A stretch of 64,000 bases of DNA from Carpediemonas membranifera BICM (Eukaryota > Protista > Fornicata), in the NCBI GenBank assembly GCA_019828565.1, contig JAHDYR010000003.1, positions 372,001-436,000 of the forward strand, given 5' to 3'. Position numbers and translations under genes: made by a program. The notes under the pieces are model-generated. The model was not told the DNA's origin, did no database searches, and worked only from the letters and a program-made list of their open reading frames with translations. Of the stretch, positions 1 through 64,000 are shown one piece after another (the stretch's first letter is position 1; every line of letters starts with the position of its first letter).

Positions 1-10523: not shown

Positions 10524-13500
10524 CTAGTTGAACTGGGGTATGATTGGGGTCGACCCGCCGAGCTGTCTCTGCGTCATGATCATCTTCACACTCGAGACGC
10601 CCCTGATGCTCGCACTCCCGACACTCGCTAAGAAACCACCGCTGGACTTACGCTCATCGTCGGCGACCATATCACCGTGCTCGTTCTTGGCGACGAACAT
10701 GGGAGTTTGGGCGATCTCCTGGTCAGTCTCCGGCAATATGTACCTGTTCATCCGAGCATAGTCCTGGACCAGGCAGCGGCTGCATATGGGCTTTCCCAGG
10801 GCATCTTCGGGCACACTCTGGTCAGGTTGGTGCATCGATGTGTAAGCGGTGAGCATCTCGTCAATGCTGCGTGCCTTGTCATTCAGGCCACCACAGATGG
10901 CACAGACGTGAAGGTCCGGATCGAAGAAGGTGGGCGGAACTGCCCTGCGACGGGCCGCTAGCCATGACACAACGGTGGTTGCACAGCATAGGAAGAGAGC
11001 TATGAGGCATATGATGTTGAGAGCGATACCAACGACAATGACCTCGTATCCGATCACATCGCTGTGCCCCACTGCCGCAACGAGCACTGCTACACCAGGA
11101 CTGGGTGCCGAGTCAGCCGACACTGCATGGATGCAATACTGCTTGGGCTCCGAGTCCCTTGTGAATGACACCGTCGTGCTGTTGAAGAGGTAGGGGCGGG
11201 TGGGCGTGCCATCAACCGTGGCTGCAGCCGAATACCGGTCGACCCGGCTAACATCGACACACTCGCCGGAATAGGTTATAAATGCGTCTGCCCCGGCACG
11301 ATCGAAAGCAGCGCTGACAGTGGTGTTAGTCTGTTTCGCGACCACTGTCAACTCCGTGCTGAGTCTATCTCTCACAGTAAAGCTGTACCCGACCGCGTTA
11401 GTCCACGCTGATGTAGTAAACACATCCTTCCACACCCGCTCAGTGGCGAGCAGAGTCTCGGTAGGCCAGGAGCCCAAGACTCTAAACCCATGAGGCCCTA
11501 CCCTGAACCTCAGGGAGAGTGTGTAGCTGCCGACGGTGGAAGGGGCGGGAACAGCGAGCTGGCAGTTGTCTGTGGGGGCGATGGTAATAAAGGATGGGGC
11601 TGTAGCCGAAGTGGCGGACTTGATCCGGTATTGCCACTCAAGTATGGAGTCACATGCACTGAGGGAGGCCACACCCTGGATGTTGGAGCCGACCTTGTTG
11701 CCGGAATATTCAAAGAGGTTCTCGAGATCCACAATAATGGAAGCACCGGGGGAGAAGGCGGCCTCGATCTCGTCCTCCAGTGGGATAGCAGGCAACGTGG
11801 TTGGATCGGTCAGCCTCGGGACATAGACGGTGGCCTCCTCGCAGGGAAGCACGGCGTCAGCCAGACACTCGGTGCCCAGTGTCACGGGGCGGATAGCGAG
11901 AAGGACCTCCTTGGAGACGGTGGGGGAGCTACGAGCTACAGGGGAAGTGAGGCCATACGTGACAGTGTTGTGGAGAATTGAGGCGACTGTGGTGGCACCA
12001 GAGGCATCAGCCACAGTCTTCCAGGCATCGGGAACGGCGGGGAGGGTGCCAACCTCGTCTGGGAACATTGTGACATAAACTGCACTGGAGTCGACCCAAC
12101 CGTATGTAGCAACGGAGAACTGCACAGAAACGGCGACGGCGGCCGAGGTTACTGATACGTCTGTGTATATTGAAGGCAGTGTGAAGTCAGGCGTGACACA
12201 GAACGTGACATTGTTCTCGGTAACGGTCGTATTGATGTAATAGCACTGGAGGTAGTTCGATTGGTCGATCAGATCTGGTCCTACGTACATGCCCGCGTCA
12301 GTGCTGTTGCTGCAATCGTCCAAGCCATCAAGGCAGTACAAATAATCGTCGGTGTTGCAGGAAAGAATTGGTCTTGATACTGAAGGATCGTAAGAAAAGA
12401 TGGTCCCGTTGCCATCGAGCACTGCGGTCGACCCGTCGCTGAGTGTCAGATTGCACTGGACGTCGACAATGTTGACAATCAAAGAACCAGAATCGTCGGT
12501 CAGATAGCACGAATATTGGCCGAATCCGCCGCGAATCTCTTGTACATCTGGGACACCGCAGCTGACCATTGTCAACGAGGTGTGTGATGGTAGAGTGGTC
12601 ACATCGTAGATATCAGATGTCAGGTCGACCGCATATGTCGCGTTCAGCATCGTTCCCTTGATAACAACAAGCGGGTCAGACTGATCAGCGGCGGTTGTCC
12701 GGATCGTGACATAGACTGGGGCGTCCGACTCGACAGTGACACCGTCCCACATCTCTGCTGGGAGGTTGTAGACAGTAGATATGGTACCAGATCTCTCCTC
12801 GAATGTTGTGAGGTCAACACCATCGATTGAATCAGGTGTAATCGTATCAGTGCCGTTTCGGGAGATCACAAGGGAAAAAGATGTTGCTGTTGTCGTAACA
12901 ACCGTGATTTCAGCTCGGCTGGCGGTGATCTGGCCATATTCCCCCTTTGATGGAAGCGTCGCCATACTGTATGTCGGGGCAAGGATGGAAGGAGTGCTGA
13001 TGTCACCTGCGTCGTAGCTCTGGCCTGCTCCAGCGGGGAGGGTTGCATCGGTCCACATCAGAGTGGCATCTGGGACAAAGCCGTTGTGAACCTCAACGCC
13101 GACGATGGGCATACTTGGAAGAGTGCCTGAAAATCCAATCACATCGTATATCGAGTGCTGATACCGTCTGACCGAGAGATACTCAGCCTGACAGGCGTAG
13201 AAGTAGTCGCCCCAACCAGCAGGACTATACTTGAAAGTCGCAGTGTCGGCATCCTGGAAGTAGACTGTGACTCCAGTAGAGTCAACCAGAATGATGAAAT
13301 ATGTCCTTGTCTCACCGTCGTCCGAGAATGTCACGGTGTACTTCGTCTTGGTGAAAGATTCGTCGGTCGGCCCAATGTCAACCGATCCAGAGGCGGAGTT
13401 TCGAGAATACGTGACCTCCACCATATTTGCAATGTGGAGAGTGAAGTCAAAGCTTGTGGCAGTCGCGAAGAACCCTGCGATGTCTACCTTGAGAGTCAGT

Positions 13501-15638
13501 GGAGCTCTGAGCATTCCTTCCCACGGCATCACGAGGCGGGCGGGCCAGTAATCCGCAACGGAGGTGAGTGGGTTCTGTTGAAATGTCATGTCGTTGAAGT
13601 ATGTTGGTGGATACGAGACTGTGTAGCAGTCGCCATCGATGGCCACGTCTACCTCGCTGTCACCGGGCATGACGAAGCAATAATCGCCTAAATTTGTCGT
13701 GTTGTAGTTCGTGCCGTTAGACGTGCACACGCCAGCAGTGAGGCCTGACACGAGAGCATCGAGCATGCTATTCTCAATGGTTGTGGTGGTGCTGAGCTTA
13801 CGAATGAGAACGAGCCGTTCGCTGCCATAAGGGGAGTAGTAGCCCGCGGGGACAGGGTCACAGCTGCCGTCAGTTGCACGGTAGACGTCCTCAGAAGCAC
13901 ACATGGTGCGGCAGGCGTCAATACCGCGGCCGGGACTGATTGCGACGGCGTTGGTGGGGATGGTACACGCAGTCTGGATACAAGAACCGGCTGGAGAGTA
14001 GTAGCCCGCCGTCTCGGGAACGAGAGAGCCAGCGTCGCACCAGTATCCGGCCCGGCAAGAAGAGCCTGCAGTGCATGTCTCGGCTGGGTCAAGCTCGGCG
14101 AACCCGGGCAGGGCTGGGAGGGTTGCCGACCCTAGTCTGGTGGTGGGGGTGTTCAGGGGGAAACGATCGACCAGATCAGACAAAAGCGGATCAGCACCGG
14201 TAAATGTGCGAGGTGTAACAGGCGTGGTTGCTCCGTTGACTCTGTCGTCAGTGCGGTCGGCCGGATCCGTGATCCATGTGTAATCTGTCACGATCTTATC
14301 CTTTGTTGGCCCCCAGAACTTAGCACTATATGCTGCGCTCTTGAGATAGCGGTCATCATCCGACATTCCAAAGCTGTTGTAATACATGACACCATGCGTC
14401 GACGCGTCTGGCCAAATCATTGGACCTTCAGACGTGTACTCGTGGAACAACCCGTGCAAGTCTGAGAGCAACCCACCTCTCAGCGAGGGTAGGGGGGGTG
14501 CGGCGGTGAGGTCAGTCGGGGCGGCCCGAGAGAGAGCGGCGTCGGCCCAATACCTTAGCGCAGGGAGGACGGAGGAGTACTTCTGGTCAGTGACCGCGGG
14601 CAGACCATCAATGCCGTCCCTCACCACGGTTAGGAACGATGTGATGGCACTATTCATCGTTTGAGAGGCTGTGCTGATTGTGTCACAGCTGGCTGACCCT
14701 GTGGTCACACCAGCGAACGAGCACTGCTGCATATCGCCCAGGAGCACCATGCCCGAGGCCTGGTGGAGAGCGGCCTGGGTCTGGTGGGCAGCCATGAAAA
14801 TGAGCTCGTCAAACGGCCGAGGGTCCGTGTCCTCATCGCCAGTGAACGGCAGAGAGGCTGCTGTGGTCATGGAGGACGCATAAGCGGTGACAAGAGCACT
14901 GGCCGCGGTAGAAACGGGTGTGAGGAAGCTCGCGAGACCGGTTGGGTCACTGACTGAATAGACGGCATCCTCGAGCGCCTGAGCAGCAGTTACAAGAGCT
15001 GCAAGCTCCGTGGAGAGATCGAACACTGCATCGTCTGCTGTGTGGTAGAGTGTGGAGTAGTGCAGGTCACTCTGACCGAACCCGAGCTCGATGAGGCTCT
15101 GAGCGGGGAGTGGGAAGACGGACCCCTCCCGTTGGCGCATGGCAATGAGCTCCTCCTCGTAGGCCTCGGCAGAGTCCGTCTGTGCGTCGTTAGTGATGGC
15201 TGAAGTGATCTTCGCAGCTCGTTCAGCCCTCTTGTCGGCTGCCCAAACCATTGCTTGGGCCTCGACAGCGTCCCAAACACCTTCAATCGCGAGGACAAAT
15301 GGTGCAGCCGAGGATTCAAGGAAGGGAAGCGTTGTGCTCTCGTCAATGACATAGGAGAGAATGCTCCAGTCCATCGTGGTGACGTCGGCAGCGGTGTCGC
15401 AGTCGGTGAGGGCATCAAGAGCATTCACAACGTCGCGAACACGAGGGTACTGGATAGAAACGCTGGAGTATTGCGTTCGCTTGCTTGTAGAGTTGTAGCA
15501 GAGAGAATAAATCCGCTCATTGCTGGGGATGACCGGAGAAAGCTCCGTGTATTGTGAGAATAGGTCGTATACTGTTGCTGAGCTTACAACGTTGACCAAT
15601 ATGGCTGTTATAGCCAGTATTAGCAACATACGCTTCAT
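10524..15638 (-). CDS. Large type I membrane/surface protein with Cys-rich GCC2/GCC3 (ephrin-receptor-like) repeats
   Basis: Signal peptide MKRMLLILAITAILVNVVSSA at ATG 15638; AGYWC/AGYYSP/PAGYYSP repeats; C-terminal TM helix; cytosolic CxxC..CxxC. Confidence 0.75.
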   Translation of the reverse strand: MKRMLLILAITAILVNVVSSATVYDLFSQYTELSPVIPSNERIYSLCYNSTSKRTQYSSVSIQYPRVRDVVNALDALTDCDTAADVTTMDWSILSYVIDESTTLPFLESSAAPFVLAIEGVWDAVEAQAMVWAADKRAERAAKITSAITNDAQTDSAEAYEEELIAMRQREGSVFPLPAQSLIELGFGQSDLHYSTLYHTADDAVFDLSTELAALVTAAQALEDAVYSVSDPTGLASFLTPVSTAASALVTAYASSMTTAASLPFTGDEDTDPRPFDELIFMAAHQTQAALHQASGMVLLGDMQQCSFAGVTTGSASCDTISTASQTMNSAITSFLTVVRDGIDGLPAVTDQKYSSVLPALRYWADAALSRAAPTDLTAAPPLPSLRGGLLSDLHGLFHEYTSEGPMIWPDASTHGVMYYNSFGMSDDDRYLKSAAYSAKFWGPTKDKIVTDYTWITDPADRTDDRVNGATTPVTPRTFTGADPLLSDLVDRFPLNTPTTRLGSATLPALPGFAELDPAETCTAGSSCRAGYWCDAGSLVPETAGYYSPAGSCIQTACTIPTNAVAISPGRGIDACRTMCASEDVYRATDGSCDPVPAGYYSPYGSERLVLIRKLSTTTTIENSMLDALVSGLTAGVCTSNGTNYNTTNLGDYCFVMPGDSEVDVAIDGDCYTVSYPPTYFNDMTFQQNPLTSVADYWPARLVMPWEGMLRAPLTLKVDIAGFFATATSFDFTLHIANMVEVTYSRNSASGSVDIGPTDESFTKTKYTVTFSDDGETRTYFIILVDSTGVTVYFQDADTATFKYSPAGWGDYFYACQAEYLSVRRYQHSIYDVIGFSGTLPSMPIVGVEVHNGFVPDATLMWTDATLPAGAGQSYDAGDISTPSILAPTYSMATLPSKGEYGQITASRAEITVVTTTATSFSLVISRNGTDTITPDSIDGVDLTTFEERSGTISTVYNLPAEMWDGVTVESDAPVYVTIRTTAADQSDPLVVIKGTMLNATYAVDLTSDIYDVTTLPSHTSLTMVSCGVPDVQEIRGGFGQYSCYLTDDSGSLIVNIVDVQCNLTLSDGSTAVLDGNGTIFSYDPSVSRPILSCNTDDYLYCLDGLDDCSNSTDAGMYVGPDLIDQSNYLQCYYINTTVTENNVTFCVTPDFTLPSIYTDVSVTSAAVAVSVQFSVATYGWVDSSAVYVTMFPDEVGTLPAVPDAWKTVADASGATTVASILHNTVTYGLTSPVARSSPTVSKEVLLAIRPVTLGTECLADAVLPCEEATVYVPRLTDPTTLPAIPLEDEIEAAFSPGASIIVDLENLFEYSGNKVGSNIQGVASLSACDSILEWQYRIKSATSATAPSFITIAPTDNCQLAVPAPSTVGSYTLSLRFRVGPHGFRVLGSWPTETLLATERVWKDVFTTSAWTNAVGYSFTVRDRLSTELTVVAKQTNTTVSAAFDRAGADAFITYSGECVDVSRVDRYSAAATVDGTPTRPYLFNSTTVSFTRDSEPKQYCIHAVSADSAPSPGVAVLVAAVGHSDVIGYEVIVVGIALNIICLIALFLCCATTVVSWLAARRRAVPPTFFDPDLHVCAICGGLNDKARSIDEMLTAYTSMHQPDQSVPEDALGKPICSRCLVQDYARMNRYILPETDQEIAQTPMFVAKNEHGDMVADDERKSSGGFLASVGSASIRGVSSVKMIMTQRQLGGSTPIIPQFN

Positions 15639-16140
15639 TTTGCAGCGTATTTGCCTGGAGTGCGACGAATTTCCCGCATGATCATCTTCCACCCATGGCG
15701 GGTTTTGACGATTTACGCTGAATTTTCGCAAACAGGTATTGCTGTCAAGAATGGTCCTTACAACGTGGTGCGTCTCATGATATGGGTCAAACAACGGGCA
15801 TGTCAGATCGTTTTTTGGCATATTTCATCTGAACTTTCATCAAATCATTCATGGCAGGCATTAAGCCAGCATGACCAGGGCGAGCAGACCGACGCGGACC
15901 CAGGCAGCAGCGTCATGGGGACCACCGAGACCGTCTGGCCCATCGCCAGACATGGTGATGTAGATGTCAAGTTGTTTGCCTCGGTGACCAAGGGAGGTGA
16001 TCGTGACGAACGAATTCATGTCGGCGAATAATCTGTCGTTCTCGTAGAAACATGGAGAGTAGTGAATCATCATGCATGCGTTGGTGAGTGTACTGGCCGT
16101 GGCCTCAACTGGTGGGAGGTCGTGATCATTGTGATGGGTT

Positions 16141-16197
16141 TGTGCCATTGTTGGCTTGCGCAGGTAGATCTGTTTACATAAACTGCACTGGCTCTCA
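16141..16197. repeat. 3' LTR of element 1 (57 bp)
   Basis: TGTGCCATTG...GGCTCTCA, identical to 20766-20822. Confidence 0.9.
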
Positions 16198-16225
16198 CTT
16201 CCCTCCTCAAGGCGAAGCTAGCCAG

Positions 16226-19200
16226 CTAACGACGGCCATTGCCCCGGAACTTCCGCTTGTAACGTGCGAAGAGGGGCGTGAGACCTGGGTTGAGGCGTAG
16301 GTAGTCATCCAGGGCGGCGAGGCGGTCGTAATATGCGTTATACGGAATGTACGAGTCCTCGGAGTCTTCTAGGCCTTCCCAGTGGACGAGGAGCTCGAGG
16401 CGTCGGTTGCGCTCGCGGTGGCCGACGATGGCGGAGACTTGTTGTTCGTCTTGTTCGTATGCGGCGATGCGCTCGAGTGTCTTGAGGTCTGCTGTGCCTG
16501 GGTCGAAGCGAATGAGGCGGTCCTGGTGGACGAGCAGCTCGGACTTGGTGACGAGGTCACGGAGGACGAATGTGTTGGGGCTCTTCCCTTCCCTGAGGAG
16601 TTGTAGCGGGCCGCGGACTGGAGGCAGAATCTTGGATGGGGCCTTGTGAGGATATCTCAGGAGCACTAGGCGTTCGAGTTTCCAGTCGAAGTTGTCCGCC
16701 GGTTGGGTTTGTGCGGCCTTGTGACGCTCGTATGCGGCGATCTTCGCGCGGGCTGCGTCGTGCATGGCCTGTATGTCGGTGTGGAATGCGTTAATGGCCT
16801 GGATGGTAGGTGTGTCTTGCGTCGCCTTGGCGGCGCTGATGATGCGTGACTCCGGGAGGGCCGTGAGCGCGGACGTGTGTCCGAAAAGCAGCTCGAACGG
16901 CGTGAAGCCGGTAGTCGAGTGTGTCGAAGTGTTGATAATGTGTTGCACGATTGGGATAAGTGCGGGCCAGTCGGTCGTTTCTGAGTCTAGTAGCAGGGCG
17001 CGCAGTCTGCGCATGATGGTCCCATTGACTCTCTCGACAACGCCGTTACTCTGTGGGTGGTACGCCGTGGAGAACCTGTGGTTCAGGCTGATCTTCTTGT
17101 TGAGAGCGGCGATGGTTGAGTTCTTGAACTGACTTCCCTGGTCTGTCTGGATCAGGCTGGGTGCGCCGAAGAGCGACCACACCTGGAGCATCGCGTCGGC
17201 GGCTTCTTCTGCCGAGGTTGACGCAACCGGCTTGAGCACAGTGAACTTGCTGAAGACGTCGATGAACACGATCACGTGAGCGAGGCCATTCGTCTTTGGA
17301 AGCGGGCCGAGCGTGTCTATCTGCACCGCCTCGAATGGGCGGGTCTTCTGGGTCGTATGCCACTGGGCCTTGGCGATGGGGTGGGATTTGAGCTTCTGGC
17401 AGACTGGGCAAGTCGCGACGTGCTCCGCGACGTCTGAGTTCATGGAAGACCAGGTCTTGCCGGCTTCCTTGAGATGGGCGATCGTTTGTTTGATCGAAAC
17501 ATGGCCGTTGGCTCCAGCGTGGGCCTGCTGAATGTCGAAGCGGTGGGTGCTGCTGGCGATTTCGCTGATCGCCGCGCCGCTGGGGCGGGAGAGGGCGTCC
17601 GCGACGACGTTATTTGTCCCTGCGATATGCATGATGTCGAAGGGGTACTCGGATAGGATGAGTCTCCATCGCGTGAGCTTGCGCGTCCCTTCCTCAGCCT
17701 TGCGAATCATCCACACGATGTTCTTGTGATCTGTGAGTACGGTGAATGGCTTCAGCTTGAGAATCTGGCTAAACTCTGGCCGGGTGATGCAGTATATGAC
17801 TGCGTAGAGCTCTTGCTCGACCGTCGCCCAGCGGCGTTGGGTCTCTGTGAACGTCTTTGAGAAGTACGCGAGGGGTTTCTTCGTGTCGCCCTCGTGTTGC
17901 CACAGCACTCCGCCGGCTGCGATTGTGGACGCGTCTGTCTCAAGTGTCCACTTGCAGGTCAGGTTGGGTAGTGCCAATGCCTTGTTGTCGGTGCACAGCT
18001 CCTTCAGAGCCGCGAATGCCTTGTCGTGTTCCTCAGTCCAAGGGAGCTTGTCTAGCTTCTTGGGTGACCCCTTGAGGAGGGCGTTGAGGGGGGCTGTGGC
18101 TGAGCTGAGTTGCGGGAGGTAGTTTGCGAGGTGGTTAAACTTGCCCATCGTGCGTCTGAGCTCTGTGACGGTGGTGGGGGCGGGCAGCTCCTTCAGCGCG
18201 GCGACGCGGCCTGGGCTCACCGAGCGGCCGGAGCTGTTGATGATGAATCCGCAGACCTCCACTTCGGCGGCGCCGATGGTACATTTGTCCGCACGGAGGC
18301 GCAGGCGGTTGTCCTTGGCTCTCTGGAGGGTGAGTCTCAGGGTGTTGAGGAATCCTTCTTCGGTCCGTGCGTAGAGGAATATGTCATCCACGTAGACCCG
18401 GTGGCCGGGGATGCCATCTAGCACGGCCTCCATCGCTCGTTGAAACTTGGAGGGGGCGTTCTTAAGTCCAAACGGGACCCTGAGGAACTCGAATTGGTGC
18501 CCGGGGACTACGAACGAGGTAAGGGGGATGCTGGCCGGCTCCATCAGCTGCTGCCAGTATCCGGACCGGAGATCGAGTGATGCAAAGTAAGAGCATCCGC
18601 CGGCTTCGTGGGGCAGGTCCCTCAGATCGGGGAGGGGAAAGGCGTCGTCCTTCGTGGCGTCGTTAAGATCGTTGAATGCGACGCAGAAGCGGGGTTCGCC
18701 GTTCTTCTTGGTTGCCATCGTGTGGCGGCTGGCGTGCTCGGACTGGCTGTCTCGTATGATGCCGAGCTTCTTCATCTTCTCGATCTCGGAGAGGGCGGCT
18801 GAGCCAGCCTCTCCGACAAGCTGTCGAGGACGGCACTTGAGGTGAAAATCGCGTGTGAGTTCGATCTTGTGAGGCTGTAGTTTGCTGCCTTCGGGCGGGA
18901 GAGCCGGGTCGAACACCTCATCGAACTCCTCGACGATGCTTCGGACCTTGTTGGCGAACTCGGTGCCGTGGTCGTCCGGGATCGTGACGGCGAGCGAATG
19001 CTTCGAGTCCGAGGTTGACGCCGCTTCGAAGACGTCGGCGTCGATCATGTTGTGCTCTTCTAGATCGTCCTTATCATCCGGCTTCTCGGACGGGAGTATC
19101 AGTAGGCGGTCGTTGAGGACGTAGCCGATGTGCCTGAGGAGGTCCTTGCCGATCAGCATCCTGTCGCTGGTGCCTGTGATCATGTGGACGTCCCAGTCGA

Positions 19201-20773
19201 GCGTGACGGTTTTGCCATCCATGCCAGGGAGTGTGATGGACATGGTGGCGATCTTGCCCGCGGAGATAACGCGGTCGTCCGCGGCGAACAGGCGGAGGTC
19301 CGACTCGCGCCATTGGATGTTTCCTGGTATCTTTGGGGCGAGGTGCTCGGATATGACGCAGACATCTGCGCCAGTGTCGAGCTTGGCTGGAAGTTGGACG
19401 GTTCCGGCGACCGTTACGGTTGTCTGTATGGGAATGGAGGTCGTTTGGACCTCGCCGACGGCGCCATCGCGTTGGTTCGCTCCGCAGTCCTTGGTTGTAT
19501 GCTTTGAGTTCCAGCCATGCCTGTCACACCAGCGATTGAAAGACTTCGGGATGTAGAAATGCTCCTTGTCCTTAAACTGCTTGAACGGGTCCTGGCCTTC
19601 GACCTTGTGGGCCTTCGGCTTCAGCGGCTGGCCCTCGCGAGCAGAGGTGTCCTTGTTCGAGCACTGACTGTTATCATGCGGTGCCTTGTTGTCGGCCGGG
19701 ATCGGCTTCGTCTTGGTCGACACGGCATAGGCCTGCCAGGGGACGACGATCTGGCCGAGATGGTCGGTCTCGAGGGTCGAGAGGGCGTCTATGCAGTCGC
19801 GGGCGGGACGCCAGTTGCCGTCCGAATCCCGCTCGATCAGCGCCTCGTATAGCGGGATCGCGTCGTCGTCGTATCCCTTGAGGGCGACAGACCGGACCGC
19901 AGCGCGGAGGGCGCTGTCGGGGATCTTATGGTAGCCATCGGCCTCGACGACGGGGTTGTACCCGTCGCACGCCTTCTGCAGGCGCAGAGTGTTAAGGCGG
20001 TGGGCCGCGTTCTGGCCGTACAGTTGGGTGCCCTTGCTTGTGATGGCCTTGAGGCGTGCACCGCGGTCGAGTGTTGGCATCAGGGTAAGGTACAGGTGAG
20101 GCAGGATGGTCCTGGCCTCGGCGCGAAGCTGGTCACGCACGGACACGGGGGCGGAGGGGGCGGCCGTTGCCGCTGACGGGAGAGAGTTGACGATTCTCGC
20201 GACATCCGCGGCCGATCGGGCCGGTTTGTCGTCCAGGGGGTTCGTTAGCGTCGCGAAGGTGAGGGTCGCATCCGGGTCCGCCTCGTGGCGGTCGTGGCTG
20301 GCCGTGCAGAGGCTGGCGAGCTTATCGTTCAGCTCGGCCTCGGCGCGGTCGTAAACAGCCTGCATCCGGCGCATCGCCGGGTCGAGAAGCGGGCTGTCCT
20401 TATAGGTGTTGGCGGCTGCAGCACAGAGCAAGAAGAGATCGTCCTGCAGAGCGTCGATGATCGCGCGGTATCTTGCGCGGCACGACGTGGCGTGTCTGTC
20501 AGGTTCTTGCTTGGCGTGTTGTGCCTGCGAGACCACGTCAGGGATAAGGGAGTCCCAGAACGACTCGAAGGTCGGGAACGTGGAGGTGGGCCGCCATGTG
20601 GCTTGTAGAAGCTCGAGGGTCTTTGCCGTGAATGCGTGGGGGAAAGAACGGGGTCTTTTGACGTTACCGACTTCCCGTAACCAGATCTCGTACCCCGTTG
20701 TGAGGGAAGAGACGTCTATCACGGATAGACCACTGTGTGATTCTGTAGAAGCAGAATATCGATATTGTGCCAT
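16226..20773 (-). CDS. Gag-Pol polyprotein (Gag Zn-knuckle, protease, RT, RNase H, integrase, chromodomain)
   Basis: LDTGAD protease; LDLRSGYWQ, PFGLKNAP and YVDD in RT; TDAS RNase H; HHCC (GH...CPVCQ) and DDE (IDT, TDQG, VER) integrase; LLVHWEG chromodomain. Confidence 0.95.
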   Translation of the reverse strand: MAQYRYSASTESHSGLSVIDVSSLTTGYEIWLREVGNVKRPRSFPHAFTAKTLELLQATWRPTSTFPTFESFWDSLIPDVVSQAQHAKQEPDRHATSCRARYRAIIDALQDDLFLLCAAAANTYKDSPLLDPAMRRMQAVYDRAEAELNDKLASLCTASHDRHEADPDATLTFATLTNPLDDKPARSAADVARIVNSLPSAATAAPSAPVSVRDQLRAEARTILPHLYLTLMPTLDRGARLKAITSKGTQLYGQNAAHRLNTLRLQKACDGYNPVVEADGYHKIPDSALRAAVRSVALKGYDDDAIPLYEALIERDSDGNWRPARDCIDALSTLETDHLGQIVVPWQAYAVSTKTKPIPADNKAPHDNSQCSNKDTSAREGQPLKPKAHKVEGQDPFKQFKDKEHFYIPKSFNRWCDRHGWNSKHTTKDCGANQRDGAVGEVQTTSIPIQTTVTVAGTVQLPAKLDTGADVCVISEHLAPKIPGNIQWRESDLRLFAADDRVISAGKIATMSITLPGMDGKTVTLDWDVHMITGTSDRMLIGKDLLRHIGYVLNDRLLILPSEKPDDKDDLEEHNMIDADVFEAASTSDSKHSLAVTIPDDHGTEFANKVRSIVEEFDEVFDPALPPEGSKLQPHKIELTRDFHLKCRPRQLVGEAGSAALSEIEKMKKLGIIRDSQSEHASRHTMATKKNGEPRFCVAFNDLNDATKDDAFPLPDLRDLPHEAGGCSYFASLDLRSGYWQQLMEPASIPLTSFVVPGHQFEFLRVPFGLKNAPSKFQRAMEAVLDGIPGHRVYVDDIFLYARTEEGFLNTLRLTLQRAKDNRLRLRADKCTIGAAEVEVCGFIINSSGRSVSPGRVAALKELPAPTTVTELRRTMGKFNHLANYLPQLSSATAPLNALLKGSPKKLDKLPWTEEHDKAFAALKELCTDNKALALPNLTCKWTLETDASTIAAGGVLWQHEGDTKKPLAYFSKTFTETQRRWATVEQELYAVIYCITRPEFSQILKLKPFTVLTDHKNIVWMIRKAEEGTRKLTRWRLILSEYPFDIMHIAGTNNVVADALSRPSGAAISEIASSTHRFDIQQAHAGANGHVSIKQTIAHLKEAGKTWSSMNSDVAEHVATCPVCQKLKSHPIAKAQWHTTQKTRPFEAVQIDTLGPLPKTNGLAHVIVFIDVFSKFTVLKPVASTSAEEAADAMLQVWSLFGAPSLIQTDQGSQFKNSTIAALNKKISLNHRFSTAYHPQSNGVVERVNGTIMRRLRALLLDSETTDWPALIPIVQHIINTSTHSTTGFTPFELLFGHTSALTALPESRIISAAKATQDTPTIQAINAFHTDIQAMHDAARAKIAAYERHKAAQTQPADNFDWKLERLVLLRYPHKAPSKILPPVRGPLQLLREGKSPNTFVLRDLVTKSELLVHQDRLIRFDPGTADLKTLERIAAYEQDEQQVSAIVGHRERNRRLELLVHWEGLEDSEDSYIPYNAYYDRLAALDDYLRLNPGLTPLFARYKRKFRGNGRR

Positions 20774-20822
20774 TGTTGGCTTGCGCAGGTAGATCTGTTT
20801 ACATAAACTGCACTGGCTCTCA
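20766..20822. repeat. 5' LTR of element 1 (57 bp), contains the gag ATG
   Basis: Identical to 16141-16197; CAT at 20771-20773 lies inside it. Confidence 0.9.
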
Positions 20823-20861
20823 GGTTATCCTGCACTACCTGCGTGCAGTTTATGTAAACAG
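20795..20861. repeat. Perfect 19-bp inverted repeat between LTR and outer flank
   Basis: CTGTTTACATAAACTGCAC (20795-20813) / GTGCAGTTTATGTAAACAG (20843-20861). Confidence 0.9.
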
Positions 20862-21200
20862 TTCATCCTTCCGTTCCCTAACATGTCACATCATGAAGGA
20901 CGGCAGACACCAGAGTTATTATTGAATTGTTGTCGTTGATCCCCTTAACATTGGAGATTACACGATCGTTCTTTTCATTCTTGATGAATTCAACGTCGCA
21001 AATTTGTCCGGCAAGTGACCCACATCCATGAAGAATTCTCAAGAAATTGAGGTCCAAAATTTAGCCATCGAAGATTCAGTGAGATCACGCATTCTGTGAC
21101 TCAATCAGTTTCCTGGCCACGTTGTTCTCATCTCAGGTCACAAGATACAGTGGCAATATTGTTGCATTTGCAGATTGAGCAGGCCGGAACTGCAAAACCT

Positions 21201-21812
21201 TTAAACCTTATCGGTGCTCTCCAGGCCCATATCAACGAAGACCTTCTTCAGATGTTCGACCACGGGTGAGAACTCGGCGAGCAGGGCCCCGACCTCGCCC
21301 TTGGGGTCACACTCAGCCCGGCCGGCCACGATCTTCTCGTGCAGAGTGGCGCGCTTAGGGACTGCGCCCATGCCGGCGCCGAATACCTTGCGGACGACGA
21401 ACCCGTGGTATGGCTTGAGTACGGCCTCGTACGTCGCCTTGGCGTGGTCGCCCATCTCACCTCCAGCCTCGTCCAGATAGCCCTTGAGGAGGCCCTCGAG
21501 GAACTCCATGCCGCGGCGGAGCCACAACAGGGAGACGGGGGCGAGGGCGTCGTTCTTCTTGTCGTTGACATCTCTGGCGAGCATGGCTTCGAGGCTGGGA
21601 GCGGGATTCGCCTCCATCTCCTTCCGGAGCTTCTTCATGTTGCCTTCGAAGTCCATCTTGAGAGGCTTGAAGGTGACGTTGCCGATCATGTCGAAGAAGG
21701 CCAGGAAAGGCTCAACGGCAGTGAGGAACGAGGCAATTTCGATCTCATTGCCATTGCGCTCGATGGACTGGAATTTCTCAGTGATTGCAGTGATAATAGA
21801 AGCGTTCGTCAT
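21201..21812 (-). CDS. GLTP: Glycolipid transfer protein (GLTP/HET-C2 family)
   Basis: FKPLKMDFEGNMKKL, SLLWLRRGMEFL, YEAVLKPYHGFVVRKVF motifs. Confidence 0.9.
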   Translation of the reverse strand: MTNASIITAITEKFQSIERNGNEIEIASFLTAVEPFLAFFDMIGNVTFKPLKMDFEGNMKKLRKEMEANPAPSLEAMLARDVNDKKNDALAPVSLLWLRRGMEFLEGLLKGYLDEAGGEMGDHAKATYEAVLKPYHGFVVRKVFGAGMGAVPKRATLHEKIVAGRAECDPKGEVGALLAEFSPVVEHLKKVFVDMGLESTDKV

Positions 21813-22145
21813 TGACGAGGGAGGGATGTCCGTTAGCGAATTGTCAGATTTGCGCAAAATCACTGAGAACCCGACTCACGACATGTCAGGATGGTCATAC
21901 TGGTCTCAGGAAAGTGTTTGAGCTAACAAATCGTTGAACAACGACCGAGATAATCTTTTCTCGCCTCCGAGAGGTGTCGCTGCTGACAATCGCTTTTCCA
22001 CCCAGATCCAAGGCAGACGAAACCAGGATAGTCGGACATCCATTAGGAGCAGAGGAGGTCCTCGTCTCCAGGTGTCAGAATCTCGTTGACCGGAGATCGT
22101 GATTGTGTCATTTTCCAAACGCAAAAGGTCGAACCGAAGGATTGA

Positions 22146-22694
22146 ATGAGTGATTCGACCCATAATGGCAGTGATATTCCCGCTATTGGAATGCTTCCTC
22201 TGTTCCAAGCACTTCCTGGCGTTGAGAATGCCATGTTTCCTCCGAAAGAGCGTTCTGCCGAAGAAATCCTGGCAAACATTGAACAACTGAGCAACCTCCA
22301 GGCCAATGAGAGCAATAACAAGAGTCAGAAAGGTTCAACCCACCGTGGCTTTAATCTTGAGCAACTAGCAGTGTTGGTCGCATGTTTTCGTCTTCAATGC
22401 TACCCATCCCGCGAAGAGATCGGCAATATCGCTCAGTACACTGGCCTAGATGTCCTCAAAGTCCGCACCTGGTTCCAAAACAGCAGAACTCGTGGCGTCA
22501 GCGACTGCCCCGCTGCTGACGCCGTTGACGCCCAGAGAATCCTGGATGGAACCATCCCAGACCCAGCTTTCGTGGTCCGAAAGACTGTGCCAGAGTCAGA
22601 GTCATGGACCCAGTGCACTTCCCTACCGTCAGAGCTGATGGAGCTGTATGACATGGGGGTCCTGGACGCGATGCTCGGGGTCGTCAGAACGTAG
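22146..22694 (+). CDS. Homeodomain protein
   Basis: FNLEQLAVL...F....YPSREE...IAQYTGLDVLKVRTWFQNSRTR. Confidence 0.85.
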   Translation: MSDSTHNGSDIPAIGMLPLFQALPGVENAMFPPKERSAEEILANIEQLSNLQANESNNKSQKGSTHRGFNLEQLAVLVACFRLQCYPSREEIGNIAQYTGLDVLKVRTWFQNSRTRGVSDCPAADAVDAQRILDGTIPDPAFVVRKTVPESESWTQCTSLPSELMELYDMGVLDAMLGVVRT

Positions 22695-23165
22695 GGTGTC
22701 TGATGCTTGTCGTCTCGAGACGTCGCAAGTGCTTTAGCCGCGGTGATCGTTTTCTCAGTAGACCAACTGAATTGAATCTCCATCACGCTCTCGCCTGACA
22801 GAGTCGATATCCACTAGATGTCGAATTGTGTTTTCCACCACGATTTCCGCCGCTATTATTGCTCATATCGCAACCCGTAATCTCAGCTGAGCCGTTCCCC
22901 CTCCCTCTCATGTGGCAGGGTCGCCAGGGAGAGCTTCTTGAAAACAAAGCAAATATCATCTCACTTGATACCGGCTTCAACCATCTTGAGTCAACTGACC
23001 GCTGCAGCCAGACACATTGACGAGCGTCAGCCGTCAATTGCTACATGGTGTCACAATGCCACTTACCAGCGCTCCAAGCTGTCACTGGCCTATAAAATCT
23101 GTCTCAGGACTGCATATTTAACCACAGCCTCTTTTATTATAATGACGGACATGTCACATCCAGAG

Positions 23166-23948
23166 TTAGAACACCGGAATAAACGGCACAACCCACACTG
23201 TCACAGTATGTGTGAAGGCGTTGACACAGACGAAGCACTGGTTGAACCTCACTCTGCTTACTCGGTTCAGTCGTTCGTCAGGGAACAGTCTGATCCCATC
23301 AATTGATTCAACATTGAATGCCTTAACCTGCGATTCAATAGCCTTTGTCTGAGAATTCCTGAACACGGCGACGAAGTACTTGAACAGGGCCTTGAGAGTC
23401 TCTTCATATGGCTCCCATTCATCATCGAACTGGCACATGCCCCCGCCAACCACGAGGGTCGAGAGAAGCTGGAAGAGGAACTCCGATCGCTCGAAGTCAG
23501 AGTAGAGGAAATAATTCCCGTCGGGGTCGTCTTCATGGACTAGAAGGGTTTGGAGAAGATTGTGGATCGGGATGCCCTCGAAGGTATCAGGGATGCACTT
23601 CGCAATGGAGCCGTCGGGGCGTATGATGGGGCCATTTAGACGCTCGAACATATCGAGGGTCAGGGCTTGGCAGGAGAGCTCAGTGAACTTGATCGATCCG
23701 ACGGTTCCTGTTGGGCATGAGCGGATGTCTCGGTTGGTGGTTACTTGAATGGACTGGAAAGCTTCAGAACTGAACAAAGCCTTCAGAAGTTCTTCGGAAT
23801 TCGTGCCGTCGTAGCGCTCGCCGGAAAAGGAGAACTTGGCAAGGGTGGAATGAGGTTCAATGTCCCATTTCGAAAGATTCTTCTTGATTTCTTCATCGTC
23901 GAATGGTCCTCTGTTCACCTCAACCCGTTCAAACTCGAAACCAGCCAT
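23166..23948 (-). CDS. CFAP300: Cilia- and flagella-associated protein 300 (C11orf70 homolog)
   Basis: YSDFERSEFLFQLLSTLVVGGGMCQFDD..PY..TLK..FK..VAV motif matches recalled CFAP300 consensus. Confidence 0.8.
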   Translation of the reverse strand: MAGFEFERVEVNRGPFDDEEIKKNLSKWDIEPHSTLAKFSFSGERYDGTNSEELLKALFSSEAFQSIQVTTNRDIRSCPTGTVGSIKFTELSCQALTLDMFERLNGPIIRPDGSIAKCIPDTFEGIPIHNLLQTLLVHEDDPDGNYFLYSDFERSEFLFQLLSTLVVGGGMCQFDDEWEPYEETLKALFKYFVAVFRNSQTKAIESQVKAFNVESIDGIRLFPDERLNRVSRVRFNQCFVCVNAFTHTVTVWVVPFIPVF

Positions 23949-24564
23949 TCTCGAGCGTTTTTGGACTTTGCAAAATATGTGTACGCGGACGCTGGATCTA
24001 GGGCTCTGCGCAGGTTCTGGCCGGATGTTTGGCTCAGCATGGCGGCAGTAGCTTCTTTTCGCCGAGACGGAAAACAGTAGGCAGGAATCGGAACCCAAAC
24101 ACAACGAGTCGACATCCTTGGACCACCGGACACTTTCATCTTGTAATCATGGAAATGTGATGCACCAAACAACTTCTCGGATAGCGGGCTTGGATGGAAA
24201 CGTCAGATGTGCTGCTTATGCGAACCGAGGTCAACCCGCTAAGATTTGCACCTAACAGGACACAAAGGCACAAGCTTACTGATGGTTGTTCAACAATTTC
24301 GACTTGCCAGCGTGCTAAGTATGCGTACTGGCGTATTTTCGGGCCTTTGTCAGTTTTGCGCAACGGTCGTTTCGCCAGCGTTAGTGGCAGCTCCGCCCCC
24401 GGCCTGTAGGCTGGCCGGCGTTTGACAGACTTGGACCGGTGCGGACCGGTACATTGAGAGGTATGTATACGGGTAAATCGTTTTGCGCAACCGAAAACTA
24501 TCAAGTCTCCCATTTGGGAGAGACCAATATTGGACATTTCTTTCTGATTGCGCTGCATCTGACA

Positions 24565-25794
24565 ATGGTCCCTCTGATAGGCTCCATCTTTGCTGCTTCG
24601 AATTCCATTGCTTCACTGATCGCTCCAGCCACTGCATCCGATTCGTTGTCGTCCACCATCGGTATCAGCCTCTTTCTTCTGTTTTGGGTGGCTGCACTCG
24701 TTATCAGTGTCCTGATCGCGGTCTTTGCTGTTTTTATCGCCATTGCGGCATTCGCCCTCTTCGTTGGTCTCATCATCTTCCAGTTTGTCCGAGGGGGCGG
24801 CCCAGGCAAGAACGAGAATGTCATGGTGCCGCCGAACCCCACCAATGCGCCCCTGGTTCGTCTGTCACGTGACCAGGCCAGGGTCACGCAGCGCACCAGA
24901 CGCCACGGCGACCATATCCAGTTCGTGCCATTCGAAGACAACGAATGGTACCAGGGCCGCGTAAGCGCCGTTGGGAAGTCCGCCCGCGTTTTCTGTAACA
25001 AAGTCAATAAGGCGGAGCACGCCGACAAGATACTAGAGACGGTGCGTGCCCAGCATGCTGCCAACATCATCGGCATCTGCCGGGTGTACGGCTTCATGCG
25101 AGACAACCAACACCAGTTCATCTTCAAGGAGACGCCCACGCGTGCTCTCCAGACGGTGCTTCAGATCAAGCTGTTTAAGTTCCCCTGGGAGACCCGCCTC
25201 CAAATGACCCGGGACGTAGCCACGACGATGGCCCAGGCGCACGCCCAGGGGTTGACCCACGGCAATCTTTGTGACACTACCATCCTTGTCTTCAACGATC
25301 ACGCCAAAATCGACGACTTCGGACTCAATCCGGAGCCTGGAATCCAGGACTATTATGCGCACGATATCGAACAATTCGGCCGCATCTTCTGGCGCGTCAT
25401 GCACCGTCGCTCTCTGCCCTATGACCCTGCCGACCTGATGATTCCCCCGCCCGAGGGCTGCCCTCCAGAGCTCTATACTGCCGTCATGGCCTGTATCGGC
25501 AACCCCAACGAGAGGCCCAACTTCGAAGGAGTATGCAAGCTCCTCGGATGCCCGACCAGGCACCCAGATCCTTTGGCTACCGCAGGCGGGGCACCTTTCA
25601 TGCAGCCTCCTGCTGGCACGATGCCGCCCGCTCCCGCCGAGGCCCAGACCGCTTTCCCTCCTGAGACCCAGCCCTACGTTCAACAGGCGCCCATGCCTAT
25701 GCCTCCGATGCCCGCATCGAACTATGACAATTCTTACCCTGGTCACACTGAGGGTGGAGCCGGCCCTAACTGGGACAACATGTACGGCACATAA
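24565..25794 (+). CDS. Single-pass membrane TKL-like pseudokinase with a Pro-rich tail
   Basis: TM segment, WETRLQMTRDVA, HGNL in place of HRDL, KIDDFGL, PPEGCPPELY...C...PNERPNF; no Gly-rich loop. Confidence 0.75.
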   Translation: MVPLIGSIFAASNSIASLIAPATASDSLSSTIGISLFLLFWVAALVISVLIAVFAVFIAIAAFALFVGLIIFQFVRGGGPGKNENVMVPPNPTNAPLVRLSRDQARVTQRTRRHGDHIQFVPFEDNEWYQGRVSAVGKSARVFCNKVNKAEHADKILETVRAQHAANIIGICRVYGFMRDNQHQFIFKETPTRALQTVLQIKLFKFPWETRLQMTRDVATTMAQAHAQGLTHGNLCDTTILVFNDHAKIDDFGLNPEPGIQDYYAHDIEQFGRIFWRVMHRRSLPYDPADLMIPPPEGCPPELYTAVMACIGNPNERPNFEGVCKLLGCPTRHPDPLATAGGAPFMQPPAGTMPPAPAEAQTAFPPETQPYVQQAPMPMPPMPASNYDNSYPGHTEGGAGPNWDNMYGT

Positions 25795-26297
25795 TGCCAT
25801 AAATGTATCATAATCGATGTTATGTGCATTTTACGCAATTTCTTAGACATGAACGGTCAACAGAACCAAACGACTCGTTTACCAACCGGAGGTGGCAAGA
25901 ATGACAGACTGCCGTTGTGTAGGGCCCGCCTGAACGCGACCAGGCTGTCGATGCTCCATGCGACCAGAGACTTGACTTATTTCGGTCGGGATGAGCGGCA
26001 AAGAACTGCGAACTGTGCCGACATCCACCCAAAGAAGAGCCCTCAGGAACGCCTAGGGTCTACTCTCGATCATGCCTGACCCGCATTGGCCGCTAATCAA
26101 CTAATCAACGGCGGATTACTGGAGTTCCAAGCCCAGCAACACGGATGTTTACAATCAGCACCTCAACGGCAGAACTACTTCTACCCCAACGGCAGTGTCT
26201 CCGCCATGGCCACGCACATTGAGACACATTACCGAAATACGGACTTCGCCAAGTCCGGCCAATGATTTGACATGTGATATCGTCGCACAAGCCACAG

Positions 26298-28070
26298 ATG
26301 GCTACAATTGACCATGATTCGGACTTCGATCGCTTCGAAATGATGTCTGAAGAACAGCTCTTGCTTGAAATCATGTAAGACACACACTAGGCTGTTAAGG
26401 AACGAGACCGGTGAGCCAGTCGCATCAGTGGGAATCAACCGAGATGTATCCTGTATGGTGAATCTAATGGACGATCTACAACGGGTTAACACACTATTCC
26501 AGCAGATGGACGCGTTTAGCCAAAGCACGTGGTGGATTCGGGATCGGATGGTGTGGGATGCTGATGGGAGCATCACCACGTCCGACGGCAAGCCCTGGGG
26601 AACGCTGTTACACATCACTCAGAGCTGCAGGAGTTTGTTTGGCTACTCTTCTGAGATGCTCATGGCCCACCCTAATCTATGGATGAACGCGATTGCCAAG
26701 GAGGAATTGAAAGAAATGAAACAATCAGTTGACGAGTTCAACGAGCTGTGCATGTCCCACGACCCTTGCCGGGCTAGCGCTGTCGTCTTCCACAAGCTTG
26801 TGCTGCCCGACAACCAGGTGAAATATGGCAGGTTCCAGCGGAAACCCGTGTTTAACAGCCGCGGCGAGGTCTCCAGAGTTGCTGGAGTTGTTTCAGACGT
26901 CACCTTCTTCATCACAAGACAGAAGCAGCTAGCAGAGTATGAGGGCAAGTTGAAGGCCATCATGGATCATATTGAGGCTTATGTCTTCCTCGTCGATGTT
27001 AGTGCTGAAGGAAAGCCAACAATTTTATTCGTCAGCAAGTTTGTAGAAACGTTGACTGGGTATGAAGGGAGGCAGATTATGGAAGATACGGGCTTTTGGT
27101 CTCGCGTGTTGGTCCATCCTGATGACCGAGCAATGGTCCAAGTCGAAGGGGAAGAACTCATGTCACACAGTCACATGAACGAACAGAGGCAGCAGAGTTA
27201 CCGGATTGTAACTGCAAACGGTGAGGTTAAGAACATACTTGTGAATGTCAACAAGACGCCAGGTGATGAGGACACCATGTTCTTGCTGGGGATTGCTTAC
27301 GACTGTAAGGTCTGACATGGCCAAATCTCCTCCAGCTCCAGGACAAGGAATTGATGGAGCAACAGGCGCACGAGGCACAGCGCATGGAGATCCTGGGCAT
27401 GCTGGCTGATGGAATCGCGAGCGACTTCACGCAGATCCTGCGCGTGATCATTGGCAATGCTAAGAAGATACTGAACGCCACCGACGATGGTGCTGGGGCC
27501 AATGCCGAGCTGAACCTATTGCTCAACGAAGTCATCGACTCGGCTTGGCTGATCACTTCATTTACTGATCAACTCCGAGCATATTCAGGCAAAGGCACGA
27601 TGACCATGACCGCAGTCTCATTGACTTCGATGCTACGGAAGATGAAGCAGTTCATGGAGACACCGAGCAACATCACAGCCACATGGGAGCTCGTCGAAGA
27701 GGGAACATTACCCTTGGTCAGAGGCGACGAGGTCAGGCTCAGCCAGGTCGTCCAGAACCTTTTCACTAACAGCGTAGAGGCCATTGGTAGATGCGAGGGG
27801 ACCATTACAGTGTCGACCGGCACAATGCTGGATGCATCCGGCCACCCGGAGCGTGTATTCGTCCGGATTACGGACACGGGCTGCGGCATGGACTCTGCCA
27901 TCATGGACCGTCTGTTCGAGCCCATGTTCTCGACGAAGTTCACTGGCCGCGGGCTGGGCATGGCCGCCGTCAAGGGCATCGTTGACGCCCACGGCGGGTC
28001 GATCGACGTCGAGTCGGAGGTCGGCGCGGGCACCACGTTCACGGTGTTCTTCCCTGTAGATTCTCAGTGA
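26298..28070 (+). CDS. PAS-domain histidine kinase paralog lacking the phospho-acceptor His (likely intron 27310-27341; 5' part frame-disrupted near 26373)
   Basis: PAS repeats (VHPDDR); H-box reads GIASDFTQIL; intact DTGCGM/FEPMFSTK/GRGLGMA. Removing the 32-nt GT..AG intron gives DCKDKELMEQQAHEAQRME. Confidence 0.7.
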
Positions 28071-28175
28071 CAGCGGTCGATGATAGCTATGTTTCATTTC
28101 ATTCGTTAAGAGATTCTGATCAGATTATCAAGCGAAGCATAAACTTTAAATAAAATACTGAAAGATAGCGGCAAC

Positions 28176-31100
28176 TCAACGCTTCTCCACACCGAGGAAA
28201 TCGCCCAGCAGGGTGTCAGGGACGACCTGGTCCTTCGGTATCATAGTGAGCAGCCCCCGGACCATGGCCTCGTCGTCGGACAGCCGGCGGAAGATGGGAA
28301 CAAATGCAAGGCGGTAGACCACGATGAGGGAGACGAGGCATATGACGAGAATGGGAGCTTGGCCGACCCAGTAGACGTAGTGGACAGCCTGCACGAGCCG
28401 GTGGAGCGATGCCATGTTGCTGGAGTAGAGCTCAGCAAGCGCCTGGGCCACTCCGAGGGCGTTGGCGAAGTCCGCGGACTGCGTGCCATCAACACAGACA
28501 CAAGAGCCGAAGTCCGGGTCGAGCGACGACACAGCGTTCTTGAACACGGCCAGGGCCTCTCTCGGGGTCGTCCCGCCACACTCAATGGGAGAACTGATCT
28601 CACGGTCGTCTGATCTGTCGGGGAAGGCGTCAGCAAAGAGGGCCAGTGTGTTTGAATCAGACAGACTGATGGCGGCGCGGTCGATCTCGCGGACCCTCGA
28701 GGTGACACGGGCATAGTCACTGGTGCTCGTAGTGGGTGAGCTAGCCACGCCTACGAGGAGGGAAGCCGCGTTGAAGACGTCAGCGGCCCTGGCCCCCTCG
28801 ATTGGGATAGCCGCGCTCTGGGTGATGGGTAAGTAGACGATGAGCGTGTACGAGACGAAGGCCGTGAACAGGAAGGCGATACCAGTCAGTGTACCCGTGG
28901 AGATCTGCTCGAAGCGGCGGAGACGGAGCAAGCTGACCTGTTGCCTGACGACGTTGATGCTCTGCAGCGCGGGCGGTGTGGCGATCTTAAGAACAGACCG
29001 ACAGAACATGTAGTAGGTGCCGAGGATGCTGGCGAGGAAGACAAGGAAGAGGAAGATCTGGACGATCGTGCGGGACCACGTATCGGTGACCGCAGTGTCG
29101 ATGACCGATGACAACTCCGTCGACAACTTGTTTGAGCAGTCATATATTGAATCGACCAGTTCAGCAAAGTACGCGTCAAACAGCAGCGAGCGGGCTAATG
29201 CAGCCTGCTCCCCACGTGACAGGATCTCGTCAGAGGCTGTGTTCGAGTACACCATGCGGTCGGGGTAAAGGATGGATAAATGAGCTGAGCCTGTCTCGGC
29301 CGTGATGTTGAAAGCGTACCCGTCCATTGACCCGGCGACAGAATCCGGAATGGAGGCTGCCCAGATTCCGAGCTGGGCGGAGACCCGGACGATGTGGACG
29401 ACGTCGGCCCATGACCGTTGAAGGGACTCGGCGGTGGCAGCAAAGTCGTCGTCGACTTCATAGTTGTTGACAAAGAGTGTTGGATCTTCGGCTAGGATAG
29501 ACTTGAGGGTGTAGAGGTCAGCCGTCTTGAACCGTTGCGCGAATAACCGTGCCGTCTTAAGCGTCTGCCTGACAGTGGTGTGGAAGTCCGACGTGTCCCG
29601 GAGGTAGTCGTGCTTGATCTGGTTGTTGTCGTTGGCCTCGAGCGTCATGGTGGCGATGTTCTCAGCAATGGCGAGGGCAATAGAGTTCAGGGCGATGGAG
29701 ATGCAGAACATGACCACAATCATCGCAATGACGTTCAGGAAGAGATTCTGGGATAATGTTCGCATCTTACGAACGAAGCCGGCGTTGGTGTCACCATCAC
29801 CGTCGACGCAGGTGACCTCCGAGGCTGACCGCATCAGACTCCCGATCGAGAGCGAGACAGAGTGCTTCGACCCCCGACTGGTGATAGAGGCCGCTGAGGC
29901 AGCACTGGCTCTGCTGACACTGCTTCTGAGACTGAGATTCGAGGCCGACGTCGTCGCACTAGACATACCAGTGTCAGTATGCATCGGGTCGTCCAGTTGG
30001 GCGCTCTCGCTGCTCATCCGGTACATCTCTCGGAGGACATCCAGACGTCTGAAGTCGATGACCTTGAGGCGAACGTTAATGAGCAGGGCAACGATGAGGA
30101 CGGTAGTTGCGACCACCCGGAGCCCGAGGAGGATGCGGAGGGAGTTGTTCTGGACTGTCAAGACGATCGATTGCTCAGTGACAAGCGATTCGACCTCGGA
30201 TTTGCTGCGGTCAAGGAGATACGATTTGACGTCATCGATGGCATCAGCAGATGTGTCCTTGAATTTCCAGTACTTGCTGTCCGCCATGACGGCTTGGGCA
30301 ATCGAGCTCTTGGTGTCAGAATCCAGCTCTAGGTCAGCTGCCGAGTCGCTATAGTAGCCATACTGCGCTCTCTCGGTATAATATGTTGTGTGATCAGAGG
30401 AGTAGGTCGTCTCAGTCGTGATATCGTATGAATAATCGGTCAACTGGCACCGAGTGCCCAGGTTGTAGCCCCACGCCGACCTGGCTAATAGAACGCTGTT
30501 GGTCTCAATGTACTCTGCAGCGCTCTCTGCGTTGAGGGCGGCGAGAAGGTTGTCCTGGATGGAGTGTGACTCGACCGACAGTTCGATCGCCTCAGTGACA
30601 TCCTCTCTGGCATCTCTGACTGCCCAGTGGATGGACTCAGCATCCAGATACGGTCCCTGGGCGAATCTCATGGCCGACCAAGTCCTTTGATCGACCAAAT
30701 CTTGCAGATGTTCGAGTCTAGTCACAATGTCATTGGCTGTGGTGAATGATGATGTCAGCTGGGGATAGAGTGTGACCAGAACAATGGACGCACCGACTAG
30801 GAGACACAGGAGAGAGATGCCCATCACCAGCATCAGGATGAGGGCGACCCAAATGAACCTCAGCCGCAGTCGTAGGGAGCCGTGCTGCTTTGCCAGGGTC
30901 CGGGCGACCTCAGCGAGGTCCACACCCTCGAGTGGGTTGACCTCCAGAGTAAGCACTGGGTTGTCCAGTATGTCAATCGCCTTCTCCTGGTTCATACGAA
31001 GGGCCTCGCCCTCGTCGTCGTCCTCGTCTGAGCTGAACTTCCCGATCTCGTCAGTGGCAGTGGAAACGGTGTCTAGGGTTGTCGGGCCATCCCCCTCGAC

Positions 31101-34037
31101 AGTCACTTCGGCAGTGAGGTCCTCGTGGGAAGCAGCGCCTCCTTCGTATCGGCCAAGAGAGAACATAGAGATCTGTGTCGCGTCATGCGGCTCCTTGAAT
31201 GATATGATACGGCGGTTGGATAGTGCCTGGCGATTGAGATAAGAGGCTCCCTGCCGTTTCTTCGCCTTGATCGTCGTGCTCGAGACCATCTGACGGATGA
31301 GCCGACCTGGGATGTGGAGGAAGATGTTATAGTTCCTCTCCTGGAACTTACGGACGTAGTTGAATGACCGTTTCATCAAAAATATCTGGAGAATCACAAG
31401 GATCGCCATAGATACAATCCAGATCACCAAAAAGATCACAGCAGAAGTGTACCAGATTGTATCCAGTGCCTCAGCGATTGAATCAAGGACCCGGTCGAGG
31501 GTCAGGCGGAATTGCCTCGTGATATTGATGACAGAGATCTTGGCAGCAGTGAGGTCACCTGTCGCAGCGGCTCTCAGCATTATGACCAGCGACTGCCCAA
31601 ACGCCACCGGGCTGACGCGGCTGTACTGAAGGATGTCCGGTATGTCCCCAGTGTAGTCTGCAGACATGGTCCATGCATCGTTGAGCTTGGAGAAGACGTC
31701 AGAGGCAATGACTCCGATGACTGTGATGTCGACCGCACTGAGGCCATCCAGGGAGGAGTCAAAGGAGTCAACCGCGGAGTTGACGGACAGTTCAGTGGAG
31801 AACGACCCAGCGTCCCCGACGGAAGTGGTGGCTAGGAAAGATGCACGGGCAGCAGCGACAGATGCCTCCGCGGCGGAGTACTGAAGTGCCATCATCCGGC
31901 TGAGCAGCAGGTTAAGCACATGGAAGCAGAGGGTGGCCGCCACAAAGAGGATGCCGAGGGTAACCATGAGTGTGCAGGCAGACAGTTTCAGTCTCCGGAT
32001 GGTGCTGGACTGAATGGCCGCCCCATGGACGCTCAGGACCTGACCCACGGTCTGGGCGTTGTGGATGGTCGACTGGGCGAGTGACTCACCGTCCGAGTCA
32101 TCTCGGGGCGAGTGGATGGTCTCATTCCTGTTCTCGGCCGAAATCTGATCCGCGATCTCTCGCAGCTTCTCTGCGATGTCAGCCTCCTGCTTGACGTTGG
32201 CCAGGAACTCGGCGTAGTGCTTGATGAGGTGGACGCGGTGGGGGAATGCCCGCAGCACCTCGATGAACAGATGGTCCGCCTGGGACGACTGGGCGTAGAT
32301 GTTCTCGGCCACCCGAGCCAGGTCCTCCGCCCGAGGGTTCTTCGAGTCGAGAGTCTTCCAGAACTGGTGGATGGACCTCCTGGCGCCCTGGGCCAGCACC
32401 TTAGCCTGCCGCTCCTTGTTGTGGAGTTCAGTCAGCTCATCAGAGGTGAAGCCGGTCTCCTGCCGCTGCTTGAGCCGGTTAGCCTCACATCGGACGGCGA
32501 CAAGCATTCCGAGCTCGGCAAACCCGAGAGCTCGAAGGGCACCTCGTTGGATCAATCTCGGTGTCCGCCATATGTCAAAGAGGGCTGCGTCGTGACTGGA
32601 ATCAACATGGATTGAAAATAAGATCTGATGTATCCGACCTGAAGCTGATCTGGTCCTGGCCGCTGCAAGTTGAGTCAATCTAAAGAGTTGGGCGATTAGT
32701 CCTGCCCTAGTCTTGTCAGCCCTGACCGTAGGAGAGGTCACTGATAGCATGTCAAAGCGGTCGGTGTTGTGCTTGATCTTGGCTCTGAACAACCCTCTAA
32801 ACTGCACTTGTAAGAACACGAACTGCATGAGCGAGACGATTCCGATGTCTGGTGGCATGTCATCGTGCTCTAAGGGGATTATACCAGACGTCATGGACTG
32901 CGTCTGAGTCCGCGAGTCCTGCTTGAGTACACCGGATGAAACCCTTGACAAGCCGAGCACGTCAACGGGCGGCTCGGAGTATCTCTTGAACAAAGCAAGC
33001 AGGATGAGGATCTTGAGGCCACATAGGATGACTGCACCGACCACCGCGAAGGCCACACCGAGAATGGCGAGAGATGTGCCCATGACGGAGGTCACGGCGA
33101 CCATAGCCGGCAGCAGGGCGAGCCACACCGCAGTGCCCCAACGTAGGAGGCCGGCGTGGGGAGGGATAGCAACCAGCAAGGCAGTGCTGGCGATGCTGAG
33201 GATGCAGATGACGCATGCGGGGATCAGTGGGCCAATAGAGAGGCCGAGGCCCGCCGCCGCAGTGGTTTGAACGACCGCGACCGCCTCAGCGAGCAGAGGA
33301 ACGATGAATATGGTCTTCGTGGGGAAGTCAACGAACCTTAGAGAAGTGGATGAGACTGTCTCGCTGAAGTGGGCGAGGCGAACCAAGACTGTGAAGACTG
33401 CAAGGACCCCGAGCGCCAGACGGCACAGTACAGAGGCGATGGTGACAAAGTACCAGGCGAAGTCTAACGCTACTAGATCAGCGAGCTCGGCGCCGTCCTT
33501 GAGGAGGGGTGCTGCCAGGAGCTGCGAGCACGGGACGAGGAGGGGGCCTGCGAGAACTCGGAGGAGCGTGTCGAGCAGGGATATTCGTCGCAGGGGGCGG
33601 CCATTGGTGTTGAGGAGAAGCTCCAGCGCGAGCCATGCGAGTGCGAATATGATGAGGCCAGCCAATGCGACGCTGGCACTTATGACCATGGTGGTGTTGG
33701 CACCGATGTATGTGAGTGGTAAAAGGAAACGTATAATCGTAAAGAGCATGCGATCGCGGTGCTTGACGTCAGGGGAGAGGCTGATCGCGACGATAAAGAC
33801 GGGAGTAACAATGTTGAAAACTCGAAGCAATCTGCGCCATTTCCATTGGCGACTGCGCACAGATGAGACATAGAAGCAAAGGCGCTTCTGAAAAATGTTC
33901 AGATCAAGCGGAGAGAGGAAGCCAATAGCTCCAGTCTGCATACGAGACGAGTTACGGGATGTCGAAGCAATCGACCGAGTATGGGGAGAGTCTATGAAGC
34001 TATCAAAGCGTTTGGACGACATTCCCGAGCCGTTCAT
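28176..34037 (-). CDS. TmcB/TmcC-like (tiny macrocyst) multipass membrane protein (start uncertain, up to 34181)
   Basis: N-terminal TM bundle, FWKTL...A..LF..VL..FP....LIKHYAEFL..V repeat, C-terminal RRLSDDEAMVRGLLTMIP. Confidence 0.65.
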   Translation of the reverse strand: MNGSGMSSKRFDSFIDSPHTRSIASTSRNSSRMQTGAIGFLSPLDLNIFQKRLCFYVSSVRSRQWKWRRLLRVFNIVTPVFIVAISLSPDVKHRDRMLFTIIRFLLPLTYIGANTTMVISASVALAGLIIFALAWLALELLLNTNGRPLRRISLLDTLLRVLAGPLLVPCSQLLAAPLLKDGAELADLVALDFAWYFVTIASVLCRLALGVLAVFTVLVRLAHFSETVSSTSLRFVDFPTKTIFIVPLLAEAVAVVQTTAAAGLGLSIGPLIPACVICILSIASTALLVAIPPHAGLLRWGTAVWLALLPAMVAVTSVMGTSLAILGVAFAVVGAVILCGLKILILLALFKRYSEPPVDVLGLSRVSSGVLKQDSRTQTQSMTSGIIPLEHDDMPPDIGIVSLMQFVFLQVQFRGLFRAKIKHNTDRFDMLSVTSPTVRADKTRAGLIAQLFRLTQLAAARTRSASGRIHQILFSIHVDSSHDAALFDIWRTPRLIQRGALRALGFAELGMLVAVRCEANRLKQRQETGFTSDELTELHNKERQAKVLAQGARRSIHQFWKTLDSKNPRAEDLARVAENIYAQSSQADHLFIEVLRAFPHRVHLIKHYAEFLANVKQEADIAEKLREIADQISAENRNETIHSPRDDSDGESLAQSTIHNAQTVGQVLSVHGAAIQSSTIRRLKLSACTLMVTLGILFVAATLCFHVLNLLLSRMMALQYSAAEASVAAARASFLATTSVGDAGSFSTELSVNSAVDSFDSSLDGLSAVDITVIGVIASDVFSKLNDAWTMSADYTGDIPDILQYSRVSPVAFGQSLVIMLRAAATGDLTAAKISVINITRQFRLTLDRVLDSIAEALDTIWYTSAVIFLVIWIVSMAILVILQIFLMKRSFNYVRKFQERNYNIFLHIPGRLIRQMVSSTTIKAKKRQGASYLNRQALSNRRIISFKEPHDATQISMFSLGRYEGGAASHEDLTAEVTVEGDGPTTLDTVSTATDEIGKFSSDEDDDEGEALRMNQEKAIDILDNPVLTLEVNPLEGVDLAEVARTLAKQHGSLRLRLRFIWVALILMLVMGISLLCLLVGASIVLVTLYPQLTSSFTTANDIVTRLEHLQDLVDQRTWSAMRFAQGPYLDAESIHWAVRDAREDVTEAIELSVESHSIQDNLLAALNAESAAEYIETNSVLLARSAWGYNLGTRCQLTDYSYDITTETTYSSDHTTYYTERAQYGYYSDSAADLELDSDTKSSIAQAVMADSKYWKFKDTSADAIDDVKSYLLDRSKSEVESLVTEQSIVLTVQNNSLRILLGLRVVATTVLIVALLINVRLKVIDFRRLDVLREMYRMSSESAQLDDPMHTDTGMSSATTSASNLSLRSSVSRASAASAASITSRGSKHSVSLSIGSLMRSASEVTCVDGDGDTNAGFVRKMRTLSQNLFLNVIAMIVVMFCISIALNSIALAIAENIATMTLEANDNNQIKHDYLRDTSDFHTTVRQTLKTARLFAQRFKTADLYTLKSILAEDPTLFVNNYEVDDDFAATAESLQRSWADVVHIVRVSAQLGIWAASIPDSVAGSMDGYAFNITAETGSAHLSILYPDRMVYSNTASDEILSRGEQAALARSLLFDAYFAELVDSIYDCSNKLSTELSSVIDTAVTDTWSRTIVQIFLFLVFLASILGTYYMFCRSVLKIATPPALQSINVVRQQVSLLRLRRFEQISTGTLTGIAFLFTAFVSYTLIVYLPITQSAAIPIEGARAADVFNAASLLVGVASSPTTSTSDYARVTSRVREIDRAAISLSDSNTLALFADAFPDRSDDREISSPIECGGTTPREALAVFKNAVSSLDPDFGSCVCVDGTQSADFANALGVAQALAELYSSNMASLHRLVQAVHYVYWVGQAPILVICLVSLIVVYRLAFVPIFRRLSDDEAMVRGLLTMIPKDQVVPDTLLGDFLGVEKR

Positions 34038-34368
34038 GTCGTTGGCGCTTCTGTAAGGCTTGAACGCGCTGATCGCGATAAGTGCAGAATAAAAACTGGG
34101 CGAAGAAAGTGACGGTCGACTCTGACGTGTCGTATGCCTCTTTGCTGGGAAGGAGGTTGGTGCCACTGGGATCACTGCCATTTGACCTGGCCCAATTGTG
34201 TCTGGTTTCAAAGCTGCGAACGGAATGAAAGAGACAAGATGCGAAAGCCTTGAAATGAAGAATAGAGGCAGGAGTCCGGCTCAAAAGTACGTGTTCCCCC
34301 TGATTGAGTGGCCAATATGTTTTGCCAGATTAGGTCTCGTCGCTGCTCGGTGCAATACATCCGACGTA

Positions 34369-34778
34369 ATGTCCGACCCCGTCCAGATTGGTACTGCTTT
34401 CGTGAAGTTCTACTATCAGACATTCGATACTGACCGGGCAAACCTCGCGAGCCTCTACGTTCGTTCCGCCGCCGATCTTTTCTCACACAGCAGGCCAACT
34501 CCATGCTCACGTTCTCTGGCGCTCAAGCTATGGGGTCTGCGGCCATTATGGAGAAGCTCACCTCGCTTTCTTTCCGCAAGGTCCAGCACGACGTCGAGGG
34601 CCTCAACATCAACATCCAGCCCACCGTCAACGACAGCATCCTTGTCTTCGTCTCCGGCCAGCTCATCGCCGATGATGACAGCGATCACCCCATGATGTTC
34701 TCGCAGGTGTTCACACTGTGCCCGTCCAACGGCCAGTGGTTCATCCTCAACGATATCTTCAACCTCTCATTCCTGTAA
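34369..34778 (+). CDS. NTF2: Nuclear transport factor 2 (intron 34459-34490)
   Basis: IGTAFVKFYYQTFDTDRANLASLY|QANSMLTF...ILVFVSGQL...FSQVF...WFILNDIF. Confidence 0.9.
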
Positions 34779-35020
34779 AGGGATCGTAAATGCTTATAGA
34801 ATAGCTTAGGCAGGGTGTTGATGGTGTTGACTGGTAGTGCCCTTGGTGAACTAGCCTTGGGCAGTGAGAGGTGAGGTCGGCGGCATGCTTTTCCAAATCG
34901 ATTATTTTGAATGATCGACCATTTCACGCTAATACGCACTGTAAGAGCCACAAGCCGGATGATTTCTATTCTCATCAAATGATGAATTGCATAAACTGCG
35001 AAATTTCTCTTGATCTCAAA

Positions 35021-35363
35021 ATGGCTGAAGAAGAGCGCCCCGGCGAAAACGAAATCGTCCCTCAAACCGTATGTTCCATTTACCTTCATTACGCAGGAAG
35101 TTGCGGATGCTAACGAGAACACTGCGAGCAGCCAGCTGAACCTTCAAGTTCTTCCCACCAGAACATATCTTGATCAGACTGTGGTACCTGTATTGCTTCA
35201 GGGCCTTTCTGCTCTTGTTCAGGAGCGTCCTCCGAACCCCATTGAGTATCTTGCAGCTTTCCTCATGAGGCACTCCGACCAGACCAAGAAGGAGGAAGTC
35301 CACGATGACGAGCCGTCTGACGATGAGGAGGCTGATGCTGCGGATGAGAAGATCGCTGAATAA
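35021..35363 (+). CDS. DPY30: Dpy-30 motif protein (intron 35069-35096)
   Basis: [38 protein letters not shown]. Confidence 0.85.
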
Positions 35364-35561
35364 ATTGCCACACTATCCATAGGATCGCACAGTTTGAAGA
35401 CACTGAGCGAAGAACAAGATCGTACTTCCAGCATCATGAGCATGAACATATGAGCATTAGGCTGTACTCGAGCACTACGAAGCATGAGAGAGTGCTTACC
35501 AGACCCATGCGCAGTCGAAATTCGGGCAAATTCTGGAGACGAGAGCCGGAGCTGGAACTGA

Positions 35562-37192
35562 ATGAGTAACGACGATTCAGACGTATTGAATCTCAACAAT
35601 ATTCTGAATCAAGCCCTAAAGCTGTCATCTGAGGGTGTTTGTATTCCATTCCTTCCTCCTTCATGCTCACACAGAAGATCACCGTCAAAAACACCTGGAA
35701 TCTCAGTTTAATCGAGCATATTGACGAGGTTCTCAATCTAGACGTCTCAAATGACGCAACAGACAACACATTCCAGCGGGCAAGTGCCACCATCGACGCT
35801 AGCGTCAAGATCTACTCCACACGTGTGGACGCCATCCACAAGGAGACGTACTCCCTGCTGGGTGGGCTGAACATCAACAGCCGTGCCACCCTCGACGAGG
35901 ATGAAGACGAAGTGAAGGATGAAAACGGAGAGCCAACTGTCACCCGCCGTACCCGCACAATTCGCCCCGCCCTCGAGCAAGACCCCGCAAAGTTGCTCAT
36001 GGACCTCACTGTGGATCCTAATATAGGTGAGATGGAGCGTCAGGCCAAGCTCTGCGGCGACTCATCAGCGGCCAACAACCTGGTAATGGCCCGCTTCCCC
36101 ATTCTCGCCGACCCTGTGCCTGTGCTCGATCCAAGAAACGCCACCATAGTATTCGCTATAGATGAGATGCAGATCGCCCCTGGTGAGATGGCAGGCGGCT
36201 CTTTTGAGTTCGTGGGATCCCTCTTTTCCGCTGTCGAGGAGGCACTTTACGGGGCTCGCCAGGATGACTCTGGCGAGGTCGCTGAGCAATATGCTTCCCT
36301 TGCCATGGACAACGGTCCCGACTCAGACTCCGACGACGATGCAGGCGTCGCGCCAGACTTCGACGCCGACTTTGGCGATGCCGAGGGCGACTGGACAATA
36401 GGCAATGCAGTCGAGGCGGCCCTTAACGTGGCATCCCCTGGTGGGATCACCTCCATGGCGACGATGGTGACGCTGCCGGAGACCTCGACGACTGCCTGGG
36501 CGGAGGTCTGGAAAAACCCGGTGAAGATCACTGCTGCTAAGACAAAGACTGCGGGCAAGGCTGCTGCAAAGGCATCGGCCCCCACAGTGGCGTGGGAGGA
36601 GGCCGTGCCCCTCAAGATGATGGCTCGTGCAACGAAGACTGCAGCCAAGACACACGGTGAGAGCAATTGGGCGCCCAGGACAGCCTCCACGTTCAATCCT
36701 CAGCGGCTGACCAAGATGGGTTTCATCCGCCGTCACGCAGTATACCACGGCGCTGTTGCTCGCCAGGCCGACCAAGGATACGGTTGGCCTGGGGACGATG
36801 ACGCTGGCATGGATGAGGTTGAGGCCCTCATCAACGACCTCGACCTGGCCCCGGCAGACACAGACTCCGACTCGGACCTCGAGTTCGGACTGGAGGTGCC
36901 TGACAGCTTTGAGGGCGGGGCAGACGGTGTGGGTCTCGGGGTGACAGCGGCAAGGAAGCAGGTCGACCTGCACCGACTGAAGGTCTCCATGGCCGCCGAG
37001 TTTGACCAGAAGCCGGGAGAGTCAGCGTTTAGCGGCATGATGATGCGAATGCCGGAGATCCACAAGTTCAGCGACTGCGACGCCGTGAGCGTGCCCATCG
37101 CTTTCGTCACCCTCCTCCACCTGTGCAACGACAGAGGGATCATGTTGGAGAATTCTGGGGATGATGTGAAGATTATTGCGCCCGAAAATTAA
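35562..37192 (+). CDS. NCAPH: Condensin I kleisin subunit CAP-H/Brn1 (intron 35637-35674)
   Basis: LKLSSEG|KITVKNTWNLSLIEH, FQRASATIDASVKIYSTRVD, C-terminal SVPIAFVTLLHLCND. Confidence 0.88.
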
Positions 37193-37431
37193 GCAGGACC
37201 TTTTATAAACATGCAGGCAGCTCTTTATTTGTGATTCCTTGGAACAGTGAGTAAAGAGAATAATGCGGCATTGCCATGGCTCATTGGGTGGTTTAGCAGT
37301 CCCAATCCATGTATGGCGCAAAAAAAGTGACGTTCCTCGCCCCCAGTCGCTTTGTTTTTCTTGATGTACTCACTCGGCCAAACTCAGCAAAATGCACAGT
37401 CGTCGGAGTCACAAGTTCGAGCTTTTTGCTT

Positions 37432-40335
37432 ATGGCTGATACAGACGCTACTGTACCTCATGAGCCTCCGAAGGTTACTGAAGAGGTTCGTACAAGCCAC
37501 TCTCCTGCTCCCGAGTTCCAAACCATCCGTTCTTCTCCGACTCCCGATAAGCTAACCACGCTTGAGATCGAAGAGGAGCAGGGGAACCAATTCATGCGTA
37601 TTATGGGCCTTGTTTTCGGCCCCTTCCTCCGCGAGTGCTGGGCCATTTTGATCCAGACAGTTTTTCTTCTCGTGAAGGACGCACTAGTCTCCATCCGCAG
37701 TGTTGGTGCCACGGCGTTCCATATTCTCAACCCTATCCTCTTCATTTTCGCGGTGTGGGTCATCCAGCAAGCCCTTGCCGCTTTCGACCTTTTCCCCGCC
37801 AGCTATGGCAGCGACGACAAGTTCTCCGTCGACTACCAAGCCTACGACGTCCCTGTCTGCACTCCCGGCTCCTCTGGCAACTGCTACACCCTCATGGCTA
37901 TCCCTAGTACCTCCACGTACACGTCCCTCCTCACTGAGTTTGCCAGCTACGCCGGCCTGCCTGCTGCCACTGTTGCCCCCGTCAACGACGACATCACCGA
38001 CGCCGCCTCTTTTGACAGCTATATGAGCTCCGAAGAGAAACGCAACTCGACGCTCTTTGCCGTTGAGTTCACATCCTACGACCTGGCCGGAGCGGGTGTC
38101 GAGTACGTTCTGCACTACGACCAGAACTACTGGACTTGTTCTTCCATGTCCGCGTCCGAATGCACCTCCCCCTACGAGTGGCTGGAGCTCCCCATGCTCA
38201 ACGCCCTCGACGCTTTCTTCGCTGGCAAGATCACGGGCCTTGATGTCACTTTCGACCTTGGCGACAACCTCTTACCCCCGCACCCCGGTCAGGATGACTT
38301 CCAGATCTTCTCTGTCTTCGGCTCCATGGTCCTCTTCGCTATTTTCTCGATCCACACTGTCATTTTCAGCGCCCAGATCGTCACTGAGAAGGAAAACAGA
38401 ATCCGCGCCTACATGAAGGTCGTCGGTCTCCGTACCATCTCCTACTGGGCTTCGTTTATCATTTACATGTCGGTTATCATCACTCTTAACATCATTGTTC
38501 TGATTATCTCCGGCTGGTGCTTCCGTTTCCGCATGTTCACCGAGACGAACGTGCTTCTTTTGTTTGTTTGCTTTGCAACGTACGGCTACTCGATCATTGC
38601 TCTCTGCATCCTCATCGCCGCCGTTGTCAAGACCTCCCGCCTGGCTTCCCTCGCCTCCTTCGCCTTCCTCATTGTCTCGTGCGTCCTCGCGCCCATGGCA
38701 TCCGGCCTCCTCTTCGCCATCCTCCAGAACGACGATACTCCCGTGAACAACGTCGTTATGAAGATCCTCGAGGCCATCTCCCCCCTTCTTTTCTACCAGA
38801 ACGTCGAGAAGCTCAACGCCGTCTCGGATGGTGTGTCGGACCCACTTACTTTCTCCGACCTCGAATGGACTAACGACACTGAGGAGGTTACTTTCCTCCG
38901 CGGGAACGTGCTCATGATCGTTTATTCCACGATCTACTTCATCGTCGCCTTCTACCTCGACTCGATCAGCGACGCCAACGGTGTCGGGAAGCACCCACTC
39001 TGGCCTCTCATCCCTTGGAAGGTCTTCACGTTCCTCGAGCCCCTCGTCAACCGCTACTGGAACCGGATCCGCGGCCGCATCCACATCCCCCTGCTCTCTG
39101 AGCCCGCCTGGCCGCCCCTCGACGACGAGGACATCCACGCCGAGGTCCGCGCCGTCCACGAGGCCGGCCCCGACACGCCCCTGGTCGTCAAGGACCTCGT
39201 CAAGCGTTTCCGCAAGTTCCCTGTGGTCCGGTCCCCCAAGGACTTCGTCGCCGTCAAGGGCATGAACATGATGGTCAAGCCCAACGAGCTGCTTTGCCTG
39301 CTCGGCCCCAACGGTGCCGGCAAGACCACCACCATCTCCATGATGTCTGGCCTCTTCGCCCCCACCGCCGGCGACGGCCTCGTCTACGGCCGCTCGATCT
39401 CGACCGAGATGCACGTCGTCCGGAAGATGACCGGCATGTGCCCCCAGCACGACGTCTGCACCTTCCAGCAGCTCACCGCCTCCGAGCACATCATGCTCTT
39501 CGCTGCCATCAAGGGCCTCTCCATCCGCCAGCTCCGCCGTGAGATCAAGGACCGCATTGCTGATGTCAACCTCCAGGACCAGGCCCGCTCCCGCGTGTCC
39601 TCCTTCTCTGGTGGCATGCGCCGCCGTCTGTCGATCGCCATCTCCCTTATCGGATCTCCCCGCCTCATCTTCCTCGACGAGCCCACCACCGGCCTCGACC
39701 CGGTCGTCCGTGCGGCGATCTGGGCCATCATCATGAAGCAGAAGGAGCAGTCCGCCATCGTCCTCACCACCCACTCTATGGAGGAGGCTGACGTCCTCGG
39801 TGACCGCATCGCCATCATGGCGTTCGGCCGTAACCGCTGCATCGGCACGTCCATCCGCCTCAAGACCCGCTTTGGCGCCGGCTACAAGATCGTCCTGTCA
39901 CCCAAGGACGCTGTCGAGGCTGACATGGCCACTGTTTGCCGGGAGCTGTACCAGCAGATCGCCCAGTCGGTCCCTGAAGTCGTCCTCGACTCTGTTGACC
40001 AACGCACCATGCATATAAGCCTCCCAAAGGAAGCTAACGACCGTGTGCCCGAGCTCCTGGCCGCCATTGAGGCTATCAAGGCCCGCATTGGGGATATGGC
40101 CATCGAGCTCTCCACCCTTGAAGACGTTTTCATCACTGTCGCCAAGACCTCCCAGGCCGAGGAGTTCGGCAGCGACGACAAGGACGACCTGCCCGACGCC
40201 TCTGTTGACCTGAGCGCGAGCCAGACACCATACAATGGCCGCTCTGAGCACCCATCGATGGGCAACATGGCGCCCAGCCCTGCATGGCAGAGCGACCACG
40301 ATCTGGAGACCATCCAGAGCTCAGACGAGGCTTGA
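37432..40335 (+). CDS. ABC transporter subfamily A, half-size (TMD-NBD)
   Basis: IVTEKENRIR..MKVVGL, Walker A LLGPNGAGKTT, GMCPQHD, FSGGMRRRLS, LDEPTTGLDP, LTTHSMEEAD, LKTRFGAGY. Confidence 0.92.
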   Translation: MADTDATVPHEPPKVTEEVRTSHSPAPEFQTIRSSPTPDKLTTLEIEEEQGNQFMRIMGLVFGPFLRECWAILIQTVFLLVKDALVSIRSVGATAFHILNPILFIFAVWVIQQALAAFDLFPASYGSDDKFSVDYQAYDVPVCTPGSSGNCYTLMAIPSTSTYTSLLTEFASYAGLPAATVAPVNDDITDAASFDSYMSSEEKRNSTLFAVEFTSYDLAGAGVEYVLHYDQNYWTCSSMSASECTSPYEWLELPMLNALDAFFAGKITGLDVTFDLGDNLLPPHPGQDDFQIFSVFGSMVLFAIFSIHTVIFSAQIVTEKENRIRAYMKVVGLRTISYWASFIIYMSVIITLNIIVLIISGWCFRFRMFTETNVLLLFVCFATYGYSIIALCILIAAVVKTSRLASLASFAFLIVSCVLAPMASGLLFAILQNDDTPVNNVVMKILEAISPLLFYQNVEKLNAVSDGVSDPLTFSDLEWTNDTEEVTFLRGNVLMIVYSTIYFIVAFYLDSISDANGVGKHPLWPLIPWKVFTFLEPLVNRYWNRIRGRIHIPLLSEPAWPPLDDEDIHAEVRAVHEAGPDTPLVVKDLVKRFRKFPVVRSPKDFVAVKGMNMMVKPNELLCLLGPNGAGKTTTISMMSGLFAPTAGDGLVYGRSISTEMHVVRKMTGMCPQHDVCTFQQLTASEHIMLFAAIKGLSIRQLRREIKDRIADVNLQDQARSRVSSFSGGMRRRLSIAISLIGSPRLIFLDEPTTGLDPVVRAAIWAIIMKQKEQSAIVLTTHSMEEADVLGDRIAIMAFGRNRCIGTSIRLKTRFGAGYKIVLSPKDAVEADMATVCRELYQQIAQSVPEVVLDSVDQRTMHISLPKEANDRVPELLAAIEAIKARIGDMAIELSTLEDVFITVAKTSQAEEFGSDDKDDLPDASVDLSASQTPYNGRSEHPSMGNMAPSPAWQSDHDLETIQSSDEA

Positions 40336-40575
40336 GTGAGTAAAGTTTGTTTTTAATCCATGGCTGAGGTTGGTCTTATTCTTTTGGGGTGAATCTCTTC
40401 GACAGTAATCTCTTGTCAAGAATCGTTCGTTTGGCCAGACAGTCAATATGTCTGACTGGTAGAAGTCTTGCAAGAAGCGAACGATGTGTGATCTGTTCAA
40501 GGTCGACCCGCGTCCAAGAGAGTCGATGTCAGCACTGTTATGTTCGTGAGATTAGATAAACTACCCCATTTATAT

Positions 40576-41595
40576 TCAAAGCTTGAGATACTTGAACTTG
40601 TACGGCACGAGAAGGTTCGCACCAAACTGCTTGAGCAGGTCGATGCCGCGAACCTCAGATGTCCTCAAGGGCATGCGGACAACATGGAAATCCTCCTCGT
40701 ATAGGTCCCGGATCTGTTGCAGGTACTTGCCCTGCATCGAAGCGCGGGCACGGCAATTCTCGCATTGACTGTCGTCGTTGGCATCGAGAAGCTGGTTGAC
40801 AATAATGTGAGCAACATCGATCTCGCGCTTAGTAAGCTCCTGAACGAGCCGCTCGGTCTCATAGAGTGACAGGAACTCTGGGATGCAGACGCAGACGAAC
40901 GAGGTGCGGGCAGGATCCTTAAACTGCGTCTGGACAGTCTGGATGACCTCCAACATCTTGTCTGTGGCCTCGAAAGCACTAGTGATGTCATCCTGATCGA
41001 CACCAGCGACACCGGCGACAGTCCCGATGATCCCACCGGCACTTGAGCGGACAGACTGGAAAAGCTTCAGCGCCTTGATTGCGGCGTCGGGGAAGGACAT
41101 GAGGCGGAGCGTGTGGCCTGTAGGGGCGGTGTCGAACACTATGGTCTCGTAGTCCATGCGGTTGACGGCTACGAGGAGCTGGGCGAAAGACATGATCTCA
41201 TCAATGCCGGGGATGGCGTCGGCATTCCCAGAGAGCATGGAAAGAGCCTTGCTGATAATCTCGGGCTGGTTGCGACCGATTTGCTCAGCAGACTTCTCGC
41301 GGACGACCTGAGCGGGCGACACTTCCATGGCAAAGAGGTTGTCGAACCCCTGAACCTGAACGGGGTCCTTGCCGAAGCGCTGATTGAACGCGTCGGACAG
41401 GTTGTGAGCAGGATCAGTGGAGATAATAAGCACCTTGGACTTCTTGGCCGCCAGCTGGACAGCGAGAGAGCAGGAGGTGGTAGTCTTGCTGTGTGAGCAT
41501 TAGGAGAGGTGAACGAACCCAACACCGCCCTTACCGCCGACAAATATCCATCTCATATCCTTTGAGTCTACTAGTTCCTGAAGAGAAGGCTCCAT
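40576..41595 (-). CDS. GET3: GET3/ASNA1 (ArsA family) ATPase (intron 41489-41518)
   Basis: [11 protein letters not shown]|[50 protein letters not shown], CxxC. Confidence 0.93.
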
Positions 41596-41953
41596 TCCGT
41601 CTATCAATTTGGTTTGTGGGTGCAGGCTAAGAGATGAATCCGGGTGCTATTGAAGGGTCAAACAATGTGTTTATACTGCGCAACACTGCCCTGTCTCCCT
41701 CCTACTCACGTCTTAAGTCGGTAGGGAGATCGTCTTCTCCAGGGCTTCCACAAAGCGTCTTCTTCGTGGACGTCAGCACAGCTGCAAACATCACAATCGC
41801 TCACACGTCGTCTCATTGTCTTCTATTCCACATTAAATTCACTTCTACACTTGTATATGCTGGTAATGGTGTTCATCGTCGGTTCTCATATGTCATCTAG
41901 TTAGCTAGCCGTTGTCATATATGACCAGCTGCACACCTGTAGTGCGCAACAAG

Positions 41954-42882
41954 ATGGAGATATATACGATCAAAGCCTCCATCAAGCAAGCTTTCAGACA
42001 GAACTACACCGAAGAACGGAGAGTGGGGGATTACGCCGCAGCAAAATATCTCTACTCATGCCTGCTGGCCCGGCTCGCGGTTGAATGCTATGCGCAGCGC
42101 CGGCAACTCCCCCTACATGACGCCGACTTCCACAACGGACTGCTCACACATGTACGCGGCGGTCATCCGGGTCAGGCCTACGCGGCCATCGTGCCGCGTC
42201 GTTCAAGAGCACAAGACTAGTGAGTATCAACAACTCTATTAGGTTTGTGCTGGACAACGCGAACGACATTTTCGAGGCTGGAATGCGTAAGTCTTTCCGC
42301 CGAGTGCGCTTTGCGAACCACATCCTTCGCCAGAAGCACTTCGCCCGCTGCGGCCAACAGTTGGCTCGGGAGTTCGGTTGGCGTCGCCACCATCCCATCG
42401 CCACCCCCATTCGCCTGAAAGTCTTCTACGGGAGCTCGGGATTCACCACGCCTGCTGGTATGTTCATTCCTTGCGCGCCATATCGAAAGTTCGCGAGAGA
42501 GATAGTTCCCCTTCTCAAGAGGTATAACATTGTCGTCGATCTTAACATGGTTAACGAGGACCGCACCACCGTCGTCTGCCCTCACTGCCACGCCCCCTAC
42601 AAGCGAGTTCGTCCGCGTGATGACCAGCACGTTCACCCACATCGTGTGATGCTCTGCGAAAATCCACAGTGCCGTGGTGCTCAGTGGCGCGCAACAGTTC
42701 CTGATGCTCTGAATGTTGGTCATCGGGACAAGAGTGCTGCAGAGAACATCCTGTGGCGTTCTCTTGCCACGGAAGATGAGCTCAGTGGCTCTCCGTACAG
42801 TCGCACATCGATCCCGCGCCTTCCAACATCATTCCAGCATCATCAATTGGCTAACCGCCAACATTCGTCTACGGACGGATGA
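41954..42882 (+). pseudogene. Internally deleted Fanzor (eukaryotic TnpB/Cas12-like RuvC nuclease)
   Basis: C-terminal half: FRRVRFANHILRQK (bridge helix), VFYGSSGF...AP, VNEDRTTVVCPHC (RuvC-II + Zn finger), VMLCENPQC, HRDKSAAENI (RuvC-III). N-terminal piece MEIYTIKASIK is out of frame. The RuvC-I DPG region is absent. Confidence 0.8.
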
Positions 42883-43120
42883 TGTTGTGCAGTTTGGCAC
42901 TTTGATCGTTCCTTTCAGGCCCTGTCTGGGAGGTTCGAACAATTTATACTGCGCAACAATCCGGGTTTGACAGTCAGTGCCTCAATAATGCGTGATACTG
43001 CCCGATCTCCTTCTCGCGTGTCACTCCCACTACGAAGGAGATGCATTTTTGTGATGCAACCGTGTCGACTCATCAGCATTGTCCGTCATTGCCGTCTGTC
43101 CTCACAGTATCATCGTATGC
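42876..43120 (+). ncRNA. Putative Fanzor omega-RNA scaffold
   Basis: Overlaps the Fanzor stop. Stems 42876-42893/42948-42963, 42911-42920/42924-42933 (three G-U pairs), 43005-43013/43034-43042 (perfect 9 bp), 42993-43000/43105-43112. Confidence 0.55.
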
Positions 43121-43221
43121 GTGCTGGCCCAACAGTACCTTAGTTTAGTGACGCCAGGCCAGGCAGTACGACCGTGAGTGATGGGGACAGTTACGTGTGC
43201 GATAAATCATCCTTCACGGCC

Positions 43222-44427
43222 ATGTCGGGACTGACTAAAAGGCAGCAGCAAGCGTTAGAGGCATCTATTGCTGCCTACTTGAAAGAAACTGGCTATATGA
43301 AGGCGTTTGAGGCGTTCTCTGAAGAATCCACCGCTGAATTGAGTGAATCGAGGCCAAATGATCTCAAGCGGACTTGGATCGCCTCTACAGCACTCCAAAG
43401 TCGCATGCTCAAGCTTGAAGCTCAGGTTAAAGAGCAGACTGGTACGATCAATGCTCTTCGCTCTGGCAAGGCGCCCACGTCCACCTCCGTTTCTCTCGGG
43501 CCACCCTCGGACTCCCGCAGCCTCATTCAGACCAAGGGCGTGCATAGGGGTCATGTACACGCCATGGCTGTTCATCCTACATATACTCTCGCGGCCACGG
43601 CATCGGCTGATGGCACATTGATTGTCCATGATGTCGGAACGAATGAAGTTGACTCTATACTGAGGGGCCACACCACGGCTGTGTACTCAGTAGCAATGAA
43701 GGGCAATGAGGTGTGGGCAGGGGCCAAGGACGGGTCGATACGACTCTGGGTTTCCGGCAAATTATTCCGGACATTCACAGGCCACACCGGGCCGGTCACA
43801 GCCCTCGTCTCCTTGGCCGATGCGGTAGTGAGCGGGGGAGAGGACGGCACTGTCAGGATCTGGACCAGGGAGGGTCAGGGGGCCTTGGCAGTGGATGAGG
43901 GGCGTGTGTCGGCCATGGCTGTTGAACCTCGTTCGAATCAATTGATTGTAGCACGGGGGCAGGAGGTCGCCATGTATAAGCCGGACCTGGAGAAGATTGG
44001 ATCTTGCCAGGGGGCGTCTCATGTGATATCATGTCTGACGACCACAGCTTTTATTCCTGACCAGAAGATTGTCTCATCTGATTCCTATTCGATCATATCC
44101 GGCGACAGGTCTGGGTCAATGACTGTTTGGAGTCACTCCGGCGGCCTTCCCATCCGTGAGTATCCATCCATCGTCCAAGGATGGTCTGTAGGCCTTGGCG
44201 TCCTGGGTGATGGCCGCACAGTGGTGTGTGTGGGCGATCAGACCAACCAGCTTGTGCAGGTCAACCTTGGGACTGATGTAACAGTGGCCACGTCCCGTCT
44301 GCTATCGTCAGTGAGGGGACATTCGAGTTGCATGGTGGTGGGCCAGTACTTCGATGTTGCCCGGGTCATCGTGGGGACGGCAATGGGGCACGTGCTCGTG
44401 GCTGAGTGCACCGTGCCGCTAGGGTGA
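43222..44427 (+). CDS. LIS1/PAC1-like protein (LisH, coiled coil, WD40)
   Basis: LTKRQQQALEASIAAYLKETGY..AF..F, LKRTWIASTALQSRMLKLEAQV, WD repeats (LRGHT, FTGHT, TVRIW). Confidence 0.75.
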   Translation: MSGLTKRQQQALEASIAAYLKETGYMKAFEAFSEESTAELSESRPNDLKRTWIASTALQSRMLKLEAQVKEQTGTINALRSGKAPTSTSVSLGPPSDSRSLIQTKGVHRGHVHAMAVHPTYTLAATASADGTLIVHDVGTNEVDSILRGHTTAVYSVAMKGNEVWAGAKDGSIRLWVSGKLFRTFTGHTGPVTALVSLADAVVSGGEDGTVRIWTREGQGALAVDEGRVSAMAVEPRSNQLIVARGQEVAMYKPDLEKIGSCQGASHVISCLTTTAFIPDQKIVSSDSYSIISGDRSGSMTVWSHSGGLPIREYPSIVQGWSVGLGVLGDGRTVVCVGDQTNQLVQVNLGTDVTVATSRLLSSVRGHSSCMVVGQYFDVARVIVGTAMGHVLVAECTVPLG

Positions 44428-44493
44428 TGTTTATAAACCATATATCACGGATAATAATCACAAACTGGATTCAGCGCCTGGAAACACCTTGCA

Positions 44494-45140
44494 TTACCTT
44501 GATGATGAACCACCTGGTAAGGTGTGATGTCGCACCACTGAACCAAAATGGACCCGGTATTCCACAAAGGTAAGGTACCTTACCTGCTGCACATGTCATT
44601 TTGGAGTCATGTTCTCTCCAGCAAACGAAGTTAGCCGATTATAATCAGCAACAACAAGCTGACTGAGATCTTTACACGCGACATGATGGCAGCCCCGGAG
44701 TAGGGGGCCCTCAAGCTCTTACGAGTAGGCTGCTCTCGCGCAGCGAGACCGTTGTTGGCCGGGCTTCCTGGGCCAACGCACCTAACCAGCACGATCGATG
44801 GGACCTGCTGCGCCAACAGGCGATCCGCACTTCAATCGTTCTGCTGAGCCCTCGATCACGCTAGTCGAACGAACCACAGAGCGCAGCTCATGAGCAGCCA
44901 TTCGCATTCGTCCAATGCAGACGACATGACGTCAGAACAGCACGTCAAAACTGTTGACGCGCGACGAGCGTGTGACCGAGGAGGTAAGGTAACCGTAGGG
45001 AGGAACGGCGGCTGAGATCAAGGAGCGTCAAGCGTGAGCAAGAGAAGAATGCGCGCCAGCGGCGGGGAAGGAGGTGGCCATTCAGACTGGAAATAATTAG
45101 ATCAAGGTCAGTGGCGGATACGGCTACCTTACCTTACCTT
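44494..45140. repeat. Non-coding tract with dispersed GGTAA/TTACC motifs, including an 18-bp palindrome
   Basis: AGGTAAGGTACCTTACCT 44568-44585, AGGTAAGGTA 44982-44991, TACCTTACCTTACCT 45125-45139. Confidence 0.6.
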
Positions 45141-46232
45141 TCCTAAAAAGTAAAGTAAGCGCATTTTCGCGTGTAAGGAGTGGTGAGTGGGTAACTTAAG
45201 CTTCTCGTGTCGACGGGGCTTCTAGCTCTCTCAGCAAGACAAAGCCGCCTCTTCGACGTCCCTCAGCAGCTGCCGACGGACACAAGGGCCACAGTCGCGA
45301 CCAGTCGGACCTAGAGCGGAAAGAGCGCAGTAGTGATAAGCTGGACCAGTCCACCAAGTTCACACCTTCTCTGGACGACCTCGGGGTGGCTGGCAAGGCT
45401 GTCTCCTCCCAACCGCAGCCACTGAGCCCTACACCGCAGCCGACTGGGATCAGCGGGTTCCATGAAGCTATCCCCCCTATGTTGGCCAAGGTCGGTGGCG
45501 AGACTGCAGACCTAGCCCGAATGATTCAACAAGATATATTACAGTTTAACCCTAATGTATTGTTGCCCCAGAATAAAATGACCACATCAAAGTCAGGAGT
45601 CATGGTCAAAATTCAAACGAGGATGACAAGCCCTGTAGAGACCCGTTCGGCAGTAATACTGTTCCATGAACACGGTGTTAGTGCCCCAAAGATCGTGGAA
45701 CATTTAGAGCATGCCATATCCATCTCTACAGTCCGTAGAATCATCAAGGCCCACAGAAAGGCCAGAGAAGGAGCTACAGAGAAGAAGGAGAGGAAGAAGC
45801 GTATAACAAAGTTCGAACGGGACGGAAGAATCCTGCAGACAATCATGATGCGTCACGTGGAGCAAGATGACGTCGTAACAGTTGCTGCGATTAAGAAAGA
45901 GCTGGAACTCGCAACGACGACATCAATATCCTCGGAGACGGTTAGGCTGGCTCTCAAGAAGCTTGGATACAGCTACAAGCTCGGAGACAAGCGTTGGAAG
46001 GAGTGTTCTCCCATCCGCGAGGCGGAGTTCTGGGCGAACTACGCCGTATACGTGCGTGCCAGGCACGCAATGACCGATCTGGTCTTTCTAGACGAGTCTA
46101 GCTTTGATCCACATGACAGCCGACGGTATTCCTGGTTCCCGGCTGGACAGCACGTCGTCAAAACTAGCGGGGGAACTCACGGTAAGAGAATCTCTGTCTG
46201 CGCCGTACTCGGCTACGAGGGCATTCTACACC

Positions 46233-46356
46233 TGTGGTTCGTTTGACGAACTATGTTTACAGAGGAGAAGACTCGACACAATGGTGTCGAGGAGAAACTC
46301 CTTGACTAACTAATATCATATATAAATCTGTGTAATCTTGGGTGAGACCCATGACA
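46233..46356. repeat. LTR of element 2 (outer 3')
   Basis: TGTGGTTCG...CCATGACA. Confidence 0.92.
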
Positions 46357-46949
46357 CTGCCCCTCCATGCCTCAATGAGGCATGACCCCAGACAGCGTGA
46401 GCTTTGACGGCTGGCTACTGCCAGTGGGGGTGAATGTTGGCTCTTGGGGGCCGGTCCTGGTGGGTGCCAACCACCGATCGAGCCCCTTTTTTGCGACCTT
46501 GGCGGGGACACAACAAGAAGCACAACGACGTGCAAAATAGCACGGCTTACAATCGCGCGGTACCGCTGGGTTAGAAGGATCCTACCATAGGGGTTCTGCC
46601 CCTCCTCGGCTTTTCCTCGCCGAAAATCGAAATGTGACGTACCTTAAAATGCTTGGGTGCAGGTTATGGCCATCCAAACACAACGATGGTGAAACACCGC
46701 CCCTTTCCAACTGTTTGCGCCATTAATCAGGTTGGTGCTGAAAATGGCATTTTCAGGCCTCAACGAGGCCTCTACGGCGAGATACGAGCCTTTTTCTTTG
46801 CAGCGTGAATTCACACCACGACTACGCTCAGATAGAGCTACTAAACGACTAAACAACATCAAGACAACAATAAAGAGATCATAACTCCATGTTTGAGCGG
46901 CTTTCCATTCGGGATTGGGATGTTTCATTTTGCACCAATCTTGGTGCAA

Positions 46950-48041
46950 ATGGTGACGGAACATTTGGGGGAATTGGCGCGGTTGCTGCAGCTAGTAGCT
47001 TCTGAGGAATCTGATGATCCTCGAATGCGTTCTCTGCAGCGCCGTTGTGCAACATTGGGCTCCGACATCCAAAATCTGCGATCGTCACGCGTAGCGCCGG
47101 GCAACAGGAGGCGCAAGAGGCTTGTGCGCCGTCCCGTGTGTCACTCAGAGCCCGCTTCGTCGGTAGACGAGAGCTCGAACGATGACAGCGAAGAAGACGA
47201 ATCACCGACTTCTTCGGACGATGCCCCGGGGAATGACAGCTCCCCAACGCTGCCAGACGGCCAGCCCGAAGCCAACCAGCCTGCTGACGTGACTACTACG
47301 GTTCGCCAGCTCTCCCACGCCTCAGGAACGGACGTTTCGGACTTGAACCGGCTGGTCCATCGGCTGTTGGGCGAGCACGCCCATTCGATTGCTCTAACAC
47401 TCACTCCGCTTATGAATTCTCTCCGTGAACAGCGGTTCGAGCGTGAGTTCTCCCTCGAAGACGTCGAACGCCAACTTAAGGGTGTTTCTTGTGCGCGTCG
47501 CGTGTTGCTCGATCTTCAGGCCTTCATGAAACTTGCCCAGGCACTACCTGAACTGGACCTGCATCGCGCCGCCACTTGGCACCATGAGATGGACGCTATC
47601 CGACGCAAGCTCCCTGGTAGGGGTGACAAGTCCCTCTGCCACCTCCTGGCCTTAGCCGTCTTCCCGGGAGTCTATGGTTTGCTTCAAGAGGCTTGCTACC
47701 GGTCCTCTGATATACCGGAGATGGAGAAGCGATTCCGCTTGGTCATGCGGGTATTCAAAGCCCATCCACAGTGGGTACCGGTACTCATGACTACGGGCGA
47801 CGGAGGGCTCCAGTTCACTGATGAGCTCCGTACTTATCGACTGGAACGAGTTGTTGGCAGTCGCAATGGCCCGGGTGGTCGACTCCTCACGTTGAAATGG
47901 GAAGACTACAGGTTTGTGACACGGTCGTACCCGACGCCGGAGTTGCTAGAATTGCCTGAAGTGGTTGCGCACCTTGCTCGTCACGGGGTTGAACCGCGCA
48001 GTACTGGACCTGCCTTCGCTGGTCGGGGCCGCCGACTCTAA
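46950..48041 (+). CDS. Antisense accessory protein of element 2 with a C-terminal chromodomain (copy 1)
   Basis: Non-overlapping ORF of about 363 aa opposite gag-pol; NLS-like RRRKR; acidic Ser-rich tract; YRLERVVGSR..GGRLLTLKWEDY chromodomain. Confidence 0.75.
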   Translation: MVTEHLGELARLLQLVASEESDDPRMRSLQRRCATLGSDIQNLRSSRVAPGNRRRKRLVRRPVCHSEPASSVDESSNDDSEEDESPTSSDDAPGNDSSPTLPDGQPEANQPADVTTTVRQLSHASGTDVSDLNRLVHRLLGEHAHSIALTLTPLMNSLREQRFEREFSLEDVERQLKGVSCARRVLLDLQAFMKLAQALPELDLHRAATWHHEMDAIRRKLPGRGDKSLCHLLALAVFPGVYGLLQEACYRSSDIPEMEKRFRLVMRVFKAHPQWVPVLMTTGDGGLQFTDELRTYRLERVVGSRNGPGGRLLTLKWEDYRFVTRSYPTPELLELPEVVAHLARHGVEPRSTGPAFAGRGRRL

Positions 48042-48084
48042 CAACTAATCAACAATAAATCAGGCGAGATGAGAATAGGAGGGT

Positions 48085-51000
48085 TTACAACCCTTCCGAC
48101 TTGGCCTGAGCAGACGACAAGAAGTCATCCAGAGCAGCAGCGTCTCTAAGGGGAGCGGTATGGCTCCCAGGTAGCCTCGGAGTCTTCAAATCCTTGCCAA
48201 TGGACAAGGTACTCTCTCTTTGAGACCGAGCCCGTGCCACGCGACTTGGATATCCGGTCGATATACCACTCCTCCACGCCGGCGGCCGCCACCTGCTTGA
48301 TCTGTTCCTCTGATAGGGTGCCGGGGACGAACTTTCTGACGCGAGACGCATCGACCCGGATGGGTTCCGCTCCGGGCTGACCTAAGTCTTTCACCATGTA
48401 GGCTACTACAACACCGCTCTGCTTGACAGACGACACTCGTCGCATAGGCCCTCTCCAGCCCGGGGAAAGCTTGTTTGGAGGGCGCGAGGGATATTTCACG
48501 AGCACAAACCGTGACAAGATCTCCGTGCGGGTGGTGGAGGCCTTCGCCAACGCGTCTTCGCGCATGGCCAGGACACGTGCCTTGGCCAATTGTGTAGCGG
48601 CTTCGGCAGCGAGGAGATGCGACGTACGAGCTGCTGCCGTGCTGTTCTCGGTAACGTATAACTTCTCCGGCACCGCCATGTTGCTCCCGAACAGTATCTC
48701 GGCGGGGGAAAGGCGTGTTGGTTGTCTTGGCATGGAATTGACAATAAACTGCGCAACCGGTAAATGCTGACGCCAATTGCCGTTTCTGAGCTCAAACTTC
48801 CTTGCCTTGAGCACTCTCTCGACCATCTGGTTAGCTCTCTCAACCATTCCGTTGGACTGAGGGTGATGCGCGGTGGTAACGTGTGTCTCGAATCCCATGT
48901 CCTGTGCCAGCTTCTTCATGAGAGCATTATTGAACTCGGGACCTCCGTCAGACTGCAACACTCGTGGGCAACCGTAACGCAGCACCCATGTGTTGACGAA
49001 GGCATCCACGGCATCGCGTGCGGTGGTAGACTTGACGGGGGCTAGCTCCGTCCACCTGGGACACATGTCTATCATGACTTGGACGTATTTGTAGCCGTCA
49101 CGCTCCGGGAGCGGACCTAGAGTATCGATTGCCACCCGCTGGAACGGTGCATCCACAGCCGTGTGTAGACCGTCTGTTTTTTTCAACAGGCGGTCTCTCC
49201 AAGACCTGGCAGACAGGGCACTTGGCGACGTAGTCGTAAACGTCACGGCGAGTAACTGAGACACCGGCTTCCCGCAAACGTTCCATGGTTAACCGTCCGG
49301 AGAGGTGGGCGTTACCGAACAGGTGGGCTTTGCTGATCTCATCAACTGACGCTAGCGAGAATACGCGCGACAGACCGTCGGCTCCCCCGTTGTCTAAACC
49401 GGCCACGTGCTTCAATTCGAAATCTAGGTCTGCAATAGAATCGGCCCATCTACGCACCTTAGCGTTACTCGACCTATACATGTACAAGAGGTTGCGATGG
49501 TCGGTCAGGAGCTCGAATCTCTCCCAGGACAAGAACTTCCTCCACTTCTGAAGGGCTGACACAATCGCAAAGGCTTCCTTCTCGCCGACACTCCATCTGG
49601 ATTGGACGTCTGTGAAGGCTTTGGACATATAACACACGGGGCGACCCTCCTGCAGGAGGACAGCCCCGTACCCCACGTCGGATGCGTCAGTCATCACGAC
49701 ATGAGGTTTGGTCGCGTCGAACATCGCCAAAGAATCTGCCGAGCACAAGGCTTCTTTGATATCCGCTAGGGCAGCCTCTAGCTCTTTCTCTGGCACGGCC
49801 GTACGGTTAGTCGTTGCAGACACGAGTGGTTTGGCGCGGGTCGCGTAGTTCGGTACGAAGTCGCGGAAGTAGTTAAAGAATCCGACTAGACCCTGCATCC
49901 CCTTGACTGTAGGCGACAGCTTCATGTCTTGGATATCGTTGACTCTCTCTGGTGAGATCCTGACTGACCCCTCGGAAATGATCCAGCCGAGGAACTCCAC
50001 CTCGGCCCGACCGAACTGACACTTGTCCCTTCCGAGCTGGAGCTTGTACTCACGGGCGCGCTGGAGGACCTTCCTCAGGTTCTCGATGTATTCCTCTGGC
50101 GTGGCACCCATGACGATCACGTCGTCGATGTAAATGATGCAGGCGGTCCCAAGTAGCCCTCTGAACGCGTTTTCCATCGCTCTAAAGAAAGCACCGGCAT
50201 TGCGAAGCCCAAAGGGCATCCGTGTATATTGGAACTGGCCGAAGGTAGTCCTGAACGCGGTATACTTCCGGCAACGCTCAGTAAGGGCGATCTGGTGGTA
50301 GCCGGCAGACAGATCGAGCGTTGCGAACACTCGCTTACCCGAAAGTTGTGTGATAACTTCGTCAATTCGAGGGATGGGGTAATCAAATGGCTCTGTCATG
50401 GTGTTGACTTCACGAAAGTCGACGACAAAGCGAGTCTTGCCACCCTTCTTGGGTACGATGATAGTTGGGCTGGAATAGGCCGATTGACACGCCTGTATAT
50501 ACCTCTTGGCCAGAAGGGTATCGATGTGTTCCTTGACAACCGGGACCTTTGGGGGCGGAACATAGTAGGGACGTACGTGGACGACTCGATCGCCCTTGAG
50601 GCATAGGTCGTAGGGCTCAAGCTTGCTCGGTTCAGTACGGTCACGGAAGAGGTCTTCGTACTCCTTGAGCAGCTTGATCTGCTGGCTCGCGATACCATCG
50701 GGGGAGGGTAAGAGCCTTAGCTTCAAACTTGCTCGGGACGGGAGGATCGTCAGTTGCTTCGCTCTCCGAGTTGCTAGGCTGGGCCATTGAGGGCAGCAGT
50801 CCGATCTCTACCATCTGGCTGTAACCAAAACTGACTTCGTACGCAGTTTTGAGAACGAAAAGCGCGGATCTTCAGCTCGCAGCCACGTGGCGTGAAGGGA
50901 GATGGCCTCAACGTGATCTGCACCGATACGGTGCCTTCAGCTTCTCGTATTCCACCTGCCGTTTGGATGCGTACAGTATCGTGGTTGATCCTGGTAACGG

Positions 51001-52123
51001 CTGGCGAGGAGCACAGATCGGGAGATATCGTGGCACAGTCAGCACCAGAGTCTAGTAAGACCTTCACTTCGGCCTTCTCGATGACTCCATTGACTACAGG
51101 CAACGACCCTCCACCTGACGCAGCGGAAAATAAACACTTCGCCCCGTTTACTGGGGACTTAAAACGGCAGAACTTCTCGAGGTGACCCTGCTTCTTGCAA
51201 ACCGGGCATGTGGCACGATCCCGCGGGCACTTGAAGGATGGATGGCCCGTCTCGCCGCAGTTGTAGCACACCAGCTCGCGCTTGCCCTCTCCTCGTTGGT
51301 TCGGGGCTCTTGCGGCTGGCTTATCCTGATGATGAGGCTTGGCGATTGGCTTGGGGGCGGGATGGGTGGGTTCGTGGTGAAGACCGCGATGGGGTTTGCC
51401 CGACTTAGCCTTGGTTGACGACTGCTTGTCGGTCATTCCGATGGAACGCAGCATGGCACGGGATTCCTCGATATCGCGAGCGATATCAATCACCCGCGGC
51501 ATAGCCTGTTCGAGGGAGAAGCCTTCGGTGAGATCCTTAACCTTGTACTGAACGCGCGAATTATCGGGTAGCTTAAAGCAACGCGCGTAGGTGTCGCAGA
51601 GGATCTCAGAGTCTACCCCGGGATCAACAAGGGAGAGGAGGGTTCTGAACCGTCGGTTCACTCGAACCACCTCCTGCGGAGTAAAGGACGAGATGGAGAG
51701 ACGGAACAAGTCGAGACGGGCAGAAAAACGGGACGGTTGCAGTGCTCTACCGAGCCGCTTGAGGACGCGGTCGTCTTTAGCGAGACGCTTGGCCTTGCGT
51801 TTACGCTTGTGCGTCTTTCGGACAGCTGCGGTTAGGATGAGGGACTGCTGGAGGGGTTGCTCGTCGTCTTTAGGCGTTCCGGCTACTAGTGAACCTTCAT
51901 CGTTCACGGGGACAGAGGCCTCAGCCGAGGGGATGGCTTCAGAGGCCTTGGCGAAGAGGTTAAAGCCGAGAGCGTCAGCGTACCGTTGGACTTCGGTGTC
52001 AATCATGTCGGCAACGTCGGCATCACCGCCTTTGGCTCGGTACTCGGACAAATCCTCGGCGAATCGGACTAATGACTCAATGGTCGTCTTCTTTAGCATA
52101 GGCATATTGTTATAGAGCGTCAT
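48085..52123 (-). CDS. Gag-Pol of element 2, copy 1 (several homopolymer frameshifts)
   Basis: Two CCHC knuckles, LLDSGAD, YIDD, TDAS, HHCC, DDE integrase, EYLVHWQGF chromodomain. Confidence 0.9.
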
Positions 52124-52144
52124 CAAAACGTGGAATACTAGTAT

Positions 52145-52268
52145 TGTGGTTCGTTTGACGAACTATGTTTACAGAGGAGAAGACTCGACACAATGGTGTC
52201 GAGGAGAAACTCCTTGACTAACTAATATCATATATAAATCTGTGTAATCTTGGGTGAGACCCATGACA
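52145..52268. repeat. Shared middle LTR of element 2
   Basis: Identical 124-bp repeat. Confidence 0.92.
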
Positions 52269-52861
52269 CTGCCCCTCCATGCCTCAATGAGGCATGACCC
52301 CAGACAGCGTGAGCTTTGACGGCTGGCTACTGCCAGTGGGGGTGAATGTTGGCTCTTGGGGGCCGGTCCTGGTGGGTGCCAACCACCGATCGAGCCCCTT
52401 TTTTGCGACCTTGGCGGGGACACAACAAGAAGCACAACGACGTGCAAAATAGCACGGCTTACAATCGCGCGGTACCGCTGGGTTAGAAGGATCCTACCAT
52501 AGGGGTTCTGCCCCTCCTCGGCTTTTCCTCGCCGAAAATCGAAATGTGACGTACCTTAAAATGCTTGGGTGCAGGTTATGGCCATCCAAACACAACGATG
52601 GTGAAACACCGCCCCTTTCCAACTGTTTGCGCCATTAATCAGGTTGGTGCTGAAAATGGCATTTTCAGGCCTCAACGAGGCCTCTACGGCGAGATACGAG
52701 CCTTTTTCTTTGCAGCGTGAATTCACACCACGACTACGCTCAGATAGAGCTACTAAACGACTAAACAACATCAAGACAACAATAAAGAGATCATAACTCC
52801 ATGTTTGAGCGGCTTTCCATTCGGGATTGGGATGTTTCATTTTGCACCAATCTTGGTGCAA

Positions 52862-53955
52862 ATGGTGACGGAACATTTGGGGGGAATTGGCGCGGTTGCT
52901 GCAGCTAGTAGCTTCTGAGGAATCTGATGATCCTCGAATGCGTTCTCTGCAGCGCCGTTGTGCAACATTGGGCTCCGACATCCAAAATCTGCGATCGTCA
53001 CGCGTAGCGCCGGGCAACAGGAGGCGCAAGAGGCTTGTGCGCCGTCCCGTGTGTCACTCAGAGCCCGCTTCGTCGGTAGACGAGAGCTCGAACGATGACA
53101 GCGAAGAAGACGAATCACCGACTTCTTCGGACGATGCCCCGGGGAATGACAGCTCCCCAACGCTGCCAGACGGCCAGCCCGAAGCCAACCAGCCTGCTGA
53201 CGTGACTACTACGGTTCGCCAGCTCTCCCACGCCTCAGGAACGGACGTTTCGGACTTGAACCGGCTGGTCCATCGGCTGTTGGGCGAGCACGCCCATTCG
53301 ATTGCTCTAACACTCACTCCGCTTATGAATTCTCTCCGTGAACAGCGGTTCGAGCGTGAGTTCTCCCTCGAAGACGTCGAACGCCAACTTAAGGGTGTTT
53401 CTTGTGCGCGTCGCGTGTTGCTCGATCTTCAGGCCTTCATGAAACTTGCCCAGGCACTACCTGAACTGGACCTGCATCGCGCCGCCACTTGGCACCATGA
53501 GATGGACGCTATCCGACGCAAGCTCCCTGGTAGGGGTGACAAGTCCCTCTGCCACCTCCTGGCCTTAGCCGTCTTCCCGGGAGTCTATGGTTTTGCTTCA
53601 AGAGGCTTGCTACCGGTCCTCTGATATACCGGAGATGGAGAAGCGATTCCGCTTGGTCATGCGGGTATTCAAAGCCCATCCACAGTGGGTACCGGTACTC
53701 ATGACTACGGGCGACGGAGGGCTCCAGTTCACTGATGAGCTCCGTACTTATCGACTGGAACGAGTTGTTGGCAGTCGCAATGGCCCGGGTGGTCGACTCC
53801 TCACGTTGAAATGGGAAGACTACAGGTTTGTGACACGGTCGTACCCGACGCCGGAGTTGCTAGAATTGCCTGAAGTGGTTGCGCACCTTGCTCGTCACGG
53901 GGTTGAACCGCGCAGTACTGGACCTGCCTTCGCTGGTCGGGGCCGCCGACTCTAA
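52862..53955 (+). CDS. Antisense accessory chromodomain protein (copy 2; two homopolymer frameshifts)
   Basis: Same sequence as copy 1 except an extra G near 52880 and an extra T near 53592. Confidence 0.7.
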
Positions 53956-53998
53956 CAACTAATCAACAATAAATCAGGCGAGATGAGAATAGGAGGGT

Positions 53999-56900
53999 TT
54001 ACAACCCTTCCGACTTGGCCTGAGCAGACGACAAGAAGTCATCCAGAGCAGCAGCGTCTCTAAGGGAGCGGTATGGCTCCCAGGTAGCCTCGGAGTCTTC
54101 AAATCCTTGCCAATGGACAAGGTACTCTCTCTTTGAGACCGAGCCCGTGCCACGCGACTTGGATATCCGGTCGATATACCACTCCTCCACGCCGGCGGCC
54201 GCCACCTGCTTGATCTGTTCCTCTGATAGGGTGCCGGGGACGAACTTTCTGACGCGAGACGCATCGACCCGGATGGGTTCCGCTCCGGGCTGACCTAAGT
54301 CTTTCACCATGTAGGCTACTACAACACCGCTCTGCTTGACAGACGACACTCGTCGCATAGGCCCTCTCCAGCCCGGGGAAAGCTTGTTTGGAGGGCGCGA
54401 GGGATATTTCACGAGCACAAACCGTGACAAGATCTCCGTGCGGGTGGTGGAGGCCTTCGCCAACGCGTCTTCGCGCATGGCCAGGACACGTGCCTTGGCC
54501 AATTGTGTAGCGGCTTCGGCAGCGAGGAGATGCGACGTACGAGCTGCTGCCGTGCTGTTCTCGGTAACGTATAACTTCTCCGGCACCGCCATGTTGCTCC
54601 CGAACAGTATCTCGGCGGGGGAAAGGCGTGTTGGTTGTCTTGGCATGGAATTGACAATAAACTGCGCAACCGGTAAATGCTGACGCCAATTGCCGTTTCT
54701 GAGCTCAAACTTCCTTGCCTTGAGCACTCTCTCGACCATCTGGTTAGCTCTCTCAACCATTCCGTTGGACTGAGGGTGATGCGCGGTGGTAACGTGTGTC
54801 TCGAATCCCATGTCCTGTGCCAGCTTCTTCATGAGAGCATTATTGAACTCGGGACCTCCGTCAGACTGCAACACTCGTGGGCAACCGTAACGCAGCACCC
54901 ATGTGTTGACGAAGGCATCCACGGCATCGCGTGCGGTGGTAGACTTGACGGGGGCTAGCTCCGTCCACCTGGGACACATGTCTATCATGACTTGGACGTA
55001 TTTGTAGCCGTCACGCTCCGGGAGCGGACCTAGAGTATCGATTGCCACCCGCTGGAACGGTGCATCCACAGCCGTGTGTAGACCGTCTGTTTTTTTCAAC
55101 AGGCGGTCTCTCCAAGACCTGGCAGACAGGGCACTTGGCGACGTAGTCGTAAACGTCACGGCGAGTAACTGAGACACCGGCTTCCCGCAAACGTTCCATG
55201 GTTAACCGTCCGGAGAGGTGGGCGTTACCGAACAGGTGGGCTTTGCTGATCTCATCAACTGACGCTAGCGAGAATACGCGCGACAGACCGTCGGCTCCCC
55301 CGTTGTCTAAACCGGCCACGTGCTTCAATTCGAAATCTAGGTCTGCAATAGAATCGGCCCATCTACGCACCTTAGCGTTACTCGACCTATACATGTACAA
55401 GAGGTTGCGATGGTCGGTCAGGAGCTCGAATCTCTCCCAGGACAAGAACTTCCTCCACTTCTGAAGGGCTGACACAATCGCAAAGGCTTCCTTCTCGCCG
55501 ACACTCCATCTGGATTGGACGTCTGTGAAGGCTTTGGACATATAACACACGGGGCGACCCTCCTGCAGGAGGACAGCCCCGTACCCCACGTCGGATGCGT
55601 CAGTCATCACGACATGAGGTTTGGTCGCGTCGAACATCGCCAAAGAATCTGCCGAGCACAAGGCTTCTTTGATATCCGCTAGGGCAGCCTCTAGCTCTTT
55701 CTCTGGCACGGCCGTACGGTTAGTCGTTGCAGACACGAGTGGTTTGGCGCGGGTCGCGTAGTTCGGTACGAAGTCGCGGAAGTAGTTAAAGAATCCGACT
55801 AGACCCTGCATCCCCTTGACTGTAGGCGACAGCTTCATGTCTTGGATATCGTTGACTCTCTCTGGTGAGATCCTGACTGACCCCTCGGAAATGATCCAGC
55901 CGAGGAACTCCACCTCGGCCCGACCGAACTGACACTTGTCCCTTCCGAGCTGGAGCTTGTACTCACGGGCGCGCTGGAGGACCTTCCTCAGGTTCTCGAT
56001 GTATTCCTCTGGCGTGGCACCCATGACGATCACGTCGTCGATGTAAATGATGCAGGCGGTCCCAAGTAGCCCTCTGAACGCGTTTTCCATCGCTCTAAAG
56101 AAAGCACCGGCATTGCGAAGCCCAAAGGGCATCCGTGTATATTGGAACTGGCCGAAGGTAGTCCTGAACGCGGTATACTTCCGGCAACGCTCAGTAAGGG
56201 CGATCTGGTGGTAGCCGGCAGACAGATCGAGCGTTGCGAACACTCGCTTACCCGAAAGTTGTGTGATAACTTCGTCAATTCGAGGGATGGGGTAATCAAA
56301 TGGCTCTGTCATGGTGTTGACTTCACGAAAGTCGACGACAAAGCGAGTCTTGCCACCCTTCTTGGGTACGATGATAGTTGGGCTGGAATAGGCCGATTGA
56401 CACGCCTGTATATACCTCTTGGCCAGAAGGGTATCGATGTGTTCCTTGACAACCGGGACCTTTGGGGGCGGAACATAGTAGGGACGTACGTGGACGACTC
56501 GATCGCCCTTGAGGCATAGGTCGTAGGGCTCAAGCTTGCTCGGTTCAGTACGGTCACGGAAGAGGTCTTCGTACTCCTTGAGCAGCTTGATCTGCTGGCT
56601 CGCGATACCATCGGGGAGGGTAAGAGCCTTAGCTTCAAACTTGCTCGGGACGGGAGGATCGTCAGTTGCTTCGCTCTCCGAGTTGCTAGGCTGGGCCATT
56701 GAGGGCAGCAGTCCGATCTCTACCATCTGGCTGTAACCAAAACTGACTTCGTACGCAGTTTTGAGAACGAAAGCGCGGATCTTCAGCTCGCAGCCACGTG
56801 GCGTGAAGGGAGATGGCCTCAACGTGATCTGCACCGATACGGTGCCTTCAGCTTCTCGTATTCCACCTGCCGTTTGGATGCGTACAGTATCGTGGTTGAT

Positions 56901-58034
56901 CCTGGTAACGGCTGGCGAGGAGCACAGATCGGGAGATATCGTGGCACAGTCAGCACCAGAGTCTAGTAAGACCTTCACTTCGGCCTTCTCGATGACTCCA
57001 TTGACTACAGGCAACGACCCTCCACCTGACGCAGCGGAAAATAAACACTTCGCCCCGTTTACTGGGGACTTAAAACGGCAGAACTTCTCGAGGTGACCCT
57101 GCTTCTTGCAAACCGGGCATGTGGCACGATCCCGCGGGCACTTGAAGGATGGATGGCCCGTCTCGCCGCAGTTGTAGCACACCAGCTCGCGCTTGCCCTC
57201 TCCTCGTTGGTTCGGGGCTCTTGCGGCTGGCTTATCCTGATGATGAGGCTTGGCGATTGGCTTGGGGGCGGGATGGGTGGGTTCGTGGTGAAGACCGCGA
57301 TGGGGTTTGCCCGACTTAGCCTTGGTTGACGACTGCTTGTCGGTCATTCCGATGGAACGCAGCATGGCACGGGATTCCTCGATATCGCGAGCGATATCAA
57401 TCACCCGCGGCATAGCCTGTTCGAGGGAGAAGCCTTCGGTGAGATCCTTAACCTTGTACTGAACGCGCGAATTATCGGGTAGCTTAAAGCAACGCGCGTA
57501 GGTGTCGCAGAGGATCTCAGAGTCTACCCCGGGATCAACAAGGGAGAGGAGGGTTCTGAACCGTCGGTTCACTCGAACCACCTCCTGCGGAGTAAAGGAC
57601 GAGATGGAGAGACGGAACAAGTCGAGACGGGCAGAAAAACGGGACGGTTGCAGTGCTCTACCGAGCCGCTTGAGGACGCGGTCGTCTTTAGCGAGACGCT
57701 TGGCCTTGCGTTTACGCTTGTGCGTCTTTCGGACAGCTGCGGTTAGGATGAGGGACTGCTGGAGGGGTTGCTCGTCGTCTTTAGGCGTTCCGGCTACTAG
57801 TGAACCTTCATCGTTCACGGGGACAGAGGCCTCAGCCGAGGGGATGGCTTCAGAGGCCTTGGCGAAGAGGTTAAAGCCGAGAGCGTCAGCGTACCGTTGG
57901 ACTTCGGTGTCAATCATGTCGGCAACGTCGGCATCACCGCCTTTGGCTCGGTACTCGGACAAATCCTCGGCGAATCGGACTAATGACTCAATGGTCGTCT
58001 TCTTTAGCATAGGCATATTGTTATAGAGCGTCAT
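53999..58034 (-). CDS. Gag-Pol of element 2, copy 2 (one frameshift at the A7 run near 55093)
   Basis: 1008-aa Gag-PR-RT-RH-HHCC ORF plus a 392-aa integrase-chromodomain ORF. Confidence 0.92.
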
Positions 58035-58055
58035 CAAAACGTGGAATACTAGTAT

Positions 58056-58179
58056 TGTGGTTCGTTTGACGAACTATGTTTACAGAGGAGAAGACTCGAC
58101 ACAATGGTGTCGAGGAGAAACTCCTTGACTAACTAATATCATATATAAATCTGTGTAATCTTGGGTGAGACCCATGACA
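58056..58179. repeat. LTR of element 2 (outer 5')
   Basis: Identical 124-bp repeat. Confidence 0.92.
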
Positions 58180-58613
58180 CACCGAGCGCTCACTACTGGG
58201 ACCTACAAGGCGGAGGACTTTATGCCTGTGTTACACAAGACGCTCAGCCTCATCGCCGGACAGCACAAGGTGCTTGTCCTAGACAACGCCAGGAGTCACC
58301 GAACAACAGATACCACACTGTATGAGCGGCTGTCTGACCTACGGTGTCGGATTTATCTTCCTTCCAGGTTATGCTCCGCATCTCAACCCTATTGAGCTTG
58401 TCTTCGGTGCGATCAAGCGGAAACTGGCCGCCATCAAGCCACCTGGCGAGAATCATGCGGAGTATATCATCCGGTTGTTCGATCAGCTCCACAAGTTCTT
58501 CGATGTGCCTGGAGCGTACCGCCACTGTGGCTTCTTCTAAATGTGCATTTTGTGTCAGCAAGCAACGGGTTCAGCTATGGCGAACTAAAGCTCATTGAAA
58601 CATAGGAGAACAT

Positions 58614-58868
58614 TTAATTGGCAAACATGCTGTCGTCGAGCCCTTCTGAAGGCTGAGAATGATCCGCGGTGTCCGGCGGGCGGAAGGCCTCGGCGAGAAG
58701 AGAGTAGATTGCAGGAAGGCGATCAACTGGAACGGGAATTGGCAGGTACTGGGCATGACTGCCGGTCGTAGAAGAGTCCACGCTGATTTGCGAGCTTGAC
58801 TGGTGACCGGACGACGAGTAACGTGGCGTCGCTGGAGTACAGAGGCCAATTGGCGGCTCTGTGAGCAC
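58614..58868 (-). CDS. Short or truncated paralog of the transposon accessory ORF
   Basis: YLPIPVPVDRLPAIYSLLAEA aligns with YVLVPVPYERVTEVRALLRRA of 60031-60762. Confidence 0.45.
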   Translation of the reverse strand: MLTEPPIGLCTPATPRYSSSGHQSSSQISVDSSTTGSHAQYLPIPVPVDRLPAIYSLLAEAFRPPDTADHSQPSEGLDDSMFAN

Positions 58869-58985
58869 AGCAGTTCCTATCTAAGTGTTAAAAAGTTTGT
58901 GAAGTTATTGCTAAATTCAGGGAAAATCGACCACTGTTCAGATTTTTATGAGCTGAATTAAGTAAAAACAGATGAATTTTTAGCT

Positions 58986-59023
58986 AAAATCAACCGTTTT
59001 AAGCGCTTAATTCGGTTGATTTT
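58986..59023. promoter_or_regulatory. 38-bp near-perfect palindrome upstream of transposase 2
   Basis: AAAATCAACCG-tt-TTAAGCGCTTAA-tt-CGGTTGATTTT, ending 23 nt before ATG 59047. Confidence 0.5.
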
Positions 59024-59046
59024 CGCTCAAAAGTCAGCTTTGCGCA

Positions 59047-60021
59047 ATGTATTCTGAAGACCTAAGGTGGCGCTGTGTGTTTCTAGCCACCATATATGGA
59101 TGGTCCTTTCGAGAAATAGCCTTAGTTATGCACATTCAGAGCCATACAACTATCAGCCAATGGGTTTCACGAGCTGAAAAGACAGGAAGTGTTCGTCATA
59201 CTGACAGAGACAAGCGAAAGCCTCAAGTACCGATGGAAGTCATTGTTTACCTTACAGAGCTGATTAGATCAGATCCCTGTTTCTATTTGGACGAGCTTCG
59301 AGATAAGATCGTTCACAAGTTCAACCGAAAGATCTCCACCGCCACAGTGTGGCGCATACTACGCTTCAGCTTGAACATGACACGGAAGAGCCTCGAAAGA
59401 CGAGCCACACAAGCAACAAGCATGCAGTTTGCCCGGTTTAGTGCCGAGCTCAACGCCGTTTACCACTGTCAGGATCAGCTTATATTTGCTGACGAGACGG
59501 CAAAAGACCTTCGTGCTGGGATTAGGCTTCGCGGCTGGGCCACTGTTGGCCAGAGATGCAAAGTCACTCTGCCTTTCTCCCGCGGCCAGAGGTATAGTGT
59601 GTGCGCATGGCTGGGTCATGACGGCATACTAGGGCATACAATAACGCCAGGGACATTCGACAGGCAGCTATTCTACGACTCCTTTATCGCCAATGTGTAT
59701 TACAAAATGAATCCATGGCCTGGGCCACGGTCGATCTTAATGCTCGACAACGCCTCAATTCACCACTTTCCTCAGTTGCAGCAATGTATCGACAACATTG
59801 GCGCCAAGATGATCTTTCTGCCCCCATACAGTCCGCACCTTAATCCCATAGAGGTCATGTTCTCCATCATCAAGTCTCGCATACAGAGAGATCAAGCTGC
59901 TTTTGCTCAAGCTCCAGCATCCACACTGAGCAGGCTCTTCGCTGAAGTGACCAACAGTCAATCACACCTCTTCAGCTCCCATGGCTACCACGACGGGCAG
60001 CTGGACATACACTTCAGATAA
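59047..60021 (+). CDS. IS630/Tc1-family DD34E transposase 2, intact
   Basis: YSEDLRWR HTH; YLDELR; IFADET; LMLDNASIHH, then 34 residues to PPYSPHLNPIE. Confidence 0.92.
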   Translation: MYSEDLRWRCVFLATIYGWSFREIALVMHIQSHTTISQWVSRAEKTGSVRHTDRDKRKPQVPMEVIVYLTELIRSDPCFYLDELRDKIVHKFNRKISTATVWRILRFSLNMTRKSLERRATQATSMQFARFSAELNAVYHCQDQLIFADETAKDLRAGIRLRGWATVGQRCKVTLPFSRGQRYSVCAWLGHDGILGHTITPGTFDRQLFYDSFIANVYYKMNPWPGPRSILMLDNASIHHFPQLQQCIDNIGAKMIFLPPYSPHLNPIEVMFSIIKSRIQRDQAAFAQAPASTLSRLFAEVTNSQSHLFSSHGYHDGQLDIHFR

Positions 60022-60030
60022 ACGCTTTAT

Positions 60031-60762
60031 TCAGTCTTCCTGGTGCTCGTAGTCGGGAATGTTGAGGCTGTTGGGCATGATAGGCGGCGGGGGACGACTG
60101 ACCGGAGCTGGAGTTGTCTGGGCGCGTCTCAGTAGTGCTCGGACTTCAGTTACACGCTCATAGGGGACTGGAACGAGGACATACGCATCCAAGTCGAAGT
60201 TGGGAGGCCGTCTAGGATGCTGAGGTGTCTCTGCAAGCTCTTGGCTCGCTTGTGGCCGCTCGTATTGAACGCCAGCCGGTGGATCAAGGGCAGTGACTCC
60301 GTCAACTCCTGACGCCAGGGAGTGAGCCCAACCCATCAGCTGAGATTCGGTCAGGCCAGGATTGGCAGCACGAAGGATCTCGCGGGCTTCATGCAAAGCC
60401 TCTCGGCCGACGAGTGCGTTTCGCGGTTGGTGGACAGGTTGAGATGAAGCTGTGGTCTTGTTGGGGTCAGCAGTCCACACATATGCCTCAGGCTTGCTGC
60501 ATCTGGTGAACTTGCTCCAGGCAGCCATAGTAATGTCTTCTAAGAAGACCTTATCATTGGGAAGCTTGTAACGTACCTGAATTCTCTGCTTTGCAACGCT
60601 CTCTGCAATGTTATACCCCTTTTCGCTGACCAAGTTGCGAATATCACGCACGAAGGCTTCCATAGCTGTCCACTCTTGCTTCATCTGCACTATAAACGTG
60701 CAAAGTACCTTGTTACGAGACTTCTTCACCTTAATAGTAACATCCGTTCCCTCATCGTCCAT
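60031..60762 (-). CDS. Transposon accessory protein of unknown function
   Basis: 243-aa ATG ORF convergent with transposase 2, stops 9 nt apart, inside the TIRs. Confidence 0.65.
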   Translation of the reverse strand: MDDEGTDVTIKVKKSRNKVLCTFIVQMKQEWTAMEAFVRDIRNLVSEKGYNIAESVAKQRIQVRYKLPNDKVFLEDITMAAWSKFTRCSKPEAYVWTADPNKTTASSQPVHQPRNALVGREALHEAREILRAANPGLTESQLMGWAHSLASGVDGVTALDPPAGVQYERPQASQELAETPQHPRRPPNFDLDAYVLVPVPYERVTEVRALLRRAQTTPAPVSRPPPPIMPNSLNIPDYEHQED

Positions 60763-60821
60763 CGCTCAATTCACCTGTTTTCAGCACTCAAAACACAGTG
60801 TTTGATTGCTTAATTCAGGAC

Positions 60822-61067
60822 TCAAAATAAACAAGCTCGTGGTTGATTTAAGGTGAAAAAAGCAATACCTTGGAGGATTTTGACTGCCCATGAAGCAACC
60901 CGGTCAGTGGACAGCTCTTTGGCAAGATCGTTGCCTTCAATGAGCTCCATCATGACCGAGAGGATTGTTCTGCCATCCTCACGGTTGATTAGAGCCCTAT
61001 ACGGACAACTAGTCCTGTTGTGGCCAGGGCGGCTGCACAGCGAACACGGCATCAGCCTCTTGTTCAC
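60822..61067 (-). CDS. Small CCHC zinc-knuckle ORF next to the right TIR
   Basis: CSLCSRPGHNRTSCP. Confidence 0.4.
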   Translation of the reverse strand: MNKRLMPCSLCSRPGHNRTSCPYRALINREDGRTILSVMMELIEGNDLAKELSTDRVASWAVKILQGIAFFTLNQPRACLF

Positions 61068-61296
61068 AGTTCTGGAATGTCTTTAAACTGCTGGAGATGA
61101 TGTGGTCATTTTATTCTGGGGCAACAATACATTAGGCCGATGTTGTCGGGTTAACTACTGCTAAGCGGCTGCTGAAGGAGGCTGTGGTAATGCCCGTCAA
61201 GTATCCAGCCCTATTTGACTCTGTCCTGCAGCCGTGGAGGGGCGTGCTCCTCTTTGGTCCAAGTGGAACTGGTGTTTGTACCCATATTTTTATTAG

Positions 61297-61329
61297 TAAT
61301 TTATTATTAATTTATTATTAATTTATTAT
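61297..61329. repeat. Three tandem copies of TAATTTATTAT within the katanin intron
   Basis: Read directly from the sequence. Confidence 0.85.
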
Positions 61330-61398
61330 ACAGAAGACCTTGCTCGCCAAGGCCGTTGCTACAGAGTGCCAGACGACATTCTTCAACTGCAAGGCCTC

Positions 61399-64000
61399 TG
61401 TCAGCCATTTATATATGAGATACGTATTGGATAAGGGACCTTTATGTACACAGCCTGAGATTCACGCAGTCCTCTCATTTGCCGAGAAATTGGATAAGCA
61501 TGTTCGCGCGGGCGGAAAGAGGCGCTTGCTTAAGCGACTCGGACCCGCGGTGACCTCATACTGCAAGGCGATGGGTACTGATATTACCAGAAAGTATCAG
61601 GCCGCAAAACATCACGATGATGGCTCCAAAAGAACGAAGCACGAACGCGAGGACATCGTATTCCAGGCGATTGTGGACATTGTTAAGCCCTCCGATGCGA
61701 TCCTTGAGCGCCGCCTTTTCGACCTATCGACCACTGGTATCGATATTGGCCGCCTATCTCTCTATATCGACCGCTTCGCTTCCCGCCGCCGTCTCATTGC
61801 ACCCACGGGCAAGGATTCAGTCCTTCGCGGCCAGTTTTTGCGCGGAATCCAAGACGAAACGCTCAGAGAGGAGGTTTCTCACGCCTCCAAGGGTCTGTCA
61901 CTTGACGCGACCTTTTCGACCGCCCTCCTGACATGTAAGCGTCTGGAGGAAGCAATCAAGCTCACTTCAACGTCCAAGCCTGCCCCTGCTCAAGAGCGCG
62001 AACGCTCTAAGCAGTCCGCTGTCCGCAAACGCCCCCCGCGTGAGCAGCGCGAGCCTCAGGATCAGCCGCGCCAAGACAAGCGGCAGCAACACCAGCCCCG
62101 CCAGTATCAGACGCACTTCCACCAGCAAGGCCAACGTCACGGTCAGCGTCAGCAGCAGACGCAACACCACGGTCACCAGCGAGACATCGTATGCTTTAAC
62201 TGCGGCAGGCCGAACCACCGCGCTTTCGAATGCACCAGAGAGAAGGCCGTGTGCGCGAAGTGCGGCAAGTCGGGGCACCTAGACAAGTTCTGTCAGGTAA
62301 ACCCCAGATCATGCTTCTCTGTCTCTGTTTCTACGTCGGCGGCTGAAGGCCAGCGCTCCCCTACCCGTCGTGAGTGCCGTCGTCCCTATGGGTAGCGACG
62401 AATCTACCACATGGCACCGTGTCTTATTCGACTGTGGTGCTGACATTTCTCTTGTCAACCCGGCTTCCGCCAGAGCGGCCGAGCTCATTCCGACGAAGCT
62501 CGCTGCACCCATTAAGATCAAGACTCCGGGTGGAACGATCGAGACTGATACGTGTTATGAGGTGCCGTTGAAGATGTGTAAGTCACCTTTCACCCCGAAA
62601 GGTCTATCCACCACAGTCTCCGCGTATGGGGTTGACTGTGCTTATGATCTCCTCTTGTCATATCAGACCATGGTCGAGTGGGGTATTCTCCCTAGCTTGT
62701 GTGAACCGTCTCAGTCTGACAATGAAGACGCCTTGGAGCCTTTCGTGCCAGAGCCTGAGCCGCTCCAGGCGTATACTCTGTCTTCGGACTACACTCTCAC
62801 TCATGACCGCATCCTCGCAGCTTATGCTCATTGCTTTGATGCTCGAGAAGGGTTCTCAGCATTAGAGCCATACGACCTCGTACTCAAGGAGGACCGCGTC
62901 GTCGCCACGAGATCCAATTACATACCGTACCAGAAGCAGGGCCTGTTCGACGAGCACGTCAACGAACTACTGTCGAAGAAATACATCGAGGCCAGCTTCT
63001 CGCCATACTCTTCTCCAGCATTGCTCGTCCCCAAGGGCAAGGACAAGACCAGGATGGTCGTCGACTTCCGCAGAATCAACGATTTGACCACGCCATTCGA
63101 CTATCCGATCCCCGAGGTTAACACGTGCTTGACCAGGCTTGCTGGTGCCAAGGTCTTCGCCACTCTCGACCTCTCGAAAGGGTATCACCAGGTCGAGCTG
63201 ACCGAGCGTTCTAGGCAATACACGGCGTTTATGACCCCCCGTGGGAAGTTCCAATACACCGGAATGCCGTTCGGCCTGAAGAACGCTGGCGCGCACTTTC
63301 AGTACGCGATTGAGCGCGGGTTCCAGGACCTCTTAGGCGACGCCTGCATTATATATATAGATGACATTATCATCTTTGGACGCTCGGAGCAGGAATATCT
63401 GGCCAACCTCGCTAAGGTGCTCCGCCGATGTGACGAGCTCAAGCTATCGTTGAACAAGGAGAAGTCGCATTTCGGCCTAGCCGAAGTGGAGTTCCTAGGA
63501 TGGGTTGTGTCCGGCTCGGGTTTCCGGATTGCTCCAGACAGGATCCGCGATGTAGAAGGCCTGCGGCTACCGAAGACGAAGAAGGCCACGCAGGCCCTTA
63601 TGGGATTCCTCAACTTTATGAGAGACTTTGTTCCTAACTTCTCCGAGCTTATCCGACCGTTAGCCCGGGCGGCAAGCGGCAAGGAGGCTCCGGACGGATT
63701 ACCTCAGGCAGAGGCGCTGGCCAAGGTTAAGGACCGCCTCTGCCACGCACCGGCACTCGAGCACTTTGACGTTTCGAAGGATCATGTGGTCATGACAGAC
63801 GCGTCTGATCTCGGGATCGGGGGTGTTCTCCTCCAGGACGGCAAGCCGGTGTGTTATATGTCCCACGCGTTCTCAGATGTGCAGACGCGTTGGAGCACGA
63901 TCGAACAGGAAGCGTATGCGATTGTCACCGCCCTCCAGAGGTGGCGCCGTTTCCTGTGCTGGACGTCGTTTACTCTCCTCACTGACCACCGGAACCTGGT
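61399..64000 (+). mobile_element. Ty3/Gypsy LTR retrotransposon (element 3), related to element 2, truncated by the window end
   Basis: Katanin homology stops at TGTCA (61399). Gag from ATG 61415 with two CCHC knuckles, frameshift in the C run near 62358, then LFDCGAD, LDLSKGYHQ, YIDD, TDAS, TDHRNL. Confidence 0.9.

What the first reader, a model, noticed from the sequence alone, without database searches (positions are those of the whole stretch)
41954..43120. Fanzor (eukaryotic RNA-guided nuclease) relic with a G-U-rich structured 3' RNA
Seen: RuvC-II E (NEDRTT), CxxC/CxxxxC Zn finger and RuvC-III D (RDKSAAENI) are present. The N-terminal piece is joined out of frame near 42190-42200 and RuvC-I is missing. 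Four or more nested stems start at the stop codon, one with three G-U pairs, which points to RNA-level rather than DNA-level pairing. No transposase or TIR pair is evident, and the locus sits between divergent GET3 and LIS1-like genes. Known: Fanzor/TnpB omega-RNAs are encoded at the 3' end of the ORF with the guide drawn from the flank. Inference: this lineage hosts a Fanzor1-type family. This copy is nuclease-dead but could still supply guide RNA in trans. The apparent scaffold (about 240 nt) is long.
Basis: partly seen in the sequence, partly recalled or inferred. Interest (0 to 1): 0.78.

Follow-up and report, generated by a model that had tools for sequence, protein, structure and literature searches.

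The report
Gutted Fanzor1 transposon with short scaffold
This is an internally deleted 1.3-kb copy of a young, multi-copy jumping element of the protist Carpediemonas that carries a Fanzor1 (RNA-guided DNA nuclease) gene; the copy has lost a catalytic residue, but its end is predicted to fold into a roughly 100-nucleotide guide-RNA scaffold (not 240) that intact sister enzymes would likely be able to use.

Summary
The protein motifs, frame break and G-U stem are real, but the borders differ. The locus is one copy of a Fanzor1 family with 48 retrieved gene models on 31 Carpediemonas membranifera contigs (mostly 90-98% identical); two further families are about 45% identical. The element spans 41644-42958, with a 6-bp target duplication (ATCCGG), no terminal inverted repeats and a direct repeat near both ends. 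A deletion of about 325 codons at 42193/42194 removed most of REC, the WED TDG motif and the RuvC-I DPG, which sister copies keep. Family conservation stops at 42958, so the predicted scaffold is about 97 nt (8-bp UACG hairpin plus a 76-nt stem; z -5.5 for the post-stop part), as in known Fanzor1 RNAs. Stems beyond 42965 lie outside. This copy also lacks 4 scaffold nucleotides. Open leads: no known mobilising transposase, a flank motif mirroring the element end 13-24 bp upstream of three insertions, a shortened post-RuvC-I segment, and inter-family chimeras. New member of a known kind.

The parts
41644..42958 (+). Whole non-autonomous element (1315 bp), termini GTG...ACA, no terminal inverted repeats
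   Evidence: Sister-copy contigs diverge before 41644 and behind 42958/42959; TIR test negative
41638..41643 (+). Left target-site duplication ATCCGG (5-9 bp if the borders are shifted by 1-2 nt)
   Evidence: Exact repeat at both independently mapped borders
42959..42964 (+). Right target-site duplication ATCCGG
41620..41631 (+). Flank motif GYGCA-NNN-TAAR, an inverted look-alike of the element's own end motif, 13-24 bp upstream of the left border; same register in two other left flanks
   Evidence: Loose ends counted by hand, statistics; only 2 other matches in the window against 1.1 expected
41661..41685 (+). Left subterminal direct repeat of the right end (16 nt exact in this copy: 41670-41685 = 42943-42958; about 25 nt against sister right ends); family-wide
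   Evidence: sister proteins P0020 and P0060 translate through it
41954..42194 (+). Fanzor1 N-terminal piece, codons 1-80; the frame runs on 8 codons to TAG 42218-42220
42193..42194 (+). Deletion junction with 2-nt microhomology; about 325 codons lost (most of REC, WED TDG motif, RuvC-I DPG)
42193..42882 (+). Fanzor1 C-terminal piece (229 aa): long helix, RuvC-II E 42556-42558, Zn finger 42577-42672, RuvC-III D 42727-42729; 94-97% identical to most sister proteins
42862..42881 (+). Predicted SL1 of the omega-RNA: 8-bp stem with C(UACG)G loop overlapping the last codons
   Evidence: known Fz1 SL1 has 7 bp (PMC11423790 section 5)
42883..42958 (+). Predicted SL2: 76-nt hairpin closing on the last base of the element; three G-U pairs in the inner stem; 4 nt missing after 42942 relative to sister copies
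42959..42980 (+). Inferred guide region (flank-derived; whether it starts at or after the duplicated 6 bp is not known)
   Evidence: Variable among copies; position by analogy with PMC10432273 and PMC10711439
42965..43120 (.).
   Evidence: 2 of 1000 shuffles and 4 of 1496 background windows score as high
40576..41595 (-). Host GET3/ArsA ATPase with a 30-nt intron near 41490-41519
43222..44427 (+). Host LisH(PAC1)-WD40 gene (LIS1-like)

Best explanation
The locus is an internally deleted 1315-bp copy of a young multi-copy Carpediemonas transposon carrying a Fanzor1 gene; it has lost the RuvC-I aspartate, and its right end is predicted to template a roughly 97-nt omega-RNA scaffold plus a flank-derived guide that an intact sister Fanzor would likely load. 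Shown: family membership, copy number, borders, 6-bp duplication, deletion, loss of RuvC-I, transcription of the family through its right end into flanks. Inferred: (1) the copy arose by a microhomology deletion, as did many differently deleted sisters, in a host reported to lack NHEJ; (2) it was or is moved in trans by a transposase not encoded in it; (3) full-length copies (about 632-635 aa) make an active nuclease; (4) the processed RNA (SL1 + SL2 + about 15 nt of flank) would direct that nuclease to the element-free version of this GET3/LIS1 intergenic site, and homologous repair from the occupied chromatid or allele would restore or spread the copy (restorative homing). My odds: Fanzor1 relic 0.95; borders and short scaffold 0.85-0.9; this copy gives a working guide in trans about 0.45.
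For: 48 named C. membranifera gene models of this family on 31 contigs (distinguished by length), mostly 90-98% identical; 14 of the 49 family proteins scored carry D, E and D in one frame. Carpediemonas profile A1 matches a profile of 13 metagenomic/viral proteins at probability 98.2%, E 2.7e-14, and that profile hits PpFz1, SpuFz1, GtFz1 at E 7e-65, 2e-64, 6e-47 but Fanzor2 L79 only at 0.0045. Foldseek's top hits for two predicted models are SpuFz1 (E 6e-4) and PpFz1 (E 3e-4). ESM Atlas nearest clusters are 618-735-aa DUF8286/TNB proteins at 0.98. A family protein (KAG9392881.1) is in the Fanzor HMM hit table of PMC10711439. Borders from sister contigs coincide with an exact duplication and with the last pair of the hairpin. 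SL1+SL2 layout and length match SpuFz1/PpFz1. The four runs all lack the GET3 intron, so they are RNA, and they hold the family sequence; two X2 contigs run from the element end on for 255 or more unlike letters.
Against: None of the 49 family proteins scored spans the N-terminus and all three catalytic residues, so an intact gene is not shown. Direct searches are weak: Pfam TNB E 0.015-0.35, below cut-off, no PDB sequence hit for P0011 or A1; models have pLDDT 48 and 66 and VIA Z of 10.0 for SpuFz1 is tied with Cas12f, Cas12p and Fanzor2. No compensatory change was seen: 42889 G>A, common in sister contigs, breaks a pair. This copy lacks 4 nt, losing a 5-bp helix (-51.9 against -59.8 kcal/mol). 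No TAM is visible next to the duplication in three left flanks. Borders rest on a handful of contigs from at most 3 samples, and the duplication length on this one locus.
Confidence: 0.65

Rival explanations
1. Same identity and borders, but this copy is inert debris: its RNA is not processed or loaded, or the family no longer has an active nuclease, so nothing uses the guide.
For: 4-nt scaffold deletion; 0 of 49 family proteins scored are full length; many sister copies carry frameshifts and different deletions; unpaired substitutions in sister scaffolds.
Against: [quoted passage not shown]
Confidence: 0.27
2. One reading: the omega-RNA scaffold is about 240 nt (42880-43120) and the guide lies beyond 43120.
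For: The whole 246 nt folds at z -3.3; a 9-bp stem lies at about 43005-43042; GtFz1 RNA reaches 150 nt.
Against: The signal comes from the first 79 nt (z -5.5) while 42959-43120 gives z -1.8 on +; sister copies diverge at 42958/42959; the target duplication sits at 42959-42964.
Confidence: 0.05
3. A domesticated, spliced mini-Fanzor: a 20- or 23-nt GT-AG intron (42201-42220 or 42198-42220) restores the frame and gives a 301-302-aa nuclease-dead RNA-binding regulator between two divergent host genes.
For: Host introns are short (30 nt) and such introns are formally possible.
Against: The candidate intron is ordinary coding sequence in sister copies; the break is explained by the deletion; the product would lack WED and most of REC; identity to sisters is that of a recent copy.
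Confidence: 0.03

Closest known systems
Spizellomyces punctatus Spu-1 / SpuFz1 and its ghost loci (PMC10432273; PDB 8gkh)
   Same: Fanzor1 fold and motifs; multi-copy with full, partial and gene-less copies and no transposase inside; about 75-80 nt between stop codon and element end; scaffold ends at the element end, guide from flank; ghost RNAs usable by the intact enzyme.
   Different: Spu-1 has 30-33-bp TIRs and TA duplications; this element has no TIR, a 6-bp duplication and a subterminal direct repeat. Protein identity 15-20% in structural alignments. SL1 is predicted inside the coding end, more like GtFz1.
Parasitella parasitica PpFz1 and Guillardia theta GtFz1 (PMC11423790; PDB 9cf0-9cf3, 9cer)
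   Same: SL1 of 7-8 bp followed by SL2 (PpFz1); RNA overlapping the C-terminal codons and no inverted repeats (GtFz1, PMC10432273).
   Different: No FRI insertion; instead the segment from RuvC-I D to the conserved K is 44 aa in all three Carpediemonas families against 57-84 aa in 11 sampled Fanzor1-like proteins, and last Zn cysteine to RuvC-III D is 19-27 aa against 7 in most.
TIR-less Fanzor1 elements MCi-2 and MCi-5 of Mucor circinelloides and CRe-1/2/3 of Chlamydomonas (PMC3627910)
   Same: Fanzor1 in elements without TIRs but with target duplications (MCi-5: putative 6 bp; MCi-2: 11-12 bp with a sequence pattern); frequent internal deletions; unclear mobiliser.
   Different: Those carry Harbinger or Crypton fragments or Helitron2 ends; none is described, in the sections read, with a subterminal direct repeat or an upstream motif mirroring the end.
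Replitrons (PMC10288648)
   Same: Short direct repeats at or near both termini, a right-end hairpin, duplications that include an RG target in Chlamydomonas (two of the left flanks here end in GG); the host genome holds Geminivirus-like Rep and Helitron genes (PMC8516963).
   Different: No Rep gene in this copy; the left repeat starts 17-26 bp inside; other left flanks do not end in RG; the Rep genes were reported as unexpressed; no Fanzor-carrying Replitron is described in the passages read.

Membership tests
Fanzor (PMC10711439 signatures) | DPG motif at RuvC-I | tested here: met
   GFDPG in sister proteins of all three families; deleted in this copy
Fanzor (PMC10711439 signatures) | Catalytic E six residues before the first CxxC | tested here: met
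   E-DRTTVV-CPHC in the window and sisters
Fanzor (PMC10711439 signatures) | RuvC-III D 4-8 residues after the last Zn cysteine (search pattern) | tested here: not met
   D is present and aligns with RD of all outgroups, but 19-27 residues away; an insertion, also 24 in P0081
Fanzor1 | TDG motif in WED | tested here: met
   STDGV/KTDGV; T214 D215 G216 nearly invariant in alignment A4; deleted in this copy
Fanzor1 | Sequence affinity to Fanzor1 over Fanzor2/TnpB | tested here: met
   Two-step profile link; no tree was built
Fanzor1 | Length 600-700 aa | tested here: inconclusive
   About 632-635 aa by arithmetic on overlapping proteins; 0 of 49 is full length
Fanzor1 | REC2 pair of kinked helices | tested here: inconclusive
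   The segment after the RuvC-I strands is 13-40 aa shorter than in outgroups and modelled as a low-confidence loop
Fanzor1 | Carried by a eukaryotic mobile element | tested here: met
   Multi-copy, sharp borders, target duplication; superfamily unresolved
Fanzor1 omega-RNA | Conserved stem-loops (SL1, SL2) up to the element end, variable sequence after it | tested here: met
   Predicted folds and divergence at 42958/42959; no covariation seen
Fanzor1 omega-RNA | Discrete small RNA extending 14-15 nt into the flank and bound by the protein | not testable with these tools
   Only assembled contigs are available
Fanzor1 | TAM-dependent, RNA-guided dsDNA cleavage | not testable with these tools
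   This copy cannot, lacking RuvC-I; sisters untested
Fanzor2 / IS607-type | Serine recombinase partner, no target duplication, close to TnpB | tested here: not met
   No second ORF in the element, 6-bp duplication, weak link to Fanzor2 L79
Tc1/mariner vehicle (Spu-1 type) | TIRs and TA duplication | tested here: not met
   the DDE_3 ORF at 45200-46243 lies beyond a host gene
Replitron vehicle | Direct repeats at or near termini, right-end hairpin, RG target | tested here: inconclusive
   Repeat and hairpin present; RG in 2 left flanks, not in the X1/X4 consensus flanks
Replitron / Helitron vehicle | HUH transposase gene sharing these ends | not testable with these tools
   No genome held
Helitron2 vehicle | 8-15-bp asymmetric inverted repeats and 5' hairpin | tested here: inconclusive
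   No inverted pair of 10 nt or more joining the two ends among the 20 listed; 8-9-bp pairs not examined
Dada vehicle | Insertion into tRNA, rRNA or snRNA genes | tested here: not met
   No tRNA in the window, no Rfam match at E<=5 in 41500-43300; the 6-7-bp duplication and lack of TIRs in Dada are recalled, not read here

The most novel reading that the evidence does not exclude
Carpediemonas carries three or more coexisting, deeply divergent Fanzor1 families with a shortened post-RuvC-I helix, riding a new kind of TIR-less vehicle that inserts a fixed 12 bp downstream of a target motif mirroring its own end, stacks copies at reused sites, and swaps target-reading halves and nuclease halves between families at the RuvC-I motif. 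In a host reported to lack NHEJ and the origin recognition complex and proposed to start replication by recombination at RNA:DNA hybrids, dozens of transcribed guides would give a genome-wide set of programmed R-loops and breaks that drive homing and could seed replication.
Probability: 0.15. Interest if true: 0.8.

Novelty: new member of a known kind. Interest (0 to 1): 0.42.

Why it matters
The copy itself is ordinary transposon debris. The family is more useful: it is a young, transcribed Fanzor1 lineage in Metamonada, about 20-25% identical to the nearest other proteins found, with a compact predicted scaffold whose borders are now mapped, so it can be put straight into a TAM screen. Dozens of copies with different flanks give a natural test of restorative homing in a eukaryote without NHEJ. 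The mobiliser is unknown, and the mirrored flank motif, if it holds across all loci, would point to sequence-directed insertion by an undescribed vehicle.

Tried and rejected
No whole genome is held, so copy-level alignments, covariation and paired flanks could not be made. Self-BLAST found no second copy in the window. Rfam: no match. tRNA scan: none. Sigma-70/terminator scan: at chance and irrelevant for a eukaryote. Metagenome scan with the 25-nt end repeat: 0 hits; with alignment A1: 0 of 136 candidates in metagenomes, 0 of 57 in prokaryote genomes, 0 of 23 in viral contigs. No listed run is on record as RNA; RNA status was inferred from the missing intron. No laid contig covers 42967-43200 or bridges this copy's junction; such holes prove nothing and are not used as evidence. 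Run X7 laid nothing. PDB sequence searches with P0011 and A1 found no relative; the wide VIA search with the 539-aa model was dominated by helical bundles. A frame-restoring intron was considered and rejected. A 7-bp duplication always starting with A was rejected because the X2 left flank has C there; 8-9-bp readings were disfavoured because GT at 41644-41645 is shared by several copies while two right flanks lack GT at the matching place. The flank motif as a general host promoter element was not supported: the excess came partly from a duplicated LTR element, and one search leaves 2 matches outside the locus, both inside long ORFs. The left direct repeat as a locus-specific leftover stub (lead from e1-552842) was rejected because sister copies share it. 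The Tc1/IS630-type ORFs at 45200 and 59020 were rejected as mobilisers (no TIR, no TA). tblastn of all stored proteins against 42959-43230 gave only chance-level matches. Guide candidates have no match above 12 of 15 elsewhere in the window. No tree was built and no complex was predicted.

Full report
Observation. The C-terminal piece alone scores only E 0.015 against Pfam Cas12f1-like TNB, below the cut-off, so identity had to come from relatives. No whole genome is held.

Family. The C-terminal piece finds near-identical proteins, nearly all annotated in Carpediemonas membranifera. Cluster look-ups and profile searches gave 92 stored proteins. Of these, 50 belong to this family (A): 48 with C. 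membranifera locus tags on 31 contigs of distinct length, one unnamed, and one EukProt entry labelled Copromyxa protea at 98% identity, which I take as likely contamination. About 18 and 17 others form families B and C, 43-48% identical to A and to each other. Adjacent tags may be pieces of one copy, so loci number somewhat fewer. Of 49 family-A proteins scored for motifs (P0006 fell under the identity filter), 14 carry D, E and D in one frame and none also has the N-terminus. Overlapping proteins give a full length of about 632-635 aa.

Fanzor1 identity. Sister proteins have TDG, GFDPG, E six residues before CxxC and RD, the signatures given in PMC10711439 (passages). A profile of eight Carpediemonas proteins found 36 representatives at E<=0.001 among 1.84 billion; four distant ones are Fanzor-like (three of 646-751 aa and one fragment), two are spurious. 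One of them hits SpuFz1 at E 4e-4 and pulled 12 viral loci. The Carpediemonas profile matches the profile of these 13 outside proteins at 98.2%, E 2.7e-14, and that profile hits PpFz1, SpuFz1 and GtFz1 at E 7e-65 to 6e-47 against 0.0045 for a Fanzor2. Direct PDB sequence searches found nothing. AlphaFold models are poor to fair (pLDDT 48 and 66); Foldseek ranks SpuFz1 and PpFz1 first and VIA gives SpuFz1 Z 10.0, rmsd 9.0, 211 aligned, tied within 1 with Cas12f, Cas12p and Fanzor2. The ESM Atlas agrees. Two family-wide departures: RuvC-I D to the conserved K is 44 aa in A, B and C against 57-84 in 11 outside proteins, and the last Zn cysteine to RuvC-III D is 19-27 aa against 7 in most.

The break. 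Contigs of sister copies leave the window after 42194 into the sequence QSLDTLPMWR and join it before 42193 from KTPSFGFDMT; tblastn agrees. The two sides share GC. About 325 codons are gone, including the WED TDG motif and RuvC-I. Other gene models and contigs show different internal deletions. The host is reported to lack NHEJ and to keep alternative end joining (PMC8516963, passages), which fits.

Borders. Sister contigs diverge before 41644 (2 in X1, 3 in X4; X2/X3 contigs also begin there) and behind 42958 or 42959, or carry the end motif followed by unlike sequence (three copies); proteins P0005, P0039, P0048 and P0049 read through the end and diverge or stop at the same place. At these borders ATCCGG is repeated exactly; shifting borders by 1-2 nt gives 5-9 bp. 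There is no TIR. The last 16 nt are repeated directly at 41670-41685, about 25 nt against sister ends, and sisters share this left copy. All four GCGCAACA octamers of the 64-kb window lie in the element on the + strand (noticed after the fact).

The RNA. 42880-42958 folds into one hairpin closing on the element's last base: -34.6 kcal/mol, z -5.5, 0 of 300 shuffles, against -20.8 on the minus strand, and stronger than all 256 background windows. With DNA parameters the strand gap for 42862-42958 is smaller (-19.0 against -14.4; RNA -45.9 against -25.3). An 8-bp stem with a UACG loop lies at 42862-42881. Known Fanzor1 RNAs have a 7-bp SL1 and, in SpuFz1 and PpFz1, one further stem before the guide (PMC11423790 section 5); SpuFz1 has a 75-nt scaffold and 14-15-nt guide, and ghost loci supply working RNAs (PMC10432273, passages). 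So the predicted scaffold is about 97 nt, or 112 with a weak upstream stem. Sister copies have four more bases after 42942 that complete a 5-bp helix (-59.8 against -51.9). Against: no compensatory change was seen, and 42889 G>A in X1, X2 and X6 contigs breaks a pair. The stems beyond 42965 are flank (z -1.8 on +, -3.0 on -) and weakly resemble the left end (2 of 1000 shuffles, 4 of 1496 background windows), perhaps an older relic at a reused site.

Expression. All four runs lack the 30-nt GET3 intron, so they are RNA; they amount to at most two samples, and X2 and X3 have nearly the same figures. They hold the family from 41644 to 42959, and two X2 contigs continue 255 or more letters into other flanks. 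This shows family transcription through the right end, not level, strand, a small RNA, or expression of this copy.

Flank motif. The window's left flank and that of an X2/X3 contig agree at 11 of 12 positions at 41620-41631 but at 0 of 7 just after and 3 of 11 just before; the X1 consensus of two contigs has a similar motif in the same register. The motif matches the reverse complement of the element end at 8, 8 and 10 of 12. Three flanks and a post hoc motif make this a lead. It lies at the start of GET3 transcripts, so a host element is not excluded, though the window shows no general enrichment.

Mechanism. Shown: a non-autonomous, RuvC-I-less copy with both ends. Inferred: movement in trans; a flank-guided RNA loaded by an intact sister enzyme; cutting of the empty site and repair from the occupied copy, as reviewed for OMEGA systems (PMC13565253, passages). 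The vehicle is unassigned. Direct repeats and a right-end hairpin recall Replitrons (PMC10288648, passages), and the host has Geminivirus-like Rep and Helitron genes reported as unexpressed; a 6-bp duplication and ACA end recall IS481/IS3EU-like DDE elements, which have TIRs (PMC10045372, passages); TIR-less Fanzor1 elements with duplications are already known (PMC3627910, passages and sections 9 and 12).

Prior record. No main text holds Fanzor with Carpediemonas or Metamonada; the eight papers listed for Fanzor/Giardia/Trichomonas had no Fanzor mention. KAG9392881.1 (P0018) is in Table S2 of PMC10711439. Supplements of PMC10530073 (2 files), PMC10432273 (9 files, one scan unread) and PMC8516963 (10 files, one scan unread) gave no hit; PMC10530073 main text was seen as passages; PMC3706591 only as a listing. 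Repbase and subscription journals were not searchable, so the element may be catalogued there.

Verdict. Observation partly confirmed; interpretation partly supported. New member of a known kind, interest 0.42; the bold reading has probability 0.15 and interest 0.8.

Noticed in passing
P0058 (J8273_6085) and P0091 (J8273_4602): Two gene models on different contigs are family B (96%) before the GFDP motif and family C after it (98% over 253 aa in P0058; 80% with a frameshifted tail in P0091); P0050 switches from B to A at the same motif. Natural half-swaps between Fanzor families, or assembly or annotation chimeras.
   Followed up: partly
window 46233-58180: Two tandem, 99.9% identical 5.9-kb Ty3/Gypsy (chromodomain) elements sharing 125-bp LTRs; each holds an extra antisense ORF of unknown family (46845-48041, no Pfam hit).
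   Followed up: no
window 16140-20822: Chromodomain Gypsy element with one 1532-aa ORF and very short identical direct repeats (58 bp); an inverted-repeat hairpin lies just beyond 20824.
   Followed up: no
window 45200-46246 and 59020-60018: Two Tc1/IS630-type DDE_3 transposase ORFs; the first is cut at about 46233 by the Gypsy insertion, and 45551-45589 matches 61098-61136 inverted.
   Followed up: no
window 61322-63998: A third, more distant Gypsy-like gag-pol running off the window end.
   Followed up: no
window 3820-6666 (-) and 26344-28067 (+): PAS/histidine-kinase genes of bacterial type in a metamonad (for the first; the second from its translation).
   Followed up: no
window 42965-43110: Flank resembles the element's left end (26 of 42 identities plus a similar hairpin); possible decayed relative at the same target site.
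   Followed up: partly
P0073 (J8273_1954): A family C fragment is preceded by nine residues translated from the family A right-end hairpin, suggesting nesting of one family in another.
   Followed up: no
P0003 (EukProt, labelled Copromyxa protea): 98% identical to family A; likely cross-contamination rather than transfer.
   Followed up: no
window 41671-42563, 41813-42396, 42194-42462 (joints): RNA contigs show further internally deleted sister copies, some lacking most of the ORF (ghost-like).
   Followed up: partly
window 46251-46329: Strongest background fold in the window (z -4.6), at the Gypsy LTR.
   Followed up: no
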